NCBI GenBank assembly: GCA_964407865.1 | Contig: CAYOXC010000002.1 | Span: 120,646-184,645 of the forward strand | Direction of reading: 5' to 3' | Source: an uncultured Gammaproteobacteria bacterium | GTDB taxonomy: Bacteria > Patescibacteriota > Patescibacteriia > Magasanikbacterales > GWA2-37-8 | Length of the DNA stretch: 64,000 bases | Part shown: piece by piece, positions 1 to 64,000 of the stretch | Layout: each line of letters opens with the position of its first letter | How positions within the stretch are numbered: position 1 is the stretch's first letter | Notes under the pieces: generated by a model | Told to the model about the DNA's origin: nothing | Seen by the model: only the letters and a program-made list of their open reading frames with translations | Databases searched by the model: none | Program-made: the position numbers and the translations under genes

Positions 1-45
1 GAATAAGAACAAAATCGCTCCTTGAAAAAAGAAAGGAGTATTACA

Positions 46-2118
46 ATGAAACAAGGAGGTCCGGTAATGGACAAAATTGAATTGGGAGGAAAGTCGAAAG
101 TTGATCTGTTGGTTCGATATTTGACGAATTTGCCGGGGCCGCTTACTTCCGAAGAGCTGCATCTGATGCGTGGGGCAATAGGTACGGAAGGATGCGCCAG
201 GCTTCATGTTGCGTCGCAAAATGCGGAGAACGTGGGGCGGACGACTGTTCGCTTTTCTTCGATCCCGGGTGATGTTGACGAAGTGTTTCCTAATATTCTT
301 GAAGATCGCGCGGAAGTAACAAGTATCGCAGGTTTTATATTGGGCATGAAGAAGAGCGGTGCTGACTGGGTAATTCTGGAGTCGTTTATTGAGGAGTACT
401 TCGCCAATGGCGGACAGGCAAATTCTCAACTAGTTGAGGATGACACGACCGACAATCAGACCGATGAGAACAGTGAAAAGGAAATCGAATTGAACCCTGA
501 AGATTGTGTTCCGGTGAAAGATGATAATGACGTTGAAACGAGAAAGGAAGTTGAAGAGGGGGTTGAAAAGTTGAACGAACTTTGTCTCGAACTAGAACAA
601 ATCAGATCAATTGTCGCTAGCCACGAACTGGAGTTGAAGCAAGTCAATGACAATCTCGGTTTTCTCACTGAAGCCAAAAAAAATGCGCTTTTTGCCAAAG
701 AAGAGCTAGGGCGCGAGGTTGACGAGCTTACGCATGAAATTATCGAAATCAGAAAGAGTTCTGCCGAACTAAAATCAGAAGTTGCCAAACGCAAAGAAGA
801 GGCGCACGACATTGAACTCGACGCCTTGAACACAGAGCAGGCAGCAGCTGAAAAAATGGCCGAATGCAAGGCTCGCCTTCAGGCAGCTGAGGAGTTGAAC
901 GCGCAAGCTGATCTCTTCCTTAACAAGGCCGAACAACTTGAGGCTGATGCGGCAGAGAAAATGCAGGAGGCTGAGGCGCGAATCGCGACTGCCACGACCG
1001 AGATGGCTGAATTAGAAGCTCACGAAAGAAAGCAGAGCAATGAATCGCTGGCGCTTGTTGCGAAAATGGACGAAATCGGCATTAGCCAGGAGCTTAGAGA
1101 AAAACTGAAGCCTGAAGTGGATGAGGCTGTTCGTTACCAGGCGGCAATTTACACGCTTTCACTGATCAAAGTGAGCGCTGAAAAATTGGCCGGACAAGTT
1201 CGTGACGAGGTGGTAGACCTAGCGGCTGAATGTCGTGTTCTCGGCGAAAGGCGAACCGGGCTCGATGAACAAATTGCCGAGCTATCATCGTCGTGTGATT
1301 CGTTGACAGAAAATGTGCGTGAACTCACGGATCTTCGCAGTAGCCTGAGCGAGGAGATATCTTCGCTTGAAAATGATATTGCTGAAATGGAAAAAAATTT
1401 GGATCAGGCTCGTCAGGAATCGCGGGCAATCAATTCAAATTATCACGATACTCTGGCCAAATACCGCGAAGCCATTGAGGATAAAAATCGGCAGATGGCT
1501 GAGGCTGAGGCTGATTTTCTACGACAGCAGGCAATTCAGCAAGATAAGATCAGCAAGTTTGAGCAAATGACAGCCAGTGTTATCTCCGAGGCGCAGACCA
1601 ATCTGCAAAAAGCCTCAAAAAGCTGTGCTGATCGAGTAGCGGAGCTTGAAGCGCAAGCAGTTAGGGCCAAAGAAAAGGCAGACAGTGAGTCTGCCAGGCT
1701 GAAGCTCATAATCACAGAAGCGGAGACGGCTTTAGACGAAATGCGAGTTAACGCCGAAAACCGCGTCAGAGAGACGCATAATAAGGCGGCTGCTCTAGTT
1801 AACGTGGTTCAAGAAGTTCAGGCGGAAAACCTCTCCAGCTTGCAGGCAAAATTGGAAGAGATGGAGCAGTTCGACAGATTTTTTGATATAGTGATGGTTT
1901 CACTCAAGGAAGCAAAATCCAAAGTTCAGCGTGTTTACGAAGAAAGCGAAGGCTTGAACAAAACCTACCAGTCACTATTTGCCATTCGGATGAAAGAAGC
2001 CGAAGAAATCGACGTTAAAATGAGCCAAGCGTTGGCATTGGTAGAGCAGATTTGCGCTGAACCAATTGTCCAAAAAGACGATGATGCGGCGAAAGAAGAT
2101 CTTAAAAATACCAAGTAA
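46..2118 (+). CDS. Large coiled-coil protein: N-terminal ~130-aa globular domain followed by a ~550-aa Ala/Glu/Lys/Leu-rich coiled coil. Hypothetical.
   Basis: The ORF track gives 22..2118 with a TTG start. In-frame ATGs at 46 and 67 are each preceded by a GGAG/AGGAGG Shine-Dalgarno sequence. The sequence is heptad-like and E/A/K-rich over most of its length. GC is visibly higher than in neighbouring genes. A terminator hairpin follows at 2136-2168. Confidence 0.55.
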   Translation: MKQGGPVMDKIELGGKSKVDLLVRYLTNLPGPLTSEELHLMRGAIGTEGCARLHVASQNAENVGRTTVRFSSIPGDVDEVFPNILEDRAEVTSIAGFILGMKKSGADWVILESFIEEYFANGGQANSQLVEDDTTDNQTDENSEKEIELNPEDCVPVKDDNDVETRKEVEEGVEKLNELCLELEQIRSIVASHELELKQVNDNLGFLTEAKKNALFAKEELGREVDELTHEIIEIRKSSAELKSEVAKRKEEAHDIELDALNTEQAAAEKMAECKARLQAAEELNAQADLFLNKAEQLEADAAEKMQEAEARIATATTEMAELEAHERKQSNESLALVAKMDEIGISQELREKLKPEVDEAVRYQAAIYTLSLIKVSAEKLAGQVRDEVVDLAAECRVLGERRTGLDEQIAELSSSCDSLTENVRELTDLRSSLSEEISSLENDIAEMEKNLDQARQESRAINSNYHDTLAKYREAIEDKNRQMAEAEADFLRQQAIQQDKISKFEQMTASVISEAQTNLQKASKSCADRVAELEAQAVRAKEKADSESARLKLIITEAETALDEMRVNAENRVRETHNKAAALVNVVQEVQAENLSSLQAKLEEMEQFDRFFDIVMVSLKEAKSKVQRVYEESEGLNKTYQSLFAIRMKEAEEIDVKMSQALALVEQICAEPIVQKDDDAAKEDLKNTK

Positions 2119-2135
2119 TACCCTACCTTTTTACA

Positions 2136-2168
2136 CCCCGGACACATCTATCCGGGGTTTATTTTTTT
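2136..2168 (+). terminator. Intrinsic terminator (ccccgga...tccgggg stem + T-run)
   Basis: Stem 2136-2142 / 2151-2157 followed by tttattttttt. Confidence 0.6.
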
Positions 2169-2181
2169 AAAAACAAAATGC

Positions 2182-2209
2182 TTGACATTATTCGCTTTAT
2201 TGCTATAAT
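2182..2209 (+). promoter_or_regulatory. Sigma70-like promoter (TTGACA-N16-TATAAT)
   Basis: TTGACA at 2182-2187 and TATAAT at 2204-2209, about 25 nt upstream of the ATG at 2232. Confidence 0.6.
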
Positions 2210-2231
2210 TCACCCTACAAAATAAAAAATT

Positions 2232-2771
2232 ATGAATAATGTCCAGTTAAAAAGATTATTAAATTTAGTCCGTAAAACCGGCGATCGGCTGGTTGTCGCA
2301 GACAAAGAAAGCGATGATGTTTTTGTTATAATGAATTTAGATGAATATGAAGATCTGTCTGATTTTAATGATGAAAACCATGATCATGATTTCGATGCAG
2401 TGCCGGATTTTTTAGAAGATGATAAAGCGGAAGAAATTGATGAAGAAATGCTCGAGCAAATTAATCAGAATATTTCCGAGTGGCGCGAAGAAAAAGATAA
2501 AGAAAAAATAACACAAATTACTGATGTGGCAGATGAAATAGTTGACAAACCGATTGTGGAAGATTTTTCCGATCAGAAAGAAGAGAATGTTCAATCAGGT
2601 TTTAAGAGTCGGAAGTCTTCAATACCGTCAGTTAGCGAGGTGTTGTCAGAGGAAAAATACCGCAATAGGCAGTTTAATGACAGTCCGCGTACAGGGTTTT
2701 TGGAGGAAGAGGATTTAAGCGATGTGTCCGAAGAAGAAGAGGAAAAATTTTATTTAGAACCAGTTGAATAA
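2232..2771 (+). CDS. Acidic protein with a Phd/YefM-antitoxin-like N-terminal segment and a long poly-acidic tail. Hypothetical.
   Basis: The N-terminus LKRLLNLVRKTGDRLVVADKESDDVFVIMNLDEYEDL resembles the YefM/Phd fold signature. The remaining ~130 aa are D/E-rich. No toxin-like partner ORF is adjacent. Confidence 0.45.
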   Translation: MNNVQLKRLLNLVRKTGDRLVVADKESDDVFVIMNLDEYEDLSDFNDENHDHDFDAVPDFLEDDKAEEIDEEMLEQINQNISEWREEKDKEKITQITDVADEIVDKPIVEDFSDQKEENVQSGFKSRKSSIPSVSEVLSEEKYRNRQFNDSPRTGFLEEEDLSDVSEEEEEKFYLEPVE

Positions 2772-2810
2772 AGCTTTTTTTCGTTTATATTGTCGTTATC
2801 GTGCCCTCTC

Positions 2811-2838
2811 TTGCAAAATTCTTATATTCTGCTATAAT
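2811..2838 (+). promoter_or_regulatory. Sigma70-like promoter upstream of tuf (TTGCAA-N16-TATAAT)
   Basis: TTGCAA at 2811-2816 and TATAAT at 2833-2838. Confidence 0.55.
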
Positions 2839-2979
2839 GTCAAGCGTCTATTAGAGCGGATAGCTCTGTCTTTTGGGGCCCGCTTAAAATAAGATAATTT
2901 ATTTTATTCAAAATTTTTCGACGGCTGGATTACAAATCTGCACCGACCACTCGGAGCAGTGCCGTGAATAGTATTTAAT

Positions 2980-4170
2980 ATGGCTGAGTTTGTAAGAACC
3001 AAGCCACACGTCAATGTTGGTACTATTGGCCACGTTGACCACGGTAAGACTACTCTTACTGCTGCGATGTTGCAGGTTCTAACCGCTCATGGTATGAGCG
3101 CCCAGAAAAAGGGTGTTGATGATTTGGATAAGGCCCCAGAGTCAAAGGCTCGCGGCATTACCATTTCCACTGCCCATGTCGAATATGAGTCAGAAAAGCG
3201 TCACTATGCCCATGTAGACTGCCCAGGTCATGCTGATTATGTCAAAAACATGATTACCGGCGCGGCCCAGATGGACGGTGCTATTTTGGTTGTGTCCGCT
3301 GCCGACGGCCCAATGCCGCAGACTCGCGAACACATTCTCTTGGCTCGCCAGGTTGGCGTGCCTCACATTGTTGTTTTCTTAAACAAGGTTGATCAGGTTT
3401 CTGATCCAGAGCTAATTGATCTTGTTGAAGCGGAAATTCGCGATCTTTTGACAAAGTATGAATTTCCTGGAGATACCACTCCTATTATTCGCGGTTCAGC
3501 CCTTCAGGCTTTACAGAATCCGAATGATGAAAATGCGACAAAACCGATTATGGAGTTGGTTAAAACTTTGGATGAATATATTCCAGAGCCAGTTCGAGAA
3601 ACAGACAAGCCGTTCTTAATGCCGATTGAAGATGTCTTTTCAATCGAAGGCCGTGGAACAGTCGTTACCGGTCGTATTGAGCGCGGATTGATTCAAATAA
3701 ACGATGAGATTGAAATTGTCGGTTTGCTTGAGGAGCCAATGAAAACAGTTGTTACAGGTATTGAAATGTTTAACAAGCAACTGAAAGAAGGCCAAGCTGG
3801 AGATAATGCCGGCATTCTTTTGCGCGGTACCAAGAAAGAGCAAGTAGAGCGTGGTATGGTTTTGGCCAAACCCGGCTCAATTAAACCGCATACAGAGTAT
3901 GAAACTCAAGTTTATGTTTTAACCAAAGAAGAAGGTGGTCGACACAAACCATTCTTTAAGGGTTACAAGCCTCAGTTTTATATTCGAACCACTGATGTAA
4001 CTGGCGAGGTTTTATTGCCGGAAGGAACAGAAATGGTTATGCCTGGGGATACTATAAGTTTTATTGTTAAATTAATTAAGCCGGTTGCTATTGAGGAAAA
4101 AATGAAATTCGCTATTCGCGAAGGCGGAAGAACTGTTGGAGCCGGTGTTGTAACGAAGATTATTAAATAA
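2980..4170 (+). CDS. tuf: Elongation factor Tu
   Basis: [18 protein letters not shown] and NKVD GTPase motifs. 396 aa. Confidence 0.97.
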
Positions 4171-4181
4171 CCCAAGTCAAT

Positions 4182-4205
4182 AGAGGGGCGCTATTGCGCC
4201 CCTCT
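4182..4205 (+). terminator. Perfect 10-bp hairpin after tuf (agaggggcgc tatt gcgcccctct)
   Basis: Inverted repeat seen directly. The trailing T-run is weak. Confidence 0.45.
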
Positions 4206-4231
4206 AAGACATGGAATAATGTTCTTTTACC

Positions 4232-4573
4232 ATGACCCCCGCAAGCACAACCAAGAAAACTACCGAAGTATCCACAAGAATACGCATTAAAATACGCGCT
4301 TACGATAACAAAATAATCGATCAGGCGACCAAAATGATTATTGATACGGCAGAACGCAATGATGCTAAAGTGATTGGCCCAGTACCGCTACCAACTGAGA
4401 AGACAAAATTTACAGTTAACCGATCGACTTTTGTGCACAAGAACGCTCGTGAACAATTTGAAATGCGCATTCATAAGCGCTTAATTGATATCATGAACGC
4501 TTCGCCGAAGTGTGTTGATGCATTGATGAGTCTAAGCTTACCGTCTGGTGTGGATATTGAGATTAAAATGTAG
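4232..4573 (+). CDS. rpsJ: 30S ribosomal protein S10
   Basis: RIRIKIRAYDNKIIDQ...KRLIDI is a typical S10 sequence. Confidence 0.93.
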   Translation: MTPASTTKKTTEVSTRIRIKIRAYDNKIIDQATKMIIDTAERNDAKVIGPVPLPTEKTKFTVNRSTFVHKNAREQFEMRIHKRLIDIMNASPKCVDALMSLSLPSGVDIEIKM

Positions 4574-4659
4574 ACCGTTAAAATTTATCTTGTTTTAGCG
4601 AAAAATTGTCCAATAAAGCACTGGCGTATCATTAATATCTTAATGCCATTGTTAGACTA

Positions 4660-4688
4660 TTGACAATTTTTGGTTAATTTAGTAAAAT
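4660..4688 (+). promoter_or_regulatory. Near-consensus sigma70 promoter inside the rpsJ-rplC spacer (TTGACA-N17-TAAAAT)
   Basis: TTGACA at 4660-4665, a 17-nt spacer, then TAAAAT at 4683-4688. Confidence 0.5.
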
Positions 4689-4951
4689 TGGGGACGTTAT
4701 CAAGCGGTCGGACAGTTTCAAATAAATAAGATCAGTCCGCATAAATGCGGAACAGGAAAACATTTATAAGAACTGCAAATGACCGAGGAGAATCATATTG
4801 GAAAATTTAGTTTATAAATAGCCAAATTAGTTTAGTTATTACCACTGGTTTGTGTGTTGTTAGACTGAGTGATTTGAGCCAGTTGGAAAGTAGTTTTTGG
4901 CTAGAAGCGATAGCACTGAAGTTTATTCAGTTTTATTGCTTCTAGTTTTTT
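4689..4951 (+). ncRNA. Candidate leader/sRNA transcript (promoter to terminator, ~250 nt) in the rpsJ-rplC spacer
   Basis: No ORF of 60 aa or more. The promoter at 4660-4688 and the terminator at 4901-4951 bracket the unit. An internal hairpin gtccgcat/atgcggaac lies near 4733-4752. Confidence 0.3.
4901..4951 (+). terminator. Intrinsic terminator/attenuator (ctagaagc...gcttctag + TTTTTT)
   Basis: 8-bp stem at 4901-4908 / 4938-4945 followed by a T6 run. Confidence 0.5.
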
Positions 4952-5017
4952 GTTAAGAGGGGAAGTTTAAAGGTTAACTCCGCAAAAAGAAGAAAGTGGA
5001 GCAATGACAGTATATAT

Positions 5018-5851
5018 ATGAAATTTATTTTAGGAAAAAAAATTGGCATGACACAGGTATTTTCGCAAACAGGCGAGATTGTGCCTGTTACCCGAGTGAT
5101 GGCCGGTCCGTGTCAAATTGTACAGATTAAGACTCCTGAAAAACAGAATGTTCAGGCTGTTGAGATTGGTTTTGATGAAGTAAAAGATTTTCGAGTCAAC
5201 AAGCCTAAAAGTGGCCATTTAAAAGATTTAAAGCCAATGCGTTATTTGCGTTCCTTTGAAACTGAAAAGATTGATGGTTTGAATCGAGGTGACATTATTA
5301 CAGTAGAAGTTTTTTCACCCGGCGATAAAGTGACTGTATCTGGAAACTCAAAAGGTAGAGGGTTTGCCGGTGTGGTTAAACGTCATCATTTTAAGGGTTC
5401 GCCAGCTACACATGGCCACAAACATGATTTGCGCGCTCCGGGTGCAATTGGTGCTGGAGGTGTACAGCGAGTATTTAAGGGTACGCGTATGGCCGGAAGA
5501 ATGGGCGGTGAACCGGTAACTGTACAAAACCTTGAAATAGTTGAAGTCCGTCCTGAAATAAATGAACTTTTGATTAAAGGTGCGGTTCCAGGAGCGCGAA
5601 ATACTTTGATTAAGATTTATTGTCCTGGTGATTTAGAAATAAAGAAAATTGAAGAGCCAGCCACAGAAGATATGACTTCTGTTGAGAAAGTTGATCAGGA
5701 GAATGAAGAATCAAAAAATGACGAGCAAGTCGTTGGAGAAACAACAACAGAGGTTAAAAATGACACTGTTGAAACACCGTCTTTGGAAAAAACAGTTGAG
5801 GGCGATAAGCAGGAAATGAAGGTAGAAGAACCAACTGTTACAAGTCAATAA
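5018..5851 (+). CDS. rplC: 50S ribosomal protein L3 with a ~65-aa acidic C-terminal extension
   Basis: The L3 core is residues 1-210. The tail is rich in E, T and K. Confidence 0.93.
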   Translation: MKFILGKKIGMTQVFSQTGEIVPVTRVMAGPCQIVQIKTPEKQNVQAVEIGFDEVKDFRVNKPKSGHLKDLKPMRYLRSFETEKIDGLNRGDIITVEVFSPGDKVTVSGNSKGRGFAGVVKRHHFKGSPATHGHKHDLRAPGAIGAGGVQRVFKGTRMAGRMGGEPVTVQNLEIVEVRPEINELLIKGAVPGARNTLIKIYCPGDLEIKKIEEPATEDMTSVEKVDQENEESKNDEQVVGETTTEVKNDTVETPSLEKTVEGDKQEMKVEEPTVTSQ

Positions 5852-5865
5852 TTTGGGAAATATTT

Positions 5866-6507
5866 ATGAAGACAAAGGTATACAATCTAGAAGGAAAAGA
5901 AGTGTCAGAAATGAATTTGAATGACAAGGTGTTTGGGGTAAAAGTTAAACCTGAATTTGTTCATGAAGTTTTTCTATTACAGATGCGCAACCAGCGCCAG
6001 CCTTGGGCCGATAGTAAAAATCGTGGCGAGGTAAGCGGTGGTGGTAAAAAGCCGTGGCGTCAGAAGGGCACTGGTCGTGCCAGGCACGGTTCAATTCGTT
6101 CACCTCTTTGGGTAGGTGGCGGTGTAACATTCGGTCCTTTAGCTGAACGCAATTACAAAGCTAAAATTAATAAGCGCGCACGAAAACTGGCTGCTAAAAT
6201 GTGTTTGTCTGACAAGGTTGAAGGAAATGCTTTGTACGTAGTAGAGGACTTTGCTTTTGTTGAACCAAAAACAAAGTTGTTTGTACAATTTTTAAGCAAA
6301 TTACCAGTAAAACAGAAAAGATTTTTAGTATTGACTGGCGCAGAAGACAACTCAAAGGTTTACCAGATGACACGCAATTTAAAAACGATTGAAACAATCC
6401 GAGCGGTTGATGCTAGTGTTATTTCCTTAGTTCAAAATGCAGCAATTATTGTCAGTAAAGATGCGATTAATGAATTGGAAAGAATTTTAACAAAAAGCGA
6501 AAAATAA
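5866..6507 (+). CDS. rplD: 50S ribosomal protein L4
   Basis: GGGKKPWRQKGTGRAR motif. Confidence 0.93.
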   Translation: MKTKVYNLEGKEVSEMNLNDKVFGVKVKPEFVHEVFLLQMRNQRQPWADSKNRGEVSGGGKKPWRQKGTGRARHGSIRSPLWVGGGVTFGPLAERNYKAKINKRARKLAAKMCLSDKVEGNALYVVEDFAFVEPKTKLFVQFLSKLPVKQKRFLVLTGAEDNSKVYQMTRNLKTIETIRAVDASVISLVQNAAIIVSKDAINELERILTKSEK

Positions 6508-6513
6508 TCTGAT

Positions 6514-6912
6514 ATGGGTTTAATTAATAGAAAAAAGAAAATTAAAGAGGAAGAAAAAAAAGTTGACACTCCTATTGAAACTACAGCTGTTAAGTCGAAT
6601 CAAGCTGAGTCGTCAAAAAAGGGTTCGATTATTTCTAACCGATTAATTTTAAAACCGTTGATTACCGAAAAAGCGGCTATTGCTCAAAGTTTAAATAAAT
6701 ATTCTTTTATAGTTATAAAAGATGCGAGCAAAGTTCAAATTAAAAAAGCAATTAAAGAAATTTACGGAATAGAACCGAAGACGGTTAATTTAATCAATAT
6801 GGAAGGAAAAAAGAGACGTTTTGGCCGTTCAACCGGTCGACGCTCAGATTACAAGAAGGCCGTGGTGACTCTGCCGTCAGGCAAGAGTATAACCATTCAT
6901 GAAGGCGTCTAA
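6514..6912 (+). CDS. rplW: 50S ribosomal protein L23 with a ~35-aa Lys-rich N-terminal extension
   Basis: L23 core ILKPLITEKA...YKKAVVTL. Confidence 0.88.
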   Translation: MGLINRKKKIKEEEKKVDTPIETTAVKSNQAESSKKGSIISNRLILKPLITEKAAIAQSLNKYSFIVIKDASKVQIKKAIKEIYGIEPKTVNLINMEGKKRRFGRSTGRRSDYKKAVVTLPSGKSITIHEGV

Positions 6913-6937
6913 AATTTTTTGAGAAGATTAGCTTTAT

Positions 6938-7780
6938 ATGGCAATAAAAGTCTACAAACCAACATCAAGTGGCCGCCGACACTCATCAGTCGACTCTTTT
7001 TCTGATATTACAAAAAAGAAACCTGAAAAATCTTTGACTGTTGCGCTTCAGCCGCATTCTGGACGAAACAACCAGGGCATTATTACGGTACGCCATAAAT
7101 CAGGTGGGGCGAAGAAATTATATCGCCTAGTGGATTTTAAACAAATTAATTATGGAGTTGAAGCTGAAGTATTGGCTATTGAGTATGATCCAAATCGTGG
7201 TCCGCGAATAGCTTTGATCCAGTATCCTGATGGCAAAAAATCCTACATACTTGCACCAGCCCAGTTAGGCGTTGGTGATAAGGTAATTTCTTCGGATAAA
7301 AGCATGGAGCCAAAAGTTGGATATCGGATGCCTTTAGAATTTATGCCAATTGGTACTTTTGTATTCAATATTGAACTGACCCCAGGAAAGGGTGGACAGA
7401 TGGTTAGAGGCGCTGGTTTATCCGCGCAGCTGGTTGGTATTGAAAAAGATTTTGCTCAAATCAAATTACCTTCTGGTGAGATTAGAATGGTACGCAAGCA
7501 ATGTGCTGCTTCAATCGGTTCTCTTAGTAATGCAGATAGGCGCTTAATTCGCTGGGGAAAAGCAGGTCGCTCGCGCCATCGTGGCATCAGACCGACAGTA
7601 AAGGGAAAAAACATGAACCCAGTTGATCATCCGCATGGCGGTGGCGAGGGCCATAGTCCGATTGGTCAGAAAAGAGGTCCTCAGACAGTTTATGGTAAAA
7701 CTGCAATGGGCGTTAGAACTCGTCAAAAAGGAAAATGGAGCGATAAATTTATTATTAAATCACGACGCCGCCAAAAATAA
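6938..7780 (+). CDS. rplB: 50S ribosomal protein L2
   Basis: GRNNQG, MNPVDHPHGGGEG. Confidence 0.96.
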   Translation: MAIKVYKPTSSGRRHSSVDSFSDITKKKPEKSLTVALQPHSGRNNQGIITVRHKSGGAKKLYRLVDFKQINYGVEAEVLAIEYDPNRGPRIALIQYPDGKKSYILAPAQLGVGDKVISSDKSMEPKVGYRMPLEFMPIGTFVFNIELTPGKGGQMVRGAGLSAQLVGIEKDFAQIKLPSGEIRMVRKQCAASIGSLSNADRRLIRWGKAGRSRHRGIRPTVKGKNMNPVDHPHGGGEGHSPIGQKRGPQTVYGKTAMGVRTRQKGKWSDKFIIKSRRRQK

Positions 7781-7798
7781 TTTAAATAGCTATTGAAT

Positions 7799-8113
7799 AT
7801 GTCACGAAGTTTAAAAAAAGGGCCATATATTGACGAAAAACTCCTGAAGAAAGTATTGGCTCAGAAAAACAGCGGTGCAAAGACTGCGATCAAAACATGG
7901 TCGCGTGCTTGTGTGATTTCGCCGGAAATGGTTGGGGTTACTTTTCAGGTGCACAATGGAAAAGATTTTATAAATGTAGGCGTAGATGAAAATATGGTCG
8001 GCCATCGCTTGGGTGAATTTGCACCAACTCGTAAGTTTATCAGACATGGTGGAAAGATGGCAAAGGATCAGGCAGGTAAAGCAGGCTCGGCAGGAGCTGG
8101 ATCGTCAAAATAA
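7799..8113 (+). CDS. rpsS: 30S ribosomal protein S19
   Basis: [11 protein letters not shown]...HNGK. The start is taken at the second Met. Confidence 0.93.
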
Positions 8114-8127
8114 ATTAAATAATTAAT

Positions 8128-8532
8128 ATGTCGCAGGAAATCAAAGCAACATTAAGGTTTTTGAAAATGGGCCCCCGCAAGGTGAGGTTGATTGCTGATT
8201 TGATGCGTGGACACAAAGTTGTTATTTTGCTCGATCGTCTTGCCATAAATAAGCGGAGAGCAGCCAAGCCAATGCTTAAATTGCTGAAATCAGCTGTGGC
8301 CAATGCAAAGAATAATTTTAAGCTTGATTTGAATACCCTGCGAGTCAAAACTATTACTGTAGACGGAGGTCCGATGGTAAAAAGATGGATGCCGAAAGCT
8401 CATGGCCGGGCAACCCCGATAAGGCAGCGCACTTCGCATATTAAACTTGTTTTGATTTCTGAAGAGCCGAAAATAAAAAAGAAGAAAGCTGAAAAAGATA
8501 AGAAAATTACGAAAAAGGAAAAAAATAAATAA
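8128..8532 (+). CDS. rplV: 50S ribosomal protein L22 with a Lys-rich C-terminal tail
   Basis: PRKVRLIADLMRG motif. Confidence 0.9.
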   Translation: MSQEIKATLRFLKMGPRKVRLIADLMRGHKVVILLDRLAINKRRAAKPMLKLLKSAVANAKNNFKLDLNTLRVKTITVDGGPMVKRWMPKAHGRATPIRQRTSHIKLVLISEEPKIKKKKAEKDKKITKKEKNK

Positions 8533-8573
8533 TTTATATATTAACGATTTAGATATTAGATATTTAGATTTGT

Positions 8574-9257
8574 ATGGGTCATAAAGTACATCCGAAAATT
8601 CATCGCACGCCGTATATTTATGCTTGGGATTCCCGTTGGTTTGCTAAAAAAAGCGATTTACCAACGCATCTTTCCCAGGAAGTTAAAATACGCGAGTATT
8701 TAGGAAAGAAATTGAAGGATTCTGGTATTGATGCGATTTCAATTGAGCGCAGTCCAAAGGATATGACCATTACTATTCTTGCCGCGAAACCGGGTGTAAT
8801 CATTGGTCGTTCCGGACAAGGACTTGATATTATTCGAAAACATATTGAAAAGAAATTTTTGCAGTGTAAGACAAAAGTAAAGCTAAATATTCAGCCAGTG
8901 AAACAGCCGGCTCTATCGGCTTCTATTGTCGCGGCTAATTGCGCTGTAGAAATTGAAAGGCGTATGCCTTTTAGGAGAGTAATGAAGCAAGCAATTGAGA
9001 AGGTAATGTCTGCTGGCGCAAAGGGTGTAAAAATTTCTATGGCCGGCCGATTAAATGGAGTGGAAATTTCACGACGCGAAAAGTTGGCAGCTGGTAAAAT
9101 GTCGCTTATCACATTGCGCAGTAATGTTGATTATGCTTTAGCTGAAGCCCAGACCATATATGGAAAAATTGGCATTAAGGTATGGATTTATCACGGCGAG
9201 GCCTTTGGTCGCCATGATCGTTTTGCAAAAATTGATAAAGAAGAAAAGAAAAAATAA
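8574..9257 (+). CDS. rpsC: 30S ribosomal protein S3
   Basis: [24 protein letters not shown]. Contains KH and S3-C domains. Confidence 0.95.
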
Positions 9258-9265
9258 ATATTAGT

Positions 9266-9676
9266 ATGTTAACGCCTAAGAAAGTATTACATAGAAAATG
9301 GCATAAAGGACGCCGCCGTAATAAGGGGGTGGCTACTCGCATGAACGCTATTGCTTTTGGCGAGTTTGGGTTAAAAAGTTTGACTCATGGTTGGGTTACT
9401 AGTCGCCAGATTGAAGCTACCAGACGCGTATTAACGCGCTATGTTAGGCGCGGAGGTAAGATATGGATACGGATATTTCCTGATAAACCAATTACAAAAA
9501 AAGGAAACGAACAGCCAATGGGTGGAGGCAAGGGCGCACCGGAATATTTTGTAGCAGTAGTAAAGCCGGGTACAATACTTTTTGAAATGGCCGGTATTCC
9601 AAAAGAGAAAGCAGCCGAAGCAATTAAATTGGCTGGTTATAAATTAGGATTAAGAGTTAAATTTGTAGAAAAATAA
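9266..9676 (+). CDS. rplP: 50S ribosomal protein L16
   Basis: [21 protein letters not shown]. Confidence 0.95.
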
Positions 9677-9678
9677 TA

Positions 9679-9888
9679 TTGGATATGGATTTTGATGAAT
9701 TAAAGACAAAAAGCGAAAAAGAATTGAAGGAATTGTTAAGTGAACAGGTAGCTTTGCTACGAGAGTTTAGGTTTAAAATTGCAAATCAGCAATTAAAAAC
9801 TGTTGGAAAGATTAAAGATGCTCGCAAAACAATAGCCAGAATAAAGATGCTTATAAATGCAAAAATAAGTGAGGCTAAGAAAAAATAA
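9679..9888 (+). CDS. rpmC: 50S ribosomal protein L29
   Basis: Position and sequence (ELKELLSEQVALLREFRFK). Confidence 0.85.
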   Translation: MDMDFDELKTKSEKELKELLSEQVALLREFRFKIANQQLKTVGKIKDARKTIARIKMLINAKISEAKKK

Positions 9889-9894
9889 TTTGCT

Positions 9895-10170
9895 TTGAAC
9901 AAAGATATGGAAAATAAAAATGAAAAAAAAGTAATTAAGCGCGAATTTACCGGAGAGGTTGTTTCTAATGCAATGGCAAAAACGATCGTGGTTAAGGTTG
10001 TTCGAAGCACCCTTCATCCAAAATATAAAAAGTATTACCGAACCAGTCGAAAATATTATGTTCATGATGAAAAACAAGCAGCAAAAGTTGGAAATTCTGT
10101 TAAATTTGTTGAATGCCGACCATTATCAAAGACAAAAAGATGGCGGCTGACTGAGGTTTTGTCAAAATAA
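9895..10170 (+). CDS. rpsQ: 30S ribosomal protein S17
   Basis: GEVVSNAMAKTIVVKV...YYVHDE. Confidence 0.92.
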   Translation: MNKDMENKNEKKVIKREFTGEVVSNAMAKTIVVKVVRSTLHPKYKKYYRTSRKYYVHDEKQAAKVGNSVKFVECRPLSKTKRWRLTEVLSK

Positions 10171-10179
10171 GATTTACAT

Positions 10180-10551
10180 ATGATTCAACATCGCTCAATG
10201 TTAGCAGTTGCAGACAATAGTGGCGCAAAGAAACTTCAGTGTTTGCGCGTGCTTGGTGGCTATCGAAAACGATATGCCCGTTTGGGCGATATTGTCACCT
10301 GTTCCGTGAAGATTGCTGCTCCGCGCGGTTTAGTAAAAAAAGGTGAAGTAGTACATGCGGTTATTGTTCGACAGAGAAAAGAAACACGACGAAAAGACGG
10401 AACGTATGTTCGTTTTGATGAAAATGCTGCCGTAATTGTTGACAGAAAGACAAAAGAACCAAAAGGGTCTCGTATTTTCGGGCCAGTAGCTAGAGAATTA
10501 CGTGTTAATGGTTTCCAGAAGATTGTTTCTTTGGCGCCCGAAGTGCTTTAA
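10180..10551 (+). CDS. rplN: 50S ribosomal protein L14
   Basis: [18 protein letters not shown]. Confidence 0.96.
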
Positions 10552-10572
10552 TAGACCAGTTGATATAAATGT

Positions 10573-10881
10573 ATGAGAATAAAAACAAACGACAAAGTAA
10601 AAATTGTTGCCGGTAAAGATCGGGGTAAGGAAGGCAAAGTTATTCAAGTTTTTTCCAAAGAAGGAAAGATTGTTGTTGAAGGTTTAAATTTGATGAAAAA
10701 GCACTTGCGCCCTCGCCAGCGAGGAGAAAAAGGACAAATTATTGAACTGGCTGCTCCTCTGGCAGTATCTAATGTTATGTTAATTTGTGAGAAATGCGGC
10801 AAACCAACAAGAATCGGTTATAAAACAGAAGGAGAGAGCAAGAAAAGAACATGTAAAAAATGTAAGGAATCAATTGTATAA
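10573..10881 (+). CDS. rplX: 50S ribosomal protein L24 with a C-terminal CxxC...CxxC zinc ribbon
   Basis: KOW motif KVKIVAGKDRGKEGKV. The tail CEKCGKP...CKKCKE supplies the zinc-ribbon cysteines. Confidence 0.9.
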   Translation: MRIKTNDKVKIVAGKDRGKEGKVIQVFSKEGKIVVEGLNLMKKHLRPRQRGEKGQIIELAAPLAVSNVMLICEKCGKPTRIGYKTEGESKKRTCKKCKESIV

Positions 10882-10886
10882 TCAAT

Positions 10887-11429
10887 ATGACATCGAATTT
10901 GTATAAACAATATAAAAAAGAGATAGTACCGGCATTAGTGAAGGAATTTAAATATAAAAGTGTTTCACAAGCTCCAAAAATTAAAAAGATTGTGCTTAAT
11001 GTTGGAGTTGGCAGGTTTATAAAGGAGCCGAGTTATATCGAAAATGTCGAGAAGAATTTGGCGAAAATTAGCGGGCAGAAACCGGTTCGGACAAAAGCAA
11101 AAAAAGCTATTTCCAATTTTAAGATTCGTGAAGGCATGGATATTGGAGTTATGGTTACGCTTAGAGGCCCAAAGATGTATGATTTTTTGGAAAAATTACT
11201 GACTATAACTTTGCCAAGAACAAGGGATTTTCGAGGTATTTCGGGAAAATCATTTGATGGTCACGGTAATTACAATCTTGGTTTTAAAGAAAATCTAGCC
11301 TTTCCAGAAATAAAAGGAAGTGATGCTGAAAAAAATCACGGTTTGCAGATTGTTGTTTCTACTACTGCGAAAAGTATTGAAGAAGGACGGGCCTTATTGG
11401 AAAAAATTGGTTTTCCTTTCGTTAAATAA
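10887..11429 (+). CDS. rplE: 50S ribosomal protein L5
   Basis: Typical L5 sequence. 180 aa. Confidence 0.93.
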   Translation: MTSNLYKQYKKEIVPALVKEFKYKSVSQAPKIKKIVLNVGVGRFIKEPSYIENVEKNLAKISGQKPVRTKAKKAISNFKIREGMDIGVMVTLRGPKMYDFLEKLLTITLPRTRDFRGISGKSFDGHGNYNLGFKENLAFPEIKGSDAEKNHGLQIVVSTTAKSIEEGRALLEKIGFPFVK

Positions 11430-11432
11430 TTA

Positions 11433-11624
11433 TTGTTTATGGCTACTGAATCGCAAATTGCTAAATCAAATCGTAAACCAAAATTTTCAACAAGAATTGT
11501 TCGTCGATGTTGGAAATGCGGTAGACAACACGGATATTTCGGAAGGTTTGGCTTATGCCGGATTTGTTTTAGAGAATTAGCAAACGATGGAAAGATTCCT
11601 GGTGTTCGTAAATCAAGTTGGTAA
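11433..11624 (+). CDS. rpsZ: 30S ribosomal protein S14, zinc-binding type Z
   Basis: 61-63 aa with CWKCGR...CRICFRE. Confidence 0.92.
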   Translation: MFMATESQIAKSNRKPKFSTRIVRRCWKCGRQHGYFGRFGLCRICFRELANDGKIPGVRKSSW

Positions 11625-11659
11625 AAATTTGTAATCAATATATTTTTGAATGAAAAATT

Positions 11660-12049
11660 ATGATGACTGACCCAATCGCTGACATGTTAACTAGAATTCG
11701 CAATGCCTCAATGGTTCGTAAGAAAGAGGTAGTTGTTCCGTTTTCTAAAATTAAGCATGCTATTGCCGAAACGATGGTGCGACAAGGCTATCTTGTTAAG
11801 GTTGAAATCACTGGTGATGTAAAGAAAGATCTTGTTATCGCACTAAAGTATGATGGGCGTGAGCCGGGAATTCAATCGCTTAAGCGCATTTCAAAACCCG
11901 GTCAGCGAAGATATGTTAAAAGTAATGAATTAGGAAAGGTATTGAACGGGTTAGGCTCGTCTATTTTATCAACTCCAAAGGGAATAATGAGTAATGTTGA
12001 AGCAAAAAAGGCTAAAGTTGGAGGAGAATTGCTTTGTGAAATATATTAA
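11660..12049 (+). CDS. rpsH: 30S ribosomal protein S8
   Basis: DPIADMLTRIRNA. Confidence 0.95.
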   Translation: MMTDPIADMLTRIRNASMVRKKEVVVPFSKIKHAIAETMVRQGYLVKVEITGDVKKDLVIALKYDGREPGIQSLKRISKPGQRRYVKSNELGKVLNGLGSSILSTPKGIMSNVEAKKAKVGGELLCEIY

Positions 12050-12067
12050 GAATTATTATTGAATAGT

Positions 12068-12616
12068 ATGTCAAGAGTTGGTAAAAAAATTCATGAATTA
12101 CCGCCAGGAGTGACCGCTCAAGTGTCTGGCCAAACTCTGCTTGTAAGAGGCCCGAAGGGGGAACTTAGTTTAAAGATCCATCCGCGTGTTATCATTTCAG
12201 TGGAGGATAATAAATTAAGCGTTAAGGTATCGCGTGAAAATGATAAAAATGAGCGTGCTCTTTGGGGAACATTTTCTAGCTTAGCTGAGGGCATGATTCA
12301 AGGTGTTTCTCAAGGTTTTGTTAAAGAACTCGAAATTAATGGAGTTGGTTATAAAGCAAACATGCAGGGAGACAAGCTTGTGTTGGCTGTTGGCTATTCG
12401 CATCCAGTTGAATTTAATTCTCCACCAGGCATAAAAATTTCTGTTGAAAAAAATATTATTAAAATAGAAGGATTTGACAAGCAGTTGGTTGGTGAAACAG
12501 CGGCCCAGATTCGCGCTGTTAAAAAACCGGAGCCTTATCAGGGAAAGGGTATAAAATATATTGATGAAATAATCAGGCGTAAAGTCGGTAAGACTGCCGC
12601 CAAAAGCGCATCTTAA
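12068..12616 (+). CDS. rplF: 50S ribosomal protein L6
   Basis: MSRVGKK start. Two L6 repeats. Confidence 0.92.
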   Translation: MSRVGKKIHELPPGVTAQVSGQTLLVRGPKGELSLKIHPRVIISVEDNKLSVKVSRENDKNERALWGTFSSLAEGMIQGVSQGFVKELEINGVGYKANMQGDKLVLAVGYSHPVEFNSPPGIKISVEKNIIKIEGFDKQLVGETAAQIRAVKKPEPYQGKGIKYIDEIIRRKVGKTAAKSAS

Positions 12617-12625
12617 AGAAATAAT

Positions 12626-13009
12626 ATGAAAAGATCTGTTAATAAAAATAAAAGCACTAGACGTTTGGTTCGTCATACGCGTGTAAGAGCGCATATTGAG
12701 GGAACTTCAGAATGTCCGCGGATTTCGGTATTTCGAGGATTAAGAAAAATTACAGTACAGTTTATTGATGACAAAAAAGCCCATACTTTGTGTTCCGCAT
12801 CCTCTGATGAAGTAGAAAAGAGCAAAGAAAAAGTTGAGGGCATGACAGGTAAGGTCGCCTTAGCTTATTTAACAGGGAAATTAGCGGCTGAAAAGGCAAA
12901 AGAAAAAGGAATTGTTCAGGCTGTGTTTGATCGGGGTGGCTATCGTTATCATGGTAGGGTGGCTGCTGTTGCCGAGGGTATTCGTCAGAGCGGAGGAATA
13001 AAATTTTAA
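12626..13009 (+). CDS. rplR: 50S ribosomal protein L18
   Basis: PRISVFRGLRKITVQFIDD. Confidence 0.9.
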   Translation: MKRSVNKNKSTRRLVRHTRVRAHIEGTSECPRISVFRGLRKITVQFIDDKKAHTLCSASSDEVEKSKEKVEGMTGKVALAYLTGKLAAEKAKEKGIVQAVFDRGGYRYHGRVAAVAEGIRQSGGIKF

Positions 13010-13031
13010 ATTGCCACTAAAATAAATTTTT

Positions 13032-13598
13032 ATGAAACCAATTCGTAAAAAAGGTGATAAATTCAAACGTGCTGAGCGCAAGGAGTTTGATCAGCATATT
13101 GTTGATCTTGCTCGAGTAACACGAGTCACTGAGGGTGGCAAGCATTTAAGTTTTCGTGCCTGTATTATTATTGGTGACAGAAAAGGGCGAGTTGGTTTTG
13201 GTGTAGCCAAGGGCAAAGATGTTCAGTTGGCTGTTGAAAAGGCAATGCGACAGGCGAAAAAGAATTTAATAAAGGTGCCATTGGTTAATGATACTATTCC
13301 ACATACAATAATTAGTAAATATAAGGCAGCCAAGGTTTTGCTTAAGCCTGCCCCGGTGGGTTCTGGTGTTATCGCTGGAGGAGCGGTGCGAGTAGTGTTA
13401 GAATTGGCCGGCGTTCTTAATATTTCTTCAAAAATAATGAGTCGAACCAAAAACAAGATAGCAGTTGTAAAAGCAACCTTTAAAGCACTGGAAAGTTTTA
13501 AGAAAAAAGCTTTGCCAAAGGAAGAAAAAGCTAAGGAAGTAGCTGTAGTGAAGGAACAGGATGAAGAAAAAGAGTCTGATAAGATGAATAAAAAATAA
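13032..13598 (+). CDS. rpsE: 30S ribosomal protein S5 with a short K/E-rich C-terminal extension
   Basis: VTRVTEGGKHLSFRA...GSGVIAGGAVR. Confidence 0.93.
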   Translation: MKPIRKKGDKFKRAERKEFDQHIVDLARVTRVTEGGKHLSFRACIIIGDRKGRVGFGVAKGKDVQLAVEKAMRQAKKNLIKVPLVNDTIPHTIISKYKAAKVLLKPAPVGSGVIAGGAVRVVLELAGVLNISSKIMSRTKNKIAVVKATFKALESFKKKALPKEEKAKEVAVVKEQDEEKESDKMNKK

Positions 13599-13603
13599 AA
13601 AGT

Positions 13604-14059
13604 ATGAAATTATCAGTACATACAATGAAACCAGCGCGCGGTGCTAAACATTCTCGCAAAAGAGTTGGTCGCGGCAACGCTTCAGGACATGGCACTTACT
13701 CAACCCGTGGAGGTAAAGGACAGACAGCTCGTTCTGGTGGCAGTCGTGGTTTGAAATTAAAAGCATTTAAGAATTTGATGCAGTCAACTCCTAAACTTAG
13801 GGGTTTTAAAAGTCTGAAAATAAAACCTGTCGAGGTTAATTTATCAGACTTAGAAAAGAATTTTAATATTGGTGAAACTGTTAATTTGACCGCACTAAAG
13901 GAGAAGGGTCTTGTTAAACCAAGAGCTCTTAAAGCAAAAGTATTGCTCAAAGGTGAATTAAAAAAGAAATTAATTATTGACGGTATTGGCGTGACAAAAG
14001 GCGCCAAAGAGATGATTGAAAAAGTCGGCGGAGAAATTACAAAGTACAAAGAAGCTTAG
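13604..14059 (+). CDS. rplO: 50S ribosomal protein L15. No L30 gene lies between rpsE and rplO.
   Basis: RKRVGRGNASGHG. rpsE ends at 13598 and rplO starts at 13604. Confidence 0.92.
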   Translation: MKLSVHTMKPARGAKHSRKRVGRGNASGHGTYSTRGGKGQTARSGGSRGLKLKAFKNLMQSTPKLRGFKSLKIKPVEVNLSDLEKNFNIGETVNLTALKEKGLVKPRALKAKVLLKGELKKKLIIDGIGVTKGAKEMIEKVGGEITKYKEA

Positions 14060-14134
14060 TAATCACTGGGTGGTTGTGGTATATTTGTTAAGTGTTTATT
14101 CCGGCTTTATGTCGGTAGAATAAAGTACTTATAT

Positions 14135-15412
14135 ATGTGGGATAAACTTCAAAAAGTCTGGAAAATAAAAGATATCCGAAATAATATTCTTATTGTTTTG
14201 GGTCTTTTAGTTATTTATCGGTTGGTAGCTCACATTCCAGTACCTGGTGTAAATGTTGAAGGATTGCGCGAGCTTTTGGCTGGTCAGCAAGCTTTTCAGC
14301 TTTTAGATATTTTTGCCGGTGGTACGGTCAAGAATTTTTCCTTGATCATGCTTGGCGTTGCTCCCTATATTACTTCTTCCATTATTTTCCAATTATTGGT
14401 GATGATTGTGCCAAAATTAGAAGAGCTTTCAAAAGAAGGAGAGTCTGGCCAGGCAAAAATAAACATGTATACGCGCTGGCTGACGGTTCCTTTGGCTTTT
14501 TTCCAATCATATGCAATGATACAGTTTTTATCAAAGTCATCCAGAAATATTCTTCCGGCAGATTTGTCGGCTGTAGGCATGCTTACAATTATTGTTAGTA
14601 TTACGGCTGGTACTATGTTTTTAGTCTGGATAGGCGAGCTTATTTCCGAACGCAAGGTCGGCAATGGTATTTCATTATTGATTTTTGCCGGTATCGTGGC
14701 TTCTTTTCCGACGGCCATAGCTGGAGCAATAGCTAATTATAGCTCTGCTGATTTTTATACTTTTTTAATGTTCGGCATTGTAGCACTTATGACTGTGGTT
14801 GGCGTTGTCTTTATTAACGAAGGGCAGAGGAATATTCCGGTGAATTATGCCAAACAAGTTCGCGGTAGTCGTGTTTTTGGTGGTGGTTCTACACATTTGC
14901 CCCTGCGTGTAAATATGGCTGGCGTGATTCCGATTATCTTTGCAATTTCTCTCGTGCTTATCCCTCCGATGATCGCCCAGTTTTTTGTTAGTGCAAAAGC
15001 CGAGTGGCTGAAAAGCTTAGCCATGCTTATTGTTCGATTGTTTAATAATAATGCTTTTTACGGAATTGCATATTTTCTTCTGGTTTTTGGTTTTACTTTT
15101 TTCTATACTTCAGTCATATTTCACCCAAACAAGGTGGCGGAAAATCTCCAGAAGAACGGCGGGTTTATTCCTGGTATTCGTCCAGGTAAAGAAACTGAGA
15201 ATTATCTTGGCGCCATTGTTAGTCGGATTAATTTAGTTGGTGCTAGTTTTCTTGGACTTATCGCAATTTTGCCACTTTTAGTGAAGGCAGTCAGTGGATC
15301 GCAGGCTTTGACTATCGGTGGTACTTCTTTGCTTATCGTAGTGGCGGTAGCTATTGAATCAGCTAAGCAAATTCAGTCTCAGGTAACAATGCACGAATAC
15401 GACCATATATAA
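14135..15412 (+). CDS. secY: Preprotein translocase subunit SecY
   Basis: 10-TM protein in the conserved position after rplO. GGTSLLI motif. Confidence 0.95.
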   Translation: MWDKLQKVWKIKDIRNNILIVLGLLVIYRLVAHIPVPGVNVEGLRELLAGQQAFQLLDIFAGGTVKNFSLIMLGVAPYITSSIIFQLLVMIVPKLEELSKEGESGQAKINMYTRWLTVPLAFFQSYAMIQFLSKSSRNILPADLSAVGMLTIIVSITAGTMFLVWIGELISERKVGNGISLLIFAGIVASFPTAIAGAIANYSSADFYTFLMFGIVALMTVVGVVFINEGQRNIPVNYAKQVRGSRVFGGGSTHLPLRVNMAGVIPIIFAISLVLIPPMIAQFFVSAKAEWLKSLAMLIVRLFNNNAFYGIAYFLLVFGFTFFYTSVIFHPNKVAENLQKNGGFIPGIRPGKETENYLGAIVSRINLVGASFLGLIAILPLLVKAVSGSQALTIGGTSLLIVVAVAIESAKQIQSQVTMHEYDHI

Positions 15413-15431
15413 TTTTCTACAATAATAGAAT

Positions 15432-15458
15432 AACCGCTCTTATTAGGGCGGTTTTTTG
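15432..15458 (+). terminator. Intrinsic terminator after secY
   Basis: aaccgctc ttattag ggcggtt + TTTTT. Confidence 0.55.
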
Positions 15459-15549
15459 TTCCTAGTGCTTCCTTGTCAATGAGTGTAAATTAAGTTATAA
15501 TATTTTTTGTCTAGTTTAAGCAAAAAATTGACATTAATGTTCATTTTTT

Positions 15550-15849
15550 ATGGGGTTATTCGGTCCTTCAATTAAATATTCGCAAAAAGAGTACCAATTT
15601 CCAGAAGTTGAAATAAAGCGATTTCTAGCGCATGTTCGAATTAATTCTTCTGGTTCGTTTACCAATTCTGAAGAAGAAGCGGTAGAGAACGCCATTTTAG
15701 CTCGTCGGCGTGGTGATGGCGCAATATCTCTGCAGCAAATATATGAAGTTTTATCGAATTTGCGCAACAAAAATATAATTACCAAGGTTGATTTCAGCTC
15801 TTTAATGGACGATTTTAAAGGATATTTTGTCGAGCATTATAAAGAATAG
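15550..15849 (+). CDS. Small hypothetical protein (99 aa) inserted between secY and adk
   Basis: AT-rich, host-like ORF. No motif recognised. Confidence 0.4.
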   Translation: MGLFGPSIKYSQKEYQFPEVEIKRFLAHVRINSSGSFTNSEEEAVENAILARRRGDGAISLQQIYEVLSNLRNKNIITKVDFSSLMDDFKGYFVEHYKE

Positions 15850-15863
15850 AAAAAAATTTTTTT

Positions 15864-16532
15864 ATGAAAAACATAATATTTTTTCTTGGTTCACCAGGCT
15901 CTGGTAAGGGGACGCAGGCCAAGCTTATGTCCAAGGAATATAATTATCACCATGTTTCGACTGGAGATTTAATACGCGCCATTATTGTCGACCCTGAGGC
16001 AAAAGAAGATGACAAAAAAATTGTCGAAGAGGCAAGTTTGGCCGGGCGCTTAGTGCCAGATGATTTTATTTGCGATTTAGTTTTTCGTACCATAGATAAA
16101 TTTTTAGAGAGTAAAGATAAAGGCATAATTTTTGACGGTGCAATTCGAACAGTAAATCAGGCAGAGAAAATTTTTGATTATTTAAAATCTAAAAATTTAG
16201 ATAATTCTTCTCTTGTTGTCGCAATATTAATCAGCGACAGCGAGGCGTATGACAGACTGACCAAGCGTCGAGTTTGTCTTTCTTGCGGCGAGATTGTACC
16301 TTGGTTGCCTGCAACAAAGGATCTTACAAGCTGCCCAAAATGCCATGGTGAATTGAGACCGAGATCCGATGACAAGCCGGAAATAATCAAAAATCGCATT
16401 ATCGACCAGGGTTCTTCTGCACTTAATCCGCTTTTGGATTATTTTCGAAAGTTAGGCGTTTTAAAAGAAATAAACGGAGAACAACAAATTGAAAATGTAG
16501 CAGAAGATGTAAAAAAAGCTCTGGCTGATTAA
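15864..16532 (+). CDS. adk: Adenylate kinase with a zinc-binding lid
   Basis: GSPGSGKGTQA P-loop. The lid has CLSCGE...CPKCHG. Confidence 0.95.
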   Translation: MKNIIFFLGSPGSGKGTQAKLMSKEYNYHHVSTGDLIRAIIVDPEAKEDDKKIVEEASLAGRLVPDDFICDLVFRTIDKFLESKDKGIIFDGAIRTVNQAEKIFDYLKSKNLDNSSLVVAILISDSEAYDRLTKRRVCLSCGEIVPWLPATKDLTSCPKCHGELRPRSDDKPEIIKNRIIDQGSSALNPLLDYFRKLGVLKEINGEQQIENVAEDVKKALAD

Positions 16533-16536
16533 TAAT

Positions 16537-17352
16537 ATGTTGATTAAGAATAAAAGTGACATAAAGGTTTTAAAAAAGGGAGGAAAAATACTTGGTCAAA
16601 TTATTTCTGATCTTGTTAAGATGTGCAAGCCAGGTATGTCTACTTGGGAGATAGATCGCCAGGCGGAAGAAATGATTATGAAAGCCGGTGGGCGTCCAGC
16701 TTTTAAATTTTATAAAAATCACCCAACAGACCCTCCTTTTCCAGCAACAATATGCGCTTCGCTTAATGAAGAGATTGTGCACGGGATTCCTCGGGCAGAT
16801 GTTTTTTTAAAAGATGGTAATATTTTTAGTATTGATATTGGCATGGAGTGGCCTGCGGCTAAATCAAAAAAAGGAAAAAAACACGGCATGTTTACTGATA
16901 CAGCTATTACTATAGCTATCGGTAAAGTACCGCAAGAAACATATGAACTTTTACGTGTTACTGCTGAAGCACTTGAGGTTGGAATTAAAGCAATAAAGCC
17001 AGGTGAAAAGCTGTCTGAGGTTGGGAGGTCAATTGAAAAATTTGTTAAGTCACAAGGGTCTTACGGCATAATAAAGGATTTATCCGGACATGGTGTTGGT
17101 CATGCGGTTCATGAAGATCCTTGGATACCCAACTATTATGAAAAGCGTTTGGATAGTTTTATCATAAAACCAGGCATGGTCTTGGCTTTAGAGCCGATGA
17201 TTAGCCAAGGCAGTTGGAAAATTACCACTGCTTTAGATGGGTGGACTATTAAAACACAAGATCATTCGCTTTGCGCTCACTTTGAACATACAGTTGTGGT
17301 GACTGAAGGTGGTTGCGAGGTGATTACACGAAGGCCGGAGGAATATATATGA
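16537..17352 (+). CDS. map: Methionine aminopeptidase type I
   Basis: 271 aa with conserved D/H/E metal ligands, e.g. HGVGHAVHEDP. Confidence 0.92.
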   Translation: MLIKNKSDIKVLKKGGKILGQIISDLVKMCKPGMSTWEIDRQAEEMIMKAGGRPAFKFYKNHPTDPPFPATICASLNEEIVHGIPRADVFLKDGNIFSIDIGMEWPAAKSKKGKKHGMFTDTAITIAIGKVPQETYELLRVTAEALEVGIKAIKPGEKLSEVGRSIEKFVKSQGSYGIIKDLSGHGVGHAVHEDPWIPNYYEKRLDSFIIKPGMVLALEPMISQGSWKITTALDGWTIKTQDHSLCAHFEHTVVVTEGGCEVITRRPEEYI

Positions 17353-17717
17353 ATATTTTAGCAATTGATTTTGGAACAAAAAATATAGGTCTGGCTTGGT
17401 GCGATATAGCCATAGGCGTAGTTTTGCCTTTTGGATTGTCAAAGAACGTAAGTGAAGTTGTGGAAGTTATTAAAAAAGAACGCATTGATCAGGTAGTTGT
17501 TGGGTTGCCGCTCGGTCTTGATGGAAAAGAAAACAAAAATACCGAACGCGTAAAAGAATTTATAAATGATTTAAAAAAGATGATATCTAATCTGCCGATT
17601 GAAGTTTACGATGAAAGGTTTAGCTCACAGGCTGCTGATAGAATGGAGGGCGATGCAAGCCGTGATGAGAAATCCGCTATGATATTACTGCAAGATTATA
17701 TTGAGAAGAATAAATAA
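17350..17717 (+). CDS. ruvX: Holliday junction resolvase-like YqgF/RuvX
   Basis: MNILAIDFGTKNIGLAWCD. The start overlaps the map stop. Confidence 0.85.
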
Positions 17718-17720
17718 TAT

Positions 17721-18437
17721 ATGCAAGCGATTATTTTAGCGCGTCGTGATTTTCGTGAAAACGATCAAATTATTTCACTTTTTTCGGAGGAAAAGGGAAA
17801 GATTACAGCATTAGCAAGGGGTGTAAAAAAAATCATCAGCAAAAATGCGGCTTTTCTTGAGCCGTTTTTTTTCGTAGAATCTGAAGTAATTCCAGGACGT
17901 GAATTGCGTTATTTAACTAAAGTCGTTGGGTTAAAATCGTATAAAAATATACGTGCTGATTTTCAAAAAAGCATAATAGCTGGACGAGTGGCTATTTTTG
18001 TTGATCGCATTCTCGAAGATGGCCAAAGCGAACCAAAAATATTTTATTTGCTTCGCGATTGGTTTGATTTTGTTGATGGCTACAAAGCCGGTGAGGGGCA
18101 TTATTATGGATTTATCGTTCGGTTATTTAGAATTTTGGGATATGAGCCAATTTTGGAGCAATGTGTTTTTTGCAAAAAGGCGATGTTGTCACAGGTTGGT
18201 CGGATATGTTTTGCACCAGCAAGTGGGGGTATATTTTGCGGTACCTGTAATAAAGAAAATATTTGCGAGTCAGATGTTTTGTTTATCGACAATGAGGATG
18301 CAAGCCACTGGGAAATATTTCTTAATCAGGACATTAGAGATTGGCCGTTAAAAGTTTCTATCGGTTTGAAGAATGCCATTATGATTTTTTCTGAATATCA
18401 TATAGACAAAAAACTTGCTAAAATTAGCCAAATTTAG
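17721..18437 (+). CDS. recO: DNA repair protein RecO
   Basis: An N-terminal OB fold precedes a C-terminal CVFC...CGTC zinc finger. Confidence 0.85.
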   Translation: MQAIILARRDFRENDQIISLFSEEKGKITALARGVKKIISKNAAFLEPFFFVESEVIPGRELRYLTKVVGLKSYKNIRADFQKSIIAGRVAIFVDRILEDGQSEPKIFYLLRDWFDFVDGYKAGEGHYYGFIVRLFRILGYEPILEQCVFCKKAMLSQVGRICFAPASGGIFCGTCNKENICESDVLFIDNEDASHWEIFLNQDIRDWPLKVSIGLKNAIMIFSEYHIDKKLAKISQI

Positions 18438-18524
18438 TATTATTATTACGCCTACTTAAGTAATCTAACAAGTAAACGCTACATCAGTAATAAGTGGGAT
18501 TTTGCGTATTTAATGTGATTAATT

Positions 18525-19820
18525 ATGGAACAAGTATTAATAAAAGATTTATCCAAACATGTTGGAGAGAGCGTGTTGATTAAGGGCTGGCTTTTTAATA
18601 AACGATCCTCCGGACCGATAAATTTTTTAGAGTTTCGCGATGGTTACGGCTTTGTTCAAGGGGTAATTGTTAAGAACGATGTTAGTCAGGATACTTGGCA
18701 GAAGGCGGAAACCATAACTCAAGAGTCGTCTGTTGAAGTTGTTGGTAAAGTAACCAGGCACCCTAAAAAAGAAAATGTTTTTGAATTGCAAATTCAAGAA
18801 ATAAATACAATACAGTTGTCTGAGGATTATCCGATATCTAAAAAAGAGCATGGTCCGGATTTCTTGCTAGACAAGAGACATTTATGGCTTCGAAGTAGTA
18901 AACAATGGGCGGTCATGCGAGTGCGTGATGCGATCATAACGGCAATCAATGAATATTTGCATCAGGAAAATTTTACAAAAGTAGATTCACCAATTTTAAC
19001 ACCCACTGCTTGCGAGGGAACAACCACTCTCTTTGCTGTTCCTTATTTTGATTTAGGTACTGCTTATATGGCTCAATCAGGGCAGCTATATATTGAAGCA
19101 GCTATTATGTCTGTTGGTCGGTGTTATGATTTTGGTCCAGTTTTTCGCGCTGAAAAAAGTAAAACAAAAAGACATCTTACTGAATTTTGGATGATGGATG
19201 CGGAGGCGGCTTTTGTTGAACATGATGAAAATATTAAAATTCAAGAAGGCCTTGTCCGCCATATTGTCCGCCATTGCATTGAACACTGTAAAGAGGAGTT
19301 GGCGCTTCTTGAGCGCGATATTGATAAATTAGCTAAGGCTGATGCGTCTTTCACTCGTTATACATATGATCAAGCAATTAAAAAATTAAATGAATTGGGT
19401 TCAGATATAAAGTATGGGGAAGATTTGGGCAATGACGACGAAGGCCTGTTAACCAAAGATAGTGAGGTACCGATTTTTATTGAAAGATGGCCAAAGTCAA
19501 TCAAGCCTTTCTATATGAAGCGCGACTCGGAAAATCAGGAATTAGTTTTAAATGATGATTTAATTGCTACTGATGGCGGCGGTGAACTGATTGGTGGCAG
19601 TCAACGCGAGGATAATTATGATCAGCTTTTAGAAAGAATTAAAAACGAAGGATTGAATATTGAGGATTATCAGTGGTATTTGGATTTGCGAAAATATGGT
19701 TCAGTGCCACATTCAGGATTTGGCATCGGCCTTGAACGTACAGTCCGTTGGGTCTGTGGAATAGAGCATGTTCGCGAATGTATTGCGTTTCCCAGAACCA
19801 TAGGGCGGCTAAAGCCATAG
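18525..19820 (+). CDS. asnS: Class II aminoacyl-tRNA synthetase: asparaginyl-tRNA synthetase, or possibly an archaeal-type AspRS
   Basis: An N-terminal OB fold is followed by FRAEKS...HLTEFWMMDAE and GSQRE motifs. The EFWM motif favours AsnRS. Confidence 0.7.
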   Translation: MEQVLIKDLSKHVGESVLIKGWLFNKRSSGPINFLEFRDGYGFVQGVIVKNDVSQDTWQKAETITQESSVEVVGKVTRHPKKENVFELQIQEINTIQLSEDYPISKKEHGPDFLLDKRHLWLRSSKQWAVMRVRDAIITAINEYLHQENFTKVDSPILTPTACEGTTTLFAVPYFDLGTAYMAQSGQLYIEAAIMSVGRCYDFGPVFRAEKSKTKRHLTEFWMMDAEAAFVEHDENIKIQEGLVRHIVRHCIEHCKEELALLERDIDKLAKADASFTRYTYDQAIKKLNELGSDIKYGEDLGNDDEGLLTKDSEVPIFIERWPKSIKPFYMKRDSENQELVLNDDLIATDGGGELIGGSQREDNYDQLLERIKNEGLNIEDYQWYLDLRKYGSVPHSGFGIGLERTVRWVCGIEHVRECIAFPRTIGRLKP

Positions 19821-19832
19821 TAATTATGTATT

Positions 19833-19862
19833 AAAAAACCGGCCTATTGGCCGATTTTTTAT
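19833..19862. terminator. Bidirectional terminator between convergent asnS and the phosphoesterase gene
   Basis: A-run, cggcc tatt ggccg hairpin, T-run. Confidence 0.5.
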
Positions 19863-19881
19863 TTATCTAATATCGTTATAA

Positions 19882-20856
19882 TTAAGGTGTCAGTTCAATA
19901 ATGGCTATTTCTGGCATGGCAAAAAAACGAAGAGGCGCTCCAGATTCTCCAGCACCAACAGAGGTATAAATCGGTATTTCTTTATAAATATTTAAACCGC
20001 GGTAGTATTGATTGGGTAGTTCTATTTGGGCATTTCCCAAAGGGCCTAAGAAAGGAATCCAGACCTGACCCCCATGTGTGTGTCCGGCCAGTACTAAATC
20101 TGGTTTAGGTAAATAATCTTGGTAGTAAAGAATGCCGTCAGGATTATGGCTAATAATAATCAAGGAAGTGTTTTTGTTTAATCCTTCAATTTGAGAAAAA
20201 TTTGGCGGGTGTTTCCAGATTTCATCAATACCGAACAGGCATATTTCTTGATTTTTAATATTTAAGCATTCAAGGTTATTGCGCAGTAAAGTGATGTCTA
20301 AAGCAGCCATCCGTTTAATTAAAAGCTCCGACAGATCAGCAGTATATTTTTGCGGCATAAATCTAACTGATCCACCAATACCATATTCATGGTTGCCCAT
20401 AATATAATATGACGGGTATTTGTCAGTAATAGTTTTTAAGGGTTCTAGATAAACACTTTCGTCAATAAACGTTCCTTCATTGTCAATTTGATCTCCGCCA
20501 AATATTACCAGATCCGGATTTATAGATTCAATTTTTTTTACAATTTTTTTAGACCACCAATCTTTTTTATATCTACCGATTTGGATATCACTAACAAAAG
20601 CAATTTTAATCGGTTTTGAAATTTTTTTAGTATTTACCTGTACTGCATTAATTCGTAAACAAAAGGGTTCAATTACAGTTGAGTATAGAGCTATTAATAT
20701 GCCAGCGGCAAGAATAATAATAATTAACGCAGATATACGATGGTGTTTGCCAAAAAATAAATGAGTTTTTTTTCGGTCGCGTAAAATAAAATAGATTACC
20801 AAAGTGGCATCCAAGATGTAACCGTAAATTATTATAAGAAGAAACATAGTTTTCAA
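19882..20856 (-). CDS. Membrane-anchored metallophosphoesterase (calcineurin-like)
   Basis: GDQIDNEG, GNHEY and GHTHGGQ motifs with an N-terminal TM helix. Confidence 0.85.
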   Translation of the reverse strand: MKTMFLLIIIYGYILDATLVIYFILRDRKKTHLFFGKHHRISALIIIILAAGILIALYSTVIEPFCLRINAVQVNTKKISKPIKIAFVSDIQIGRYKKDWWSKKIVKKIESINPDLVIFGGDQIDNEGTFIDESVYLEPLKTITDKYPSYYIMGNHEYGIGGSVRFMPQKYTADLSELLIKRMAALDITLLRNNLECLNIKNQEICLFGIDEIWKHPPNFSQIEGLNKNTSLIIISHNPDGILYYQDYLPKPDLVLAGHTHGGQVWIPFLGPLGNAQIELPNQYYRGLNIYKEIPIYTSVGAGESGAPLRFFAMPEIAIIELTP

Positions 20857-20934
20857 TATTTTACACTAAAATTAAGGTTAACTCAAGGAGTAACATTGAC
20901 ATTTATGTCTTAAAATGATAACATGTCGGCAATT

Positions 20935-21019
20935 GCCGAAGTGGCGGAATTGGTAGACGCGCACGACTCAAAATCGTGTTCCTTCGGGAGTGTGGGTTCG
21001 ATTCCCACCTTCGGCACCA
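20935..21019 (+). tRNA. tRNA-Leu (anticodon CAA), CCA-encoded
   Basis: Cloverleaf with a long variable arm. Anticodon loop cuCAAaa. T-arm GGTTCGATTCC. Confidence 0.85.
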
Positions 21020-21029
21020 CGTATAAAAT

Positions 21030-21053
21030 AATGCCCGGCTTTTGCCGGGCATT
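21030..21053 (+). terminator. Hairpin aatgcccggc tttt gccgggcatt after tRNA-Leu
   Basis: Perfect 10-bp stem. Confidence 0.5.
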
Positions 21054-21123
21054 ATAGGTGGTAAAGGTGGGAAGAGAACGGGAAAGGGAGAAAACGGGAG
21101 TTTTCTCTTTGTGGAGGAGGATT

Positions 21124-21168
21124 CACGGGAACCCGAAGCCTGCCTGCCGGTAGGCAGGGTTCCCGTGA
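21124..21168. repeat. GC-rich nested hairpin (cacgggaaccc ... gggttcccgtg enclosing cctgcc...ggcagg)
   Basis: Inverted repeat read directly. It sits inside a 150-bp GC-rich block. Confidence 0.6.
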
Positions 21169-21194
21169 AAGCGAACGAAGTGAGTGCGTGAGAT

Positions 21195-21210
21195 TTCCCA
21201 CCTTCGACAC
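21195..21210 (+). repeat. Direct partial copy of the tRNA-Leu 3' end (ttcccaccttcgAcac versus ttcccaccttcgGcac)
   Basis: 15 of 16 nt identical to 21004-21019. Confidence 0.7.
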
Positions 21211-21344
21211 AAATTTACTGTTGTAATTCACAAGTCAGCCCAGAACCTCGCTCCTGGCTAAAAATAGCTAAAAAAAGCAAAAAACATGGTTTGTTTACCT
21301 TGTTTTTTATTTTTTTTATGCTATAATAATAGCAACTTGTATTT

Positions 21345-22109
21345 ATGCCTCCGGTAATTTCGATAGTCAATCAAAAAGGCGGGGTGGGAAAGACCACCAC
21401 TGCTGTAAATTTAGCTGCCGGGCTTTCTGAAACCGGCAAGTTTGTTTTATTAGTTGACTTAGACCCGCAGGGCAATGCTACTTCTGGTTTAGGTATTCGT
21501 CCGGAAGAATTAGATAGCGGGTTGTATCACGCTATAGTCGGCCAATCTCGGGTGCATGACATCATTAAAAATACAGGACACTCCGGACTTCGGGTTGTGC
21601 CAGCAACCGCTGATTTGGCTGGAGCAAATGTCGAGTTAGTAAACATGGAAGGGCGAGAGTCAAAGCTAGCCGATGTCTTGTCTGAGGCAAAACATGCATA
21701 TGATTATATTATTATTGATTGCCCACCATCGCTTGGTATTTTAACATTAAATGGCCTGGTTGCTGCTGACCATGTTCTTATTCCAGTTCAAGCAGAATAT
21801 TATGCCTTAGAGGGGTTGGGGCAGCTACTTAAAACCATTGATTTAGTAAGAGAAAACATTCGACCAGATTTGAACATTCTTGGAGCAGTATTAACAATGT
21901 ACGATTCGCGCAATCGTCTATCCGAGGAAGTATTTCAGGAATTATATAGGTTTTTTCCAAATAATATTTTTCGTTCTGTCGTGCCCCGAACGGTCAGATT
22001 AGCAGAAGCTCCAAGTTTTGGTAAAAGTATTTTTCATTATGACCCAAGCGGTAAAGGAGCAAAAGCATATGAGCGATTATCTAGAGAAGTATTAGATAGA
22101 TTTGAATAA
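21345..22109 (+). CDS. parA: Chromosome partitioning ATPase ParA/Soj
   Basis: KGGVGKTTTAVNLA deviant Walker A. Confidence 0.93.
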   Translation: MPPVISIVNQKGGVGKTTTAVNLAAGLSETGKFVLLVDLDPQGNATSGLGIRPEELDSGLYHAIVGQSRVHDIIKNTGHSGLRVVPATADLAGANVELVNMEGRESKLADVLSEAKHAYDYIIIDCPPSLGILTLNGLVAADHVLIPVQAEYYALEGLGQLLKTIDLVRENIRPDLNILGAVLTMYDSRNRLSEEVFQELYRFFPNNIFRSVVPRTVRLAEAPSFGKSIFHYDPSGKGAKAYERLSREVLDRFE

Positions 22110-22140
22110 TATTGATAAATTTTTTTAACGTTGAATAACT

Positions 22141-23007
22141 ATGTCACTTGGACGTGGATTAGGTGCCTTAATTACCTCGACTTCCAAAGAAAGGCAGAAA
22201 AAAGAATATTCGACAGGCCAAAAAAGCCAGTTGCGTGCACCCGAAAAAATTTGGGTTATTCCTCTTTCAGAAATTGCACCGCAGAAGGATCAGCCGCGTC
22301 GTTATTTTGATCCAGAAGCATTGCAGGATTTGGCTAGCTCAATTAAAGAACACGGTGTTTTGCAGCCACTTCTTTTGCATGAAAAACGCGATGGAGGTTA
22401 TGAGATTATTGCTGGAGAGCGCAGATGGCGCGCTGCTAAGTTGGCTGGGCTTACAAATATTCCCGCAATTGTTAAGCAGTTAAGCGATCAAGGTAGATTA
22501 GAGGTTTCTTTGATTGAGAATATTCAACGAGCTGATTTGAATCCGATTGAAGAAGCTTTTGCTTATAAACGCTTAATGGAAGAGTTTAGCTTAACTCAAG
22601 AAAAAGTGGCTGAAAAGGTTGGTAAGAGCCGTTCTGTTATCGCCAATACTGTTCGACTGTTGGAGCTTCCAGATGAAATACAGCGTGCATTAATAGAAAA
22701 AAGAATTAATTCTGGACAGGCACGTGCTTTGCTTTCTTTAAAAAATGAAAAAGAGCAGCTTGAAGCACTTTCGTCCATGCTTGGTACAAAAATTAGCGTT
22801 CGTGATTTAGAAAATAAAGTTCGTAAGATTAAGTCTAGTGGAGTGATTAGGCGCGATCCGAATTTGTCTTATGCTGAGGAAAAAATTCGTGTTGCCCTCG
22901 GTACAAAAGTTAATATTACACAGAAAGGGGACAAGGGTGTGATAAATATTGCCTATTTTTCCAAGGAAGAATTAGCCAGATTAGTTAGAAGGATAATTGG
23001 CGAGTAG
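22141..23007 (+). CDS. parB: Chromosome partitioning protein ParB/Spo0J
   Basis: GERRWRAA ParB box followed by a helix-turn-helix. Confidence 0.92.
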   Translation: MSLGRGLGALITSTSKERQKKEYSTGQKSQLRAPEKIWVIPLSEIAPQKDQPRRYFDPEALQDLASSIKEHGVLQPLLLHEKRDGGYEIIAGERRWRAAKLAGLTNIPAIVKQLSDQGRLEVSLIENIQRADLNPIEEAFAYKRLMEEFSLTQEKVAEKVGKSRSVIANTVRLLELPDEIQRALIEKRINSGQARALLSLKNEKEQLEALSSMLGTKISVRDLENKVRKIKSSGVIRRDPNLSYAEEKIRVALGTKVNITQKGDKGVINIAYFSKEELARLVRRIIGE

Positions 23008-23014
23008 CTGAAAA

Positions 23015-23058
23015 ATAAAAAAAGCGTCTTGTGAATTATGCAGGCGCTTTTTTATTTT
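23015..23058. terminator. Bidirectional terminator between parB and the convergent rel gene
   Basis: aaaaaagcgtc...ggcgctttttt. Confidence 0.55.
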
Positions 23059-24608
23059 TTTAATTTATGTCGAGTAGATTCTTTTTTTGCCGCTGATAGT
23101 GGAATTATTGATTTGAGCCAATTTTTTTTGTCTGTATTAAGACTTTGTTTAATGCGTTGACGAGCGCTGTTTGTTTTAACAAAGTTTAACCAATCTCTAC
23201 CCGGTCCCTTGCGTTTTTTGTCTGTAATAATCTCTACAACATCTCCGCTTTTTAGGGGTGTATCAAGAGAAACAATTTGTTCGTTAACTATAGAGCCATT
23301 GCATTTATTACCTACTTCAGTGTGTATGTTATAAGCAAAATCCACAGGGGTGGCATCTTCTGGCAAGTCAATCACATCTCCCTTGGGTGTAAAGACAAAA
23401 ATACGATTATGAAAGAAATCAATTTTTAATGCGTCAAGGTCGGATAAGTTGGTTAAAACCTCTTTTTGTATTCTGGCCAGTTCTTTAGCCCATGAAATAT
23501 CTTTGGCCGGAGGTCGATAGCCGCTTTTGCGTTCGTCATAATGCCAGTGTGAGGCGATGCCAAATTCAGCTTCTTCGTGCATTTGTTCTGATCGTATTTG
23601 GAATTCAACGATTCTTCCGTCTTCGCAAAAAACTGTAGTGTGCAGTGATTTGTATCCGTTTGGTTTTGGTTGAGAAATATAATCTTTTATTCTTCCTTTA
23701 AGCGGCCGCCATAATTTATGAATTATGCCAAGTGCAGCATAACAGTCGCTAATATCATTAACAATAATTCTAATCGCCACCACATCGTGAACTTGACCAA
23801 CATCCCAATTTTTTTGTTTTAGTTTTGTATAAAGACTATATAGTTTTTTCGTTCGTCCGTGAATGTCAATAATTTTTATGTTATTTGCCTTAATTTCTTT
23901 TTTTGCTGTTGCTATGATGTGTTCTAGATAGGATTGACCTTCGGCAATAAAGTTTTCTCTAATATTTTTAACTCTTTCATAATCCTTTGGGTAGATATAT
24001 TTGAAGGATAAATCTTCAAGAAACCCTTTAAATTCGCCCATGCAAAGCCGGTTGGCAATTGGCGCAAATATTTCCAGGCTTTCCAAGGCTATCCGATGCT
24101 GCTTGTTAGGTGGCATAACATCAAGCGTCTGCAGGTTGTGAATACGATCAGCAAATTTTATTATCATAACGCGAATATCTTCGGCCATGGCAATAAAAGT
24201 TTTTCTGAGATTTTCAATATATCGTTCTACGCCTCGGTATTTCAAACGTCCAAGTTTGGTAATGCCTTTAACCATATTAGCTACATCAGTGCCAAAATTT
24301 TCTTCAATTTCCGCTATGGATACGCTAGTATCCTCGGGCACATCATGAAGCAGGGCAGCTATGATAATATTTACATCAATCCTCATAAGGGCGAGAATAT
24401 AGGCGGTACTCAAAGGATGATTAATATATGGTTCACCGTTTACCCGGGTTTGGTCGTGATGCGCTTTTTCGGCAAAATCATATGCCAACTGCGCCAGATC
24501 AATATCTCCTGGGTTGCAGTATTTTTTTAGTTCTTTCGCCAGCACTTCAATTGTCACCTGTTTAGGTAAGGCAATCTTAATTTCCATAATTTTAGCGATA
24601 ATAAGCAT
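23052..24608 (-). CDS. relA: Bifunctional (p)ppGpp synthetase/hydrolase of the Rel/SpoT family. Short form with HD, synthetase and TGS domains and no ACT domain.
   Basis: HDVPEDT HD motif, RelA_SpoT synthetase core and a TGS domain. 518 aa. Confidence 0.88.
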   Translation of the reverse strand: MLIIAKIMEIKIALPKQVTIEVLAKELKKYCNPGDIDLAQLAYDFAEKAHHDQTRVNGEPYINHPLSTAYILALMRIDVNIIIAALLHDVPEDTSVSIAEIEENFGTDVANMVKGITKLGRLKYRGVERYIENLRKTFIAMAEDIRVMIIKFADRIHNLQTLDVMPPNKQHRIALESLEIFAPIANRLCMGEFKGFLEDLSFKYIYPKDYERVKNIRENFIAEGQSYLEHIIATAKKEIKANNIKIIDIHGRTKKLYSLYTKLKQKNWDVGQVHDVVAIRIIVNDISDCYAALGIIHKLWRPLKGRIKDYISQPKPNGYKSLHTTVFCEDGRIVEFQIRSEQMHEEAEFGIASHWHYDERKSGYRPPAKDISWAKELARIQKEVLTNLSDLDALKIDFFHNRIFVFTPKGDVIDLPEDATPVDFAYNIHTEVGNKCNGSIVNEQIVSLDTPLKSGDVVEIITDKKRKGPGRDWLNFVKTNSARQRIKQSLNTDKKNWLKSIIPLSAAKKESTRHKLKK

Positions 24609-24649
24609 TTTTTTGAGCGACTATCTTATTGTATCCTGATGGTAAGGGC

Positions 24650-24678
24650 TTGACAAGGGGAGGAATTTATGCTATATT
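24650..24678 (+). promoter_or_regulatory. Near-consensus sigma70 promoter (TTGACA-N17-TATATT) on the plus strand. A divergent TTGTCA-N17-TACAAT promoter for rel overlaps it on the minus strand.
   Basis: Hexamers read directly. The core cttgacaag is palindromic. Confidence 0.5.
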
Positions 24679-24686
24679 AAGCGCAC

Positions 24687-24833
24687 GATGCTAAGGCCTT
24701 AGTGCCACAGACCCCTCCCCATTTTTTGGTGAGGGGTGCTGTTTTTTAATAACAAAAAGAGGACATAGATTATTGCTTTTAATAATATTTCGTGATAAAT
24801 TACTGACGCGGGGAGCGATTGGCCCTTAGCATC
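24687..24833 (+). ncRNA. Candidate structured ncRNA (6S-like?) between rel and topA
   Basis: The plus-strand promoter lies at 24650-24678. 5' gatgctaaggcc (24687-24698) is complementary to ggcccttagcatc (24821-24833). An internal hairpin+T-run lies at 24711-24748 and a terminal hairpin+T-run at 24871-24904. No ORF is present. Confidence 0.25.
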
Positions 24834-24870
24834 ACCTTAGGCATTAAGGTTCGCCCTTCGCCCCCGCAAT

Positions 24871-24904
24871 AAAAATCACCCCGATTAAGGGGTGATTTTT
24901 ATTT
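24871..24904. terminator. Bidirectional terminator (atcacccc gattaa ggggtgat flanked by A- and T-runs). It serves as the topA terminator on the minus strand.
   Basis: 8-bp perfect stem. Confidence 0.6.
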
Positions 24905-27142
24905 CTGTTTTTTTGTTTTTGTTGTTTTAGGCCGTGAAGCGCACTCTTTGTTGCTGCACATAACCGAACCTTTATTATTCTCTACCATTGATTCTTTGCA
25001 AATAGGGCACATCTCTCCGGTTGGTTTATCCCAAAGGGCAAAATCGCATTTAGGATAGCTACTACAACCATAAAAAATTTTACCGCGGCGAGTTTTTCGT
25101 TGAATAATGTCACCATCAGTACATTTAGGGCATTTTAAATTAAGTTTAATTTCTATACTTTTTATATTTTTACACTCCGGGTAGCCGCTACAGCTGATAA
25201 AAGGTCCATAACGACCAACTTTTTTAACCATAGGCGAACCGCATTTTTCACAAACATCATTTGAAGTTTCTTCAGAGACTGAAGCAAAAATTTCCTTTTC
25301 TTCTGTAGCAAGGGGTTTAGTGTTTTTACATTTTGGATATGCTGAGCAGGCTATAAAACGTCCAAACCTACCCATGCGAATAATCATTTCTGCGCCACAT
25401 TTTTCGCAGAGTTCATCAGTTTTTTCTTCAGTCAATTCTTTTTTAGACAATTCTTTATCTTTTTGATTGAGATTTTCAATAAATGGTTCATAAAAAGCGG
25501 CAATAACCGGTTGCCATTTTTTTTCACCTTGAGCAACAGCGTCCAGATCTTCTTCCATGCCGGCAGTAAATTTATAATCAACAATGTTCGGAAAGTGCTC
25601 AACTAAAAGGTCGTTGACTAAATAAGCAATTTCCTTAGGGAATAATTTCTTTTTTTCATCTCTTTCAACATAACCACGATCCTCAATAGTGGCGATGGTT
25701 GGTGCGTAGGTTGAAGGACGGCCAATGCCGTGTTCTTCAAGTACTTTAACTAATGTAGCGTCAGAGTATCTTCCAGGCGGTTCGGTAAAATGTTGTTCCG
25801 GTTTGATTTGTTCACAAATTATTGTTTCGCCATTTGTTACTTTTGGCAGAATATTTTCCTTAGTTTTTTCTGGATAAAGAATTAAAAATCCTTCAAATAC
25901 AATATTTTGTCCATTAGACCGAAATAGATAGTCGTTATTTGAACTAATATCAATTGAAGCATTATTGACTTTGGCTGCTGCCATTTGTGAAGCCAGAGCT
26001 CTTCGCCAAATTAAATCATAAAGTTTGTATTGATTTCTATCAAGAAAATCCTTTATTGATTCTGGATCGCGGTTGGCTTCTGTTGGGCGAATTGCTTCAT
26101 GGGCTTCTTGAGCTGTTTTACTTTTCGTTTTAAAAAGACGAGGTGAATCAATGGTGTATTTTTTGCCAAACTTATTAGAAACAGCATCTTTCGCGTCGGT
26201 AAGAAATTTTTCAGATAAATTTGTTGAATCGGTACGCATGTAAGTAATCAAACCAACCGACCCTTCAGCTCCGAGCTCAACACCTTCATAGAGTTGTTGG
26301 GCAATGCGCATGGTTTGTTTAGCCGAAAAACCGAGACGATGATTTGCTTCTTGTTGCAAAGTTGAAGTTATAAATGGAGGAGCAGGTAGCCGGTTAGTTA
26401 GCTTTTCTTCAGTATTAGAAACAGAATATGATGCATTATTTAAAGCAGAAAGAATTTTATCAACTTCAGCTTTTTTGCCTAAACTCATTTTTTCTAGTTT
26501 ACCCTCAGGAGTATTTATCAGTTTAGCCGGAAAAGTATCAATATTTTTTTTGTTAAAAAGTCCTTCAATTGACCAGTATTCCTCTGGTACAAAACTGTTA
26601 ATCTCTCTTTCTCTTTCAACAACTAAGCGCACAGCCACCGATTGAACACGACCAGCTGATAAGCCCTTAGCCACTTTACGCCACAGAAAAGGAGAAAGTT
26701 TATAACCGACTAAACGATCTAAAATACGTCGAGCCTGTTGAGCGTCTATTAACTTAATATCCAAACTGCGTGGATTTTTAATCGCTTTTTGAATTGCGTC
26801 TTTGGTAATTTCGTGAAAAGTGATGCGTTTAAGTTTTTTTGGATCAACCTTGAGAACAGTAGCCAAATGCCAAGAAATAGCCTCGCCTTCACGGTCTTCA
26901 TCAGTTGCAAAAAGGACTTGATCGCATTTAGCCATTTTTTCTCGAAGTTCTTTAACAATCTTCATTTTATCGCGAGAAACAGAATATTTTGGTTCAAAGT
27001 TGTTTTCAACATCAATACCGAGTTCGCGCTTCGGCAGATCCCGGATGTGGCCAAAAGAAGACTTCACGGTATAATCCTTGCTTAAGAATTTTGAGATAGT
27101 TTTAGCTTTGGCCGGCGACTCGACAATTACTAGTGTTTTCAT
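24899..27142 (-). CDS. topA: DNA topoisomerase I with C-terminal zinc ribbons
   Basis: A Toprim domain is followed by a Tyr active-site region and three CxxC...CxxC ribbons. 747 aa. Confidence 0.95.
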   Translation of the reverse strand: MKTLVIVESPAKAKTISKFLSKDYTVKSSFGHIRDLPKRELGIDVENNFEPKYSVSRDKMKIVKELREKMAKCDQVLFATDEDREGEAISWHLATVLKVDPKKLKRITFHEITKDAIQKAIKNPRSLDIKLIDAQQARRILDRLVGYKLSPFLWRKVAKGLSAGRVQSVAVRLVVEREREINSFVPEEYWSIEGLFNKKNIDTFPAKLINTPEGKLEKMSLGKKAEVDKILSALNNASYSVSNTEEKLTNRLPAPPFITSTLQQEANHRLGFSAKQTMRIAQQLYEGVELGAEGSVGLITYMRTDSTNLSEKFLTDAKDAVSNKFGKKYTIDSPRLFKTKSKTAQEAHEAIRPTEANRDPESIKDFLDRNQYKLYDLIWRRALASQMAAAKVNNASIDISSNNDYLFRSNGQNIVFEGFLILYPEKTKENILPKVTNGETIICEQIKPEQHFTEPPGRYSDATLVKVLEEHGIGRPSTYAPTIATIEDRGYVERDEKKKLFPKEIAYLVNDLLVEHFPNIVDYKFTAGMEEDLDAVAQGEKKWQPVIAAFYEPFIENLNQKDKELSKKELTEEKTDELCEKCGAEMIIRMGRFGRFIACSAYPKCKNTKPLATEEKEIFASVSEETSNDVCEKCGSPMVKKVGRYGPFISCSGYPECKNIKSIEIKLNLKCPKCTDGDIIQRKTRRGKIFYGCSSYPKCDFALWDKPTGEMCPICKESMVENNKGSVMCSNKECASRPKTTKTKKQK

Positions 27143-27202
27143 ATATTTTTTTAACGCGTCGTATTATAGGCAGAAAATATTAAAGTGTCAATATATTGTA
27201 TA

Positions 27203-28309
27203 TTAGTATACTTTAATATATCTTGCTCCGCCAATATTTTTTATCTGATTCTTTATTTCTAACATAGCTGCGGCAGAGGCTACTTCTGAGCTGTTTAGTT
27301 TAGTTAGTTGTATAATTGTGTCAATATGCTTAGGCTCATTATCCAATGTTAATATAATTTTTTGTTCCATTTGCGATAAGTTATTTTCGGATTTCAATTC
27401 TTTTTGTTTTAATACTAAAATCCCTAGTGTTTCTAATATTTCTTCTGGTTCAGTAATGGCCTGCGCTCCTTTTTTAATTAACATATTACAGCCCTTACCC
27501 ATAGGAGCATTTATTTGGTGAGGTACGGCCATTACTTCACGATTATAATCTAAAGCACAGTTGGCGGTGATTAACGCTCCTGAAGATGAGGGCGCCTCAA
27601 CTACCAAGGTGCCTTTTGATAAGCCGGCAATGATCCTGTTGCGTGCAGGAAATGTATAAGTGTCCGGTGGGTAATTTGGTGGATATTCAGAAATTATTGC
27701 ACCACCTGAAGCAATAATTTTTTCGGATAAATTTTGATTAGAATGTGGAGCAACGGTATTTTTATCAATACCACCGCCAAGAACGGCAATAGTTATGCCT
27801 CCAGCCTTCAATGTGGTTTCGTGCGCTACAGCATCGAGACCTAGCGCCAGTCCGCTAACAATAACCACATTATTTTGAACCAAAGGATTAACTAATTTTT
27901 CACAGGCTAGTCTGCCATAAGCAGTGAGACGTCTAGTACCGACCACGCTTAAATGCACGAAATTTCTTTCAGCCAATTTTCCCCGAACAAAAAGAACTTG
28001 CGGGGGGTCAGTAATTTGTTCTAGAAGGCTTGGGTAATTCTCATCGCCTAGGACTACTGTCCAAATTTGATCGCGACTAAGTTTTTCCGCTATTTTATCA
28101 GGAGGATTATTTGTGCGCCATTTTATAAAAGTTGATATTACTTCTTCGTTCATGCCTGCATTTATCAGCTCTTTATAACTGGCTTTTAGCACCTGGTCTA
28201 GGCTGAAAAAATAAGCCGCCAGCTGATTTAACCGGCGGTTATTAATTTTTGCACAGCAAGCAAAGTAAGCAAGTGGATTCATGTTAGAAAAATCATGAAT
28301 AAACTTCAA
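27203..28309 (-). CDS. dprA: DNA processing protein DprA/Smf
   Basis: VVGTRRLTAYG...IVSGLALGLDAVAHE. Confidence 0.88.
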   Translation of the reverse strand: MKFIHDFSNMNPLAYFACCAKINNRRLNQLAAYFFSLDQVLKASYKELINAGMNEEVISTFIKWRTNNPPDKIAEKLSRDQIWTVVLGDENYPSLLEQITDPPQVLFVRGKLAERNFVHLSVVGTRRLTAYGRLACEKLVNPLVQNNVVIVSGLALGLDAVAHETTLKAGGITIAVLGGGIDKNTVAPHSNQNLSEKIIASGGAIISEYPPNYPPDTYTFPARNRIIAGLSKGTLVVEAPSSSGALITANCALDYNREVMAVPHQINAPMGKGCNMLIKKGAQAITEPEEILETLGILVLKQKELKSENNLSQMEQKIILTLDNEPKHIDTIIQLTKLNSSEVASAAAMLEIKNQIKNIGGARYIKVY

Positions 28310-28820
28310 TTAATTTATCTATTGCTTGATCGACAACCTGATCTATAATTACAGCTTCAGATTTAGTAAAACGTTTAAGAACAAAATCAGCCGTATCTCT
28401 AATATCCCTGATTGGCTTTATTCCAATTCTTAGGCGTGTAAAATTTTTGGTTTTTAGGCCATTAACAATTGACTCCACCCCTTTGTGACCGGCAGCACCG
28501 CGATTTTCTTGGAGCCGATACTGGCCGATTGGTATGTCTTTATCGTCATGAATAACGACAATTTCTGATTTGTTAATTTTGTAATATTTAACTGCCAAAC
28601 AGACAGCTTCTCCGGATTTATTCATGAATGTTAATGGTTTGACAATGATAAATTTTTTGCCATTTATCTTTATATCGGCAATATCAGCGTTTATTTTTTT
28701 ATTAATTGAGAAAATTGCATCAAATTTTTTTGTCAGCCTATCAGCAAAAATAAACCCTGTATTGTGTCGAGTGCCTATATATTCTTTATCCGGATTGCCT
28801 AATCCGACTAATAATTTCAT
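28293..28820 (-). CDS. pth: Peptidyl-tRNA hydrolase
   Basis: LLVGLGNPDKEY...TRHNTGF. Confidence 0.92.
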   Translation of the reverse strand: MKLLVGLGNPDKEYIGTRHNTGFIFADRLTKKFDAIFSINKKINADIADIKINGKKFIIVKPLTFMNKSGEAVCLAVKYYKINKSEIVVIHDDKDIPIGQYRLQENRGAAGHKGVESIVNGLKTKNFTRLRIGIKPIRDIRDTADFVLKRFTKSEAVIIDQVVDQAIDKLIEVYS

Positions 28821-28832
28821 ATTATTTGCTGA

Positions 28833-30233
28833 TTATAAACGTTTGCTTTTTTTCATTTTAATTACAATCGGTGCTGCAAAAAAACTGTATTTTTCGCGTA
28901 GTCGATTCTTTAAAAAATTTATATAAGAAGAATGAAGTGAAGTTTTATGTTTGATGGTAGCTAAAAAAACCGGCGGACCATTGGCTATCTGTTTAAAATC
29001 TAGAATTTTCGGATGACGAACGCCTTTGCCGCGTGAAGGTTGGCGCAGACGAATTACTCTATTGAGAAATTCTTTTAGTTCGTCGTTTGGTATCGATATT
29101 TTTCGTTCTTCGGACGCTCTTTTTATAAGAGGAAAAATTTGATGTACGCGATATCCTGATTTGGCACTGATAAAAACAATCGGCGCATAATCAAGATGGG
29201 GGAAATAGCTATATACTTTTTTTGAAACTTCATTGCGGAAAGAATCTTCGTTATCTTCAGCTAAATCCCATTTATTAATAATAATAATCGCGCTTTTTGC
29301 GTGCTCGTTAAGAAAGCCGGCCAATTGTTTGTCCTGGTCAGTGATGGGTTCGGAAGCGTCAAGTACGAGCAAAGTAACATCAGCCCGTTCAATGGAATCT
29401 AAACTTTTATCAATACCTCCGCGCTCAAGATCGCCTTTGACTTTGGTTTTTTTTCTGATACCGGCCGTGTCTATAAAAATAATATTGTCTCCTTCAACTT
29501 CGACGAGTGTGTCGTGAGGTTCGCGGGTAGTATGGGGCATGTCAGAAATAATCACCCTGGGTTCGCCGATTAATTTGTTAAAAAGTGAAGATTTGCCTAC
29601 ATTGGGCTTACCGACAAGCGCTACTTTTAGAGCAGATTTTTCTTTTGCTTTTTTAGGACGTTTTTTGCTTCGACCGAGTGTTTTATACATAAAGTCTAGC
29701 AAATCGCCAAGATTGCTTCCATTTGCGGCTGAAACTGGGATTGGTTCGCCAAGACCGAGCTTTTTCCATTCGGCATCATAGGCGCGGTTTCGATCCTGGA
29801 CACCATCTGCTTTATTACCGATAAGAATAACTTGTTTCTTATTTTTGTATTTTTTGCTTATTTTTTTTGCTAATTCTTTTTCTTGCGGCAATAATTCATC
29901 TTTTAGATCAATTACAAAAAGTATTAAATCGGCAATATCTAAAGCCATCTCGGCTTGCTCAACAATATCTTTTTCAAAAATTACATTGTTGTCAAAAGTT
30001 AGTCCGCCAGTGTCGATAAGCTGAAAGTTTTTTCCGCGCCAATTAACGAGACCGATATTTCTTGTTCGAGTGGTGCCAGGAGTATCCGAAACCAAAGCCT
30101 TAGATGTTTCTGTTAGGCGGTTAAACAACGTGGATTTGCCGACGTTAACCCGGCCGATTAGTACGGCGGTAGGAAGATTTTGGTCAATTATTTTTGCTGG
30201 AGTTGCCATATTATTCTTTGTTATCTGTGCCAA
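28833..30233 (-). CDS. der: GTPase Der/EngA (two GTPase domains + KH)
   Basis: Two G1 P-loops, GRVNVGKST and GKPNVGKSS. Confidence 0.92.
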   Translation of the reverse strand: MAQITKNNMATPAKIIDQNLPTAVLIGRVNVGKSTLFNRLTETSKALVSDTPGTTRTRNIGLVNWRGKNFQLIDTGGLTFDNNVIFEKDIVEQAEMALDIADLILFVIDLKDELLPQEKELAKKISKKYKNKKQVILIGNKADGVQDRNRAYDAEWKKLGLGEPIPVSAANGSNLGDLLDFMYKTLGRSKKRPKKAKEKSALKVALVGKPNVGKSSLFNKLIGEPRVIISDMPHTTREPHDTLVEVEGDNIIFIDTAGIRKKTKVKGDLERGGIDKSLDSIERADVTLLVLDASEPITDQDKQLAGFLNEHAKSAIIIINKWDLAEDNEDSFRNEVSKKVYSYFPHLDYAPIVFISAKSGYRVHQIFPLIKRASEERKISIPNDELKEFLNRVIRLRQPSRGKGVRHPKILDFKQIANGPPVFLATIKHKTSLHSSYINFLKNRLREKYSFFAAPIVIKMKKSKRL

Positions 30234-31857
30234 GTATTATTAATATATCTGTTTCGGGATTAAATTTTGCACCCATCTCATTGTCAAGTGTTTGTGGATC
30301 ATCATAGTCCTCATGCAGCCAGTCTGGAATAACCATTTCTAATTTACCTATCATCTGTTTGGATAAGTAGCTTACAATTTCATTTGGTACTGACTGGTTA
30401 ATTAAATAAATTGTGGTTGTCGCGGTCGGTCGTTTCACACTGTTACCAATAGTAATAACATTAAAACCTTGATCTGCCAAGCTGTTTTGCATTCGGCTAG
30501 CTAATCCAGCGCGCCATGTGCCATTTTGAATTTCAATTTTTGCATTTTCTAAAAACGCTAAACGTTGCGTAGTTGTATTAGAAAAAGTGCTTGTTGGGAT
30601 TGATGCGCTTGAAGTGTTTGCGTCAAAATTGTTCAGCTCATCATTTGATCTGGTTAGAGCAAGCTCAGTATCTACAGGGATGGCGGATTGAAAATTTTGT
30701 TCAAATATATTGGCAATTGCCAAATTGATTGCATTTAAATTTCCGCCTTTTGGCGCTAACATAAAAGCGCCAGTCGGTGCAATATAGGAATATAAATAAC
30801 CGTTTGGACTGCTGTCTATTACTAAATTTTTTATTTTTGAAGAATCAATCTCACGGGCGATTGATGCTAGATATATCATTTGACTGAACTCAAGATTGGT
30901 TGAAATATTTTGACTAATTGATTCCCAAATTTTTTGTAATACTACCGGGTTTACTAATGTGCCGAAGGATAAAAGTTTGTCTTTAAGGGCGGAAATAATT
31001 TGCTGTTGTCTTCTTGCGCGAGCAAAATCAGAATTTTCTCCATTTGTACCATGGCGTGAACGGGCGTATTTAAGAGCGACATCACCGTTCATATGCTGAG
31101 TACCTGAGGCAAAAGAAACAGTTTGATAGGCAAAATTGGCAGCTGGGTATGAATAATCAGTAAAGGGGCGCTCTACATTAATATCTACTCCACCAACTGC
31201 GTCAATAATTTGTTCAAAGGCTTGAAAGTTTACACGGGCATAATAAGGCAGGTCTAGGTTGAAATTTTCGGAAAATATTTTTCTAGCATATTCACCTCCT
31301 TGGCCCGGATATTTTTGTTCTCCAAGAGCGTCTGCGTAATTTATTCTATAGACGCCATAATTTTCAATTTTAACCCCAAGATCGCGGGGGATTGAAATCA
31401 TTGCAACCTCTTTGGTGCTTGGTTTGACGCTGATAATAATATTAGTGTCGGAAAGATAAGGTCCATCGTGCCCTGGCCCACCGATACCTAGAAGGAGAAT
31501 GTTAATACGATCTCTTTCTTCGCCAACTAGGTTCTTTTCAGGTGAGAAAAAGAAATTTTTAACCGTTTCAAAAAAACCAAATTTTTTAGGTTTGAGAATA
31601 CCAACTATTTCCGCTTCGTTATTTGCCGTCATTGCCCGGATGCCAAAAAAAACCGCCGAGATGACCGCTAGTCCGACTATAAAATATAGAATGGTAAGTC
31701 TTTTGTTTTTTTCTTGATTACTCCCAGGGGCAACAGCGCCAAGTGTTTTTGATCCTTCAGGAGCCAAAAAATTTACCGATTTATTTTGCTCTTTCGGTTC
31801 CCGCATAAATTCATTAGCAAAGTCATTATACCAGGTTATTTTGGCTAAATCAACCAT
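30211..31857 (-). CDS. LytR-CpsA-Psr (LCP) family cell-envelope phosphotransferase
   Basis: N-terminal TM helix followed by an LCP core (ISIPRDL...) and a LytR_C-like tail. Confidence 0.8.
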   Translation of the reverse strand: MVDLAKITWYNDFANEFMREPKEQNKSVNFLAPEGSKTLGAVAPGSNQEKNKRLTILYFIVGLAVISAVFFGIRAMTANNEAEIVGILKPKKFGFFETVKNFFFSPEKNLVGEERDRINILLLGIGGPGHDGPYLSDTNIIISVKPSTKEVAMISIPRDLGVKIENYGVYRINYADALGEQKYPGQGGEYARKIFSENFNLDLPYYARVNFQAFEQIIDAVGGVDINVERPFTDYSYPAANFAYQTVSFASGTQHMNGDVALKYARSRHGTNGENSDFARARRQQQIISALKDKLLSFGTLVNPVVLQKIWESISQNISTNLEFSQMIYLASIAREIDSSKIKNLVIDSSPNGYLYSYIAPTGAFMLAPKGGNLNAINLAIANIFEQNFQSAIPVDTELALTRSNDELNNFDANTSSASIPTSTFSNTTTQRLAFLENAKIEIQNGTWRAGLASRMQNSLADQGFNVITIGNSVKRPTATTTIYLINQSVPNEIVSYLSKQMIGKLEMVIPDWLHEDYDDPQTLDNEMGAKFNPETDILIILGTDNKE

Positions 31858-31953
31858 TATCTTGATTTTTCTCCTAGGACATGATATGCTGAATTAAGCC
31901 AATCAAGGCAATGGGTCAAGGCGACTCATAATTAATTAGCCAGTATTTTTTCT

Positions 31954-32030
31954 GGCCACTTGGCTCAGTTGGTTAGAGCGCTTCGTTCACATCGAAGAGG
32001 CCACTGGTTCGAGTCCAGTAGTGGCCACCA
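31954..32030 (+). tRNA. tRNA-Val (anticodon CAC), CCA-encoded
   Basis: Acceptor ggccact/agtggcc. Anticodon loop uuCACau. T-arm GGTTCGAGTCC. Confidence 0.85.
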
Positions 32031-32049
32031 GAAATTTGAGTTTAGTTTT

Positions 32050-32556
32050 ATGCCTCAAGATTTATCAAAAGAAGACGTAAATTTAGGTGAAGTGATTTAC
32101 AACTGGACGATTAAGGAATACGAAAAATATGAGCGCGGTAGCCGCTGGTATTTAGTTATGGGGATTTTTGCAATTTTGCTGATTGGTTTTGCTGTTATTA
32201 GTGCCAATTATTTATTTGCTTTAATTATTGTTCTGTTTGCCATAATTTTAGTTTTACAGGAAATGAATGAACCGGTAGAATTGGATTTTGCCATTACCGA
32301 AACCGGAGTGGTTATTGGCAATAAATTTTTTCCATTTTTTGAGATTGAAAAATATTGGCTAATTTACAATCCGCCGGAGATTAAAACTTTGTATTTTGAG
32401 CCAAAGACTATTTTAAAACATCGCATTTCTATTCCGCTGGATGATGTTGACCCGATAGAATTGCGTAGTTATTTGAATCAATATTTGGTGGAGGATATTG
32501 AGCGCGAAGAAGAACCAATAAGCGATCGGCTGGGAAGAATATTAAAAATTCAGTAG
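32050..32556 (+). CDS. Hypothetical membrane protein (2 TM helices)
   Basis: The track ORF 31960..32556 runs through the tRNA. The first ATG after the tRNA is at 32050 (MPQDLSKEDV). Confidence 0.5.
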   Translation: MPQDLSKEDVNLGEVIYNWTIKEYEKYERGSRWYLVMGIFAILLIGFAVISANYLFALIIVLFAIILVLQEMNEPVELDFAITETGVVIGNKFFPFFEIEKYWLIYNPPEIKTLYFEPKTILKHRISIPLDDVDPIELRSYLNQYLVEDIEREEEPISDRLGRILKIQ

Positions 32557-32562
32557 AAACTT

Positions 32563-32591
32563 CGCCTCTCCTCAGCGAGAGGTGTGTTTTT
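32563..32591 (+). terminator. Intrinsic terminator (cctctc ctcagc gagagg + TTTTT)
   Basis: Read directly. Confidence 0.55.
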
Positions 32592-32601
32592 AAAATAATA
32601 C

Positions 32602-32676
32602 GGTCTCGTCGTTCAATGGATAGGACACTAGCCTGCGAAGCTGGAGATCCAGGTTCGACTCCTGGCGAGATCACCA
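32602..32676 (+). tRNA. tRNA-Arg with apparent anticodon GCG, CCA-encoded
   Basis: Cloverleaf: acceptor ggtctcg/cgagatc, D-arm AGTTCAATGGATAG-like, anticodon stem ctagc/gctgg with loop cuGCGaa, T-arm GGTTCGACTCC. Confidence 0.7.
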
Positions 32677-32684
32677 CGTATAAA

Positions 32685-32710
32685 AAAGCCCGACTTTATG
32701 TCGGGCTTTG
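32685..32710 (+). terminator. Hairpin aaagcccgac ttta gtcgggcttt after tRNA-Arg
   Basis: Perfect stem. Confidence 0.55.
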
Positions 32711-32721
32711 TACGTGATTAA

Positions 32722-32735
32722 GCCAGGAGTCGAAC
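32722..32735 (-). repeat. Inverted 14-nt copy of the tRNA-Arg T-arm/3' region (gccaggagtcgaac is the reverse complement of gttcgactcctggc at 32653-32666)
   Basis: Exact reverse-complement match. Confidence 0.7.
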
Positions 32736-32748
32736 TCTTTTATTATTA

Positions 32749-32777
32749 TTGACATTTTGTCTAAAATATGCTATAAA
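32749..32777 (+). promoter_or_regulatory. Sigma70-like promoter (TTGACA-N17-TATAAA) for ORF 32848
   Basis: Hexamers read directly. An AGGAGG Shine-Dalgarno sequence precedes the ATG. Confidence 0.55.
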
Positions 32778-32847
32778 AATATGTTTAGTATCACAAGCAG
32801 GCCAAAGAGGCTCTGCTCATATTTAAAAAGAAAGGAGGCAAAAAGGC

Positions 32848-33258
32848 ATGTCCTTGAAAATTCCGAATTTGCCGAATAATGTTTTGCAAGCACATTTCAA
32901 ACGGATACGTCCGGTGATGCGTTTTTCCAAAACAGAAAAAGGACTGGTGCCTTGTGATTATGGTGAGCTGTATTTTCTTCGGGTAGAAAGCCCGGATGAG
33001 ATGTACAATGTGACTCCCCGTATCGGTAATCGCGCTTTAAAAGTGCGAAAGATTGCCGAAATTCGCACCTACCATTACTGGGTTTCAAATATCCCAGAAA
33101 TCAAGCCAACCTGCGCCGAAGTGTACGGCCAGATCCCCGCCGATTATCTTGGTCGCGTTATTGCCTTTGAGGTAAGGACTGGTGTCCATCAGGGTAATAT
33201 CGAAGGCAACTTTCTGCATACGACCACAATTCTTTACGAGCGTTTCAAGCGCCCGTAG
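32848..33258 (+). CDS. GC-elevated orphan protein (136 aa), hypothetical
   Basis: AGGAGG Shine-Dalgarno sequence. GC is about 50% against a ~37% host. A terminator lies at 33287-33310. No family recognised. Confidence 0.55.
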   Translation: MSLKIPNLPNNVLQAHFKRIRPVMRFSKTEKGLVPCDYGELYFLRVESPDEMYNVTPRIGNRALKVRKIAEIRTYHYWVSNIPEIKPTCAEVYGQIPADYLGRVIAFEVRTGVHQGNIEGNFLHTTTILYERFKRP

Positions 33259-33286
33259 AGCGCCACATCGTCAGTTTTTTTCTCCT

Positions 33287-33310
33287 ACCCGGTCATTCGA
33301 TCGGGTTTTA
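33287..33310 (+). terminator. Intrinsic terminator (acccggtc attc gatcgggt + TTTT)
   Basis: Read directly. Confidence 0.5.
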
Positions 33311-33350
33311 TATTTATTTGGGCATTCAATGTGGTATAATCAAAGTCAGT

Positions 33351-35471
33351 ATGGACATAAATACGCCGATAATAAAATTGAGTAGAGTGGGCGCCACAAC
33401 CGCCAAAAATCTAACCCGCCTTAATATTTTAACAGCGCAAGATTTGTTATATTGGTTTCCGTCTCGCTATGAAGATTTTCGTAATATTGTTCCGATCAGT
33501 TCTCTCAAAGACGAAATGTCTGTCACAGTGCGTGGTAAGTTGGAGTTAATAGCAAACAAGCGCTCATTTAGGCGTCGTAAAATTATAACTGAAGCATTGG
33601 TTTCTGATGAAAGCGGTAGCATTCGCGTGGTTTGGTTTAATCAGCCGTTTATAGCAAAAATGTTAAAACCAGGCGACAATATATTTTTGTCTGGTAAAGT
33701 TAAATCAGACATGATAGGGGTGGAATTCATAAGTCCGACATATGAAAAAGATATCAGTGGAGAAACAGCCCATACAGCGCGGTTAGTGCCTATATATCCT
33801 GTAACTCATGGGATAACACAAAAGCAGATGCGTTTTTTGATAAAGCAAATTTTACCTTTAAGTGATAAAATTTTAGAATGGCTACCTGAAAAAATACTTG
33901 AGAAATATGACCTGATGCCTATTGCCGATGCCTTGAAAGGAATCCATTTTCCTTCAGAAGAAAATGAGCTTAAAGCATCAACAGAAAGAATTAAATTTGA
34001 CGAATTATTTTTAGTTCAACTACGAGCTGAGCGCATTCGATTGGGACGAAAAAGTTTGCGCGCGCCAAACATTATTTTTAAGGAAGAGAAGATAAAAGAA
34101 TTTGTTTCAGCATTGCCTTTTTCTTTGACTCGGGCGCAAAAAATTTCTGCCTGGGAGATACTCAAAGATTTAGAAAAAAATATACCAATGAACCGTCTGC
34201 TGTCAGGTGATGTTGGGTCAGGTAAAACAGTTGTAGCGGCGATTGCTCTATACAATACAGTTTTGAATAATTATCAAGCAGTATTAATGGCGCCGACGGA
34301 GATATTAGCAAGACAACATTTTGACTCTTTATGTAATTTTTTTGAAGGCAATTTAAAAATAGCACTACTAACGAGAAGTCAGCGCGTATTTGCGGTCAAA
34401 AAAGAAAGTATAAAATTTGAGTTAAGCAAGAAAGAAATAGAAAAACAAATTTTTGACGGTGAGGTTGATATTGTAGTGGGCACGCATGCTTTGTTATCAG
34501 AAAAAATAAAATTCAGTGACGTTGGTTTGGTTGTTGTTGATGAACAGCATCGGTTTGGTGTAGGGCAAAGAAAAGCTATTAAAGACAAAACAAACGATAT
34601 TTCAGCTCATTATTTAAGCATGACTGCTACGCCAATACCGAGATCGTTTGCCTTAATGATTTATGGCGATTTGGATATTTCCATATTAAACGAGGCTCCA
34701 CCTGGCAGAAAGCCGGTTTTAACCAGATTGGTTGAGTCAAAAAATCGCGACAAGGCATATCAGTTTATAGAAAACCAGGTTTTAAACGGCAGACAGGTGT
34801 TTGTGGTTTGCCCTTTGATTGAAAAATCTAAAGAAAAGACGACAAAAGACGAAATTGAAATCATTAATTACAAAGGTTATCCTTCTATTTTAGAGAAGAA
34901 AAGTGTAACCAGCGAATTTGAAAAATTATCAAAAAATATTTTTCCTAATTTACGATTAGATTTTTTACATGGAAAAATGAAGCCAGCTGACAAAGAAAAA
35001 GTAGTTGATAAATTTAAAAAAGGAAAAACGGACTTATTAATTTCTACCACAGTAATTGAAGTTGGTGTGGATATCCCAAATGCATCAGTTATGATGATAG
35101 AAGATGCAGAGCGATTTGGTTTGGCCCAACTTCATCAATTGCGTGGCCGGGTTGGCCGTTCCATCCATCAGTCATATTGCTTTGTTTTTACTGGAAGTGA
35201 TTCAGATAAATCGCTTTCTCGTTTAAAATATTTTGAAAATATTAGCGATGGTTATAAGTTGGCGGAAAAAGATCTGGAAACACGTGGTCCGGGCGAAGTT
35301 TATGGTGTTGTTCAGAGCGGTATGATGAATTTTAGGTTGGCTAGATTGACAGACAGAGAAATCATTAAAAAAGCGCGGCAAGCAGCTGAATCAATCGGCT
35401 CAACAATTGATCAATATCCAAAACTTGAAGAAAAGGTTGCTGATTGGGAAAAATTGATACATTTAGAATAA
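33351..35471 (+). CDS. recG: ATP-dependent DNA helicase RecG
   Basis: Wedge/OB N-terminal domain. Helicase motifs GDVGSGKT and DEQHRFG. Confidence 0.9.
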   Translation: MDINTPIIKLSRVGATTAKNLTRLNILTAQDLLYWFPSRYEDFRNIVPISSLKDEMSVTVRGKLELIANKRSFRRRKIITEALVSDESGSIRVVWFNQPFIAKMLKPGDNIFLSGKVKSDMIGVEFISPTYEKDISGETAHTARLVPIYPVTHGITQKQMRFLIKQILPLSDKILEWLPEKILEKYDLMPIADALKGIHFPSEENELKASTERIKFDELFLVQLRAERIRLGRKSLRAPNIIFKEEKIKEFVSALPFSLTRAQKISAWEILKDLEKNIPMNRLLSGDVGSGKTVVAAIALYNTVLNNYQAVLMAPTEILARQHFDSLCNFFEGNLKIALLTRSQRVFAVKKESIKFELSKKEIEKQIFDGEVDIVVGTHALLSEKIKFSDVGLVVVDEQHRFGVGQRKAIKDKTNDISAHYLSMTATPIPRSFALMIYGDLDISILNEAPPGRKPVLTRLVESKNRDKAYQFIENQVLNGRQVFVVCPLIEKSKEKTTKDEIEIINYKGYPSILEKKSVTSEFEKLSKNIFPNLRLDFLHGKMKPADKEKVVDKFKKGKTDLLISTTVIEVGVDIPNASVMMIEDAERFGLAQLHQLRGRVGRSIHQSYCFVFTGSDSDKSLSRLKYFENISDGYKLAEKDLETRGPGEVYGVVQSGMMNFRLARLTDREIIKKARQAAESIGSTIDQYPKLEEKVADWEKLIHLE

Positions 35472-35581
35472 TTACATCTTGACTTTTCGATGTTTTTGTG
35501 ATATCCTCCCGGTTGTCTGTTTTGGAAGTTAAACTTCTAAAACAGGGGGTCCATTTACCAACCAAGGAAGGAAAAAATGAG

Positions 35582-35983
35582 ATGAAGAAACAAGCAGTTG
35601 CGATTGCAAGTCCGGAAAGAGACAGGATTCGCGTGTTGGTCAGAAGTGGCAATGAACCGCATCGGTCGTTTTACCTCACGGTCATGCACCTCGGGCTCAA
35701 CGGCAAGAGCGTCAGGCTTTTTGGCCGTCCGGGTCAGGATATGACCGACCGGACTTTCGAGGCCGAGGAAGTGGTTTTCAGGAGGGAAGAAGACTTGGAG
35801 CACTTCGTGCGTTTTGCGGCAGATTCCCTGCTCTCGCGCCGAAAGCGCTTCGTCTGGGATCCTTTCGGTGAAGAGGATGACTCTGTGATCGACGACACCG
35901 CCGGTCCGCTTCGTCAGAAGATCTGGAAGTGTTTCACTTCGCATCCGTCGATCAAGATTGACGGCGAGATTTTCAAGCGCTAA
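35582..35983 (+). CDS. GC-rich orphan protein (133 aa), hypothetical
   Basis: ATG at 35582 with an AGGAAGGA Shine-Dalgarno sequence. GC is about 55%. TTGACT lies at 35479. A terminator lies at 36013-36044. No family recognised. A long antisense ORF here (35555..35944) is taken as a GC artefact. Confidence 0.5.
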   Translation: MKKQAVAIASPERDRIRVLVRSGNEPHRSFYLTVMHLGLNGKSVRLFGRPGQDMTDRTFEAEEVVFRREEDLEHFVRFAADSLLSRRKRFVWDPFGEEDDSVIDDTAGPLRQKIWKCFTSHPSIKIDGEIFKR

Positions 35984-36012
35984 ACCCTTCGTCCTTGCAC
36001 CTTATTAAACAG

Positions 36013-36044
36013 GCCGCCCAAGACAATTGTCAGGGGCGGCTTTA
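36013..36044. terminator. Bidirectional hairpin gccgccc aa gacaattgtc ag gggcggc + T-run
   Basis: Read directly. Confidence 0.55.
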
Positions 36045-36071
36045 TTATTTAAAAAATAATTTTATAACAAA

Positions 36072-37415
36072 TTAAGTATGCTTGATAATATCTTGAATAT
36101 TTTTTATATCTAAAATTTTTAAATTTTTTACAGATATAGCCGAATGTTTTTTGCCAAGATTGGCCAGGGCGCGTTTGAGTCCGAGTTGTTCGCATTCTTT
36201 GAGGCGCCTTTCAGTTTGCGAAACTGGTCGAATTTCGCCAGACAAGCCAACTTCGCCAAAGGCAGCCATATCATTACCCAAAGCCTTGTCTTTGTAGGCA
36301 CTGGCAATAGCGAGTGCTACAGCTAAATCCGCGGCTGGCTCATCAGCTGTAAGTCCGCCGACAATGTTTAGGTGGACATCATATTGTTCCAAACGCAAGC
36401 CGGCTCTTTTTTGCAACACGGCAATTAAAACATGGAGTCGGTTAAGATCGAATCCGCTTGCTTTGCGCACGGGATAGCCGAATGAAGTTTTGTTAACTAA
36501 AGCCTGAACTTCAACTAGAATTGGCCTGGTACCCTCCATCAGGCAGGCAACAACATTGCCTGGAGCATTTTCCGCTCGCTCGTTTAAAAAGGCGGCTGAA
36601 GGATTTTTTACTTCTTCTAATCCGGTTTCTTCCATAGCAAATACACCAACTTCATCTGTTGAGCCAAAACGATTTTTTGCCGCGCGTAAAATTCTAAATT
36701 GGTGGAAACGATCGCCTTCAAGATAGAGGACTGTATCCACTAAATGCTCGAGCGCTTTTGGACCGGCTACTGTGCCTTCTTTTGTAACTTGTCCGATTAG
36801 TACTATGGTAAGGCGTTCGGCTTTTGAAAGTTCCATTAGTTTTACGGTGCAGGTACGAACTTGCGATAGGTTGCCCGCTTCACCTGTTGCTTCATCTGAG
36901 TAAACAGTTTGGACTGAATCAATTATAGTTAAAGCAGGTTTTTCTTTTTTTATAGTGGCAATAATTGTATCAATATTTGATTCGTTAGCTACTTTTAAAT
37001 TTTTGACTGTTATTTTTAGCCGATCAGAACGCATCTTTATTTGTTCGGTTGATTCTTCACCGGAAATATAAAGAGTATTAGGGAGAATTGATGCTAGCTG
37101 AAGTGCCAGGGTTGATTTACCTATTCCCGGTTCACCGCCAAGAAGAATGAGAGAGCCGGGCACGAGTCCGCCGCCGAGCACGCGGTCAAATTCGCCAATA
37201 TTGGTTCTTGTTCGCGTTACGTTTTCGCTTTTTATATCTGATAAATTCGATAATTTTGTTGGCGCGTATTCGTTGGGTTCGTTTTGCTCCTTGCTAATTG
37301 TTTTTTGTTCTTTATCTATCGTGCCCCAGTGTCCACATTCTAAACAACGCCCAACCCACTTTTGAAATTGTGCTCCACAGTTGTTACAGGAGAAAATTAT
37401 TGAGTTATGTTTCAT
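36072..37415 (-). CDS. radA: DNA repair protein RadA/Sms
   Basis: N-terminal C4 zinc finger CNNCG...CLECG. RecA-like GGEPGIGKST. Lon-like C-terminal domain. Confidence 0.92.
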   Translation of the reverse strand: MKHNSIIFSCNNCGAQFQKWVGRCLECGHWGTIDKEQKTISKEQNEPNEYAPTKLSNLSDIKSENVTRTRTNIGEFDRVLGGGLVPGSLILLGGEPGIGKSTLALQLASILPNTLYISGEESTEQIKMRSDRLKITVKNLKVANESNIDTIIATIKKEKPALTIIDSVQTVYSDEATGEAGNLSQVRTCTVKLMELSKAERLTIVLIGQVTKEGTVAGPKALEHLVDTVLYLEGDRFHQFRILRAAKNRFGSTDEVGVFAMEETGLEEVKNPSAAFLNERAENAPGNVVACLMEGTRPILVEVQALVNKTSFGYPVRKASGFDLNRLHVLIAVLQKRAGLRLEQYDVHLNIVGGLTADEPAADLAVALAIASAYKDKALGNDMAAFGEVGLSGEIRPVSQTERRLKECEQLGLKRALANLGKKHSAISVKNLKILDIKNIQDIIKHT

Positions 37416-37429
37416 ATCAAAAAGCGTTT

Positions 37430-37447
37430 ACCCCGCCATATGGCGGG
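37430..37447 (-). terminator. Hairpin ccccgccat atggcgggg, likely the terminator of the upstream minus-strand operon
   Basis: Perfect 8-bp stem. On the minus strand a T-run follows. Confidence 0.45.
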
Positions 37448-37554
37448 GCCGCAGTTGTTGCAACTAAATACTATGGTATTGTTTTTCATAATCAGAAGTG
37501 TTTGTCTAGCCTTTTTGGCGGAGTTGTAATTATTATTTACAAATAAAGAAATTT

Positions 37555-38943
37555 TTAGGGTCTGGTTACTTCTATTAACGCAGCTGGATTAGGACATGTG
37601 CTTAAAATACAAATAGATCCTTGACTTACTGTCTTGCCGTAAGATCCTTGAATAACCTGTGCCTTACCACCAGAGCCCCAACCAACAAACAAGGCAGCAT
37701 GAGTGCCTCTGAGACTAGAATTACCGTTATAGACAATAATATAGTCACCAGGTTGCAGTGCGTTTGCCCAGGCATCTGGCCAACTACTACCTAATTTTGC
37801 TTTGTAATAATCGTAAACCATTTTTTTTGCCATAGCATTATCACTAGCGCAAGAGGATGCAGGTGTTTGGGATGAACATTTTACATTTTGAAGATATTTT
37901 CTGTCAGCTTGGGGGACGCTGTTAACAACTCGTCCTTTTGTCCAACAACCCTTATTTTCAGAAAGACAATCTTTTGAACCAATACCGGCTAGTGTATAGA
38001 TAGTGCCAGCCGTTCTACCACAAGCTCCAAAGTTTACACCGCACTTAACAGCCGCATCTGCGATTTTAATAATTTTTAGTTGTAAAGTATCTTCACCTGT
38101 CACCAGAGACTCGGCCTTGTCATAAAAAGATAAGCTTCTGGGATCTTTCTCTGGTTGTCCAGCAGTTGCATTACCTGACAGTTGTAGGGGACATTCAGTA
38201 TATTGAGGTTGAAAACTACCTGACACAGGTTCGCCGATTCCTTCACTGGTGTTTGCTAAAGTTGTTTGAAGTTCTATATGCAATGGAGATTCTGGAATGA
38301 ATTGAATTTTAAGCGAACGGAAAGTGGTTAAATTTGGATTGATAGTATAAAGCACAACATATGAGCCCCAGGCAATTAGAAGGCCGATTACAGCCTGAGT
38401 AATTCTTTTGTAACCTTGTTGTTTTGTTGGACCGCCGGCTGAAGTTATAATTACGGCTCCTTGAATAATAATAACTACTACGGCTACTATGCTGATTGTA
38501 GCCACAGCAAAATTATAAACCGCTTTTATGTATTCACCAAACCATGGAATGTAAATATTACCCTCTTCATCAACTTCAGTTGGCGGTGCTGAAAAATGAA
38601 GTGATGGAATTGTTACGCCAAGTACAACATCTTTAAATACAAAATCTTCTTCAATCTTTGTCATTGTTTTGGTGCCACAATCTTTGTCTTCGACTATGTT
38701 GCACCCAACATTTCTGCCAAAAGTGCTAAGTTCATCTTGCTTTGCCACACATTGTTCTGAAACAATTAGTTCAGCAAAAATTTCTTTTGTTGTGATAACT
38801 TCCGGTCCAGCGCCGCCTGCATATGTTTTAGTAATTGAACATACACAGCAAGATTTGTATTCAGCTGCCTCAGCAAAATTTACAAAACAAAAAAAATTCA
38901 GCGTAATGACTAATGATAAAATTATGGCTGAAATTTTTTTCAT
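37555..38943 (-). CDS. Secreted/membrane protein: signal peptide, Cys-rich domain, pilin-like double-TM hairpin, C-terminal NlpC/P60- or CHAP-like peptidase domain
   Basis: The N-terminus is hydrophobic. Two TM helices (AVYNFAVATISIVAVVVIII... and AVIGLLIAWGSYVVLY) are separated by a short basic loop. The C-terminus has PGDYIIV...THAALFVGW, with cysteines upstream. Confidence 0.5.
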   Translation of the reverse strand: MKKISAIILSLVITLNFFCFVNFAEAAEYKSCCVCSITKTYAGGAGPEVITTKEIFAELIVSEQCVAKQDELSTFGRNVGCNIVEDKDCGTKTMTKIEEDFVFKDVVLGVTIPSLHFSAPPTEVDEEGNIYIPWFGEYIKAVYNFAVATISIVAVVVIIIQGAVIITSAGGPTKQQGYKRITQAVIGLLIAWGSYVVLYTINPNLTTFRSLKIQFIPESPLHIELQTTLANTSEGIGEPVSGSFQPQYTECPLQLSGNATAGQPEKDPRSLSFYDKAESLVTGEDTLQLKIIKIADAAVKCGVNFGACGRTAGTIYTLAGIGSKDCLSENKGCWTKGRVVNSVPQADRKYLQNVKCSSQTPASSCASDNAMAKKMVYDYYKAKLGSSWPDAWANALQPGDYIIVYNGNSSLRGTHAALFVGWGSGGKAQVIQGSYGKTVSQGSICILSTCPNPAALIEVTRP

Positions 38944-38947
38944 AGCC

Positions 38948-39613
38948 TTAGTACTCTTTTATCAATTCAGAAAGCAAATCATTGACGTTAATCTCTTCCA
39001 GATAGTTTACCCGCATGTTATTAACAAAAATTATTGGTGCCTTTTTTAGTCCGATTGATTTTGCCAGTGAAACAGCCGAATCAACACGCGTTTTTGCTTC
39101 CGTAGAATTTAAACACGACTGCCAGGCATCTTTTTGCAAACTGATTTTTTCGGCAATACTAGACAAGGTTTCATTATCAGTTTTTTTACCGCTAATTTTT
39201 ACAAGTTCGTTTGCGTAGTCAGTAAATTTATTTTGTTTTTTAGCGCAAAAAGCGGCAATGTGAGGTTTTATGTCATCCTCAGCAAACAATCCTGTTGCCG
39301 GGAAATCCTTGAAGACCATTCTAATTTTTGTTGGATTGTTCTCAATAAAATCATCTAGTGTTTGAAAAAGGCGGCGACTGTTAGAGTCGTTAAAGTCAAT
39401 AAAGGCTGTTATAGTCATTGGAGCGCCTTGATTGCCAATAATTGGATCCATCGGATCAATTGGAATTTGCGTTGCTGAATTTTCAATTAGCGGCCGCTCA
39501 GATCGTTTGATAGTAATTTTTTCCGCGACAGATAATTGATAAACCAAAAATAACAAACAAACAATAATTGCTAATATCAATATAATAAAAAATTGGCGAT
39601 TTATGTTTTTCAT
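38948..39613 (-). CDS. Membrane-anchored thioredoxin/DsbA-like protein lacking the CxxC active site
   Basis: N-terminal TM helix. DsbA-like ITAFIDFNDSNS sits where F-D-x-x-C-P-x-C is expected, and no Cys pair is present. Confidence 0.5.
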   Translation of the reverse strand: MKNINRQFFIILILAIIVCLLFLVYQLSVAEKITIKRSERPLIENSATQIPIDPMDPIIGNQGAPMTITAFIDFNDSNSRRLFQTLDDFIENNPTKIRMVFKDFPATGLFAEDDIKPHIAAFCAKKQNKFTDYANELVKISGKKTDNETLSSIAEKISLQKDAWQSCLNSTEAKTRVDSAVSLAKSIGLKKAPIIFVNNMRVNYLEEINVNDLLSELIKEY

Positions 39614-40842
39614 ATTGATAAGTTTATCTCAAAAACACCAGATTGCGTCGTGTCGCTAAATAGCAATCTGTTGTTTGTTTCATCATACGATATATTTTTC
39701 ATTGAAAAATCTCCGCCAGTATTAATAGTTGTTTTGAGTCCGGTTTTTAGGTCAATTTTATAGAGATCATCAGTAGTGCCAGCGGCAATTTCTGGTTTAA
39801 GAGCTGCGCCTTGTGGCAAGTTGCGCGGTACGGCGCAATAAAGCGTTGAATCGCCGGCAAATGTGCATTTATCCGGCCAAGTGTTTAATTCTAGGTTGCG
39901 GCGGTTTGAGCCGATTTCATTACCATATGAGTTAGTCACCCAGATTTCCGGTTTAAGGTCACTACGCTGGGAATAGACGCTATACATTAGCTGATTTCCT
40001 GTTGGCGACCATTTGGGAGTAAAACCAAGCCCTTCCACAACCAATGATTTAAAATTTTCATGATTAAGACCGACAAGCAAAACTTCTTTGCGATAGAGCC
40101 CCAGCGGTTTTCCGGTAAAGGAAAAGGCGACAGTTTGGCGGCTGGGTGACCAATCAATCAGTACTTTGTCTTGGTTTTCACCCATTGGCTCGATTAGTTG
40201 AGTTCCAGTTCCATCATCACTGACGGTGAGCAACCAGCGGTTTTCAGGCGAGAGGCCAATTGATTTGGCGGCAATTTCAGTGCTGTCTGGTGAAAAAGAA
40301 AATTCTTCCCAGTGTTTTGGTAGGGTTACTTGTTTTTGAGTTTCAAAATTATAAATAATTTTTGATTGATCCGGATATTCGAGAACTGCCTTATCGGCTG
40401 TTTTCGCCCAAGTTACATTTGAAACATTATAAAAAACAGAATCACTCATGGCTTTGGTCGTTCCGTCGGGCATAACTTGATAAAATTTGCCATCACTTTG
40501 ATTGTAATACCTAAGAGCGCCAGTAGAATTAACTGAAGAATACACCGTCGGTTCCGCAGTAACCTGCCTAACAGCTTCAGGGCGATAATAGCTTGGCTCA
40601 ACACCGGGGATGTATCCGGCCTGCGGTAGGGTTGGTACACCGGGAACGCCTGGTGCGGTCGTGGCCACCCGCTCTCCAGCTGGTGGCAGAGCGCCGGGTA
40701 GGGTAGGTGTAGCCGTGGGTGGTGTTGGTACTTCTGCTACTGGCACTGCTTTTCTAAAAAAATAATATAAAGCCAGGGCTAAAAGAGCTGTGACTATAAA
40801 AAGTCCGATAATTAACAAAATTCTTTTAAGTCTATCTGACAT
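39610..40842 (-). CDS. Membrane-anchored beta-propeller protein (TolB/PD40-like repeats) with a Pro-rich linker
   Basis: N-terminal TM helix and a PTPPTATPTLPGALPP linker. Repeats include SPDSTEIA, WSPSRQTVAF and WSPTGNQLMY. Confidence 0.55.
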   Translation of the reverse strand: MSDRLKRILLIIGLFIVTALLALALYYFFRKAVPVAEVPTPPTATPTLPGALPPAGERVATTAPGVPGVPTLPQAGYIPGVEPSYYRPEAVRQVTAEPTVYSSVNSTGALRYYNQSDGKFYQVMPDGTTKAMSDSVFYNVSNVTWAKTADKAVLEYPDQSKIIYNFETQKQVTLPKHWEEFSFSPDSTEIAAKSIGLSPENRWLLTVSDDGTGTQLIEPMGENQDKVLIDWSPSRQTVAFSFTGKPLGLYRKEVLLVGLNHENFKSLVVEGLGFTPKWSPTGNQLMYSVYSQRSDLKPEIWVTNSYGNEIGSNRRNLELNTWPDKCTFAGDSTLYCAVPRNLPQGAALKPEIAAGTTDDLYKIDLKTGLKTTINTGGDFSMKNISYDETNNRLLFSDTTQSGVFEINLSI

Positions 40843-40846
40843 AGAA

Positions 40847-41665
40847 TTATGCAGTTATATTTACGCTAACTTGGTTGATTTTTTTATTTATATTTTGCAA
40901 CTCTCTTTTCATTGGTTGAATTTGTCTGTCTCTTTCTCGAGATAATGCTTGTTTTTGGATTCGGAGTTTTTGTTTGAGTTCCATGGTTTTCAATGAAGGA
41001 CGGCCTAAATTAAAACCGCAAAGCCAAAGGATAAAACAGCCAATAATTAAAAGAATCATGAGCAAGGGAATTACTATTGTATACCAAAGAGTTCCAGCAA
41101 TACCGCCTAATACTTTAATAATTTTAATGAGATTTACTGTCCTATCTTTTATTTTCGATGCTTTTAATGCTCTTTCAGCCGGTTTAAGTTTGCTTTGGGT
41201 TGTGATACTAGCGTTTCGTATTTGCCTATTTAGAGTCAGGCTGCGTGTGCGCAGTAGTCTGATTTGCTTTTCGGCAGCTTCTGCCCGGCGTGCTGTTTCG
41301 GCTTGATAAGCCATTTCTTCTTGCGTACCTCCAGCTGTTTTTTGTTCTGGCGCAGACCCTTCTCCAGCCTCTTCTTCAGAGTACCCTTCTTCGCCCTCTT
41401 CAGATATTTCTTCTTCTGTCGGAGGGGTTTCAGTTGGCCGGCCGTATTCCTGTTCGATCAGGACCGCTTCTTTTTCTGCCAGTGTCGGAATTTTAGTCCG
41501 CGCGCCCATTTCTTCTTGTTCCATTTGTCTTCTTTTAGCTGCCCGTGCTTTTGTTAGTTCAGTCGCGTTTTTCTGTTCTAATAATTGCGCAGGCGTCATT
41601 TCTTCGCCTTGATATAATTCTTCAGGATTAACTCCCTGGTTTTTTTGTTCTCCTGTTGCCGGCAT
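40847..41665 (-). CDS. Glu-rich coiled-coil protein with a single C-proximal TM helix, hypothetical
   Basis: Acidic N-terminus. TM helix LGGIAGTLWYTIVIPLLMILLIIGCFILWL. Confidence 0.45.
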   Translation of the reverse strand: MPATGEQKNQGVNPEELYQGEEMTPAQLLEQKNATELTKARAAKRRQMEQEEMGARTKIPTLAEKEAVLIEQEYGRPTETPPTEEEISEEGEEGYSEEEAGEGSAPEQKTAGGTQEEMAYQAETARRAEAAEKQIRLLRTRSLTLNRQIRNASITTQSKLKPAERALKASKIKDRTVNLIKIIKVLGGIAGTLWYTIVIPLLMILLIIGCFILWLCGFNLGRPSLKTMELKQKLRIQKQALSRERDRQIQPMKRELQNINKKINQVSVNITA

Positions 41666-41668
41666 AAA

Positions 41669-44182
41669 TTATTTTAGGCTCAATTTTTGAGCATTTGTTT
41701 CCAAGGAATATGTTTTTTTCAGCATGCCACCTAGAATAATATTAGCAATATTATTTTCAACTTCAGAGCGAATTTTTTGTCTGATGTCACGTGCGTTACT
41801 GTTTTTTTCTCCTAGGCCGGCAAGTAGTTTTTCCAAATCTTTTCTATTAACTGTTATTTTTGTTGAATATTTTTTCAGTCGATTATTCAATGATTCTATT
41901 TCAAGAATGGCAATTTTTGCTAAATCTTCTGCTGACAATTCTCGAAAACAGCATATTCGATCAAGGCGGTTAATAAGTTCAGGAGAGAAGCGGTCTTTCA
42001 GTTTTTCTTTTAGACGTTCCTGGTCTTCTTTTATAGTTTCTGAAACATGGTTGAACCCAAAAGCGCCTTTTTTCAGCTCGTCAGCTCCAAAAGACGTGGT
42101 TAATATTATTATAGCATGTTTTAGGGAAATTTTCTTGCCAGTTGCATCTGTAATTTCACCTTCTTCAAGGATTTGCAAAAGCAGTTTAAGAATATCTGGG
42201 TGCGCTTTGTCTATTTCATCAAAAAGTACTACTGAATATGGTTGAAGCTTCAATTTGTCAGTAAATTGGTTTGCTTCTTTGTAACCAACATAACCCGCTG
42301 GAGAGCCCAATAGTTTTGAGGCGCCGAATGATTCGCCAAATTCCGACATGTCCAATTTAATCAAGGCATCTTGCCCGGGGTAGAGAACTCGAGATAGAGA
42401 TTTGGCTAACTCGGTTTTTCCTACGCCTGAGGGCCCGACATACAAAAGCGATGCAGTCGGCCTCATCGGATCAGAGAGGCCTAATTCGGCTTGTCTGATA
42501 AGCGCAACAGTGTCGTTTATAGGATCTTCTTGTCCAATAACTAATTTTTTAAGTCGAGCGGTAATTTTGTTGAATCTATTTTCATTGCCGGCAATAATTT
42601 CTGATGGTTCTCTGCCGATAATTTTTGCCACTTGATTTACAATGTCTTCGGTTTGAACAGTGCCAAATATCTTTTCTTTTACGTTTTCAAGATCGTGTTC
42701 AACTTTTTGTATTTTATCAAAAATTGTTTTTTCTTCTTCTTTCATTTTTAAAGCTTCGCCAAAACGATCTCCTAAAGCTGCTTCTTCTTTTTTTGAACCG
42801 ATTTCTCGAAGCTGTTGACGCAGATAAGAAAGCTCATCTTCTTCCGGACTGGTTTTTGAGCTTAGGCGTTTTGCAGCTGCTGTTTCGTCGAGTAGGTCAA
42901 TTGCCTTGTCAGGTAAAAATTTTCCAGAAATATAACGAGCAGACATTTCTACTGCCGCTTTGATCGCCTGGTCTTCAATTTTAACATGGTGGTATGTTTC
43001 ATAATTCTTTTTGATGCCGCGCAGAATTTTAACAGCTTCGTTGACTGTTGGCTCTCGAACAAATATTGGCATTAGACGCCTCTCCAGAGCGGCATCACTT
43101 TCTATAAATTTTTTAAACTCAGCCGGAGTTGTTGAACCAATGCAGTGAATTGATCCGCGGGCAAGCGCTGGTTTTAATAAATTTGCAGCATCCATTGAAC
43201 CCTGTGACGATCCAGCGCCGACAATATTATGAATTTCGTCAATGAAAATTATAATATTTGGATCTCTCGATGCGTCTTCAATCAGTTCTTTAAGCCGAGC
43301 TTCGAATTCACCGCGGTAAATTGTTCCGGCGACTAGCATGCCGAGATCAACAGAATATATTTTTTTATTACGAAGCATGTCTGGTATTTGGCCCTCAATA
43401 ATTTTTTTAGCCAAACCTTCAACAATAGCTGTTTTGCCAACGCCTGGATCGCCCAGTAGGACAGGGTTGTTTTTTGTTCGCCGAGATAAAATTTGTATCA
43501 AGCGCTCAATTTCATTGTCCCGACCAATAACCGGATCAATATTTTTTTGATTTTTTCTTTCAGTCAGATCGACGGCAAAATACTCAAGAGCGGATTCTTG
43601 TTTTTTACCCCTAGTTTTTCTTTGACTGCCAATTGGTACGCCTGCAGAGCCAAGCATATTGTCTTGTATTTGTTCTGCGGCTTCAGCCACTTCGTTTATA
43701 TTAGGAAATTGGGCAGCATTGGAAAAAATTGAATCTATTTCTTTTTTTATTTCATCAGGATTAAATTTTGAAATTTTGAAAAATTCATTTAATTTTGGAT
43801 CTTCGATTTCAAGCAGAGCACCGAGCAAATGTTCGCTGCCAAGGTAGTTATGTCCATTTTTTTGAGCGATAATCAAGGCTTTTTCCAAAACCAGTTTAGA
43901 TTGTGGTGAGAGTGGTGGAAGTTGAAGTTCGGTTGAAATTTTTTGATTATCAGTTTTTTCCATTTCAGAAGACATTGGTAGAGTCAGAAGCATTTGTTCA
44001 ATAATTTTGATATCTGGTTTAGAGCGGTTGATTAGCTCCGATGCGACAGAACCTTTTTCGTTCATGGCAGCATAAAAAAGATGCAATGGTTCAATTGAAC
44101 GATTTTTAAGTTCGTTTGCCGATTGCATGGCGCGGGCCAAAATTTCTTTAAGATGTGTGGAAAAACGGTCAAGAATATTCAT
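41669..44182 (-). CDS. Clp/Hsp100 AAA+ chaperone ATPase (ClpB/ClpC family)
   Basis: Clp_N repeats. Two Walker A sites, GDPGVGKT and GPSGVGKT. 837 aa. Confidence 0.85.
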
Positions 44183-44254
44183 ATTTCTTGTGCTTTATTA
44201 TCTGTCATTATATAATGTAAAGGTTGTTTAGTCAAAATAGTTTTTTATCTAAAT

Positions 44255-45610
44255 ATGAGTATTTTTAAGGCTTATGATGTGCGCGGGATATACCCTGCGG
44301 AAATCAATGAAGATATGGTTTATGACATTGCCCGTGCTTTTGTGATAATGCGTGAAAAAGAAGTGAACAAAACTGGTTTGAGGATTATCCTCGGTCGAGA
44401 CATGCGTCTTTCTTCGCCGTCTTTGCGCGAAGCGGTAAAAAATGGCTTGCTTGATCAAGGAGCCGATGTTATCGATATTGGTTTGGCGTCTACGCCGACT
44501 TTTTATTTTGCTGTGTGCAGTTTGAAAGCTGATGGCGGTCTTTTGGTTTCGGCTTCTCATAACCCGAAAAATTATAATGGCATAAAAATGACACGTGAAG
44601 ATGCTAAGGCGATCGGCGCTGGTTTTGGCATGGAGGAGATCCGGACATTGGCCGAAGCAAAGAAGTGGACCGAGCCCTTAAATAAGGGAAATTACGAGGA
44701 GTATACGAGCATTACCGATGAACATGTTAAACATGAAGAACAGGGTATTAATATAAACAGTATTAAAAATTTTAAAATTGTTGCCGATCCGGCCAATGCT
44801 ATGGGGATCAAGTATTTGGATAAAATGTTTGCTGATTTACCACAGATTGAAATTGTTAAAATGAATTTTGAGTTAGATGGTAATTTTCCAGTACATGAAG
44901 CAGATCCGTTTAAAGATGAAAATATTGCTGATTTAAAAAGAAAGGTTGTTGAAGAAAAAGCTGATATCGGCATAGCTACTGACGGCGACGGTGATCGTAT
45001 ATTTTTTATTGATAATAAGGGTGAGTTGGTTGAACCGGCAATCATGAGAGGTATATTTGCAAGGATTTTTTTGCGTGAAAATCCTGGAGCAATAATTTGT
45101 TATGATATTCGCCCAGGTAAAATAACTGAAGATATGATTGTGGAAAACGGTGGTATTCCATCAGTCACTAAAGTCGGACATTCGCTTATCAAGCAACAAA
45201 TGGTTAGTCAAGGTGCGGTTTTTGGTGGTGAATCTTCAGGTCATTTTTTTGTAAAATTTTCTCACGGAACATATGAAGCGCCGGTTCATATAACTTTAAA
45301 GCTGCTGGTTGAATTGTCAGAAGCAGGACAAGATTTTTCTGATTATGTAAAACCTTTAAAAAAATATTTTCACTCTGGAGAAATAAATTTTAAAGGCGCG
45401 GATAAAGCTGTGGTTTTTTCTAAATTAAAAGAAAAATACAACGATGCGGCCATAAATGATTTGGATGGATTAACTTTTTCTTATCCGGATTTTTGGTTTA
45501 ATGTTCGCGGGTCAAACACCGAGGCTCTCGTTCGTTTAAATCTAGAAGCGCGTTCATCTGAAAAAATGAACGAAAAAACGGAGGAAATTAAAAAAATTAT
45601 TGAAAACTAA
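44255..45610 (+). CDS. Phosphohexomutase (phosphomannomutase/phosphoglucomutase family)
   Basis: SASHNPKNYNG active-site serine loop and GDGDR metal loop. Confidence 0.85.
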   Translation: MSIFKAYDVRGIYPAEINEDMVYDIARAFVIMREKEVNKTGLRIILGRDMRLSSPSLREAVKNGLLDQGADVIDIGLASTPTFYFAVCSLKADGGLLVSASHNPKNYNGIKMTREDAKAIGAGFGMEEIRTLAEAKKWTEPLNKGNYEEYTSITDEHVKHEEQGININSIKNFKIVADPANAMGIKYLDKMFADLPQIEIVKMNFELDGNFPVHEADPFKDENIADLKRKVVEEKADIGIATDGDGDRIFFIDNKGELVEPAIMRGIFARIFLRENPGAIICYDIRPGKITEDMIVENGGIPSVTKVGHSLIKQQMVSQGAVFGGESSGHFFVKFSHGTYEAPVHITLKLLVELSEAGQDFSDYVKPLKKYFHSGEINFKGADKAVVFSKLKEKYNDAAINDLDGLTFSYPDFWFNVRGSNTEALVRLNLEARSSEKMNEKTEEIKKIIEN

Positions 45611-45619
45611 TTTTTATAT

Positions 45620-45970
45620 ATGCCCAAAAAATTTACACCACGAGGAAAGAAAGTTATTTCATGGCAAAAGAAAAAATCCGACGCTTTTGTTGATTTTGCC
45701 GATAAGCAAAAAGATATTCGCAATAACAAGAAACAAGATATTGCTGAACGAATAAAATTAGCCGGAATTAAATTAAAAAATACATACAAGGCAAAATTAG
45801 GAGATGATTTGCGGTTTCGTAAATATACAGTAATAAAAATTGACCGTTTGGAAGGCGATATTTGGTTGAAATCTGAAAGTAATACGGTTAGAAAAACGCG
45901 AGTATTTGACAAAATTTTTGCTCCCATAATCCGAGGACGAAGCAGGCTGAGTAAATATAGAAATCAATAA
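45620..45970 (+). CDS. Basic hypothetical protein (116 aa)
   Basis: ORF with a downstream terminator. No motif recognised. Confidence 0.4.
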   Translation: MPKKFTPRGKKVISWQKKKSDAFVDFADKQKDIRNNKKQDIAERIKLAGIKLKNTYKAKLGDDLRFRKYTVIKIDRLEGDIWLKSESNTVRKTRVFDKIFAPIIRGRSRLSKYRNQ

Positions 45971-45994
45971 TCGTAAATTAGTAATTTTTATATA

Positions 45995-46019
45995 AAAACC
46001 GGCTAATGAGCCGGTTTTT
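45995..46019 (+). terminator. Intrinsic terminator (aaaaccggct aatg agccggttttt)
   Basis: Read directly. Confidence 0.6.
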
Positions 46020-46033
46020 ATATTCAAAGATGC

Positions 46034-46062
46034 TTGACAAATTAGCCTTTTTTTGCTATATT
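46034..46062 (+). promoter_or_regulatory. Near-consensus sigma70 promoter (TTGACA-N17-TATATT)
   Basis: Read directly. Confidence 0.55.
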
Positions 46063-46121
46063 TTAAACCGACAATGGACCACCAAAAGGCGGTTCAAAGA
46101 CCCAAGAGGAGGGGAGAGAGA

Positions 46122-46325
46122 ATGAAGAAAGCAGAAAAAAAAGACTTAGAGGTTTACGAACCAAGGCGCAAAGGCACCTATCGACAACGTCGGCAGAAGC
46201 CGGCAGACCGCCCGTCCTGGCACCCGGAGATGTTGGACACTTTCGAGAGTTCGAATTACTACGACGAGCCGGAGCTCAGCCAGGAGGAGATTCGCCTCAT
46301 CCGGCGGATCAACGACGCCTCTTAG
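46122..46325 (+). CDS. GC-rich small orphan protein (67 aa; alternative start at 46074 gives 83 aa), hypothetical
   Basis: AGGAGG sits 6 nt before the ATG at 46122. GC is about 55-60%. Two terminators follow. Confidence 0.45.
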   Translation: MKKAEKKDLEVYEPRRKGTYRQRRQKPADRPSWHPEMLDTFESSNYYDEPELSQEEIRLIRRINDAS

Positions 46326-46357
46326 TCGCCCTACGACTTCTTAGTTCTTTATGACTT

Positions 46358-46380
46358 GAGCCGCCTTTTTAAGGCGGCTC
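46358..46380 (+). terminator. Perfect 10-bp hairpin gagccgcctt ttt aaggcggctc
   Basis: Read directly. Confidence 0.55.
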
Positions 46381-46389
46381 TTAGATTTT

Positions 46390-46422
46390 AAAAAAACAGA
46401 TATTTTTAATATCTGTTTTTAT
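46390..46422. terminator. Bidirectional terminator (A-run, acagatatt...aatatctgt, T-run), also serving htpX
   Basis: Read directly. Confidence 0.55.
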
Positions 46423-47331
46423 TTAAGCCCCCATTGTTCTTAATTTCTTTATTCTCTCTTCCACTGGCGGGTGGGTGCTGAAAAGCGAAGCGAATTTTTT
46501 ACGACTGCCCCTGAATGGGCTTGAAATAAAAAGATGAGCTGTGGCAGATGAGGCGCGTTGCATCGGTTGGTTTTCGTGAGCGATTTTTTCCAAGGCATTG
46601 GCTAAGCCGTCAGGGTAGCGAGTGAGAAGAGCGCCTGAAGCATCAGCTAAATATTCGCGTTTGCGAGATATGGCAAGTTTTATTATTTCCGCAATAAAAG
46701 GGGATAGTATTGCGAGAACTATGCCAACAATCATTAAAATCACAAATAATTGCGAGCCTTCGTTTCGATTATTGCTACGGCCGCGAAATAAACCGCCGGA
46801 GCGAAGCATAATATTAGCCAGGATTACAATAGAACCAACCATTACAGCAACAAGCATCATAAAACGAATATCGTAATTTTTAATGTGTGATAGTTCGTGG
46901 GCTATTACTCCTTCCAACTCACTGCTTTCAAGTTTTTCTATTGCCCCTCGGGTCAGAGCGATAGAGGCAGTTTTTGGATCTCGGCCAGTTGCAAAAGCGT
47001 TGATGGCTGAATCTTCAATAATATAAATTTTTGGCACGGGCAAACCCGAAGCAATGCAAAGATTCTCTACCAAATGATAAACCCCTTCGTTTTCATCATG
47101 ACTGATTGGTTTGGCGCCAGTAGCAGACAGGGCAATTTTATCGCCAGAAAAATAAGAAACCATTGTCATCACTAGAGCGATGAGAAAAGCAAAAATTACA
47201 CCGCTGTAGCCTCTGCCATTGCCATATAGCTGATCAAAAGTCCAGCCAAGTAAAATAATGATGGCGATAAACAAGGAAACAAGAATCAATGATTTTCTTT
47301 TGTTTGAAGTTATTTCGTTGTACATAAACAA
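46423..47331 (-). CDS. htpX: Zinc metalloprotease HtpX (M48)
   Basis: HELSHIKNYD HExxH motif. 4 TM helices. Confidence 0.9.
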   Translation of the reverse strand: MFMYNEITSNKRKSLILVSLFIAIIILLGWTFDQLYGNGRGYSGVIFAFLIALVMTMVSYFSGDKIALSATGAKPISHDENEGVYHLVENLCIASGLPVPKIYIIEDSAINAFATGRDPKTASIALTRGAIEKLESSELEGVIAHELSHIKNYDIRFMMLVAVMVGSIVILANIMLRSGGLFRGRSNNRNEGSQLFVILMIVGIVLAILSPFIAEIIKLAISRKREYLADASGALLTRYPDGLANALEKIAHENQPMQRASSATAHLFISSPFRGSRKKFASLFSTHPPVEERIKKLRTMGA

Positions 47332-47339
47332 AAAAATTC

Positions 47340-47460
47340 TAAATACTAAACCCTAAATCCTAAACAAATTCAAATTTGCAAATTTTTCAAAAAATTAAGA
47401 AGAATTCGAGTATTTGAATATTGGAATTGTTTAGAGTTAGATATTAGAATTTAGGATTTG
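47340..47460. repeat. Long imperfect inverted repeat / palindromic spacer between lemA and htpX
   Basis: ctaaatcctaaacaa pairs with ttgtttag...tttaggattt. The central segment attcaaat...atttgaat is also palindromic. Confidence 0.55.
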
Positions 47461-47463
47461 TAG

Positions 47464-48030
47464 TTAAAACTTTACTTGTACATTTTGTTTTTCTCCCTCA
47501 GCTGCCTGGAAGAATTCGTATTTGATGAACTTTAGCATTCCGGCGATCATATTGGTTGGGAATACTTGGATCTTAGTGTTGAAGTCACGGACGTTGCCAT
47601 TGTAAAATCGGCGAGCGGCTTGAATTTTATTTTCTGTATCGGCCAATTCGGTTTGCAACTGAAGAAAGTTTTGACTAGCTTTTAGATCTGGGTAATTTTC
47701 AGCCACGGCAAAAAGAGATTTTAATGTATTGGATAATGCGTTTTCTGCTTGTTCGCGTTGAGCCAAAGAAGCATCTTTGGTATCGTGAACCTGCATGGCA
47801 TTGGCGCGAGCTTCGGTTAATTTTACCAATGTTTCACGCTCGTGAGTCATGTAGCCCTTAACAGTTTCTACTAGATTAGGAATTAAGTCATAACGACGTT
47901 TGAGCTGGACGTCAATATCGCTGTAAGCTTCATCAACTTGGTTTTTGCTTTTGATCAAGCCGTTATAAGTAGCGATAAGCCAGATTACGACTATTGCCAA
48001 AACAATTAGAATAATATACGATATACTCAT
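47464..48030 (-). CDS. lemA: LemA family membrane protein
   Basis: N-terminal TM helix plus the LemA signature NGLIKSKNQVDEAYSDIDVQLKRRYDLIPNLV. Confidence 0.88.
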   Translation of the reverse strand: MSISYIILIVLAIVVIWLIATYNGLIKSKNQVDEAYSDIDVQLKRRYDLIPNLVETVKGYMTHERETLVKLTEARANAMQVHDTKDASLAQREQAENALSNTLKSLFAVAENYPDLKASQNFLQLQTELADTENKIQAARRFYNGNVRDFNTKIQVFPTNMIAGMLKFIKYEFFQAAEGEKQNVQVKF

Positions 48031-48112
48031 ACTTTTTGCTAATTATTCAGGTTATTTAACTATAACCCTTATTCAAATATTATAGCGCGTTTAGCGGATT
48101 TGTAAAGCGCAT

Positions 48113-49297
48113 ATGACGACTATTCTTATTATACTCGCAGTATTAGCCATATTAATCCTGTCCCATGAATTGGGGCATTTTATTGCTGCTCGGAAAAGCG
48201 GCATGCGCGTTTATGAATTTGGTTTTTTTGGTTTTCCTCCCCGCATAGTAGGGTTTCAAAAACTTAAAAGAGGCGATGAAAAAAAGTGGCGCATTGTCTG
48301 GGGTAATCGCGATATTAGAGAAGAAAAAACTCCCGATGGATTTGAGTGTGGAACACTTTATTCATTAAACTGGATTCCAATTGGCGGTTTTGTTCAAATT
48401 AAAGGCGAGGACAGAGAAAGTAATGACAAAGATAGTTTTACCACACAAAAAACATGGAAGAAGGCCGTAACTATAGTTGCTGGTGTGTTTATGAATATCC
48501 TGCTTGCTGCTATATTGTTTTCAATCGGTTATGGGATTGGTTTACCAACATTAGTTGATAAGATGGACGATGTTTCGCACGTGAGCGATCGTAAATTAAC
48601 TATAATGCAGATTTTACCGGGTAAACCAGCTGAAATGGTCGGTCTTCTGGCAGAAGATGTAATACTTAGCGTAGGGAGCATTGAGAATCCTCGACTTAAT
48701 GAGATGCAAGCTTATGTTGATGAACATAAAGATGGAGAAATATTAGTTACTATTAAAAGAGGTGAAGAAATATTGGAAAAAATGATTAAGCCGATTACTT
48801 ATGAAGATACAGGGCGAGGCGGAATTGGTGTCGGTATCGCCGAAATGGGCACAGTTAAATACCCATGGCATTTAGCGATATACCACGGCTTTGTTGATAC
48901 CATGATTTATTTTAAAGAAATTTTTGTTGCTTTTTATTTTATTGTCGCCGGATTAATTGCCGGCCACGGCGCTTCCGAAGCGGTTTCAGGACCAATAGGC
49001 ATAGCTGTTATTGCCGGTCGGGTGGCAAAAATGGGCTTTATTTATTTACTTCAATTTACCGCAATACTTTCTTTGAATTTAGCCGTGTTAAATATTTTAC
49101 CGATTCCAGCGCTTGATGGCGGACGCTTGCTTTTTCTCGGACTTAATAAATTCAAAAAAATAAATTTTGCCAAATACGAACAAACTGCTCACGCAGTAGG
49201 TTTTATCTTTTTAATGCTATTAGTGGTGGCGGTGACCGTGCGAGATATTGGAAATTTTCAAGGCGTCTTTATGAATTTTTTTAGAAATATTTTTTAA
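48113..49297 (+). CDS. rseP: Site-2 protease RseP (M50) with a PDZ domain
   Basis: HELGHF motif. PDZ domain. C-terminal LDGG motif. Confidence 0.9.
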   Translation: MTTILIILAVLAILILSHELGHFIAARKSGMRVYEFGFFGFPPRIVGFQKLKRGDEKKWRIVWGNRDIREEKTPDGFECGTLYSLNWIPIGGFVQIKGEDRESNDKDSFTTQKTWKKAVTIVAGVFMNILLAAILFSIGYGIGLPTLVDKMDDVSHVSDRKLTIMQILPGKPAEMVGLLAEDVILSVGSIENPRLNEMQAYVDEHKDGEILVTIKRGEEILEKMIKPITYEDTGRGGIGVGIAEMGTVKYPWHLAIYHGFVDTMIYFKEIFVAFYFIVAGLIAGHGASEAVSGPIGIAVIAGRVAKMGFIYLLQFTAILSLNLAVLNILPIPALDGGRLLFLGLNKFKKINFAKYEQTAHAVGFIFLMLLVVAVTVRDIGNFQGVFMNFFRNIF

Positions 49298-49304
49298 TTG
49301 AACA

Positions 49305-50345
49305 TTGATTATGATGGAAGATGATTTAAAAAATCTTAAAAATATTGCTTTTAAAAAAATTGACGGAGCTGTAAATTTAGATGACTTAGAAAAATTTGAG
49401 ATTCAATATTTAGGCCGTAAGGCGGGTGTGGTGACAGAAATGTTAAAGAAATTAAAAGATTTATCAGATGAAGAAAAGCGAACGGTCGGTCCTTTGGCCA
49501 ATGAAGTAAAAAAAGAAATTGAAAATAAGATCGCTTTAAAACAGCGTGATTTATCAATGTCAGTAAGGTCAGGACAATTATCTCAAGAAAAAGTTGATTT
49601 AACCGCTCCAGCACTACCTCTAAAAGAGTCTGGACATTTTCATCCGCTATCCATTGTTGAACGTGATTTGATTGATTTGTTTGTTTCAATGGGCTTTTCA
49701 GTACTTGATGGCCCTGAGTTGGAAAGCAGTTTTTTTAATTTTTCAGCTATTAATATTCCTGAAGACCATCCGGCACGAGACATGCAGGATACTTTCTATA
49801 TAAAAGACAAATCTAATTATTTAATGCGCACACATACTTCTTCCATGCAGGTTCGAGCAATGCGCGATATGGGAGTCCCTCTTAGAGTAATTGTGCCTGG
49901 AAAGTGTTATCGCAATGAAGCGACTGATGCTCGCCATGAGCATACTTTTTATCAGTTGGAAGGTTTTGCTGTTGATAGCGAGATTACCCTGGCACATATG
50001 AAAGGGGTTTTAGAAGTGGTAGCTAAACGACTTTATGGTGATAAAACCGAAGTTAGATTAAGACCAAAATATTATCCTTTTGTTGAGCCGGGTGTAAACG
50101 GAGAAGTAACTTGTTTTTTTTGCGGCGGAAAAGGCTGTCGCGTTTGCAAGAATACCGGCTGGATGGAAATTTTTGGCGCTGGCATGATACATCCAAATGT
50201 TTTAAAAGAAGGCGGGATTGACCCAAAGGCATATCAGGGTTTTGCTTTTGGTTTTGGTTTGACTCGTTTAGCTATGCTTAAGTACGACATAGATGATGTA
50301 CGAATAATGGAAAGCGGCGATCTGCGCTTCATTAAACAGTTTTAA
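49305..50345 (+). CDS. pheS: Phenylalanyl-tRNA synthetase alpha subunit
   Basis: FHPLS, RTHTS and class II motifs 2 and 3. Confidence 0.93.
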   Translation: MIMMEDDLKNLKNIAFKKIDGAVNLDDLEKFEIQYLGRKAGVVTEMLKKLKDLSDEEKRTVGPLANEVKKEIENKIALKQRDLSMSVRSGQLSQEKVDLTAPALPLKESGHFHPLSIVERDLIDLFVSMGFSVLDGPELESSFFNFSAINIPEDHPARDMQDTFYIKDKSNYLMRTHTSSMQVRAMRDMGVPLRVIVPGKCYRNEATDARHEHTFYQLEGFAVDSEITLAHMKGVLEVVAKRLYGDKTEVRLRPKYYPFVEPGVNGEVTCFFCGGKGCRVCKNTGWMEIFGAGMIHPNVLKEGGIDPKAYQGFAFGFGLTRLAMLKYDIDDVRIMESGDLRFIKQF

Positions 50346-50553
50346 TAAGCATGCCCAGTAATACAACTTCCAGTGTGTTTTTTTCGAGAACAGAAGTTCG
50401 TATTAAATAATTATTCATAAGAAACCAAAAAAGCTGGGTAAAAAAATAGATAAACGCAAAGGAAATATTATTTTTTAGGATATAATTATTAAAAAAATTT
50501 TTCGGAGTATAAGTCTAAAAAAGGATTTATCTCTGGAAGTTGATATGCTGGGT

Positions 50554-53004
50554 ATGAAGATTTCATTTAATTGGATAAAAGATTACGTAAATTTACCAGA
50601 TTCAATCAGCGCTGAAGAAGTGGCGGAAAAGTTAAAATTGGCCACGGTTGAAGTTGAAGGGATTGAAAAGCAGGGGGAGTTGCTCCAAAATGTAGTAGTT
50701 GGAAAAGTAATAAAAGCTGAGAAACACCCTGAGGCCGATAAGTTAAAATTATGTTCTGTTAATATTGGTAGTGAAAATTTACAGATTGTTTGTGGCGGAA
50801 GTAATGTGAGAGAGGGCATGTTTGTGGCTCTCGCAAAAGTTGGCGCAAAAGTGCGTTGGCATGGAGAAGAAGAATTAATGGAGCTCAAACCGACCGCCAT
50901 ACGAGGAATAGAATCTTTTGGTATGATATGCGGTGCCAATGAGATAGGCCTGGAATTTATCTTTCCTCCTGAGGACGAACGGGAGATTGTTGATTTGTCT
51001 AAAGTTGCCACTGATAAAAATATCGGTAAACCCTTGGCTGAGATTTTAAAATTAAACGACACGGTTTTTGAAATTGACAATAAATCTTTGAGTCATCGTC
51101 CTGATCTATGGGGACATTATGGCTTAGCAAGAGAGGTGGCGGTATTATTTGGCAAGAATTTAAAAGAATATGAAGTAAAGCCGTTCAAAGGCGTGAAAAA
51201 TGGACTGCAGCTATCAGTGGAGATTAAAGACAGCGGACTTTGTCCGCGTTATATGGCTGTTGCAGTTAGTGGTATTAAGCCTGGCCAGTCACCATCTTGG
51301 ATGAAGCAAAGATTATCTGCTGTTGGGCTTCGACCAATCAATAAAATTGTTGATATAACAAATTATATAATGCTTGACCTGGGAGAGCCAATGCATGCTT
51401 TTGACGCGAATCATATTGAAAATAATAAAATTATTGTCCGGCTGGCGGAAAAGGGTGAAATTTTGACTTTGCTAGATGAAAATAAAATTGAATTTACTGC
51501 TGATGATTTGGTGATAGCTGATTCTGAAAAGCCGCTGGCATTGGCTGGTGTGATGGGGGGAGAAATGAGTGGAATAGGTCAGAATACCGAGACAGTTGTT
51601 TTTGAAGCAGCTAATTTCAATGCTTCATCAATCCGACAGAGTTCAATTCGTCACGGCCAGCGCACTGACTCTTCTTCGCGGTTTGAGAAGAGCCTAGATC
51701 CAACATGGTGTGAGATGGCGATTGGGCGCGCTGTTGAATTAACTTTAGAGTGTTGTCCTGAGGCAAAAGTATCCAGTCAAATAATTGATAAAAAAGATTA
51801 TGTTTTAAAAACGGGTCCGATTGTTTTAGAAAAAGATGTTTTCAAAAAGAAATTAGGGGTGAATATTCCGGAAAAAGAAGTTGAAAAAATTCTAACCAAG
51901 CTCGGTTTTAAAGTTGTGGATAAGGGGAATAATTTTTCCGTAAGCATTCCAACTTGGCGAGCGACAAAGGATGTTTCAATTGCCGAAGATTTAGTTGAAG
52001 AAGTGGCTCGAATTTATGGTTACGACAGAATTGAGTCCGCCTTGCCAACATTTTCAATAGTGCCTCCGAAGATTGAAAAAACAAAAGAATTAGAAATAAC
52101 GATAAGAGATATATTTTCTCGTAATTTATCGTATGACGAAGTTTATAATTATTCTTTTATCAGTCGCGACCAAGTAAATAAAATGGGCGATAGTAAAGAA
52201 TATTTGGAACTTGATAACCCTCTTTCAAAAGAGAAGCCTTTTCTACGGCGGTCTTTAACACCAAACCTTATTGAAAGTGCAGTAAAAAATATTGAATATT
52301 TCGATCGGGTGGCGATTTATGAAATTGGCAAAGTTTTTTGGGCTGATGCGCCTGGGTTTCGATCTGATTTGAAAGGAGATGACCTTTTGCCTCGCCAAGA
52401 CACTTGGCTGACTGCTTTATTTACTGAAAAGAAAAATGAAAATCCTCTTATTGAAGTACGCCGAGCTCTGGAATTAATCACCAGGGAGTATATTTTAGAT
52501 TTTTCAATTGTTAGTTCAGATGCGCTAGAGCCATGGAAACATCCGACTCGTACTGGAGAAATAAAAGTGGGCGAGCAGATTATTGGAACATTATATGAAC
52601 TCGATCCAATTGTGGCTAAAGATTTTGGTTTAAACACCAGGGCAGGATTGTTGGAAATAAATTTTTCAGCTCTAGCAGAGGTGATAGATTCTGCTGCACC
52701 AGTCAAATACAAAAAACCATCAGTTTACCCTGAGGTTGAGAGGGATTTGGCTTTTATTGTTGATAAAGAAGTAAGCCACGAAATGATTCGTCAGTCTTTA
52801 ATTAAAGCAGACAGTTTAATAGAAGAAATTGAGCTTTTTGATATTTTTGATAGCAATAAATTAGGTGAGAATAAAAAAAGTATGGCCTACCGTATAATTA
52901 TGACCCATCCGGAGCGAACTCTTAATTCCAAAGAAGTAGATAGCGCAATGAAAAAAATTCTTGATATTTTAACGAAAAAATTTAAAGCAGAAGTCAGAGG
53001 GTAA
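50554..53004 (+). CDS. pheT: Phenylalanyl-tRNA synthetase beta subunit
   Basis: MKISFNWIKDY start, B3/4 and B5 domains, and an FDS-like C-terminal domain. 816 aa. Confidence 0.92.
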   Translation: MKISFNWIKDYVNLPDSISAEEVAEKLKLATVEVEGIEKQGELLQNVVVGKVIKAEKHPEADKLKLCSVNIGSENLQIVCGGSNVREGMFVALAKVGAKVRWHGEEELMELKPTAIRGIESFGMICGANEIGLEFIFPPEDEREIVDLSKVATDKNIGKPLAEILKLNDTVFEIDNKSLSHRPDLWGHYGLAREVAVLFGKNLKEYEVKPFKGVKNGLQLSVEIKDSGLCPRYMAVAVSGIKPGQSPSWMKQRLSAVGLRPINKIVDITNYIMLDLGEPMHAFDANHIENNKIIVRLAEKGEILTLLDENKIEFTADDLVIADSEKPLALAGVMGGEMSGIGQNTETVVFEAANFNASSIRQSSIRHGQRTDSSSRFEKSLDPTWCEMAIGRAVELTLECCPEAKVSSQIIDKKDYVLKTGPIVLEKDVFKKKLGVNIPEKEVEKILTKLGFKVVDKGNNFSVSIPTWRATKDVSIAEDLVEEVARIYGYDRIESALPTFSIVPPKIEKTKELEITIRDIFSRNLSYDEVYNYSFISRDQVNKMGDSKEYLELDNPLSKEKPFLRRSLTPNLIESAVKNIEYFDRVAIYEIGKVFWADAPGFRSDLKGDDLLPRQDTWLTALFTEKKNENPLIEVRRALELITREYILDFSIVSSDALEPWKHPTRTGEIKVGEQIIGTLYELDPIVAKDFGLNTRAGLLEINFSALAEVIDSAAPVKYKKPSVYPEVERDLAFIVDKEVSHEMIRQSLIKADSLIEEIELFDIFDSNKLGENKKSMAYRIIMTHPERTLNSKEVDSAMKKILDILTKKFKAEVRG

Positions 53005-53145
53005 AAAATGTGATATAATATAAATATAATTTTTAACTAGGAGGTTCACCTTGTTAGACAATCCGTAAATTGACAGGGGAGAACCTGTTTAATTAATCGT
53101 CATTTGCGAGTTAAATTCGTAAATGGGGTATTTAACAGGGAAATT

Positions 53146-53532
53146 ATGATTGAAAATTCAAAAGACATTTTATACATAGTAATATCTTTCTGTATCTTGT
53201 GGGCGACAGTTTTTCTATGCTGGATGTTTTATTATGCCGGGAAGATTTTGAAAAACACCAATCAGATAATTGAAGAGTTTAGAGTGCGTTTACAATCATT
53301 GGCCGAGGCGATCAGTTATATTCAGGAAAAAATTGAATATTTATCGCTTGCCATGAGCACAGTTTTTCGAGGAGTGGGTAATACGGTAAAAAATGTCGTT
53401 GAGAAAAAAGCTAAAAATTGGATGGACAAGAAAACAGAAGATTTCAGCGTACCGGCAAGATACGCGGTTAAAAAGGCGGTTGAGATGGCTTCAGACCAAA
53501 TGCAAAAAGCGACAAAAAAAATTAAAAAATAA
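53146..53532 (+). CDS. Hypothetical membrane/coiled-coil protein
   Basis: One TM helix then a K-rich helical region. The start is uncertain (53104 or 53146). Confidence 0.4.
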   Translation: MIENSKDILYIVISFCILWATVFLCWMFYYAGKILKNTNQIIEEFRVRLQSLAEAISYIQEKIEYLSLAMSTVFRGVGNTVKNVVEKKAKNWMDKKTEDFSVPARYAVKKAVEMASDQMQKATKKIKK

Positions 53533-53560
53533 AAAAAACCCGACGAAAGCGTCGGGTTTT
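53531..53560. terminator. Bidirectional terminator cccgacg aaag cgtcggg flanked by A- and T-runs
   Basis: Read directly. Confidence 0.6.
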
Positions 53561-55082
53561 AAAATTGAAGGCTTAGGAGATAGTTTTCAACCGGGGCAAA
53601 GTCATCGGTCATAATTGGCATGTCATCGGTTATTTTTTTATTCCAGAGTCGACTTAGCATTTCCTGTTCCTCTGGGTCGTCGCTTGAAAAGTTTGTTTTA
53701 TTTTTTTGCGCCACAAGCATCAGATTTTGAACTTGATATGGATCGTTGCTTTTTATGGCAAATATTTGTACTTCGGAAAAAACTTGCTTAAAAGTATTTA
53801 ATTCAGCACGGAGCAGTTTTCCTTTTGGGCCTTCGATTGCCGAGATTAAATTCATGAGAATTACACCGTCGTCCGAGAGGGACCGGTAAAGACGTTCGGC
53901 CGCTTCTATCGTGGCCAGTTGGAACGGTGGATTGTAGGATTTAAATGCATCGCCAAAAATAATGTCGTATTTTTTTTCATTTCTGTTTAAATATGTCCTG
54001 CCGTCCTCGTGAATGATGTTTAGGCGTGGATTGTCCTTGAGTCCAAAATATTTTTTTGCCAATTCAGTGATTCCAGGATCAATTTCCACCACATCAATAG
54101 CGGCATCTGGATAATTTTTCAGAAAGTCACGCGGATAAGTATAAGCCGCTCCGCCGATCATCAGGGCATTTGTTGGGTTTGGTTTGAAATGCCGGGCAAT
54201 GCGATAAAATTTTGTGTATTCAAAAACCAATTCGTCGCTGTCTAAAAACATTCCTGATTGCAAAGAAAAATTATCTGTTTTTAGGTAGCGCACTGGCTGT
54301 TCGGTGCCTGCGCGAGTCGTATCGTAAATAACTACTCGATTATAGGCAGTATCTACATCAATAAGGCCGTTTTTTATCGACACAGTACGCACGGCATCAA
54401 TAATAATTAGACTGCCAAAAAGTAAAAGAATAACTAGAATTCTTATTTTTGGTTTGCCGGAGTAAGAAATAAGCGAAGTTATTGCCAAAGTTATGGACAA
54501 AATAAATATTAAATTTGTTGTTCCAACAATTGATATCAAAATAAATCCTGCGAGAAAAGTGCCAAAGATGCTTCCTAGAGTTGAGATGGCATAAAGATTA
54601 CCTACTGTTTTACCTGAAGTGTTTAGGTTTTCAATTTTTAGCCTGACCGCGTATGGTGAAACCATGCCTAGCATAAAGCTGGCCGGAGCAAAAAGAATAA
54701 GAGTGCTAAGTATTGAACCAAAGCGGATGTCTGCAATATAAGCATCAATAAATACCAAGACAACATCTTTTGCCCATGCGGTTAAACCAATCATTAAAGC
54801 TGAAATAAGAATTATTTTAGAAAATATTTTCCAATTCGGATTTTGATCAGCAATTTTTCCGCCATACCAATAACCCAAACTTAGCGCGCCAAGTATTAGC
54901 CCGATTAAACTGGACCAGACAAAAAGTGAAGTGCCGAGATATGGCGCCAATACCCGGGAACCGGCCAATTCCAGTATCATCACTACTGCGCCACAGATAA
55001 AAACGACGATTTCTAAGAGATATTTTTTGAAAATTGACATACAATTTTTAGCTATTTTATCAGTTTTTATACCAGTAGACAA
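53559..55082 (-). CDS. Polyamine aminopropyltransferase (spermidine-synthase family) fused to an N-terminal multi-TM domain
   Basis: About 7 N-terminal TM helices. SpeE-like VVEIDPGITELAKKYF...DIIFGDAF. Confidence 0.8.
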   Translation of the reverse strand: MSTGIKTDKIAKNCMSIFKKYLLEIVVFICGAVVMILELAGSRVLAPYLGTSLFVWSSLIGLILGALSLGYWYGGKIADQNPNWKIFSKIILISALMIGLTAWAKDVVLVFIDAYIADIRFGSILSTLILFAPASFMLGMVSPYAVRLKIENLNTSGKTVGNLYAISTLGSIFGTFLAGFILISIVGTTNLIFILSITLAITSLISYSGKPKIRILVILLLFGSLIIIDAVRTVSIKNGLIDVDTAYNRVVIYDTTRAGTEQPVRYLKTDNFSLQSGMFLDSDELVFEYTKFYRIARHFKPNPTNALMIGGAAYTYPRDFLKNYPDAAIDVVEIDPGITELAKKYFGLKDNPRLNIIHEDGRTYLNRNEKKYDIIFGDAFKSYNPPFQLATIEAAERLYRSLSDDGVILMNLISAIEGPKGKLLRAELNTFKQVFSEVQIFAIKSNDPYQVQNLMLVAQKNKTNFSSDDPEEQEMLSRLWNKKITDDMPIMTDDFAPVENYLLSLQF

Positions 55083-55137
55083 GCAACTTGCCTTTGCCTA
55101 AATTCTACGGTAATATAGGCATACTTAAATAAATTTT

Positions 55138-58100
55138 ATGACTGATTTTGTTCATCTCCATGTTCACAGCCACTATTCATTACTAGATGGTTTGCCTAAA
55201 ATTAAAGATTTGGTAAAAACTGCCAAGGAACGCGGCTTCAAGGCGCTGGCTCTTACCGACCACGGCAATATGTATGGAGCGATTGAGTTTTATCAGGCTT
55301 GTCTCAAAAACGAAATTAAACCGATCGTCGGGATGGAGGCATATGTTGCCCCGGGTTTGCGTACTGAAAAACAGGGACCGGATAACAAATATTTTCATTT
55401 GGTGCTTTTGGCTCTAAATGAAATTGGTTATAAAAATTTGATGAAGCTTTCCTCTCTGGCTCACTTGGAGGGTTTTTATTACAAGCCTAGAGTGGACAAA
55501 GAAATATTGAAGCAATATCACGAGGGATTGGTTGCTTCAAGCGCTTGTCATGGCGGTGAAATTGCTCGAGCAATTCTTAGAGAGGGTAATTACGAGAAGG
55601 CAAAAAAGGTCGCGTTAGAGTATCAGGAAATTTTTGGGCCGGATAATTTTTATCTGGAATTAATGGATGTCCCTGCTTTAGAAGGCCAGACAGAGCTCAA
55701 TAATACTTTGCTTAAACTTTCCAAAGAAACCGGTATTCCAGCCATTGTTACCCGCGATGTTCATTATTTGAATCCTGATGACGATGAAGCGCAGGATGTT
55801 TTAACCTGCATTCGCGATGGAAATACTTTAGATGACCCGACCAGGCATTCTATGGTGGGAATTGATTTTTCTTTGGCTAAAGGCGAAGATATTGCCAAGC
55901 GTTTTAAGCACGCCCCAGAGATTTTAGAGAACACGGCAAAAATTGCTGAGCGGGCTGATTTAAAAATTGAGTTAGATAAATGGCATTTTCCGCCAATTGA
56001 ACTTCCACCAGATAAAACAGCTGATCAGTATTTACGCGAGCAAGTTTATGAAAAACTTCCAAAATTGATTGAAGTAACAGATGAAGTTCAAAAACGCGTT
56101 GAATATGAATTAGATATTATTGCCAAAAAAGGATACTCACCATATTTTATTTCTGTAGCTGATTATGTTCGCTATGCTCGCGAACATGGCATCATTGAAA
56201 CAACTCGCGGTTCGGCTGCCGGTTCGGTCGTTTCTTTTGCTATGGGTATAGTTACTGTCAATCCGTTATTTTTTAAACTTCCTTTTGAAAGATTTTTAAA
56301 TCCATTTCGTCCCAGTCCGCCGGATGTTGACGCTGATTTCGCTGATGATAGGCGCGATGAAATGATTGCTTATGTGACGGAAAAATACGGCGCCGATAAA
56401 GTGGCTCAAATTATTACTTTCGGTACTATGATGGCGCGCGGCGCTGTTCGCGATGTCGGTCGAGCGCTTGGTTATTCATATTCTTTTTGTGACCAGGTAG
56501 CTAAATTGATGCCAATGGGTGCGCAAGGTTTTCATGTAACTATTGCCGGTTCGATTGAGCAGGAGCCGGAGTTAAAAAAAATGTATAAAGAGAACGAGCA
56601 AGTGCGGCGTCTTTTGGATTTGGCCCAGAAGATTGAAGGTTGCGCCCGCCATACTTCCATTCATGCGGCCGGTGTAGTAATTTCTCCGACAACGCTTACG
56701 GATTTTACGCCAGTACAGCGTGAGACCGGTGGTGAGAAAGTCGTTACTCAATATGAAATGCATGCGGTGGAATCAGCCGGACTTCTAAAAATGGATTTTT
56801 TAGGCATTCGCAATCTTTCCATTTTAGGTCATGCTGTAGAAATTATTGAAAAAACAGCAGGAAAGAAAATCGATATCATGAAATTGCCCTTTGATGATAA
56901 AAAGACTTTTGACATGCTAGCTCGAGGAGAGACAATCGGTGTTTTTCAACTGTCCAGTTCCGGTATGACCAGGTATTTAAAAGAATTAAAGCCGCGCAAT
57001 ATTTTCGACATTATGGCCATGGTTGCCCTTTTTCGGCCGGGTCCAATGGCAGTAATACCAGAATACATAAATCGCGCCCACCATCCGGAAATGATTGAGT
57101 ATCTGGATCCGAGGATGAAAGATTATCTTGATCAGTCGCTTGGTTTAATTGTTTATCAAGACGACGTACTTTTGACAGCAATAAATTTAGCAGGCTATAA
57201 CTGGGAAGAAGCGGATAAATTTAGAAAAGCCATGGGTAAAAAAATTCCCGAAGAGATGGCCAAACAAAAAGATAAATTTTTTACCGGCTGTCGTGAGTAC
57301 GGCAAACTTTCTGAGGCGTTAATCAATACGCTTTGGGAGAGGATTGCTCCGTTTGCCGCTTATGGTTTTAACAAGGCGCATGCTTCAAGTTATGCCGTAG
57401 TTGCTTATCAGACCGCTTATCTTAAGGCTAATTACCCAACGCAGTTTATGACGGCAATATTGATTGCTGAATCCGGTGATATTGAAAAAGTTCCGGCAGT
57501 AATTAAAGAATGTGAAAAGATGGGCATTGAGGTTTTACCGCCAGATGTAAATGAGAGTTTTAAAAATTTTGCCATGGTCGGTTGGGAAAATGACGGCAAG
57601 GCGCACATACGTTTTGGTTTGCAAGGTGTAAAAAATTTAGGCGAACATATCGCCGAAGTAATTTACCGCGAAAGAAAAAACAATGGAAAATATAAAGATT
57701 TAGAGGACATGCTAAGAAGAGTACGGGATAAAGATTTGAATAAAAAATCTTTGGAATCTTTGATCAAATGCGGCGCTCTGGATTGCTTTGGTATTGACCG
57801 TGGAGTACTTTTAGCTAACATTGAGAATCTTTTAGGTTTTGTTCGTGCTTCAGAGGAATCACGCACCTCCAAACAAAATTCGCTATTTGCCGGCACCAAA
57901 GTTGATTTAAACGAAAAAGTACGTCTTGAACCGGCTAACACAGCAAGCAAGGATGAAAAAATATCTTGGGAAAAAGAATTGCTTGGACTTTATGTCACTG
58001 CCCATCCATTTGCGCCGCTTGAAAAGATTATGTCCGGCGTATTAACTCCGCTTTCAGAATTATCAACTCAAAATAGGGGCGAATGGGTTGTTGTGGGCGG

Positions 58101-64000: not shown

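What the first reader, a model, noticed from the sequence alone, without database searches (positions are those of the whole stretch)
4574..5017. 444-bp non-coding insert between rpsJ and rplC with its own promoter and intrinsic terminator
S10 and L3 genes are normally adjacent. Here a spacer contains a near-consensus TTGACA-N17-TAAAAT promoter (4660-4688) and, ~210 nt downstream, an 8-bp stem + T6 terminator (4901-4951). An extra hairpin lies at ~4733-4752. Either a ~250-nt sRNA is encoded inside the S10 operon, or this is an L4/L3-type autoregulatory attenuator leader relocated between rpsJ and rplC.
Basis: seen in the sequence. Interest (0 to 1): 0.6.

Follow-up and report, generated by a model that had tools for sequence, protein, structure and literature searches.

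The report
Conserved RNA leader before rplC operon
The 444-base gap between the S10 and L3 genes holds a conserved, structured RNA with its own promoter and terminator, which probably acts as an on/off gate for about 20 downstream ribosomal-protein genes in a group of uncultured (CPR) bacteria and matches no RNA family in Rfam or the papers searched.

Summary
A TTGACA-N17-TAAAAT promoter lies at 4660-4688. A 21-bp hairpin with a U6 tract (4899-4951) follows about 205 nt downstream. The "extra hairpin" is the apex of an 81-nt stem (4705-4785).

The spacer is not a local insert. A covariance model of its 5' half hits the window once (72 bits) and 39 relatives' loci, always between rpsJ and rplC on the rplC strand. 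These relatives are mostly Magasanikbacteria (Patescibacteria).

Shared parts are:
- a long hairpin P1 with an invariant AAGA/AAAC internal loop flanked by covarying helices
- an SD-like AGGAGAA
- a helix P3 (AGCC/GGCU) whose 3' strand overlaps the terminator base
- a near-invariant terminator (GGCUAGAAGC...GCUUCUAGUUUUUUGUUAA)
- in half the members, a hairpin abutting the rplC start

Variant hairpins with the same geometry occur in other Patescibacteria lineages, often without a promoter, so the element can sit inside the rpsJ-rplC transcript.

No Rfam family or searchable paper describes it.

Best reading: a cis-acting leader/attenuator of the rplC-secY operon, probably fed back by an operon-encoded r-protein. 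S8 and L4 are the leading candidates, but no binding partner has been tested. I file it as a new member of a known kind, with moderate interest.

The parts
4660..4688 (+). Sigma-70-type promoter: -35 TTGACA (4660-4665), 17-nt spacer, -10 TAAAAT (4683-4688). The start site is inferred at about 4694-4697.
   Evidence: It scores 11/12 in the scan. TTGACA-N17-TAnnnT lies at the same distance (18-35 nt) from helix P1c in 31/34 distinct Magasanik-type relatives. The start site is inferred, not mapped.
4692..4825 (+). Extent of the covariance-model (R1) match, i.e. the conserved 5' domain of the leader.
   Evidence: It is the single hit in the 64-kb window: 72.3 bits, E about 4e-9, + strand only.
4705..4785 (+). 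Long hairpin P1. P1a is 4705-4710/4780-4785, P1b is 4713-4718/4770-4775 and P1c is 4722-4727/4762-4767.
   Evidence: MFE -24.5 kcal/mol, z -5.9. P1c covaries, with UA<->CG, AU<->GC and other changes. The outer 24-nt flanks are complementary in relatives although their sequences differ: mean duplex dG -10.9 against -6.8 for shuffles, and 29/47 have z below -1.5.
4728..4731 (+). 5' side of the conserved 4x4 internal loop (AAGA). The flanking nucleotides AU (4726-4727) and U4732 are invariant.
   Evidence: The columns AUAAG-U are invariant in 32 sequences. The loop is flanked on both sides by covarying helices.
4758..4761 (+). 3' side of the internal loop (AAAC), followed by the invariant AU (4762-4763).
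   Evidence: The columns AAA-CAT are invariant or nearly so. The third position is A or C.
4732..4757 (+). P2: a variable hairpin above the loop. Base pairs are UC/GA at 4732-4733/4756-4757; the apex stem is 4736-4741/4746-4751.
   Evidence: The base of P2 covaries (UA<->CG in 17 and 15 of 38 sequences). The apex varies in length from about 10 to 60 nt.
4786..4792 (+). Shine-Dalgarno-like AGGAGAA directly 3' of P1.
   Evidence: It is present at this position in most type M sequences and in several of the more distant variants. No conserved start codon or reading frame follows it (see Tried and rejected).
4798..4806 (+). A-rich linker UUGGAAAAU (family consensus UUGAAAAAU).
   Evidence: It is conserved in degenerate form across relatives. 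Its role is unknown.
4820..4826 (+). P3 5' strand (AGCCAAA).
   Evidence: The CC of AGCC is invariant in the 32-sequence alignment and the preceding AG nearly so. In single-sequence folds of transcripts cut before the terminator's 3' arm, GGCU pairs with an upstream AGCC/GGCC in most of the 33 relatives. The fifth pair changes between A-U, U-A and a bulged A.
4827..4895 (+). Variable domain enclosed by P3.
   Evidence: Both length and sequence differ between relatives: the distance between the P3 strands runs from about 17 to 120 nt. The 31-aa ORF 4850-4945 falls partly here and is not conserved.
4896..4902 (+). P3 3' strand (UUUGGCU). Nucleotides 4899-4902 are also the base of the terminator's 5' arm.
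   Evidence: The two helices compete for GGCU.
4899..4951 (+). Intrinsic terminator: an interrupted 21-bp hairpin (4899-4947) and a U6 tract (4946-4951).
   Evidence: dG -26.3 kcal/mol, z -8.0. GGCUAGAAGC...GCUUCUAGUUUUUU is nearly invariant in the relatives while the upper stem varies and stays paired. A hairpin with U5-7 is found in 43/48 motif-bearing spacers, median dG -22.5.
4973..5008 (+). Start-proximal hairpin ('module 2'). The outer helix is GUUA 4973-4976 / UGAC 5005-5008. The inner helix is CUCCGC 4978-4983 / GUGGAG 4996-5001, which holds the only SD-like GGAG near rplC. It ends 9 nt before the ATG.
   Evidence: dG -9.4 kcal/mol, z -3.1. GUUAUC-[stem]-GCAAUGAC is present in 18/34 type M relatives, and the inner helix covaries: CUUCC/GGAAG, CUACG/CGUAG, CUCCC/GGGAG.
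5018..15412 (+). The downstream unit, rplC to secY: about 20 tightly packed genes with no internal gap large enough for a promoter. It ends at a terminator at 15432-15453.
   Evidence: ORF list, Pfam hits for L3, L4, S8 and SecY, and the terminator/promoter scan. The other gene names are read from the translations and gene order.

Best explanation
The spacer encodes a conserved, structured 5' leader that works as a transcription attenuator for the rplC-secY ribosomal-protein operon.

Transcription starts at about 4695 from a strong sigma-70-type promoter. The nascent RNA folds into three parts in turn:
- a long hairpin (P1) displaying an invariant purine-rich internal loop (AAGA/AAAC)
- a helix P3 (AGCC/GGCU) that closes a variable domain
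- a strong intrinsic terminator whose base shares the GGCU nucleotides with P3

RNA polymerase either stops at 4951, releasing a leader RNA of about 257 nt, or reads on into rplC.

The most likely control is autogenous feedback. A ribosomal protein encoded downstream binds the P1 loop when it is in excess over rRNA and shifts the balance towards termination. S8 and L4 are the leading candidates because both have this role in E. coli. In about half of the family, a second hairpin that ends 8-12 nt before the rplC start codon could add translational control.

rpsJ (S10/NusE) lies upstream of the element and so escapes this control.

What is shown: the parts, their conservation, covariation and fixed position. 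What is inferred: the start site, conditional termination and the identity of the ligand.
For: (1) Conservation and position. Model R1 finds one site in the window and one in each of 39 other loci. All sit in the rpsJ-rplC spacer on the rplC strand. None sits in the roughly 89 loci that were fetched only because they matched the terminator pattern by chance.

(2) Structure. On 38 sequences, 98% of cells are paired. There are 57 double-change cells against 19.3+-5.2 in shuffles (0/500 reach the observed value). Slid controls are 34-55% paired. The outer P1 flanks are complementary despite unrelated sequences. P3 is recovered by independent single-sequence folds in most relatives.

(3) Expression signals. 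TTGACA-N17-TAnnnT is found in 31/34 relatives at a fixed distance. A terminator with U5-7 is found in 43/48, a median 57 nt before the ATG. No competing promoter lies after the terminator.

(4) Conditional termination is required by the layout. The operon rplC-secY has no other promoter. In variant lineages the hairpin and terminator lie inside the rpsJ-rplC transcript with no promoter of their own. A constitutive terminator there would silence essential genes.

(5) Precedent. In E. coli the S10 operon is controlled by L4 through a leader that gives both termination and translation inhibition (PMC3616713). S8 binds an internal loop with base triples in 16S h21 and in spc mRNA (PMC4176348). Both genes are in the unit downstream of this leader.

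(6) A loose resemblance of the loop to the S8 site: 16S h21 of a relative reads UAUAAGUUGG...CCAAUACUGU, and the Uhrbacteria-type leader variant reads GGAG-UAAGUUGC...GCAUAAC-CUCC.
Against: - There is no transcript data, so the start site, the termination and the read-through fraction are all inferred.
- No classical antiterminator was found. In truncated folds the AGAAG part of the terminator's 5' arm is mostly unpaired, and only the 4-nt overlap with P3 offers a switch.
- rRNA mimicry is not demonstrable. HMM profiles of the 5' domain and of the terminator region give no significant match to 16S or 23S sequences.
- A loose S8-type descriptor matches hundreds of places by chance.
- The A596-U644 pair of the S8 site has no counterpart in the leader loop.
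- The terminator hairpin is very strong, which fits an efficient stop and therefore also an abundant free leader RNA.
- The near-invariant sequence of the terminator stem is not explained by the model.
Confidence: 0.65

Rival explanations
1. An independent, abundant small RNA of about 257 nt (4695-4951) with a function of its own, such as trans-acting regulation or protein sequestration. It merely resides between rpsJ and rplC, and the operon is expressed by residual read-through.
For: It has its own near-consensus promoter and a very stable terminator (-26 kcal/mol, U6), so most transcripts may end at 4951. The sequence of the terminator stem and linker is more conserved than a simple attenuator needs.
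Against: The position and orientation directly upstream of rplC are fixed in all 40 hits. Variant lineages lack a promoter. No other promoter exists for 20 essential genes. Half of the family has a conserved hairpin linking the terminator to the rplC start. A terminated leader RNA would accumulate in the attenuator model too.
Confidence: 0.12
2. A riboswitch-like or factor-dependent attenuator that senses something other than an operon-encoded ribosomal protein. Candidates are a small molecule or ion such as (p)ppGpp, Mg2+ or a polyamine, or a general factor such as NusA, NusG or NusB-S10.
For: The promoter-structured domain-terminator layout, with a helix (P3) overlapping the terminator base, is the usual riboswitch design. 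No rRNA mimicry could be shown. A boxA-like GYUCUUUA lies upstream of rpsJ in the window and all 12 relatives examined, which hints that Nus factors act in this region (PMC5725501).
Against: The conserved core is a simple internal loop in a long hairpin, with no multi-helix pocket, which is more typical of protein sites. The domain enclosed by P3 varies in length and sequence. No Rfam riboswitch family matches.
Confidence: 0.13
3. Ribosome-mediated (leader-peptide) attenuation. The SD-like AGGAGAA and the UUG 7-9 nt downstream would start a short peptide whose translation modulates terminator formation.
For: GGAG followed at 6-9 nt by UUG, GUG or AUG is seen in about two thirds of type M sequences. 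In the window the frame would read UUG GAA AAU UUA GUU UAU AAA UAG.
Against: In at least 6 of about 31 relatives the corresponding triplet is UUA, which is not a start codon. Frame lengths run from 3 to more than 40 codons, with no conserved peptide or stop position. The more distant variants keep AGGAGAA without any start codon.
Confidence: 0.05
4. A non-functional spacer or decayed insertion whose promoter-like and terminator-like sequences are coincidental.
For: The region is AT-rich, and the total count of weak promoter-like hits in it is at chance level.
Against: There are 40 homologous sites with covariation, invariant loop nucleotides, a conserved promoter and a conserved terminator. 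There are no conserved ORFs.
Confidence: 0.02

Closest known systems
E. coli S10-operon leader (L4-interacting RNA)
   Same: It controls the block L3-L4-L23-L2-S19-L22-S3-L16-L29-S17. It consists of several hairpins, one of which is a terminator-like attenuator followed by a U run, plus a hairpin at the start of the first regulated gene. Control acts on both transcription and translation (PMC3616713; E. coli leader folded).
   Different: The E. coli leader lies upstream of rpsJ and includes S10 in the regulated unit. Here the element lies downstream of rpsJ: the E. coli rpsJ-rplC gap is 32 nt against 444 nt here. There is no sequence or structural homology and no Rfam match. Here the regulated unit also includes the spc-cluster genes and secY. 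L4 binding is untested.
S8 binding site (16S rRNA helix 21 and spc-operon mRNA operator)
   Same: It is an internal loop in a long helix with AAG on the 5' strand and A-C on the 3' strand, where G and C can pair as G597-C643 do and an adenine precedes the C as A642 does. rpsH (S8) is inside the unit downstream of the leader (PMC4176348).
   Different: There is no partner for the A596-U644 pair. One extra nucleotide sits on each strand between the G-C pair and the next pair. The type M loop is symmetric (4x4), whereas natural sites have an odd number of loop nucleotides. The element is at the 5' end of the operon rather than at rplE. The resemblance covers about five nucleotides and is not statistically supported.
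Candidate L4 r-leader of Archaeoglobi and S10 r-leader of Firmicutes/Clostridia (Eckert & Weinberg 2020, PMC7247131)
   Same: These are lineage-specific structured RNAs ahead of rplC-rplD-rplW-rplB (Archaeoglobi) or ahead of the S10 operon (Firmicutes). They were found by the same logic of conservation plus covariation upstream of r-protein genes.
   Different: They come from different lineages. No Rfam model matched here even at E up to 10. That paper's text does not mention Patescibacteria or Parcubacteria.
Riboswitch-type transcription attenuators in general
   Same: The order is promoter, structured sensor domain, then an intrinsic terminator that overlaps a sensor helix by a few nucleotides.
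   Different: No known aptamer fold is present. The sensor looks like a protein-binding internal loop.

Membership tests
Autogenous ribosomal-protein leader (generic class) | A conserved structured RNA immediately upstream of a ribosomal-protein gene or operon, on the same strand. | tested here: met
   There are 40 sites, all directly upstream of rplC. The operon rplC-secY follows.
Autogenous ribosomal-protein leader (generic class) | Secondary structure supported by covariation. | tested here: met
   98% of cells are paired. Five of 8 modelled pairs show double changes. There are 57 double-change cells against 19.3 in shuffles, and the slid controls are far lower.
Autogenous ribosomal-protein leader (generic class) | Bound by a protein encoded in the regulated operon, with expression falling as a result. 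| not testable with these tools
   This needs binding and transcription or translation assays with purified S8, L4, L3 and others.
Autogenous ribosomal-protein leader (generic class) | Mimicry of the protein's rRNA site (common but not universal in this class). | tested here: inconclusive
   Only motif-level resemblances were found. The AAG/AC loop resembles 16S h21. UUGAAAAAU equals E. coli 23S 746-754. GGCUAGAAGC resembles 23S 1062-1072. Profile searches against rRNAs were not significant. No 23S sequence from a close relative was available.
E. coli-type S10 leader (L4-interacting RNA) | Located in the 5' UTR of rpsJ. | tested here: not met
   The element is 3' of rpsJ. The tuf-rpsJ spacer holds other features.
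E. coli-type S10 leader (L4-interacting RNA) | Homology to the HD/HE/HG hairpins. | tested here: not met
   No Rfam hit. Reading the E. coli leader sequence and its predicted fold shows no shared motifs.
E. coli-type S10 leader (L4-interacting RNA) | An attenuator hairpin with a U run, plus a hairpin at the start of the first regulated gene. | tested here: met
   The terminator is 4899-4951 and the start-proximal hairpin is 4973-5008. This is an analogy of layout only.
Intrinsic terminator / transcription attenuator | A stable hairpin immediately followed by a U tract, on the transcribed strand, upstream of the regulated gene. | tested here: met
   dG -26.3 kcal/mol and U6. It is conserved in 43/48 relatives.
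Intrinsic terminator / transcription attenuator | A mutually exclusive alternative (antiterminator) structure. | tested here: inconclusive
   Only a 4-nt overlap of P3 with the terminator base was found. The rest of the 5' arm has no conserved partner.
S8 operator / 16S helix 21 site | G597-C643 pair with A595-(A596-U644) and (G-C)-U641 base triples, and a looped-out A642 (PMC4176348). | tested here: inconclusive
   G, C and the preceding A are present (the A is replaced by C in 2 sequences). No U644 equivalent exists, and there are extra nucleotides. Base triples cannot be tested from sequence.
Known Rfam families (riboswitches, sRNAs, 6S, SRP, tmRNA, RNase P, r-leaders) | A covariance-model match at or near the gathering score. 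| tested here: not met
   Only tRNAs pass in the window. In 4150-5100 the best sub-threshold hits are generic hairpin matches at 15-22 bits against thresholds of 35-99.

The most novel reading that the evidence does not exclude
The element is not a classical negative feedback site for an operon-encoded r-protein. Instead it would be a global growth-rate switch. Its P1 loop, or its P3/terminator junction, would sense a different signal, such as a small molecule like (p)ppGpp, or a Nus-type or other translation-linked factor. Together with a boxA-like site ahead of rpsJ, it would form a two-tier control in which S10/NusE and the remaining ~20 genes (r-proteins and SecY) are governed separately. 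That would be a way for transcription-factor-poor CPR bacteria to set ribosome output.
Probability: 0.15. Interest if true: 0.8.

Novelty: new member of a known kind. Interest (0 to 1): 0.55.

Why it matters
Very little is known about how candidate-phyla-radiation (Patescibacteria) bacteria regulate genes, because they are uncultured and have small genomes.

This element would be, as far as Rfam 15 and the searchable literature show, the first described ribosomal-protein leader in that group. It gates about 20 essential genes (L3 to SecY) with one promoter and one terminator.

It is conserved well enough to be modelled and annotated across metagenomes. The protein-binding hypothesis can be tested in vitro with recombinant proteins, without culturing the organism.

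It also shows a different solution from E. coli: S10/NusE is left outside the regulated block.

Tried and rejected
- **Rfam.** The scan of the whole window at gathering thresholds and the scan of 4150-5100 at E up to 10 gave nothing relevant. tRNA/tmRNA search found nothing in the spacer.
- **Coding potential.** Only a 31-aa and a 35-aa ORF touch the spacer. Both fall in regions that vary or are structural in relatives.
- **Leader peptide after AGGAGAA.** Rejected. The start codon is not conserved (UUA in at least 6 relatives) and the frame lengths are erratic.
- **Start-codon-overlapping mini-ORF** (ATG 5004...TGA 5019). The frame relation holds only in some relatives (read from the sequences).
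- **Classical antiterminator.** Folding transcripts truncated before the 3' arm showed no conserved partner for AGAAG.
- **rRNA mimicry.**
  - A loose S8-type descriptor is unspecific, with 237 hits on one strand of the window.
  - The exact 9-mer UUGAAAAAU occurs in E. coli 23S at 746-754, and GGCU(U)AGAAGC occurs at 1062-1072. From memory these are the H35 loop and the L11/thiostrepton-site hairpin.
  - HMM profiles of the terminator region and of the 5' domain give E 5.5 and no hit, respectively, against six rRNA sequences. I treat these as leads only.
- **Metagenome pattern scan.** The pattern CTAGARG-N15-45-CTTCTAGTTTTTT was too loose. About 89 of 120 loci were unrelated terminators, which served as negative controls.
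- **boxA upstream of a relative's 16S.** No match in L115, so the boxA-like motif upstream of rpsJ could not be calibrated against that lineage's own rRNA boxA.
- **Literature searches.** Searches for a Patescibacteria, Parcubacteria or Magasanikbacteria r-leader found nothing.
Full report
**What is in the window**

The window carries tuf (2980-4170), rpsJ (4232-4573), a 444-nt gap, then rplC (5018-5851), rplD and the remaining S10- and spc-cluster genes. These run without gaps to secY (14135-15412). A terminator follows at 15432-15453 and a new promoter at 15473. Pfam confirms EF-Tu, S10, L3, L4, S8 and SecY.

The best relatives of L3, S10 and EF-Tu are metagenome-assembled genomes labelled Candidatus Magasanikbacteria (Patescibacteria/CPR). 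The closest has 72% L3, 88% S10 and 91% EF-Tu identity.

**Check of the observation**

- TTGACA-N17-TAAAAT (4660-4688) scores 11/12. Only three sites in 20 kb score 11/12 or better, and all three lie in intergenic gaps ahead of the next + strand gene.
- The 8-bp stem plus T6 is the base of a longer hairpin. Nucleotides 4899-4947 form 21 pairs (-26.3 kcal/mol, z -8.0). The reverse strand reaches only -19.3, because the + strand uses G-U pairs.
- The small hairpin at about 4733-4752 is the tip of an 81-nt hairpin, 4705-4785 (-24.5 kcal/mol, z -5.9).
- The whole spacer folds much better on the + strand (-119, z -5.7) than on the - strand (-81, z -3.7).

**Comparative evidence**

I fetched 80 loci from one-genome-per-species contigs using the L3 protein.
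- The rpsJ-rplC gap is 200-800 nt in most Patescibacteria related to this organism. It is 8-150 nt in Saccharibacteria, Ignavibacteria, Bacteroidota and others. It is 32 nt in E. coli. The long spacer is therefore a lineage trait, not a local insertion.
- Spacers of the closest relatives share blocks of sequence with the window.
- A metagenome scan with the terminator pattern added 120 loci. Of these, 31 had S10 and/or L3 next to the match (most had both), and the rest were unrelated terminators.

A MAFFT alignment of 32 5' domains gave these results:
- invariant AUAAG-U ... AAA-CAU
- an RNAalifold structure of a 5-bp helix (P1c), a 4x4 internal loop (AAGA/AAAC) and the base of a second helix (P2)
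- compensatory changes in 5 of the 8 pairs

**The covariance model**

The model built from that alignment (R1) found exactly one site in the 64-kb window: 4692-4825, + strand, 72 bits. It found one site in each of 39 loci.
- Every hit lies in the rpsJ-rplC spacer, or upstream of rplC or downstream of rpsJ where the contig is cut.
- No hit fell in the roughly 89 chance loci.
- On the 38 distinct sequences, 98% of cells are paired. There are 57 cells with changes on both sides against 19.3+-5.2 in shuffles (0 of 500 reach the observed value). Sliding the partner by 1-3 columns drops pairing to 34-55%.
- Caveat: that alignment was fitted to the model. The independent MAFFT/RNAalifold result shows the same covariation.

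**Anatomy of the family ('type M', Magasanikbacteria)**

1. **Promoter.** An invariant TTGACA, a 17-nt spacer and TAnnnT are found in 31 of 34 distinct sequences. The -10 element ends 18-35 nt before P1c.
2. **P1.** This is a long interrupted hairpin.
   - Beyond P1c, the 24 nt on each side are complementary in most sequences although the sequences are unrelated.
   - Mean duplex energy is -10.9 against -6.8 for shuffles, and 29 of 47 have z below -1.5.
   - It carries the invariant loop and a variable apex, P2.
3. **AGGAGAA** directly after P1, followed by an A-rich stretch with consensus UUGAAAAAU.
4. **P3.** AGCC lies 51-59 nt after the loop and pairs with the GGCU that immediately precedes the terminator.
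   - This pairing is recovered in most of 33 single-sequence folds of transcripts cut before the terminator's 3' arm.
   - The extension of P3 varies and partly covaries.
   - P3 encloses a domain of variable length.
5. **Terminator.** GGCUAGAAGC ... GCUUCUAGUUUUUU(G)UUAA has a nearly invariant base and a variable but paired upper stem. A hairpin with U5-7 was found in 43 of 48 motif-bearing spacers. Median dG is -22.5 kcal/mol, about 160 nt after the loop and a median 57 nt before the ATG.
6. **Start-proximal hairpin.** In 18 of 34 sequences, GUUAUC-[covarying stem]-GCAAUGAC ends 8-12 nt before the rplC start codon. In some others the GUUAA that follows the U tract pairs with UAAC/UGAC near the start, which may explain why GUUAA is conserved.

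**More distant variants**

A stricter descriptor specifies a helix of at least 4 bp, (N)AA, G, N, U... ...A, NA(A/C), C and the closing helix.
- It is met in 51 of 106 S10-L3 spacers (29.8 kb).
- It is met 358 times in the remaining 2.6 Mb, which predicts about 4 hits in the spacers.

Besides type M, two other forms have the same geometry.
- 'Type O' reads GAAG-AAAGAU-CCC...GGG-AAAAC-CUUC. It occurs, for example, in MAGs labelled Buchananbacteria and Uhrbacteria.
- 'Type U' reads GGAG-UAAGUUGC...GCAUAAC-CUCC. It occurs, for example, in MAGs labelled Uhrbacteria.

Their closing helices are entirely different (AUAAAU/AUUUAU, GGUGAAG/CUUCAUC, GGAG/CUCC and others), which is deep covariation.

Only 3 of 8 type O and none of 6 type U spacers have a recognisable sigma-70 promoter. 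In several, the hairpin starts 9-48 nt after the last aligned S10 codon. There the element must be part of the rpsJ-rplC transcript.

**How it most likely works**

The layout is promoter, structured RNA, strong terminator, then about 60 nt to the first gene of a 10-kb operon that has no other promoter. This means RNA polymerase must pass this terminator to make L3, L4, L2, S3, S8, SecY and the rest. Termination therefore cannot be constitutive, particularly in lineages where the element is internal to the transcript. That is the logic of an attenuator.

The conserved core is a purine-rich internal loop in a long helix, which is typical of protein-binding sites. By analogy with E. coli, I propose autogenous control by a protein of the operon.
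- In E. coli, L4 controls the S10 operon by both termination and translation inhibition through its leader (PMC3616713).
- S8 controls the spc operon by binding an rRNA-like internal loop (PMC4176348).

The only structural switch I can see is the 4-nt overlap between P3 and the terminator base (GGCU, 4899-4902). If P3 holds, the terminator stem ends two nucleotides short of the U tract. From general knowledge of intrinsic terminators, this should weaken termination. I found no classical antiterminator. These mechanistic steps are inference.

**Which protein?**

S8 and L4 are the candidates with precedent, and L3 is the nearest gene.

A lead for S8 is that 16S helix 21 of a relative (L115) reads UAUAAGUUGG...CCAAUACUGU. 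The type U leader has the identical 5' strand UAAGUUG and a 3' strand CAUAAC. All types keep AAG on one strand and A-C on the other.

The match is imperfect. There is no A596-U644 equivalent, and one extra nucleotide sits on each strand. A loose descriptor of it is unspecific. An S8 aptamer with a symmetric loop shows that S8 tolerates non-native loops (PMC4176348), so the idea stays open.

Other short resemblances were found, and their rRNA locations are from memory.
- UUGAAAAAU equals E. coli 23S 746-754, the H35 loop.
- GGCUAGAAGC resembles 23S 1062-1072, the L11/thiostrepton-site hairpin.

Neither is significant in profile searches. No 23S rRNA from a close relative was available.

**Comparison with known systems and novelty**

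No Rfam 15 family matches. The element is not homologous to the E. coli S10 leader, and it sits on the other side of rpsJ.

Published r-leader surveys list an L4 candidate in Archaeoglobi and an S10 leader in Firmicutes, and nothing for Patescibacteria. Full-text searches for such an element in CPR, Parcubacteria or Magasanikbacteria found nothing.

I therefore file it as a new family within a known kind, the ribosomal-protein leader/attenuator. The unusual feature is that S10/NusE is excluded from the regulated block.

**Limits**
- There is no expression data.
- R1 E-values are rough.
- Many record titles of the MAGs are unreliable; several are labelled 'uncultured Gammaproteobacteria'.

Noticed in passing
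window 4181-4231 (tuf-rpsJ spacer); same spacer in L001-L006, L008, L009, L083, L105, L123, L166: Right after tuf there is a perfect GC-rich hairpin (GAGGGGCGC-UAUU-GCGCCCCUC, 4181-4205). Just before the rpsJ start is a boxA-like GUUCUUUUACC (4221-4231). All 12 relatives examined have a GC-rich hairpin of about 8-13 bp, followed by GYUC(Y/A)UU(U)A. One (L006) matches the published boxA consensus GYTCTTTAANA exactly. This may mean NusB-S10 autoregulates rpsJ, as proposed for some Gammaproteobacteria (PMC5725501). It would also fit rpsJ being kept outside the rplC leader's control. The degenerate pattern occurs 7 times per strand in the window by chance, and no such motif was found upstream of the 16S gene in L115.
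   Followed up: partly
L013, L017, L021, L031, L067, L193 (type O; L023 and L043 by eye only); L020, L022, L029, L032, L035, L037 (type U), rpsJ-rplC spacers: Other Patescibacteria lineages carry hairpins of the same geometry with different sequence (GAAG-AAAGAU...AAAAC-CUUC; GGAG-UAAGUUGC...GCAUAAC-CUCC). They are usually followed by AGGAG and a terminator, and often lack a promoter. Further spacers (L016, L019, L033, L040, L052, L072, L078) share a recurrent GRAAGUG motif that I did not resolve.
   Followed up: partly
L007, about 2210-2800 (between rpsJ and the leader): One Magasanikbacteria MAG has about 590 extra nucleotides between rpsJ and the leader hairpin. They contain an open frame of about 155 codons (IEAETDYVKNMIRETRQEGREA...). 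No consensus promoter was found in front of its leader.
   Followed up: no
L115 733-2222; L133 1-466; L130 4191-4418: In three relatives a 16S rRNA gene, or its 3' end, lies on the same contig stretch upstream of tuf-rpsJ-leader-rplC. In those genomes the rRNA gene and the r-protein cluster are therefore neighbours.
   Followed up: no
window 5630-5851: L3 carries a C-terminal extension of about 75 residues rich in acidic residues (…EEPATEDMTSVEKVDQENEESKNDEQ…). It lies beyond where alignment to most relatives' L3 ends (residues 198-220); a few relatives align further (to residue 270).
   Followed up: no
window 22-2771: There is a 698-aa ORF with a long, Glu/Ala/Lys-rich and probably coiled-coil region and no Pfam match (22-2118). 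A terminator follows at 2135-2158, then a perfect consensus promoter (TTGACA-16-TATAAT with TG, 2182-2209). Next comes a 179-aa very acidic ORF with a weak, sub-threshold Phd/YefM-antitoxin-like N-terminus (2232-2771).
   Followed up: no
window 13598-13604: rpsE is followed directly by rplO with no rpmD (L30) gene between them. From my own knowledge this is a known trait of CPR genomes.
   Followed up: no
window 4798-4806 and 4899-4908 versus E. coli 23S (L201 3005-3013 and 3321-3331): Two conserved leader blocks resemble rRNA segments. The family consensus UUGAAAAAU (UUGGAAAAU in the window) is identical to E. coli 23S 746-754. GGCUAGAAGC is one deletion away from 23S 1062-1072 (GGCUUAGAAGC), whose partner strand AGCC is also the P3 partner. 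From memory these are the H35 loop and the L11/thiostrepton hairpin. Profile searches do not make either significant.
   Followed up: partly

What the first reader, a model, noticed from the sequence alone, without database searches (positions are those of the whole stretch)
20935..21344. tRNA-Leu followed by a GC-rich structured element and a direct copy of the tRNA 3' end
After tRNA-Leu there is a 10-bp hairpin, then ~140 bp that are much more GC-rich than the surroundings and contain a nested hairpin (cacgggaaccc...gggttcccgtg around cctgcc...ggcagg). A 16-nt direct repeat of the tRNA 3' end (ttcccaccttcgAcac) then follows at 21195-21210. A tRNA 3' end repeated downstream is the classical att-site scar of a tRNA-targeting integrase. 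The enclosed element is far too small for an island, so this may be a decayed integration remnant or a small structured RNA element.
Basis: seen in the sequence. Interest (0 to 1): 0.55.

Follow-up and report, generated by a model that had tools for sequence, protein, structure and literature searches.

The report
tRNA-tail hairpin element family in Patescibacteria
The GC-rich block after tRNA-Leu is one copy of a widespread, apparently undescribed family of small multi-hairpin elements that sit just after tRNA genes in Patescibacteria and are closed by an inverted and a direct copy of that tRNA's own 3' end.

Summary
Window 21057-21210 is a four-way-junction element. Its right arm (21184-21210) is a direct copy and contains the reported 16-mer.

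A 22-nt motif from its first hairpin retrieved 42 metagenome loci. In about 33 of 45 copies a tRNA gene lies 50-80 nt upstream on the same strand, covering 15 anticodon types. In each copy the arms match the adjacent tRNA, while the core is conserved with covariation.

The same window holds a second full element after tRNA-Glu, with a different core and a 51-nt perfect direct repeat. It also holds a solo inverted copy after tRNA-Arg.

Close relatives have the tRNA-Leu site empty, filled or truncated. There is no Rfam family, no linked gene, no phage or plasmid match, and no paper found.

Best reading: a non-autonomous, duplicative, tRNA-3'-end-templated element, probably co-transcribed with the tRNA. 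How it spreads and what it does are unresolved. A functional trailer RNA is the main rival.

The parts
20896..20924 (+). Promoter-like site for tRNA-Leu (TTGACA-17-TAACAT)
   Evidence: The spacer resembles the tRNA-Leu promoters of relatives (read by eye).
20935..21019 (+). tRNA-Leu(CAA). Its positions 53-73 are the template of both arms of the element.
21028..21055 (+). H1: perfect 12-bp hairpin with loop TTTT between the tRNA and the element. It has no T-run.
   Evidence: (I4). Not called as a terminator.
21057..21079 (+). Left arm: inverted copy of the tRNA 3' end (complement of T-loop, T-stem 3' strand and acceptor 3' strand)
   Evidence: I2, 18 of 23. (0 of 1000 shuffles).
21080..21085 (+). 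J1: conserved junction GGGAAA
   Evidence: Nearly invariant in alignment A3.
21086..21109 (+). HP1: GGGAGAAAAC / GGGA loop / GTTTTCTCTT, with two G.U pairs at the base
   Evidence: R1 match.
21110..21121 (+). J2/3: purine-rich junction (family consensus TTGCTGAGGAAAG)
21122..21169 (+). HP2: 13-bp stem. Its apical CGAA loop is interrupted by a nested extra hairpin at 21139-21158 that is private to this copy.
   Evidence: 21-nt insertion relative to model R1.
21170..21188 (+). HP3 region (AGCGAACGAAGTGAGTGCG), the same subtype as in L107 and L114
21184..21210 (+). Right arm: conserved GTGAGAT junction followed by a direct copy of tRNA positions ~59-73+. It includes the reported 16-mer at 21195-21210.
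   Evidence: (D1).
32715..32735 (+). Solo inverted copy of the tRNA-Arg 3' end (18 of 21). It lies after that tRNA's terminator hairpin (32682-32709) and has no core and no direct copy.
63214..63286 (+). tRNA-Glu(TTC), which carries a second element of the same architecture
63338..63350 (+). Left arm of the tRNA-Glu element (CAGGGAATCGAAC; its last 11 nt are the perfect reverse complement of the T-loop and start of the T-stem 3' strand)
   Evidence: (weak R1 hit, E = 0.16).
63351..63481 (+). Divergent GC-rich multi-hairpin core of the tRNA-Glu element
   Evidence: z = -3.5.
63482..63532 (+). Right arm plus H2. This is a 51-nt perfect direct repeat of 63270-63320 (last 17 nt of tRNA-Glu plus its terminator).

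Best explanation
Window 21057-21210 is one copy of an uncatalogued family of non-coding, GC- and purine-rich, multi-hairpin elements. The cores range from about 30 to 190 nt. The elements lie immediately 3' of tRNA genes in Patescibacteria (Magasanikbacteria and relatives).

The architecture, read in the tRNA sense, is:
1. the tRNA;
2. a locus-specific trailer hairpin (H1);
3. a left arm, which is the reverse complement of that tRNA's T-loop and T-stem 3' strand, sometimes extending through the acceptor strand;
4. a conserved core (J1, HP1 with a GNRA loop, a purine-rich junction, HP2, HP3, sometimes HP4);
5. a right arm, which is a direct copy of that tRNA's last ~16-25 nt, sometimes including its terminator.

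The two arms pair and close a four-way junction.

Proposed mechanism: the element is a non-autonomous, duplicative DNA element. It is laid down at tRNA 3' ends by a DNA-level process that copies the target end once in direct orientation (like an att site or a target-site duplication) and once in inverted orientation (a fold-back around the trailer hairpin). It then undergoes tandem amplification, deletion between the direct repeats, and exchange of core modules between copies. In this window H1 has no U-tract, so the element is probably co-transcribed with tRNA-Leu and folds as RNA in the tRNA sense.

Shown here: the family, the architecture, the tRNA-specificity of the arms, covariation in the core, a strand-biased excess of wobble pairs, presence/absence/truncation among relatives, and the absence of a linked gene.

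Inferred: that the arms are templated at insertion, that the process acts on DNA, that the element is transcribed, and that some trans-acting enzyme or template switching does the copying.
For: Family and position:
- The pattern GGGAGAAANCGGGAGNTTTCTC gave 42 metagenome loci and 0 viral loci.
- In 33 of 45 oriented copies a tRNA gene ends 50-79 nt upstream on the same strand. The tRNAs are Glu, Gln, Ser, Asp, Leu, Val, Met, His, Ile, Arg, Gly, Phe, Trp and Asn.

Arms:
- They match the adjacent tRNA. The direct-copy score averages 12.8 for the neighbouring tRNA and 6.7 for other tRNAs; the inverted-copy score averages 12.3 versus 8.3.
- Control regions upstream of tRNAs gave 0 of 75 inverted and 0 of 73 direct matches.

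Core structure:
- 98.1% of cells pair, 8 pairs show changes on both sides, and the covariation score is 0.258 against 0.101 in shuffles (0 of 500).
- Copies found independently of the search pattern (L107-E1, L114-1) have a completely different HP1 sequence but the same hairpin.
- G.T pairs outnumber A.C pairs 58 to 1 on the tRNA-sense strand, and the HP1 loop is GGGA in 25 of 26 copies.

Turnover:
- The tRNA-Leu(CAA) site is empty in L083, L086, L087 and L095, filled in L093, and truncated in the closest relative L088.
- There are tandem arrays and a swapped order of units.
- Orthologous sites carry different core subtypes, for example L129 versus L135, whose flanking proteins are 78-91% identical.
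- Young copies have long perfect direct repeats: 24 nt in L114 and 51 nt at the window's tRNA-Glu.

Other core families share the same arm architecture: the window's tRNA-Glu element, L009, the first element in L124, and a minimal copy in L136.

Nothing is linked or known:
- No recurrent neighbouring protein.
- No mobile-element gene among 20 window ORFs.
- No Rfam hit.
- The Logan contigs L001 and L002 both begin exactly at the arm/core junction, window 21080. This is what a repeat with variable arms would produce in an assembly graph.
Against: - No enzyme or autonomous partner was found, and no known transposition or integration chemistry yields both an inverted and a direct copy of the target.
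- H1 is locus-specific and differs from H2 in most copies. A simple long target duplication therefore explains only a few copies.
- The core and its unpaired junctions stay nearly identical at orthologous sites whose flanking proteins are only 46-64% identical, while H1 has diverged beyond recognition there. That pattern fits purifying selection on a function better than selfish DNA.
- The wobble bias and the GNRA loop point to selection at the RNA level.
- Retrieval was by an exact 22-mer, so HP1 conservation and the taxonomic range are biased by how the copies were found.
- There are no transcription data.
Confidence: 0.5

Rival explanations
1. The element is a functional structured RNA made from the tRNA 3' trailer. 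The four-way junction is a host RNA gene or cis-element. Its left arm pairs with the tRNA's T-loop and T-stem, or its closing helix mimics the tRNA's acceptor/T minihelix. It would be used for tRNA processing, quality control, regulation or protein binding. Under this reading the multi-copy distribution reflects one such RNA per tRNA gene rather than mobility.
For: - The wobble bias is strand-specific (58 G.U versus 1 A.C). Two G.U pairs at the base of HP1 are invariant, the HP1 loop is a GNRA loop, and the unpaired purine junctions are nearly invariant.
- Variable hairpin expansions occur only at apical loops, as in many functional RNAs.
- The core is conserved at orthologous sites across deep divergence while the neighbouring H1 hairpin is not.
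- The left arm is perfectly complementary to the neighbouring tRNA's T-loop and T-stem (for example 14 of 14 in L120), whereas the right arm carries a recurrent tandem G.A.
- The window's H1 lacks a U-tract, so read-through is plausible.
Against: - The element is dispensable. The tRNA-Leu site is empty in four close relatives and truncated in the closest one.
- Only 2-3 of the 5 tRNAs in the window have it.
- Unrelated cores share the same arm architecture.
- Tandem arrays, truncated copies and swapped core subtypes look like repeat dynamics.
- In most copies the acceptor complement in the left arm has decayed, so there is no general minihelix mimic.
- No Rfam family and no expression data.
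Confidence: 0.3
2. The architecture is a passive by-product of replication and repair at tRNA trailers. Fold-back or template switching at the palindromic trailer hairpin and at the quasi-palindromic T-loop (TTCGAA) creates the arrangement X-H1-X'. GC-rich mini-hairpins then accrete at the palindrome centre, and gene conversion homogenises cores. No dedicated machinery or function is involved.
For: - The segment from T54 to the left arm forms a long, nearly symmetric hairpin with H1 at its apex. The spacer has the same length as the acceptor strand and is often partly complementary to it.
- A solo inverted copy exists after tRNA-Arg.
- GC-rich mini-hairpin modules (CCCCGAAGGGG, TCCCTTTGGGA, TCCGCCAGCTGGCGGA) appear at different positions in different copies, and one lies in a tRNA-Ser anticodon loop.
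- One HP4 loop occurs in both orientations, CAAAG and CTTTG.
Against: - It does not explain why one particular ~85-nt core, with conserved unpaired junctions, recurs after 15 tRNA types in genomes that differ at genus level or more.
- It does not explain the strand-biased wobble pairs.
- It needs three coordinated template switches for each new site.
Confidence: 0.12
3. One reading: a decayed attL/attR remnant of a single island that a tRNA-targeting tyrosine integrase once inserted into tRNA-Leu.
For: - There is a direct repeat of the tRNA 3' end.
- The Metallophos-tRNA-Leu-parA interval holds variable cargo genes in relatives. These include a reverse-transcriptase gene in L083 and hypothetical genes in L086, L087 and L093.
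Against: - The same core lies after 15 other tRNA types with arms matching each tRNA.
- There is an additional inverted copy of the tRNA end.
- No integrase remnant was found.
- No phage or plasmid similarity.
- The cargo genes of relatives occur without the element.
Confidence: 0.04

Closest known systems
MITEs and other bacterial intergenic repeat families (REP/BIME, Correia, RUP, BOX, neisserial NIME units bounded by dRS3 repeats)
   Same: Short, non-coding, multi-copy and strongly hairpin-forming. Modular and mosaic, forming tandem arrays. Present or absent among close relatives. No gene of their own.
   Different: In known families the terminal inverted repeats belong to the element. Here both arms are copies of the neighbouring tRNA's 3' end and change with the tRNA. 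The position is strictly 3' of tRNA genes and co-oriented with them. No related autonomous IS or RAYT gene was found.
att-site direct repeats of tRNA-targeting integrative elements, and CIMEs (integrase-less elements bounded by att sites)
   Same: A direct repeat of the tRNA 3' end (16-51 nt) flanks a foreign, compositionally distinct segment. Tandem accretion occurs at the same tRNA.
   Different: One core is found at 15 tRNA types. There is an extra inverted copy of the target. The size is 110-190 bp. There is no integrase, no arm-type sites and no phage or plasmid relatives.
Folded single-strand recombination sites (integron attC; the CTX-phage attP hairpin made of two inverted dif-like sites)
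   Same: Two inverted copies of a chromosomal recombination target are separated by ~100 nt and fold into a stem that recreates the duplex target. The central structure is variable. Structure is more conserved than sequence across core families.
   Different: There are no GTTRRRY / RYYYAAC boxes. The target is a tRNA T-loop to 3' end rather than attI or dif. No IntI or Xer dependence has been shown. The arms vary with the target.
Casposons and their MITE derivatives
   Same: Insertion at the 3' end of tRNA genes. If the T-loop-like 9-mers are read as terminal inverted repeats, L114 shows a 15-bp duplication, which is in the casposon range.
   Different: No Cas1 gene. Most copies do not fit a 14-15-bp duplication. 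The host range differs (casposons are mostly archaeal, from my own knowledge).
tRNA-like 't-elements' or minihelix mimics, and tRNA 3'-trailer sRNAs (for example 3'ETS-leuZ)
   Same: The RNA would derive from a tRNA trailer. In the window copy and in L117 the closing helix reproduces acceptor stem plus T-stem followed by the discriminator base.
   Different: In most copies the acceptor complement is lost. The T-loop is replaced by a ~100-nt junction. No processing data exist.

Membership tests
tRNA-integrase att scar / genomic island remnant | Direct repeat of the tRNA 3' end bounding the insert | tested here: met
   15 of 16 identical, or 22 of 27 with one gap.
tRNA-integrase att scar / genomic island remnant | An integrase gene or its remnant, or other island genes, between or next to the repeats | tested here: not met
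   Only spurious ORFs of 49-59 aa in the block. No recurrent neighbouring protein. No integrase among 20 window ORFs.
tRNA-integrase att scar / genomic island remnant | Element lineage specific for one tRNA attB | tested here: not met
   The same core lies after 15 anticodon types.
MITE | Terminal inverted repeats | tested here: inconclusive
   The arms are inverted repeats (I10), but they derive from the adjacent tRNA rather than from the element.
MITE | Short target-site duplication of fixed length | tested here: not met
   Direct repeats range from ~16 to 51 nt.
MITE | Multi-copy, non-coding, polymorphic in presence | tested here: met
   Indels that are not multiples of three between copies.
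MITE | A related autonomous IS with the same ends | tested here: not met
   None in 42 loci or in the window. Whole genomes were not available.
Integron attC-like folded site | Conserved R''/R' boxes (RYYYAAC ... GTTRRRY) at the outer ends, and an integron integrase | tested here: not met
   The outer ends are tRNA acceptor or T-stem sequence. The AAC...GTT motif lies at the inner ends of the arms. No integrase was seen.
Any Rfam 15 RNA family | A covariance-model hit at or near the gathering score | tested here: not met
   Only tRNA passed the threshold. The best other hits were below 27 bits against cut-offs of 35-230.
Hammerhead ribozyme (considered because of CUGAGGA) | Invariant C3 U4 G5 A6 ... 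G12 A13 A14 and a three-helix junction | tested here: not met
   The CUGA positions vary between copies (CCGA, UUGA, CGGA, UGGA). There are four helices and no Rfam hit.
Group I intron in Patescibacteria tRNA genes (PMC13011429) | Insertion inside the tRNA (anticodon loop, 35/36) and a group I fold | tested here: not met
   The element lies outside an intact tRNA. There is no Intron_gpI hit. Paper outline read.
tRNA minihelix / t-element mimic | Continuous acceptor-plus-T-stem helix followed by the discriminator base, and cleavage by RNase P or Z | tested here: inconclusive
   The helix is present in the window copy (14 bp with 2 mismatches, read) and in L117. It is lost in most copies. Cleavage cannot be tested here.
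The new family itself (R1 core) | A match to covariance model R1, plus a left arm complementary to the adjacent tRNA's 3' part and a right arm identical to it | tested here: met
   Window 21068-21172 scores 74.3 bits, E = 2e-19. Arms confirmed.

The most novel reading that the evidence does not exclude
The element is a new kind of tRNA-directed genetic element or RNA. Its two arms can pair with both strands of the tRNA gene's T-loop-to-3'-end duplex, or with the tRNA itself. This would mean either a structure- or RNA-guided insertion system that re-templates its guides from each new target, or a dedicated tRNA-companion RNA that controls maturation of the upstream tRNA through an alternative long hairpin. 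No described family does either.
Probability: 0.2. Interest if true: 0.88.

Novelty: new variant of a known kind. Interest (0 to 1): 0.72.

Why it matters
Patescibacteria have tiny, streamlined genomes. Even so, several per cent of their tRNA flanks appear to carry a conserved 110-190-bp structured element that standard annotation ignores.

If the elements are mobile, they show a way of building terminal repeats from the target, in both orientations, that no known transposon or integrase explains. They also mark tRNA 3' ends as a recombination hot spot in this phylum.

If they are RNAs, they are a new abundant ncRNA class tied to tRNA expression in organisms whose RNA biology is already unusual (tRNA and rRNA introns).

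On the practical side:
- They break assemblies at arm/core junctions.
- They create pseudo-att repeats that can be mistaken for island boundaries.
- They provide a ready covariance model for annotation.

Tried and rejected
1. Pseudo-tRNA on the minus strand. Relatives carry tRNA-Leu on the opposite strand at this position. I therefore tested whether the block is the decayed ancestral tRNA. The right end is not the reverse complement of the tRNA 5' end (score 9, matched or beaten by 107 of 1000 shuffles), whereas it is a direct copy of the 3' end. Rejected.
2. Phage or plasmid origin. blastn against phages and plasmids gave nothing. Three viral-contig scans gave only chance terminators or nothing.
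3. Known RNA families. Rfam at gathering and E-value thresholds, on the window and on four typical members, found only tRNA.
4. Hammerhead ribozyme (CUGANGA-like motif) and the RNase P CR-I resemblance (GAGGAAAGUCC in type-A copies). The 'invariant' hammerhead bases vary, there are four helices, and there is no P4 partner. I treat both as coincidence.
5. Small ORFs in the block (49 and 59 aa). Copies differ by indels that are not multiples of three. Not coding.
6. Linked enzyme. All-against-all comparison of ORFs in 43 loci found only syntenic orthologues. Pfam on 20 window ORFs found housekeeping genes only.
7. A simple long target duplication that includes the terminator. H2 resembles H1 only in L104, L113 and the window's tRNA-Glu element.
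8. The search for related loci with ParA in genome contigs returned only relatives of 62% identity or less. Close relatives had to be reached through the search for homologous proteins followed by the look-up of encoding contigs.
9. Literature. Six searches found no description. The nearest paper concerns group I introns inside Patescibacteria tRNAs.

Full report
**Observation.** tRNA-Leu(CAA) occupies 20935-21019 on the + strand. It is followed by:
- a perfect 12-bp hairpin at 21028-21055. This hairpin has no T-run and is not scored as a terminator;
- a block of 51-57% GC in a 27-38% GC neighbourhood;
- a 13-bp hairpin at 21122-21169 with a nested inner hairpin;
- a 16-nt copy of the tRNA 3' end at 21195-21210 (15 of 16; 0.06 expected by chance).

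With one gap the copy extends to 22 of 27 identical. This inverted copy pairs with the direct copy, so 21057-21210 folds as a closed multi-branch structure (z = -8.7). Rfam finds only the tRNA.

**Local context and relatives.** The neighbours are a metallophosphoesterase gene on the - strand and parA-parB on the + strand. ParA homologues of 80-91% identity are annotated as Magasanikbacteria or Patescibacteria.

In every relative I could fetch, tRNA-Leu(CAA) lies on the opposite strand, 70-170 nt upstream of parA. In this lineage the block of promoter, tRNA and element is therefore inverted. I first suspected that the GC-rich block was the decayed ancestral tRNA. However, its right end is a direct copy of the tRNA 3' end and not the complement of the 5' end.

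The tRNA-Leu site takes several states in relatives:
- empty in L095, where the CCA overlaps the metallophosphoesterase ATG;
- without the element in L083, L086 and L087;
- filled in L093. L093 has the same architecture on its own tRNA strand: hairpin, inverted copy, a homologous core with compensatory changes in both hairpins, a 22-nt direct copy, and then a truncated second copy.

**A family.** A 22-nt motif shared by the window and L093 retrieved 42 metagenome loci and none from viral contigs. ARAGORN finds a tRNA gene on the same strand ending 50-79 nt upstream of the motif in 33 of 45 oriented copies, spanning 15 anticodon types. Several of the remaining copies are second units of tandem arrays.

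The aligned copies share the following plan, read in the tRNA sense:
1. tRNA;
2. trailer hairpin H1;
3. a spacer about as long as the acceptor strand;
4. the reverse complement of that tRNA's T-stem 3' strand and T-loop;
5. GGGAAA;
6. HP1;
7. TTGCTGAGGAAAG;
8. HP2, in two subtypes;
9. HP3, sometimes followed by HP4;
10. GAGTGAGAT or GACTTCGAATAG;
11. a direct copy of that tRNA from about position 59 to the discriminator base or beyond;
12. often a second hairpin, H2.

*Arm specificity.* The arms match the cognate tRNA much better than non-cognate tRNAs: 12.8 versus 6.7 for the direct copy, and 12.3 versus 8.3 for the inverted copy. Upstream control regions never reach the threshold (0 of 75 and 0 of 73).

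*Core structure.* A 26-sequence core alignment shows 98.1% paired cells, 8 pairs with changes on both sides, and a covariation score of 0.258 against 0.101 in shuffles (0 of 500). Slid controls collapse to 38-62% paired. Copies not retrieved through the motif (L107-E1, L114-1) have an entirely different HP1 sequence but the same hairpin.

*Strand.* Wobble pairs are strongly strand-biased, with 58 G.T against 1 A.C on the tRNA-sense strand. The HP1 loop is GGGA in 25 of 26 copies.

*Window match.* Model R1 scores the window copy at 74 bits, E = 2e-19, with a private 21-nt insertion in the HP2 loop.

**More of the same in this window.**
- tRNA-Glu (63214-63286) carries a second full element. It has a left arm (63338-63350), a different GC-rich core, and a 51-nt perfect direct repeat made of the last 17 nt of the tRNA plus its terminator (63270-63320 = 63482-63532).
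- tRNA-Arg has only the inverted copy after its terminator (32715-32735, 18 of 21).
- tRNA-Val and tRNA-Met have nothing.

Other core families share the arm architecture: L009 (a Paceibacterota MAG), the first unit in L124, and a copy in L136 with a core of only 32 nt. The arm architecture is therefore the general feature, and R1 is one of several cores.

**Dynamics.**
- The closest relative by ParA (L088, 91% identical) keeps the left arm and half of HP1, followed by a deletion that reaches the parA promoter. The element is therefore dispensable.
- L102 and L124 carry the same two units in swapped order.
- L129 and L135, whose flanking proteins are 78-91% identical, carry different HP2, HP3 and HP4 subtypes at the same tRNA-Ser.
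- Conversely, sites whose flanking proteins are only 46-64% identical still carry nearly identical cores, while H1 has diverged completely.
- GC-rich mini-hairpins occur as nested insertions at various positions.
- No protein family recurs next to the elements. Twenty window ORFs are housekeeping genes.
- The flank of L102 is Magasanikbacteria-like.

**Structure alternatives.** The stretch from T54 of the tRNA to the end of the left arm forms a long, nearly symmetric hairpin (-33 to -58 kcal/mol in copies that have a trailer hairpin) with H1 at its apex. The acceptor strand and the spacer are often partly paired. In a full read-through transcript of the window locus, the minimum-energy fold pairs the proximal tRNA 3' end with the left arm, and the tRNA 5' strand with the distal right arm. 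This is a thermodynamic prediction only.

**Interpretation.**
- Near-certain: the block is a member of a real, widespread, structured family tied to tRNA 3' ends.
- Most likely (about 0.5): the family consists of non-autonomous duplicative DNA elements whose arms are copied from the target, in direct orientation like an att or target duplication and in inverted orientation by fold-back around the trailer hairpin. Amplification, deletion and module exchange follow, and the element is co-transcribed with the tRNA.
- Main rival (about 0.3): a functional trailer RNA. The wobble bias, the GNRA loop, the invariant junctions and the deep conservation favour this reading.
- Less likely (about 0.12): a purely passive origin by template switching.

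No known chemistry accounts for target-derived arms in both orientations. That is the genuinely odd feature.

**Comparison with known systems.** The element behaves like MITE/REP/NIME-type repeats in copy number, hairpins and mosaic arrays. It behaves like att scars or CIMEs in the direct repeat of a tRNA 3' end. Its geometry resembles folded single-strand att sites (integron attC, the CTX attP hairpin). It fails a defining feature of each of these (see the membership table). It is absent from Rfam 15, and six literature searches found nothing. The nearest paper concerns group I introns inside Patescibacteria tRNAs.

**Caveats.**
- Copies were retrieved with an exact motif, so diversity and host range are underestimated and HP1 conservation is partly by construction.
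- Contigs are short, so copies per genome are unknown.
- There are no expression data.
- The mechanism is inference.

Noticed in passing
window 63214-63535: A second full element lies after tRNA-Glu. It has the same arm architecture but a different core, and it is flanked by a 51-nt perfect direct repeat (tRNA 3' end plus terminator).
   Followed up: partly
window 32682-32735: tRNA-Arg is followed by its terminator and then by a solo inverted copy of its own 3' end (18 of 21). There is no core and no direct copy. This may be a precursor, a footprint or a deletion product.
   Followed up: partly
window 20857-21344 versus L083, L086, L087, L093, L095: The block of promoter, tRNA-Leu and element is inverted relative to all fetched relatives, where the tRNA is divergent from parA. 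An 11-nt imperfect inverted repeat (20820-20830 / 21212-21222) brackets the block, but this could be chance.
   Followed up: partly
L001 and L002 (Logan contigs), equivalent to window 21080 onward: Two independent assemblies of the same organism both break exactly at the left-arm/core junction. This is what a repeat whose core is shared but whose arms differ would cause.
   Followed up: no
L092 30-160: In a relative with 89% identical ParA, the tRNA-parA spacer carries a ~130-bp insertion bounded by the inverted repeats ccccacacctaaa / tttaggtgtgggg. This looks like an unrelated MITE-like element.
   Followed up: no
L136, about 3050-3150 (downstream of tRNA-Ser(TGA) at 2912-2997): A second tRNA-Ser(TGA)-like copy has a 29-nt insertion of two GC-rich mini-hairpins in its anticodon loop. 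ARAGORN does not call it. It is too short to be a group I intron.
   Followed up: no
L083 1-653: A reverse-transcriptase (RVT_1) gene lies about 2 kb from the 3' side of tRNA-Leu(CAA) in a close relative, with about 1.6 kb without called genes in between. The paper PMC13011429 reports no group II introns in Patescibacteria.
   Followed up: no
L101, L128, L130 (HP2 loop); L112 (right arm): The same pair of mini-hairpins (CCCCGAAGGGG plus TCCCTTTGGGA) is inserted at different positions in different copies. The loop of HP4 occurs as CAAAG in L100 and as CTTTG in L120, which are reverse complements of each other.
   Followed up: no
L120 versus L100 and L131 (tRNA-Gln elements): The right arm of L120 ends in CCTCGAGCG, like the tRNA-Gln acceptor of L100 and L131. 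L120's own tRNA ends in CCTCGGAAC. The right arm may preserve an older version of the tRNA 3' end.
   Followed up: no

What the first reader, a model, noticed from the sequence alone, without database searches (positions are those of the whole stretch)
24609..24904. Candidate structured ncRNA (6S-like?) with divergent promoters between rel and topA
Plus strand: TTGACA-N17-TATATT (24650-24678), then ~220 nt with no ORF. There is long-range complementarity: gatgctaaggcc (24687-24698) against ggcccttagcatc (24821-24833). An internal hairpin+T-run lies at 24711-24748 and a strong terminal hairpin+T-run at 24871-24904. A closing stem formed by the 5' and 3' ends around an internal region resembles 6S RNA architecture. 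Alternatively, a ~60-nt sRNA ends at the first terminator. The window otherwise lacks any housekeeping ncRNA (6S, SRP, RNase P, tmRNA).
Basis: seen in the sequence. Interest (0 to 1): 0.5.

Follow-up and report, generated by a model that had tools for sequence, protein, structure and literature searches.

The report
Two tandem base-pairing small RNA genes
The gap between the topA and rel genes of this uncultivated Patescibacteria (Magasanikbacteria-like) genome does not hold one 6S-like RNA but two separate small RNA genes, conserved in about 15 related genomes, whose mutual complementarity has been kept by matching mutations on both sides; the family is not in Rfam and its function is unknown.

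Summary
The 290-nt topA-rel spacer carries two plus-strand transcription units. sRNA-1 runs ~24685-24748: a consensus extended -10 promoter, a 5' single-stranded stretch of about 25 nt, and a terminator. sRNA-2 runs ~24808-24910: its own TGn-extended -10 promoter, a 60-nt bulged hairpin, and a terminator shared with topA. About 15 related loci have both units. In six of them, 260-450 nt of other promoter/terminator units lie between the two, so they are separate RNAs. The 5' end of sRNA-1 pairs with the upper 5' strand of the sRNA-2 hairpin (window GAUGCUAAGG: CCUUAGCAUC). Five pairs show changes on both sides, two lineages carry compensated indels, and at most 1 of 500 shuffles reaches the observed values. 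The sRNA-2 closing stem also covaries. There are no Rfam or ARAGORN matches. The most likely mechanism is an sRNA with a dedicated partner (sponge or switch) RNA. Expression, targets and function are untested, and predicted duplex energetics are only marginal. The sRNA-1 and rel promoters are back-to-back and share a palindromic -35. Interest is moderate: a new sRNA family in a lineage with almost no known riboregulators.

The parts
24628..24656 (-). Putative rel promoter: -35 TTGTCA (24656 to 24651), 17-nt spacer, -10 TACAAT (24633 to 24628). It is back-to-back with the sRNA-1 promoter and shares the palindromic -35 CTTGACAAG.
   Evidence: 10 of 12 positions. The same TTGTCA-17-TA(C/A/G)AAT arrangement can be read in L084, L086, L088, L090, L093, L099 and L101 (sequences). 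Function is inferred.
24650..24678 (+). sRNA-1 promoter: TTGACA, 17-nt spacer ending in TG, TATATT.
   Evidence: 11 of 12, TG present. It is conserved as TTGACAAG...TGnTAnnnT in every homolog. The pattern is over-represented in the window and also used before tRNA genes.
24685..24748 (+). sRNA-1 (module 1), about 64 nt: a 5' single-stranded conserved stretch followed by an intrinsic terminator. The ends are inferred from the promoter spacing and the U-run.
   Evidence: The short reading frame in it is not conserved (my reading of the sequences).
24687..24698 (+). Segment A of sRNA-1 (GAUGCUAAGGCC). It pairs in trans with segment A' of sRNA-2. In most homologs it starts 2 nt earlier (GUGAUG...).
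   Evidence: 10 nt perfect. (covariation). (cognate duplexes are better than non-cognate ones).
24697..24706 (+). Segment B of sRNA-1 (CCUUAGUGCC). It is conserved and complementary to the invariant GGCAUUAAGG of sRNA-2, but this pairing has no covariation support.
   Evidence: 86% of cells paired, 0 double changes. It is absent in L007, and L088 has a C-A mismatch.
24711..24748 (+). Intrinsic terminator of sRNA-1 (ACCCCUCCCCA / UGGUGAGGGGU, then GCUGUUUUUU).
   Evidence: Every homolog has a different GC-rich hairpin followed by a U-run at this place.
24773..24801 (+). sRNA-2 promoter: TTGCTT, 17-nt spacer ending in TGA, TAAATT. It lies 6 nt before the G that opens the sRNA-2 hairpin.
   Evidence: Read. 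A TGn-extended -10 lies 6-8 nt before the first G of the closing stem in all homologs. It falls below the 9-of-12 cut-off of the scan.
24808..24867 (+). sRNA-2 core: a 60-nt bulged hairpin. P1 is 24808-24818 with 24857-24867. P1b is GGC 24821-24823 with GCC 24853-24855. P2 is CCUUAG 24824-24829 with UUAAGG 24844-24849. P3 is CC 24835-24836 with GG 24840-24841, closing a variable triloop at 24837-24839.
   Evidence: alignment and RNAalifold. (96% of cells paired, 8 pairs with double changes, 0 of 500 shuffles). CM R1 scores 85-95 bits in homologs.
24821..24835 (+). Segment A' of sRNA-2 (GGCCCUUAGCAUCAC): the 5' strand of P2 plus the CAUCA internal loop. It is the docking site for the sRNA-1 5' end.
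24840..24852 (+). Segment GGCAUUAAGGUUC, invariant across the close homologs (diverged in L007 and L022; UUA instead of UUC in L101). It forms the 3' strand of P2/P3 plus a 3-nt bulge. It is released if A:A' forms. Its ligand is unknown.
   Evidence: invariant columns.
24868..24913 (+). Terminator of sRNA-2: a perfect 15-bp stem at 24868-24903 followed by a T-rich tail. On the minus strand the same hairpin follows the topA stop codon (24899-24901), so it is probably bidirectional.
   Evidence: Homologs have unrelated hairpins with flanking A- and T-runs at the same place.

Best explanation
The spacer encodes two independently transcribed small non-coding RNAs on the plus strand. sRNA-1 (~64 nt, ~24685-24748) is a classic trans-acting sRNA in its layout: a strong sigma-70-type extended -10 promoter, an unstructured conserved 5' end, and an intrinsic terminator. 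sRNA-2 (~100 nt, ~24808-24910) is a 60-nt bulged hairpin with its own promoter and terminator. The first 10-13 nt of sRNA-1 base-pair in trans with the CAUCA internal loop and the 5' strand of the upper stem (P2) of sRNA-2. I infer that docking starts at the single-stranded internal loop, then invades P2 and releases the near-invariant 3' strand GGCAUUAAGGUUC. Functionally the two form a dedicated sRNA/partner-RNA pair. Either sRNA-2 sequesters the sRNA-1 seed (a sponge or anti-sRNA), or sRNA-1 switches sRNA-2 between a closed and an open form. What is shown: sequence conservation, promoter and terminator signals, the absence of a conserved ORF, covariation of the sRNA-2 stems, and covariation of the trans helix. 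What is inferred: transcription itself, the RNA ends, the direction of regulation, and any link to rel. The sRNA-1 promoter shares its -35 with the putative rel promoter, so the two promoters may compete for RNA polymerase.
For: Separate units: each module has a conserved promoter and a hairpin plus U-run whose stem sequence differs between homologs. In L083, L086, L087, L099, L100 and L101, 260-450 nt carrying other promoter/terminator units lie between the modules. Conservation: both modules occur in about 15 distinct loci whose Rel proteins are 60-83% identical to the window's. CM R1 gives 85-95 bits for close homologs, 29.7 bits for L007 and 16.7 bits for L022. Trans helix A:A' has 13 pairs, 84.6% of cells paired, and 5 pairs (8 cells) changed on both sides. 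At most 1 of 500 shuffles reaches the observed values on four of the five measures; the count of further pair types is reached by 57 of 500. Slid controls pair 30-56% of cells. Examples: window GAUGCUAAGG/CCUUAGCAUC, L086 GAUGUUAAG/CUUAACAUC, L093 GAUACAAA/UUUGUAUC, L007 GGUGAUAUUUGGG/CCCAAAUAUCACC. L083 has one extra A:U pair inserted on both sides. L022 has GUUGAUGCUAGG/CCUAGCAUCAAC with indels on both sides. In two lineages (L093, L100) the A-to-U change at alignment column 64 of sRNA-2 breaks the cis helix P2 but is matched by a U-to-A change in sRNA-1. Three of the four non-Watson-Crick cells in the core of the helix are U.G on the plus strand, which fits RNA of this strand. Cognate duplexes average -18.7 kcal/mol against -15.1 for non-cognate pairs. 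The sRNA-2 hairpin has 96% of cells paired and 8 pairs with double changes, with 0 of 500 shuffles reaching that count. The pair stays together in L022, where it is not next to the rel promoter. No known RNA family matches.
Against: There are no expression data, so the transcripts and their ends are inferred from sequence signals only. RNAcofold gives only -5 to +2 kcal/mol net gain for the trans duplex over sRNA-2's own hairpin. The interaction is therefore not predicted to dominate without a chaperone, co-transcriptional timing or extra contacts. No convincing mRNA target was found for the sRNA-1 seed in the window or among neighbouring genes, so a sponge role has no known regulon behind it. 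The homologs are related sequences, and several double changes come from the two most divergent members (L007, L093). The shuffle control does not correct for phylogeny. L090 has a U-U mismatch in the helix. The window's own complementarity is only about 3% unusual by itself. The family is narrow and patchy: L001-L006 and L102, with Rel 62-67% identical, lack sRNA-2 at this locus.
Confidence: 0.68

Rival explanations
1. One 6S-like (or otherwise housekeeping) structured RNA of about 220 nt. It would be transcribed from the 24650 promoter through the first hairpin to the 24904 terminator, and closed by the 24687/24824 stem.
For: The long-range complementarity is real and conserved. The plus-strand fold of the whole region is well below shuffles (z = -6.4). 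In the window, L081, L084, L088, L090, L092, L093 and L103 the two halves are only 30-100 nt apart, so some read-through could give a single RNA.
Against: No 6S, SRP, RNase P or tmRNA model matches, even at E<=10. The minimum-free-energy fold of the whole region does not use the long-range stem. A conserved terminator follows nt ~27-64. A conserved extended -10 promoter precedes the 3' half. Six homologs have 260-450 nt of other units between the halves. There is no long helix with a central bubble.
Confidence: 0.04
2. The complementary segments are DNA-level inverted repeats rather than RNA partners. They would be either half-sites or operators for a DNA-binding protein, or the ends of an invertible DNA segment that carries the sRNA-2 promoter.
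For: Inverted repeats kept identical by protein recognition or gene conversion would also show changes on both sides. The spacer sits at a promoter-dense region next to rel. A third, imperfect copy (24637-24649) lies in the rel/sRNA-1 promoter region.
Against: The repeat spacing varies from about 120 to about 600 bp, which is unlike an operator. No recombinase gene lies nearby. All ~15 homologs have the same orientation of the intervening segment. One repeat falls at about +1 to +13 of a promoter-terminator unit, and the other inside a hairpin that covaries on its own. Three of the four mismatches are U.G on the plus strand. The third copy is not conserved in L081 or L082.
Confidence: 0.07
3. 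The two are independent sRNAs, or sRNA-1 plus a protein-binding hairpin RNA, that do not interact functionally. The complementarity would be a by-product of the shared CUUAG/CUAAG-type motifs, and each RNA would act on its own targets.
For: The predicted net binding energy is marginal. The sRNA-2 3' strand is invariant, as expected for a protein or other ligand site. L001 appears to carry an sRNA-1-like gene without sRNA-2 at the locus. The second complementarity B:B' shows no covariation.
Against: Compensatory substitutions and compensated indels in A:A' occur in several lineages, including changes that damage the cis helix. The two genes remain adjacent even where the context differs (L022, L104).
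Confidence: 0.15
4. The conserved elements are cis-acting minus-strand features: a topA 3' UTR or a structured rel leader.
For: Both flanking genes are on the minus strand, and the minus-strand fold is also more stable than shuffles (z = -3.8).
Against: The conserved minus-strand promoter (TTGTCA-17-TACAAT) lies downstream of both modules, so they are not in the rel leader. On the minus strand the hairpins are preceded, not followed, by U-runs. The U.G wobbles would be non-pairing C-A on the minus strand. The plus-strand promoters are conserved.
Confidence: 0.04

Closest known systems
Trans-acting bacterial sRNAs with a 5' seed and an intrinsic terminator (such as RybB or OmrA/B; from my own knowledge)
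   Same: sRNA-1 has its own promoter, a conserved unstructured 5' end that starts at or near +1, a GC-rich terminator hairpin with a U-tail, no conserved ORF, and a length of about 64 nt.
   Different: There is no sequence or Rfam relationship. No mRNA target was identified. The host is a Patescibacterium, where no chaperone for such RNAs is known. The only partner supported by covariation is another sRNA.
sRNA sponges / anti-sRNAs (SroC for GcvB, PMC4474525; AgvB, 3'ETS-leuZ and RosA from my own knowledge)
   Same: One RNA carries a site complementary to the seed of a regulatory sRNA and could titrate it.
   Different: As far as I know, sponges are often derived from mRNAs, tRNA spacers or prophages, and are not usually encoded next to their sRNA. 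Here the partner is a stand-alone structured RNA gene in tandem with the sRNA, and it co-evolves with it. Its docking site is partly buried in a hairpin whose other strand is invariant, which suggests a switch rather than simple titration. Function is untested.
6S RNA (Rfam RF00013)
   Same: It is a non-coding RNA transcribed from a strong promoter, and it shows long-range complementarity between distant segments.
   Different: There is no model match. It is not one transcript. There is no extended helix with a central bubble. See the membership test.
Type I toxin-antitoxin loci and other co-located RNA-RNA pairs
   Same: Two adjacent small transcription units whose RNAs are complementary over 10-13 nt.
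   Different: Neither unit has a conserved toxin ORF: frames shift between homologs (L083 has a 1-nt insertion relative to the window). Both genes are on the same strand rather than overlapping or divergent.

Membership tests
6S RNA | Match to the 6S covariance model(s) of Rfam | tested here: not met
   No 6S match at gathering score in the window, and none at E<=10 with permissive filters on 24450-25050.
6S RNA | A single transcript of about 180-200 nt whose 5' and 3' ends form a closing stem around a large central bubble | tested here: not met
   An internal conserved terminator and a second conserved promoter split the region. Homologs have 260-450 nt of other units between the halves. The minimum-free-energy fold lacks the closing stem.
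6S RNA | Binds sigma-70 RNA polymerase holoenzyme and templates pRNA synthesis | not testable with these tools
   Needs biochemistry.
SRP RNA / RNase P RNA / tmRNA | Match to the Rfam models, or ARAGORN for tmRNA | tested here: not met
   Homologous loci also give nothing.
Trans-acting sRNA with intrinsic terminator | Own promoter and own Rho-independent terminator, both conserved in position | tested here: met
   for the window. All homologs keep the promoter and a hairpin plus U-run with different stem sequences. This is sequence evidence only.
Trans-acting sRNA with intrinsic terminator | No conserved protein-coding frame | tested here: met
   The mini-frame AUG CUA AGG CCU UAG in sRNA-1 is lost in L081 and L088. 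A frame through sRNA-2 is broken by a 1-nt indel in L083, L087 and L092 (sequences).
Trans-acting sRNA with intrinsic terminator | The RNA is expressed at the predicted size | not testable with these tools
   No transcriptome data are available.
Trans-acting sRNA with intrinsic terminator | Conserved seed with identifiable mRNA targets | tested here: inconclusive
   The seed is conserved. No target stands out in the 64-kb window or among the start regions of neighbouring genes. The rest of the genome was not available.
sRNA / sponge (anti-sRNA) pair | The partner RNA carries a site complementary to the sRNA seed, maintained in evolution | tested here: met
   A:A' helix: 5 pairs with double changes, at most 1 of 500 shuffles reaching that count, and compensated indels in L083 and L022. 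Cognate duplexes beat non-cognate ones.
sRNA / sponge (anti-sRNA) pair | Pairing lowers the activity or stability of the sRNA in vivo | not testable with these tools
   Needs genetics or biochemistry. The predicted net energy is marginal.
Type I toxin-antitoxin | A small conserved toxin ORF in one of the two RNAs | tested here: not met
   No conserved ORF.
Invertible DNA switch | Inverted repeats flanking a segment found in both orientations, with a site-specific recombinase nearby | tested here: not met
   The orientation is the same in all ~15 loci, and no recombinase gene lies in the flanks.

The most novel reading that the evidence does not exclude
The two RNAs form a dedicated bipartite riboregulatory switch tied to the stringent-response gene rel. 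sRNA-1 is fired from a promoter that shares its -35 with the rel promoter, so RNA polymerase chooses one direction or the other. Its 5' end opens the sRNA-2 hairpin and exposes the invariant GGCAUUAAGGUUC segment. That segment then acts on a conserved protein or RNA target, possibly in a three-helix complex that also uses the B:B' complementarity. This would be a two-RNA device of a kind not described in bacteria, and the first riboregulator characterised in Patescibacteria.
Probability: 0.12. Interest if true: 0.75.

Novelty: new member of a known kind. Interest (0 to 1): 0.5.

Why it matters
Patescibacteria (CPR) have tiny genomes, are almost all uncultivated, and have essentially no described regulatory RNAs. 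My literature searches found none. This locus offers a compact pair of RNAs supported by covariation, with a defined interaction surface, next to the only (p)ppGpp synthetase/hydrolase gene seen in the window. If the pair is expressed, it would give a first handle on post-transcriptional control in this lineage. It would also be a clean natural example of a stand-alone sRNA co-evolving with a dedicated partner RNA. It also shows that the topA-rel spacer of this clade collects small non-coding transcription units. A third, unclassified unit of about 350 nt sits there in relatives.

Tried and rejected
(1) Rfam at gathering score on the window, and permissive E-value scans on the region and on three homologous spacers. 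Only terminator-driven sub-threshold matches came up (rimP, Phe leader, STnc370 and the like).

(2) ARAGORN for one-piece or two-piece tmRNA: nothing.

(3) The first genome-contig scan with the single Rel protein found nothing. The close homologs came from the look-up of encoding contigs and from one metagenome DNA-pattern scan, 6 of whose 11 hits were chance matches in coding DNA.

(4) Target search for the sRNA-1 seed. The best window hit, 46531-46570(+), is antisense to an ORF and was dismissed. Start regions of topA, rel, parA, parB and dprA in 8 genomes show no consistent complementarity. Motif counts for target-like sites equal chance.

(5) Small-peptide reading of sRNA-1 (leaderless AUG CUA AGG CCU UAG) and of sRNA-2: rejected because the frames are not conserved.

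(6) SRP-like, T-loop or tRNA-like readings of sRNA-2: considered from memory of the consensus motifs and rejected (no model match; the UUCGC/UUCAC/UUAAC variants do not fit a T-loop).

(7) The second complementarity B:B' (24697-24706 with 24840-24849) is 86% paired but shows no double changes and is absent in L007, so it is not claimed. I judged that A:A' and B:B' together form a crossing (pseudoknot-type) topology that RNAcofold cannot score, so that complex could not be evaluated.

(8) The third partial repeat at 24637-24649 is specific to the window and not conserved.

(9) The ~350-nt unit 3 found in relatives has no conserved ORF and no Rfam hit. It was not pursued because it is absent from the window.
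Full report
**Observation.**
The region 24609-24904 is the spacer between two minus-strand genes. One is rel, a short RelA/SpoT homolog with HD, synthetase and TGS domains (23052-24587; an upstream in-frame ATG lies at 24608). The other is topA (24899-27142). Homologs of the Rel protein are named Candidatus Magasanikbacteria or Patescibacteria by their sources. The neighbourhood is dprA-topA-[spacer]-rel-parB-parA-tRNA-Leu.

- The plus-strand promoter TTGACA-17-TATATT, with a TG extension (11 of 12 positions).
- The 10-nt perfect complementarity 24687-24696 / 24824-24833.
- The hairpin plus T-run at 24711-24748.
- The perfect 15-bp hairpin 24868-24903 with a T-run.
- The absence of ORFs.
- The absence of any Rfam family other than tRNAs in the window.

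Taken alone, the long-range repeat is only mildly unusual: 2.8% of dinucleotide shuffles do as well. The terminal hairpin overlaps the topA stop codon and has A- and T-runs on either side, so it probably terminates both convergent transcripts.

**Known families.**
Permissive Rfam scans of the region give only weak, terminator-driven matches. ARAGORN finds no tmRNA. The same holds for homologous spacers.

**Comparative evidence.**
I collected the topA-rel spacers of relatives in three ways:
- Exact-protein look-ups of close Rel homologs.
- One metagenome scan with ATCACCNNNGGCATTAAGGTTC. It gave 5 true loci, two of them duplicates, and 6 chance hits.
- A profile scan of GTDB genomes.

Aligning them shows that the spacer is made of two conserved modules on the window's plus strand. 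Each module has its own promoter and its own hairpin plus U-run.

Module 1 (sRNA-1) has three parts:
- The promoter CTTGACAAG-N-TGnTAnnnT.
- About 7 nt further on, the conserved 5' sequence (GU)GAUGCUAAGGCUUAGUGCCGCA.
- A GC-rich terminator hairpin whose sequence differs in nearly every lineage.

Module 2 (sRNA-2) has these parts:
- A TGn-extended -10 element 6-8 nt before a G.
- A 60-nt element: GCGGGGAGCGAUUGGCCCUUAGCAUCACC-NNN-GGCAUUAAGGUUCGCCCUUCGCCCCCGC.
- A terminator.

In the window the module 2 promoter is TTGCTT(24773-24778)-17-TAAATT(24796-24801), with TG at 24793-24794 (read).

In L083, L086, L087, L099, L100 and L101 the two modules are separated by 260-450 nt. That stretch has further promoter-like and terminator elements. 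This rules out a single RNA closed by the long-range stem.

A covariance model of the module 2 core (R1) scores 85-95 bits in close homologs. It also finds diverged copies in L007 (29.7 bits) and L022 (16.7 bits, directly downstream of an sRNA-1-like gene).

The promoter pattern TTGACA-N14-TGnTAnnnT is rare in the window: 7 hits with at most one mismatch, against 1.5 expected. It also precedes tRNA genes.

**Structure of sRNA-2.**
RNAalifold and explicit pair counting support an extended bulged hairpin:
- P1 is 10 bp with a 1-nt bulge.
- A 2x2 pyrimidine internal loop follows.
- P1b is GGY/RCC.
- P2 is CCUUAG/UUAAGG, with a UUC bulge.
- A CAUCA/CA internal loop follows.
- P3 is CC/GG, closing a variable triloop.

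Across 12 sequences, 96% of cells are paired and 8 pairs show changes on both sides. None of 500 shuffles reaches that count. Almost all of the covariation is in P1 and P1b. P2 has a single double change.

**The trans helix.**
The 5' end of sRNA-1 is complementary to the CAUCA(C) loop plus the 5' strand of P2. On a joint alignment (A5), the 13 intermolecular pairs are 84.6% paired. Five pairs (8 cells) are changed on both sides. At most 1 of 500 shuffles reaches the observed values on four of the five measures. Slid registers pair only 30-56% of cells (a 10-sequence version is).

The cognate pairs by lineage are:

| Locus | sRNA-1 segment A | sRNA-2 segment A' | Note |
|---|---|---|---|
| window | GAUGCUAAGG | CCUUAGCAUC | |
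| L086 | GAUGUUAAG | CUUAACAUC | |
| L100 | GUGAUGUAAAG | CUUUGCAUCAC | |
| L093 | GAUACAAA | UUUGUAUC | |
| L083/L087/L092 | GUGAUGUUAAAGG | CCUUUAGCAUCAC | one base pair inserted on both sides |
| L007 | GGUGAUAUUUGGG | CCCAAAUAUCACC | |
| L022 | GUUGAUGCUAGG | CCUAGCAUCAAC | one pair inserted and one deleted on both sides |

In L093 and L100 an A-to-U change in sRNA-2 breaks the cis helix P2. It is matched by a U-to-A change in sRNA-1, which argues that selection acts on the trans pairing. Three of the four non-Watson-Crick cells in the helix core are U.G on the plus strand. Cognate duplex energies are better than non-cognate ones (-18.7 against -15.1 kcal/mol on average), most clearly for L093 and L007.

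A second complementarity links sRNA-1 CCUUAGUGCC to the invariant GGCAUUAAGG of sRNA-2. It is 86% paired but has no double change and is missing in L007, so I do not claim it.

**Caveats.**
- Nothing here shows transcription.
- RNAcofold predicts that the trans duplex gains only -5 to +2 kcal/mol over sRNA-2's own hairpin.
- The shuffle controls ignore phylogeny, and a good part of the double changes come from the most divergent members.
- No mRNA target for sRNA-1 emerged in the window or among the conserved neighbours.
- The distribution is narrow and patchy. Several Magasanikbacteria-type loci (L002-L006, L102) have short spacers without the modules. L001 seems to keep only an sRNA-1-like gene.

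**Mechanism proposed.**
sRNA-1 and sRNA-2 are separate small RNAs that pair through the sRNA-1 5' end. Docking would start at the exposed CAUCA internal loop and then invade P2. That would free the invariant GGCAUUAAGGUUC strand. Two functional readings fit:
- sRNA-2 is a dedicated sponge for the sRNA-1 seed.
- sRNA-1 is the trigger that opens sRNA-2.

The pair stays adjacent even where the surroundings differ. In L022 it lies behind an AAA+ gene. In L104 an extra ORF sits between topA and sRNA-2.

In the window and at least seven relatives the sRNA-1 promoter and a minus-strand TTGTCA-17-TACAAT promoter reading into rel share one palindromic -35 (CTTGACAAG) (sequences). Competition between the two directions is therefore plausible but untested.

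**Comparison and novelty.**
In form, sRNA-1 resembles 5'-seed sRNAs with intrinsic terminators. The pair resembles sRNA/sponge systems such as GcvB/SroC (PMC4474525). Here, however, the partner is a stand-alone structured RNA gene in tandem, and it co-evolves with the sRNA. It is not a 6S RNA, SRP RNA, RNase P RNA, tmRNA or type I toxin-antitoxin locus (see the membership tests). The DNA-level rival (operators or an invertible segment) is disfavoured by four observations:
- The variable spacing of the repeats.
- The constant orientation of the intervening segment.
- The lack of a recombinase gene.
- The position of the repeats within transcription units.

I class the finding as a new family of a known kind of element, of moderate interest. 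The main reasons for interest are that it lies in a lineage with no described riboregulators and that its interaction surface can be tested directly.

Noticed in passing
L099:~2960-3330, L100:~2950-3330, L101:~3000-3320, L086:~3000-3330, L083:~2860-3230, L087:~3120-3330 (minus strand of each locus, approximate); absent from the window: A third non-coding unit of about 260-450 nt lies between sRNA-1 and sRNA-2 in these relatives. It has its own TTGAC-type promoter and a strong terminator. L099, L100 and L101 share blocks such as CCUUUACAUAGGCACAACCCAAACCCGGGG and CAUGCAACGGGUAGCGGCUCCUCGCC. It has no conserved ORF and no Rfam or ARAGORN match, so it may be another unclassified ncRNA.
   Followed up: partly
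window 24628-24678: The sRNA-1 and putative rel promoters are back-to-back and share a palindromic -35 (CTTGACAAG), with -10 boxes 17 bp away on either side. The arrangement recurs in at least seven related loci. It implies mutually exclusive RNA polymerase binding.
   Followed up: partly
window 23052-24587 (minus): The Rel protein is short (511 aa, or 518 aa from the upstream ATG). It has HD, RelA_SpoT and TGS domains, with no Pfam match to the C-terminal regulatory domains that I expect in long RSH enzymes. Homologs in this clade are all about 500 aa.
   Followed up: no
window 20896-20924, 63119-63147, 46034-46062, 32749-32777: The same strong promoter pattern (TTGACA-N14-TGnTAnnnT) precedes tRNA-Leu and, with one mismatch, tRNA-Glu. 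At 46034 it precedes a small, highly charged ORF (ATG at 46123 after GAGGAGGGGAGAGAGA, stop at 46325). At 32749 it precedes a gene with an AAAGGAGG ribosome-binding site.
   Followed up: partly
window 24637-24649: A third imperfect copy of the repeat (TGATGGTAAGGGC, 12 of 13 complementary to 24822-34) lies in the spacer of the rel promoter. It is not conserved in L081 or L082, so it is probably chance.
   Followed up: yes
L104:5010-6011 (minus): A reverse-transcriptase (RVT_1) gene of 333 aa lies immediately downstream of rel in this relative, displacing parB. It may belong to a retron or a group II intron.
   Followed up: no
L083:~3320-3420 (minus strand): A long inverted repeat (CCCCCCACCACUUUUGG ... 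CCAAAAGUGGUGGUGGG, with about 90 nt between the arms) lies between the sRNA-1 promoter and rel in L083 only.
   Followed up: no
L022:2480-2590 (minus strand): Directly after the diverged sRNA-2 there is another consensus promoter (TTGACA-N17-TATAAT) followed about 15 nt later by a 7-bp hairpin and a U-run. This looks like a very short extra transcription unit.
   Followed up: no

What the first reader, a model, noticed from the sequence alone, without database searches (positions are those of the whole stretch)
32677..33310. tRNA-Arg-adjacent mini-islet: inverted tRNA fragment, consensus promoter, GC-elevated orphan ORF, terminator
A 14-nt exact inverted copy of the tRNA-Arg T-arm (32722-32735) lies 45 nt downstream of the tRNA. 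It is followed by TTGACA-N17-TATAAA, an AGGAGG Shine-Dalgarno sequence, a 136-aa ORF with about 50% GC (host ~37%), and its own terminator. This is a self-contained transcription unit of foreign composition next to a tRNA with an att-like scar. I recognise no protein family for it. It is a candidate horizontally acquired or novel gene.
Basis: partly seen in the sequence, partly recalled or inferred. Interest (0 to 1): 0.6.

Follow-up and report, generated by a model that had tools for sequence, protein, structure and literature searches.

The report
Native small gene beside tRNA-Arg
A small, separately transcribed gene from an unnamed protein family of ultra-small bacteria lies between a tRNA and the recG repair gene just as in its nearest relatives, so it is not a fresh import; the upside-down tRNA fragment beside it belongs to an unexplained hairpin design that recurs after many tRNA genes in these bacteria.

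Summary
These are the 14-nt inverted T-arm copy, TTGACA-N17-TATAAA with a TG extension, AGGAGG, a 136-aa ORF and a terminator. Only the GC contrast is overstated: 46% against 39%, not 50% against 37%.

The "foreign islet with an att scar" reading does not hold. The ORF belongs to a real, unnamed family (735+ homologues in Patescibacteria, DPANN-type archaea and large viruses). Its AlphaFold model is confident (pLDDT 94). It matches no Pfam, PHROG, NCBIfam or PADLOC model and no solved structure.

Its two closest homologues (47% identity) sit in the same tRNA-Arg(GCG)–ORF–recG–small ORF–radA block. The gene therefore predates these lineages. There is no integrase and no direct repeat.

The inverted fragment is the outer arm of an ~83-nt quasi-palindrome: tRNA 3' half, hairpin, then an "anti-T box". 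The same design follows 15 of 170 tRNAs in related genomes, against 1 of 170 in upstream controls. It also follows tRNA-Leu and tRNA-Glu in this window. The box tracks each tRNA's own T-stem. At those other tRNAs it heads short inserts that end in att-like direct repeats.

Verdict: an ordinary native gene of unknown function, next to an unexplained, possibly new tRNA-flank element.

The parts
32602..32676 (+). tRNA-Arg(GCG) with encoded CCA. It is the last gene of a conserved tRNA-Val / 168-aa membrane protein / tRNA-Arg group.
   Evidence: ARAGORN and Rfam tRNA at 60.6 bits. The same group occurs in L042.
32653..32735 (.). Quasi-palindrome of about 83 nt. The left arm is the tRNA T-loop, 3' T-stem and 3' acceptor strand (32653-32674). 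The right arm is its inverted copy without the CCA (32714-32735), of which 32722-32735 is the exact 14-nt 'anti-T box'.
   Evidence: 22 nt, 86% complementary; 0 matches in 100 shuffles. An RNA covering the tRNA plus trailer folds into the long hairpin at -70.7 kcal/mol, z = -8.95.
32685..32709 (.). Inner perfect 10-bp hairpin, AAAGCCCGAC-TTTAT-GTCGGGCTTT. Read on the minus strand it is followed by TTTTTT. On the plus strand only TTTGT follows.
   Evidence: (I3) and direct reading. The stock terminator scan did not call it on either strand.
32749..32777 (+). Sigma-70-type promoter: TTGACA, 17-nt spacer, TGcTATAAA (extended -10).
   Evidence: one of 13 near-consensus sites in the window, against 2.1 +/- 1.5 expected. 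The other sites also lie upstream of genes.
32833..32838 (+). Shine-Dalgarno sequence AGGAGG, 9 nt before the start codon.
   Evidence: Direct reading. AAGAAAGGAG is also present in the orthologous locus L086.
32848..33258 (+). Gene for a 136-aa soluble protein (15.9 kDa, pI 9.6, no hydrophobic segment) of an unnamed family found in Patescibacteria, DPANN-type archaea and large viruses.
   Evidence: 67 hits; 735 hits; pLDDT 94.4, pTM 0.88; HMM E = 8e-44.
33287..33316 (+). Intrinsic terminator of the ORF: 8-bp stem with 5 GC pairs, then a T-run.
33331..35471 (+). Context: recG with its own extended -10 promoter (TGgTATAAT, with TATAAT at 33335-33340) and ATG at 33351. Downstream lie a second GC-rich small ORF (35498-35983) and radA on the minus strand (36072-37415).
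   Evidence: The promoter string TGTGGTATAATCA.AGTCAGTATGG is conserved in L084. The block is conserved in L084 and L086.

Best explanation
Two unrelated features lie side by side. (1) ORF 32848-33258 is a genuine, long-resident gene. It is transcribed alone from a host-type extended -10 sigma-70 promoter and ends at its own intrinsic terminator. It encodes a small soluble alpha/beta protein of a widespread but unnamed family. It occupies a slot between tRNA-Arg(GCG) and recG that is empty in about half of related genomes. The gene probably entered that slot once, before the window lineage and the two sampled sister lineages diverged, and has been inherited vertically since. Its biochemical function is unknown. 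The family has no conserved gene neighbours and behaves as a solitary accessory gene. (2) The inverted tRNA fragment is not an integration scar of this gene. It is the outer arm of a quasi-palindrome made of the tRNA 3' half, a bidirectional terminator-type hairpin and a 12-14-nt 'anti-T box' complementary to the tRNA's own T-loop and 3' T-stem strand. This design recurs after many tRNA genes in Patescibacteria. At other tRNAs it forms the left end of short GC-rich inserts that end in a direct repeat of the tRNA 3' end. At tRNA-Arg in this window only the hairpin and the box are present, and the ORF promoter abuts them. What is shown: the sequence features, the protein family, the conserved gene order, and the recurrence and covariation of the box. 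What is inferred: transcription as one unit, a single ancient insertion, and the view that the box here is a remnant or partial copy of such an insert.
For: The protein is real. Exhaustive phmmer gave 67 hits, most 130-150 aa long. The profile search gave 735 hits. Conserved motifs are RIKPVxRF, TYH, FKPxIAEVLAQIP, VAFE and YHxAxTxLY. The AF2 model has pLDDT 94.4. Gene order is conserved. P0002 in L084 lies about 70 nt after a tRNA-Arg(GCG) 3' part, and P0003 in L086/L087 also lies directly upstream of recG. Both are followed by a small ORF and radA. Identities are RecG 65-67%, RadA 76-79%, the ORF 46-47% and orf161 31%. The recG promoter string is also conserved. The promoter belongs to the host class. 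GC3 is elevated relative to recG in all three lineages, by +0.19, +0.09 and +0.17. The slot is variable: 12 of 26 loci have a gap of 130 nt or less, and 12 carry differing genes. No neighbour family recurs in more than 3 of 62 dereplicated family loci, and a tRNA lies within 600 bp in only 5 of 68, which is not an enrichment. An inverted T-arm copy lies within 150 nt downstream of 15 of 170 tRNAs against 1 of 170 upstream (Fisher p = 4e-4). The same design occurs at tRNA-Leu and tRNA-Glu in this window, with direct repeats. The box tracks 9 different T-stems, matching its own tRNA at 4.3 of 5 positions against 2.6 of 5 for other tRNAs. A conserved ~110-nt element with covarying hairpins follows the box in other genomes and forms tandem arrays.
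Against: No experimental data exist: no TSS mapping, no termination mapping and no protein detection. The ORF's GC and GC3 are about 2 sd above the window's genes, so a later replacement from a GC-richer relative cannot be excluded. The nearest ORF-bearing relative, L084, lacks the inverted copy, so the box at this site could be a young local event. The covariance model of the best-defined element family does not hit this window, so calling the tRNA-Arg box a member of that family rests on architecture only. The family also occurs on large viral contigs, which shows it does move horizontally.
Confidence: 0.7

Rival explanations
1. One reading: a recently acquired mini-island integrated at tRNA-Arg. 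The inverted T-arm copy would be the att scar and the GC-rich ORF the foreign cargo.
For: The ORF is a GC and GC3 outlier at about +2 sd. It lies next to a tRNA. tRNA 3' flanks in this group do carry att-like direct repeats elsewhere. The family also occurs on large viral contigs.
Against: Orthologues sit at the same site in lineages with only 65-67% RecG identity. There is no integrase. No direct repeat is found; the best score is 6. The repeat is inverted. The promoter is the native type. The GC3 offset is shared by the orthologues. Three assemblies of this organism are identical here.
Confidence: 0.05
2. Ancient cargo of a tRNA-Arg-targeting element. The ORF would have been delivered by an integrative element in the common ancestor of the window, L084 and L086 lineages. 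The hairpin plus anti-T box would be the decayed attL side, with attR and the integrase lost.
For: The slot is empty in 12 of 26 relatives. At tRNA-Leu and tRNA-Glu the anti-T box is the left end of inserts bounded by direct repeats. The family is patchy and also viral.
Against: L084 has the ORF but no box or hairpin. L042, L015, L022, L051 and L229 have the box but not the ORF. Box and ORF are therefore uncoupled. Other occupants of the slot include what look like housekeeping genes: the L054/L056 ORFs read by eye as glutamate racemase, not tested against any library, and the L042 ORF matches DUF475/TerC. Across 68 loci the family gene is not enriched near tRNAs.
Confidence: 0.15
3. The anti-T box is a functional cis-RNA element. 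In transcripts that read through the weak plus-strand hairpin, it would pair with the tRNA's T-loop and 3' T-stem. That would form a long stem followed by UCUUUUAUU, which could terminate transcription or mark read-through pre-tRNA for decay, insulating the downstream gene.
For: The tRNA plus trailer has an MFE of -70.7 kcal/mol at z = -8.95, with the long hairpin replacing the T-arm. A T-rich tract follows the right arm. Complementarity is kept across 9 different T-stems, while the adjacent acceptor part of the copy has diverged.
Against: A T-tract after the outer arm is seen only at this tRNA, not in L042 or at tRNA-Glu and tRNA-Leu. Co-transcriptional folding should form the cloverleaf first. 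At other tRNAs the box comes with direct repeats and tandem arrays, which points to DNA-level events. No expression data exist.
Confidence: 0.12
4. The ORF is a chance open frame, and the GC-rich segment is a non-coding RNA or a relic.
For: Elevated GC in an AT-rich genome can mark a structured RNA. The word-index protein search found only the ORF itself.
Against: There are 67 to 735 full-length protein homologues with conserved motifs. The AF2 model has pLDDT 94. The Shine-Dalgarno sequence and ATG are correctly spaced. Rfam gives no match at the gathering or E-value threshold.
Confidence: 0.01

Closest known systems
tRNA-linked genomic islands and prophages integrated by tyrosine integrases (attL/attR direct repeats of the tRNA 3' end)
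   Same: The locus adjoins the 3' end of a tRNA gene. In the same window tRNA-Glu has a 50-nt direct repeat (63271-63320 = 63482-63531) and tRNA-Leu an 18-nt direct repeat, as att sites do. The repeats start in the T-loop, the usual crossover region (established knowledge).
   Different: At tRNA-Arg there is no direct repeat, no integrase and no absence in relatives. The repeat is inverted. The inserts at the other tRNAs are only about 110-210 nt and encode nothing.
CIMEs (cis-mobilisable elements) and other decayed integrative-element remnants that keep att sites but no recombinase (my own knowledge of the Streptococcus ICESt literature, not checked here)
   Same: They are short non-coding DNA bounded by att-like repeats at a tRNA 3' end. 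Tandem accretion occurs, as in the three 135-nt units after tRNA-Ser(TGA) in L015.
   Different: The elements here are 10 to 100 times smaller. They share a conserved structured core with covarying hairpins, and they carry a box complementary to the target T-arm. CIMEs are not known to have that.
Folded-hairpin recombination sites (integron attC; the CTX-phi attP(+) hairpin used by XerCD)
   Same: This is a resemblance in how it might work, not a membership claim. A direct copy and an inverted copy of the target sequence, separated by about 40-60 nt, could fold in single-stranded DNA into a duplex that mimics the target. The acceptor-region mismatches would form an internal bulge.
   Different: No recombinase, no single-stranded intermediate and no free form of the element has been seen. 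This is an analogy from memory, not a tested relationship.
Quasi-palindrome extension by replication template switching, and tandem-inversion duplications
   Same: A terminator hairpin flanked by an inverted copy of its upstream flank is the product expected of snap-back synthesis.
   Different: The distal T-arm part of the copy is perfect (14/14, 13/13, 11/11) while the proximal acceptor part has diverged. That is the reverse of what simple decay or hairpin-proximal correction predicts. The sequence beyond the box is unrelated to the tRNA body.
Uncharacterised viral proteins with the same predicted fold (BFVD A0A8S5VB23 Siphoviridae sp., A0A1V0SL52 Klosneuvirus, A0A142CJH6, A0A3G4ZUQ7 Edafosvirus)
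   Same: Foldseek gave E = 4e-5 to 2e-3 and query-normalised TM-scores of 0.57-0.66 over the whole 136 aa. Sequence relatives also lie on 112-441-kb IMG/VR contigs.
   Different: Sequence identity is 9-19%, all are unannotated, and the targets are longer (152-265 aa). Nothing is learned about function.

Membership tests
tRNA-targeted integrative island | Integrase or recombinase gene next to the tRNA | tested here: not met
   Between tRNA-Arg and recG the only substantial ORF is the 136-aa one. It has no Pfam, PHROG or NCBIfam hit. The called genes in L001 show no integrase in the 15.6-kb contig that carries the gene.
tRNA-targeted integrative island | Direct repeat of the tRNA 3' end at the distal boundary (attR) | tested here: not met
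   The best direct local-alignment score within 400 nt downstream is 6.0, against 13.5-27.5 at tRNAs that do have such repeats. Nothing tRNA-like lies between the ORF and recG.
tRNA-targeted integrative island | Absent from the same site in related genomes | tested here: not met
   Orthologues occupy the same site in L084/L085 and L086/L087. More distant relatives (RecG 62% identity or less) lack it.
tRNA-targeted integrative island | Composition foreign to the host | tested here: inconclusive
   GC is +1.7 sd and GC3 +2.1 sd above the window's genes, but the orthologues show the same positive offset relative to their own recG and radA.
Autonomous bacterial transcription unit (sigma-70 promoter, SD, ORF, intrinsic terminator) | Near-consensus -35 and -10 hexamers at 17-nt spacing upstream, and a GC hairpin plus T-run downstream | tested here: met
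   11 of 12 matches plus TG, a class enriched about 6-fold over shuffles; terminator at 33287-33306.
Autonomous bacterial transcription unit (sigma-70 promoter, SD, ORF, intrinsic terminator) | Mapped transcript start and end | not testable with these tools
   No transcriptome data are available for this uncultivated organism.
Unnamed Patescibacteria/DPANN/virus small-protein family (profile A1) | Full-length significant similarity and the family motifs (RIKPVxRF, TYH, KPxxAEV..QIP, AFE, LY) | tested here: met
   phmmer E = 1.8e-30 to P0002. HMM E = 8.4e-44. Invariant or near-invariant residues P22, T74, H76, P87, E91, V92, I96, P97, A106, F107, L129 and Y130 are present.
Any curated protein family or solved fold | Match to Pfam, NCBIfam, PHROGs, PADLOC, PDB sequences or PDB structures | tested here: not met
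tRNA 3'-flank anti-T-box element (model R1 type) | Box complementary to the adjacent tRNA's T-loop and 3' T-stem strand, 40-60 nt after the tRNA | tested here: met
   The complement is 14 of 14 at 45 nt. Table of 13 instances.
tRNA 3'-flank anti-T-box element (model R1 type) | Conserved core GYCAGGAATCGAAAGYCGGAGC ... GCGAGGCGGGGTCG with covarying hairpins | tested here: not met
   cmsearch with R1 finds nothing in the window at E <= 1. After the box the sequence runs straight into the ORF promoter.
tRNA 3'-flank anti-T-box element (model R1 type) | Direct repeat of the tRNA 3' end closing the insert | tested here: not met
   None at tRNA-Arg. Present at tRNA-Leu and tRNA-Glu in the window.
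Intrinsic terminator of the tRNA-Arg transcript | GC-rich hairpin immediately followed by a U-run on the transcribed strand | tested here: inconclusive
   The 10-bp hairpin at 32685-32709 is followed by TTTGTACG on the plus strand and TTTTTTAT on the minus strand. The scan did not call it. The outer quasi-palindrome is followed by TCTTTTATTATT.

The most novel reading that the evidence does not exclude
The anti-T box next to tRNA-Arg would be the footprint of an undescribed class of miniature non-coding elements in Patescibacteria. These elements insert at tRNA 3' ends, regenerate the tRNA end as a direct repeat, can pile up in tandem, and carry a guide-like 12-nt segment matched to the T-loop and T-stem of their particular target tRNA. 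One possibility is a folded attachment hairpin that mimics the target, recognised by a recombinase acting in trans. Separately, the 136-aa protein would represent a new fold shared by CPR bacteria, DPANN archaea and large viruses.
Probability: 0.3. Interest if true: 0.7.

Novelty: new member of a known kind. Interest (0 to 1): 0.35.

Why it matters
For the finding as submitted, the result is mainly a correction. Adjacency to a tRNA, a GC bump and a tRNA fragment do not make an island, and conserved gene order shows the gene is resident. Two things remain worth attention. First, the protein belongs to a large unannotated family (at least 735 clusters). It has a confidently predicted structure with no solved relative, and it is shared by episymbiotic bacteria, DPANN-type archaea and large viruses. 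That makes it a tractable target for structural and functional work on the dark proteome of ultra-small cells. Second, tRNA 3' flanks in these genomes carry a recurring, target-matched inverted box and short structured inserts with att-like repeats. Neither Rfam nor the literature I could search describes them. If they are mobile, they would be a new and very small kind of tRNA-targeting element, and they would explain many apparent tRNA fragments in CPR genomes.

Tried and rejected
- Structured RNA instead of a protein. Rfam at the gathering threshold over the whole window and at the E-value threshold over 32500-36200 found only the tRNA. Rejected.
- Known protein families. Pfam, NCBIfam, PHROGs and PADLOC were run on the ORF and on 49 family members, and Pfam on 10 longer members. 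Nothing credible came up.
- The afdb50 library was unavailable.
- Guilt by association. Across 62 dereplicated family loci no neighbour family recurs in more than 3. The recG link is confined to one clade. One member overlaps the uvrD start. This is too thin to support a DNA-repair role.
- tRNA adjacency as a property of the family. It holds in 5 of 68 loci, which is not an enrichment.
- Homology between ORF136 and the other occupants of the slot (L013 167 aa, L015 162 aa) or orf161. None found.
- A second tRNA on the minus strand. The copy has no 5' T-stem partner, and neither ARAGORN nor Rfam calls one.
- The flank motif GCGAACGAAGTGAG in viral contigs gave more than 120 hits, which I judged close to chance for a 14-mer; no expectation was computed. 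AGGAATCGAAAGYCGGAGC gave 0 hits.
- Literature searches for a described tRNA-flank inverted T-arm element or for CPR att sites found nothing relevant.
- The alignment-based viral scan with A1 failed for lack of a conserved block. It was repeated with A2.
Full report
OBSERVATION. All the listed features are real and lie at the stated positions.
- tRNA-Arg(GCG) occupies 32602-32676.
- GCCAGGAGTCGAAC at 32722-32735 is the exact reverse complement of 32653-32666, which is the T-loop plus the 3' T-stem strand. The window holds only these two copies even at one mismatch, and 100 shuffles gave none.
- The complementarity extends to 22 nt at 86% (32653-32674 / 32714-32735) and encloses a perfect 10-bp hairpin at 32685-32709. 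The whole is an ~83-nt quasi-palindrome.
- The copy lacks the CCA that the tRNA gene encodes.
- Downstream come TTGACA (32749-32754), a 17-nt spacer, TGcTATAAA (-10 at 32772-32777), AGGAGG (32833-32838), the ATG at 32848, a 136-codon ORF ending at 33258, and a hairpin with a T-run at 33287-33316.
- The promoter belongs to a class of 13 near-consensus sites in the window, against 2.1 +/- 1.5 in shuffles. These sites sit in front of genes.
- The GC contrast is real but smaller than stated. The ORF has 46.2% GC and 48.9% GC3. The 59 window genes average 39.6 +/- 3.8% GC and 33.6 +/- 7.3% GC3.

THE ORGANISM AND THE NEIGHBOURHOOD. RecG, LytR and the other neighbours place the window in Patescibacteria (CPR), close to Magasanikbacteria. 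The best RecG identity among species-representative genomes is 62%. Three short-read assemblies from one project carry the identical locus.

THE PROTEIN.
- A word-indexed search of 5.8 billion clusters found only the protein itself.
- An exhaustive phmmer scan found 67 relatives. Most are 130-150 aa, and the best two reach 47% identity.
- A profile built from 49 of them recovered 735 clusters. All are labelled hypothetical and none has a Pfam domain. Where a source names them they are mostly Parcubacteria or Patescibacteria MAGs, and one is an archaeon.
- One member sits next to a TFIIB gene, so that locus is archaeal.
- Thirteen loci lie on IMG/VR contigs of 112-441 kb whose neighbouring genes look by eye like those of large phages or giant viruses.
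- The alignment shows strong motifs with invariant T74 and V92, and near-invariant P22, H76, P87, E91, I96, P97, A106, F107, L129 and Y130.
- AlphaFold2 with this alignment gives pLDDT 94.4 and pTM 0.88 for a mainly beta fold with three short helices.
- Four uncharacterised viral proteins share the fold, at E = 4e-5 to 2e-3.
- Pfam, NCBIfam, PHROGs and PADLOC give nothing for the ORF, for 49 members or for 10 longer members.
- The protein is soluble with pI 9.6. The family median pI is 6.8, so charge gives no hint of nucleic-acid binding.
- Its function therefore remains unknown. It is a real, conserved, folded protein.

IS IT FOREIGN? The decisive evidence is gene order.
- P0002 (L084) and P0003 (L086/L087) are 46-47% identical to the ORF. 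Each lies directly upstream of recG and is followed by a small ORF and radA on the opposite strand.
- L084 begins with the 3' part of a tRNA-Arg(GCG), about 70 nt before the ORF.
- In these lineages RecG is 65-67% and RadA 76-79% identical to the window's proteins. The second GC-rich small ORF of the window (35498-35983) has a 31%-identical counterpart at the same place.
- The recG promoter string is also conserved.
- The block tRNA-Arg / ORF / recG / small ORF / radA therefore predates the split of three deeply diverged lineages.
- There is no integrase and no direct repeat of the tRNA end.
- GC3 of the ORF exceeds that of recG in all three lineages, by +0.19, +0.09 and +0.17. The offset is therefore a property of the gene, not a mark of recent arrival.

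- Among 26 related loci with a co-oriented tRNA-Arg(GCG) upstream of recG, 12 have a gap of 130 nt or less, 2 carry only a short non-coding insert, and 12 hold differing genes.
- Those genes include a DUF475/TerC membrane protein.
- By eye they also include a CheY-like receiver, a glutamate racemase on the opposite strand, secreted proteins and unknown ORFs.
- The slot is therefore variable, and the ORF was most likely inserted there once, long ago.
- The family itself has no fixed context. No neighbour family recurs in more than 3 of 62 dereplicated loci, and a tRNA lies within 600 bp in only 5 of 68, which is not an enrichment.

THE INVERTED tRNA FRAGMENT. It is not peculiar to this locus.
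- I scanned 170 non-redundant tRNAs in the fetched Patescibacteria and relative loci. An inverted match to the tRNA's last 30 nt (score 10 or more) lies within 150 nt downstream of 15 of them, against 1 of 170 upstream (Fisher p = 4e-4).
- The window contributes three of its five tRNAs: Arg, Leu(CAA) at 20935-21019 and Glu(TTC) at 63214-63286.
- The design is always the same: tRNA 3' end, a hairpin, then at 40-57 nt a box complementary to the T-loop and the 3' T-stem strand.
- The box follows the local tRNA. Across 13 instances with 9 different T-stems it matches its own stem at 4.3 of 5 positions, against 2.6 of 5 for other tRNAs. The loop part matches at 7 of 7 in ten instances.
- The orthologous tRNA-Arg of L042 has T-arm GTTCAATTCCTAG and the box CTAGGAATTGAAC. 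That is three compensated differences from the window.
- By contrast, the part of the copy facing the acceptor strand has diverged in every case.
- At tRNA-Glu the box heads a 161-nt GC-rich insert closed by a perfect 50-nt direct repeat of the tRNA end plus its terminator (63271-63320 = 63482-63531).
- At tRNA-Leu a ~175-nt insert is closed by an 18-nt repeat.
- L042, L022, L024, L027, L036 and L051 show the same arrangement.
- In five loci the sequence after the box is conserved (GYCAGGAATCGAAAGYCGGAGC ... GCGAGGCGGGGTCG) with hairpins that covary: 13 pairs show double changes.
- A covariance model of it finds further copies that start exactly at the 3' ends of tRNA-Ser genes. These include three near-identical tandem 135-nt units in L015, each consisting of the element plus an 18-nt tRNA 3' end.
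- Rfam has no such family. Two literature searches found no description.
- The model does not hit this window. At tRNA-Arg no direct repeat follows, and the box runs straight into the ORF promoter.
- L084 has the ORF without the box. L042, L015, L022, L051 and L229 have the box without the ORF. The two features are independent.

HOW IT MOST LIKELY WORKS.
- Shown: the gene has host-type expression signals and a conserved product. The quasi-palindrome is thermodynamically dominant. An RNA covering the tRNA and its trailer folds into the long hairpin at -70.7 kcal/mol (z = -8.95) at the expense of the T-arm.
- Inferred: the ORF is transcribed alone from about 32784 and ends near 33310. In L084, where no terminator or promoter separates tRNA and ORF, the orthologue is probably co-transcribed with the tRNA. 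The hairpin/box module in the window lineage may therefore have made a separate promoter necessary.
- The inner hairpin reads as a better terminator on the minus strand (T6) than on the plus strand (TTTGT). It probably shields the tRNA from antisense transcription.
- At this tRNA only, the outer stem is followed by UCUUUUAUU. It could act as a back-up terminator for read-through.
- The origin of anti-T boxes is unresolved. The direct repeats and tandem arrays at other tRNAs argue for site-specific DNA insertion at the T-loop. The target-matched box suggests a folded att hairpin, by analogy with integron attC or the CTX-phi attP. That analogy is untested.

COMPARISON AND VERDICT. The locus fails three of the four defining tests of a tRNA-linked island: recombinase, direct repeats and absence in relatives. 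The fourth, foreign composition, is inconclusive. It passes the sequence tests for an autonomous transcription unit, and it is a clear member of an unnamed protein family. As submitted, the finding is an ordinary resident gene of unknown function, wrongly read as a fresh islet, and it scores low to moderate. Two things remain of interest: the unannotated family, whose predicted fold has no solved relative, and the recurrent target-matched tRNA-flank elements. The box beside tRNA-Arg may be a partial example of those elements.

Noticed in passing
window 21020-21212: After tRNA-Leu(CAA) there is a terminator hairpin, an inverted T-arm/acceptor copy (about 21058-21080) and GC-rich hairpins. Then comes a direct repeat of the tRNA 3' end (TTCCCACCTTCGGCACCA against TTTCCCACCTTCGACACA), giving an att-like insert of about 175 nt with no ORF. 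Its start (CGTATAAAA + GCCCGnC hairpin) resembles the trailer of tRNA-Arg.
   Followed up: partly
window 63271-63531: After tRNA-Glu(TTC) a perfect 50-nt direct repeat (tRNA 3' 17 nt plus terminator) flanks a 161-nt GC-rich structured insert. The left end of the insert is an inverted T-arm copy (CCAGGGAATCGAAC, 63337-63350).
   Followed up: partly
window 63660-64000: The right end of the window looks markedly GC-rich by eye (no composition was computed here), against 39% for the window, and seems to carry an open frame on the minus strand (not translated) that runs off the window. It may be a foreign segment just beyond the tRNA-Glu insert.
   Followed up: no
L015 3509-3637, 3867-4249, 5112-5215; L022 267-444, 3159-3265; L051 3269-3530; L017 4109-4218; L229 3589-3658; L290 1616-1712: A conserved structured element of about 110 nt (model R1) starts exactly at tRNA 3' ends (Arg, Ser, Lys). 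It carries a T-arm-complementary box and is followed by a copy of the tRNA 3' end. After tRNA-Ser(TGA) in L015 there are three near-identical tandem 135-nt units. It is not in Rfam.
   Followed up: partly
window 35498-35983: A second GC-rich small ORF (161 aa, GC 52%, GC3 62%) lies between recG and radA with no Pfam, PHROG or NCBIfam hit. A 31%-identical counterpart sits at the same place in L084.
   Followed up: partly
window 22-2118 and 60801-61895 (minus strand): These are two further GC3 outliers. One is a 698-aa ORF with no Pfam match (GC3 0.47). The other is a 364-aa ORF with weak PRPP-synthetase-like hits (GC3 0.64). Three of the four GC-rich genes in the window (the 698-aa ORF, ORF136 and orf161) have no family match; the 364-aa ORF has only these weak hits.
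   Followed up: no
window 21139-21158; L036 2763-2782; L080 5735-5754; 12 IMG/VR contigs (L214-L225): The exact 20-mer hairpin CCTGCCTGCCGGTAGGCAGG, with a non-palindromic loop GCCGGT, recurs in contigs whose GC ranges from 33% to 70%. Several contigs hold more than one copy, which seems far more than chance would give for a 20-mer (no expectation was computed). Its nature is unknown.
   Followed up: partly
window 32602-32676 and 34 of the fetched recG loci: The arginine tRNA found in this neighbourhood consistently has anticodon GCG. Most bacteria use the ACG (inosine) type, as far as I know. The arrangement of a small DUF5673-like membrane protein followed by tRNA-Arg(GCG) is widely conserved upstream of recG.
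   Followed up: no
L227 4001-4420 / 4417-6510: One family member overlaps the start of a UvrD-type helicase gene by 4 nt. Together with the recG linkage in the window's clade, this is a faint hint of a link to DNA-repair helicases. The 62-locus survey does not support it.
   Followed up: partly
L013 5050-5066 / 5139-5155 and 5187-5223: The tRNA-Arg of L013 is bracketed by a perfect 17-nt leader/trailer inverted repeat. It is followed 47 nt later by a 37-nt direct copy of its 3' half, starting at the anticodon stem. This is a different kind of tRNA-flank rearrangement.
   Followed up: no
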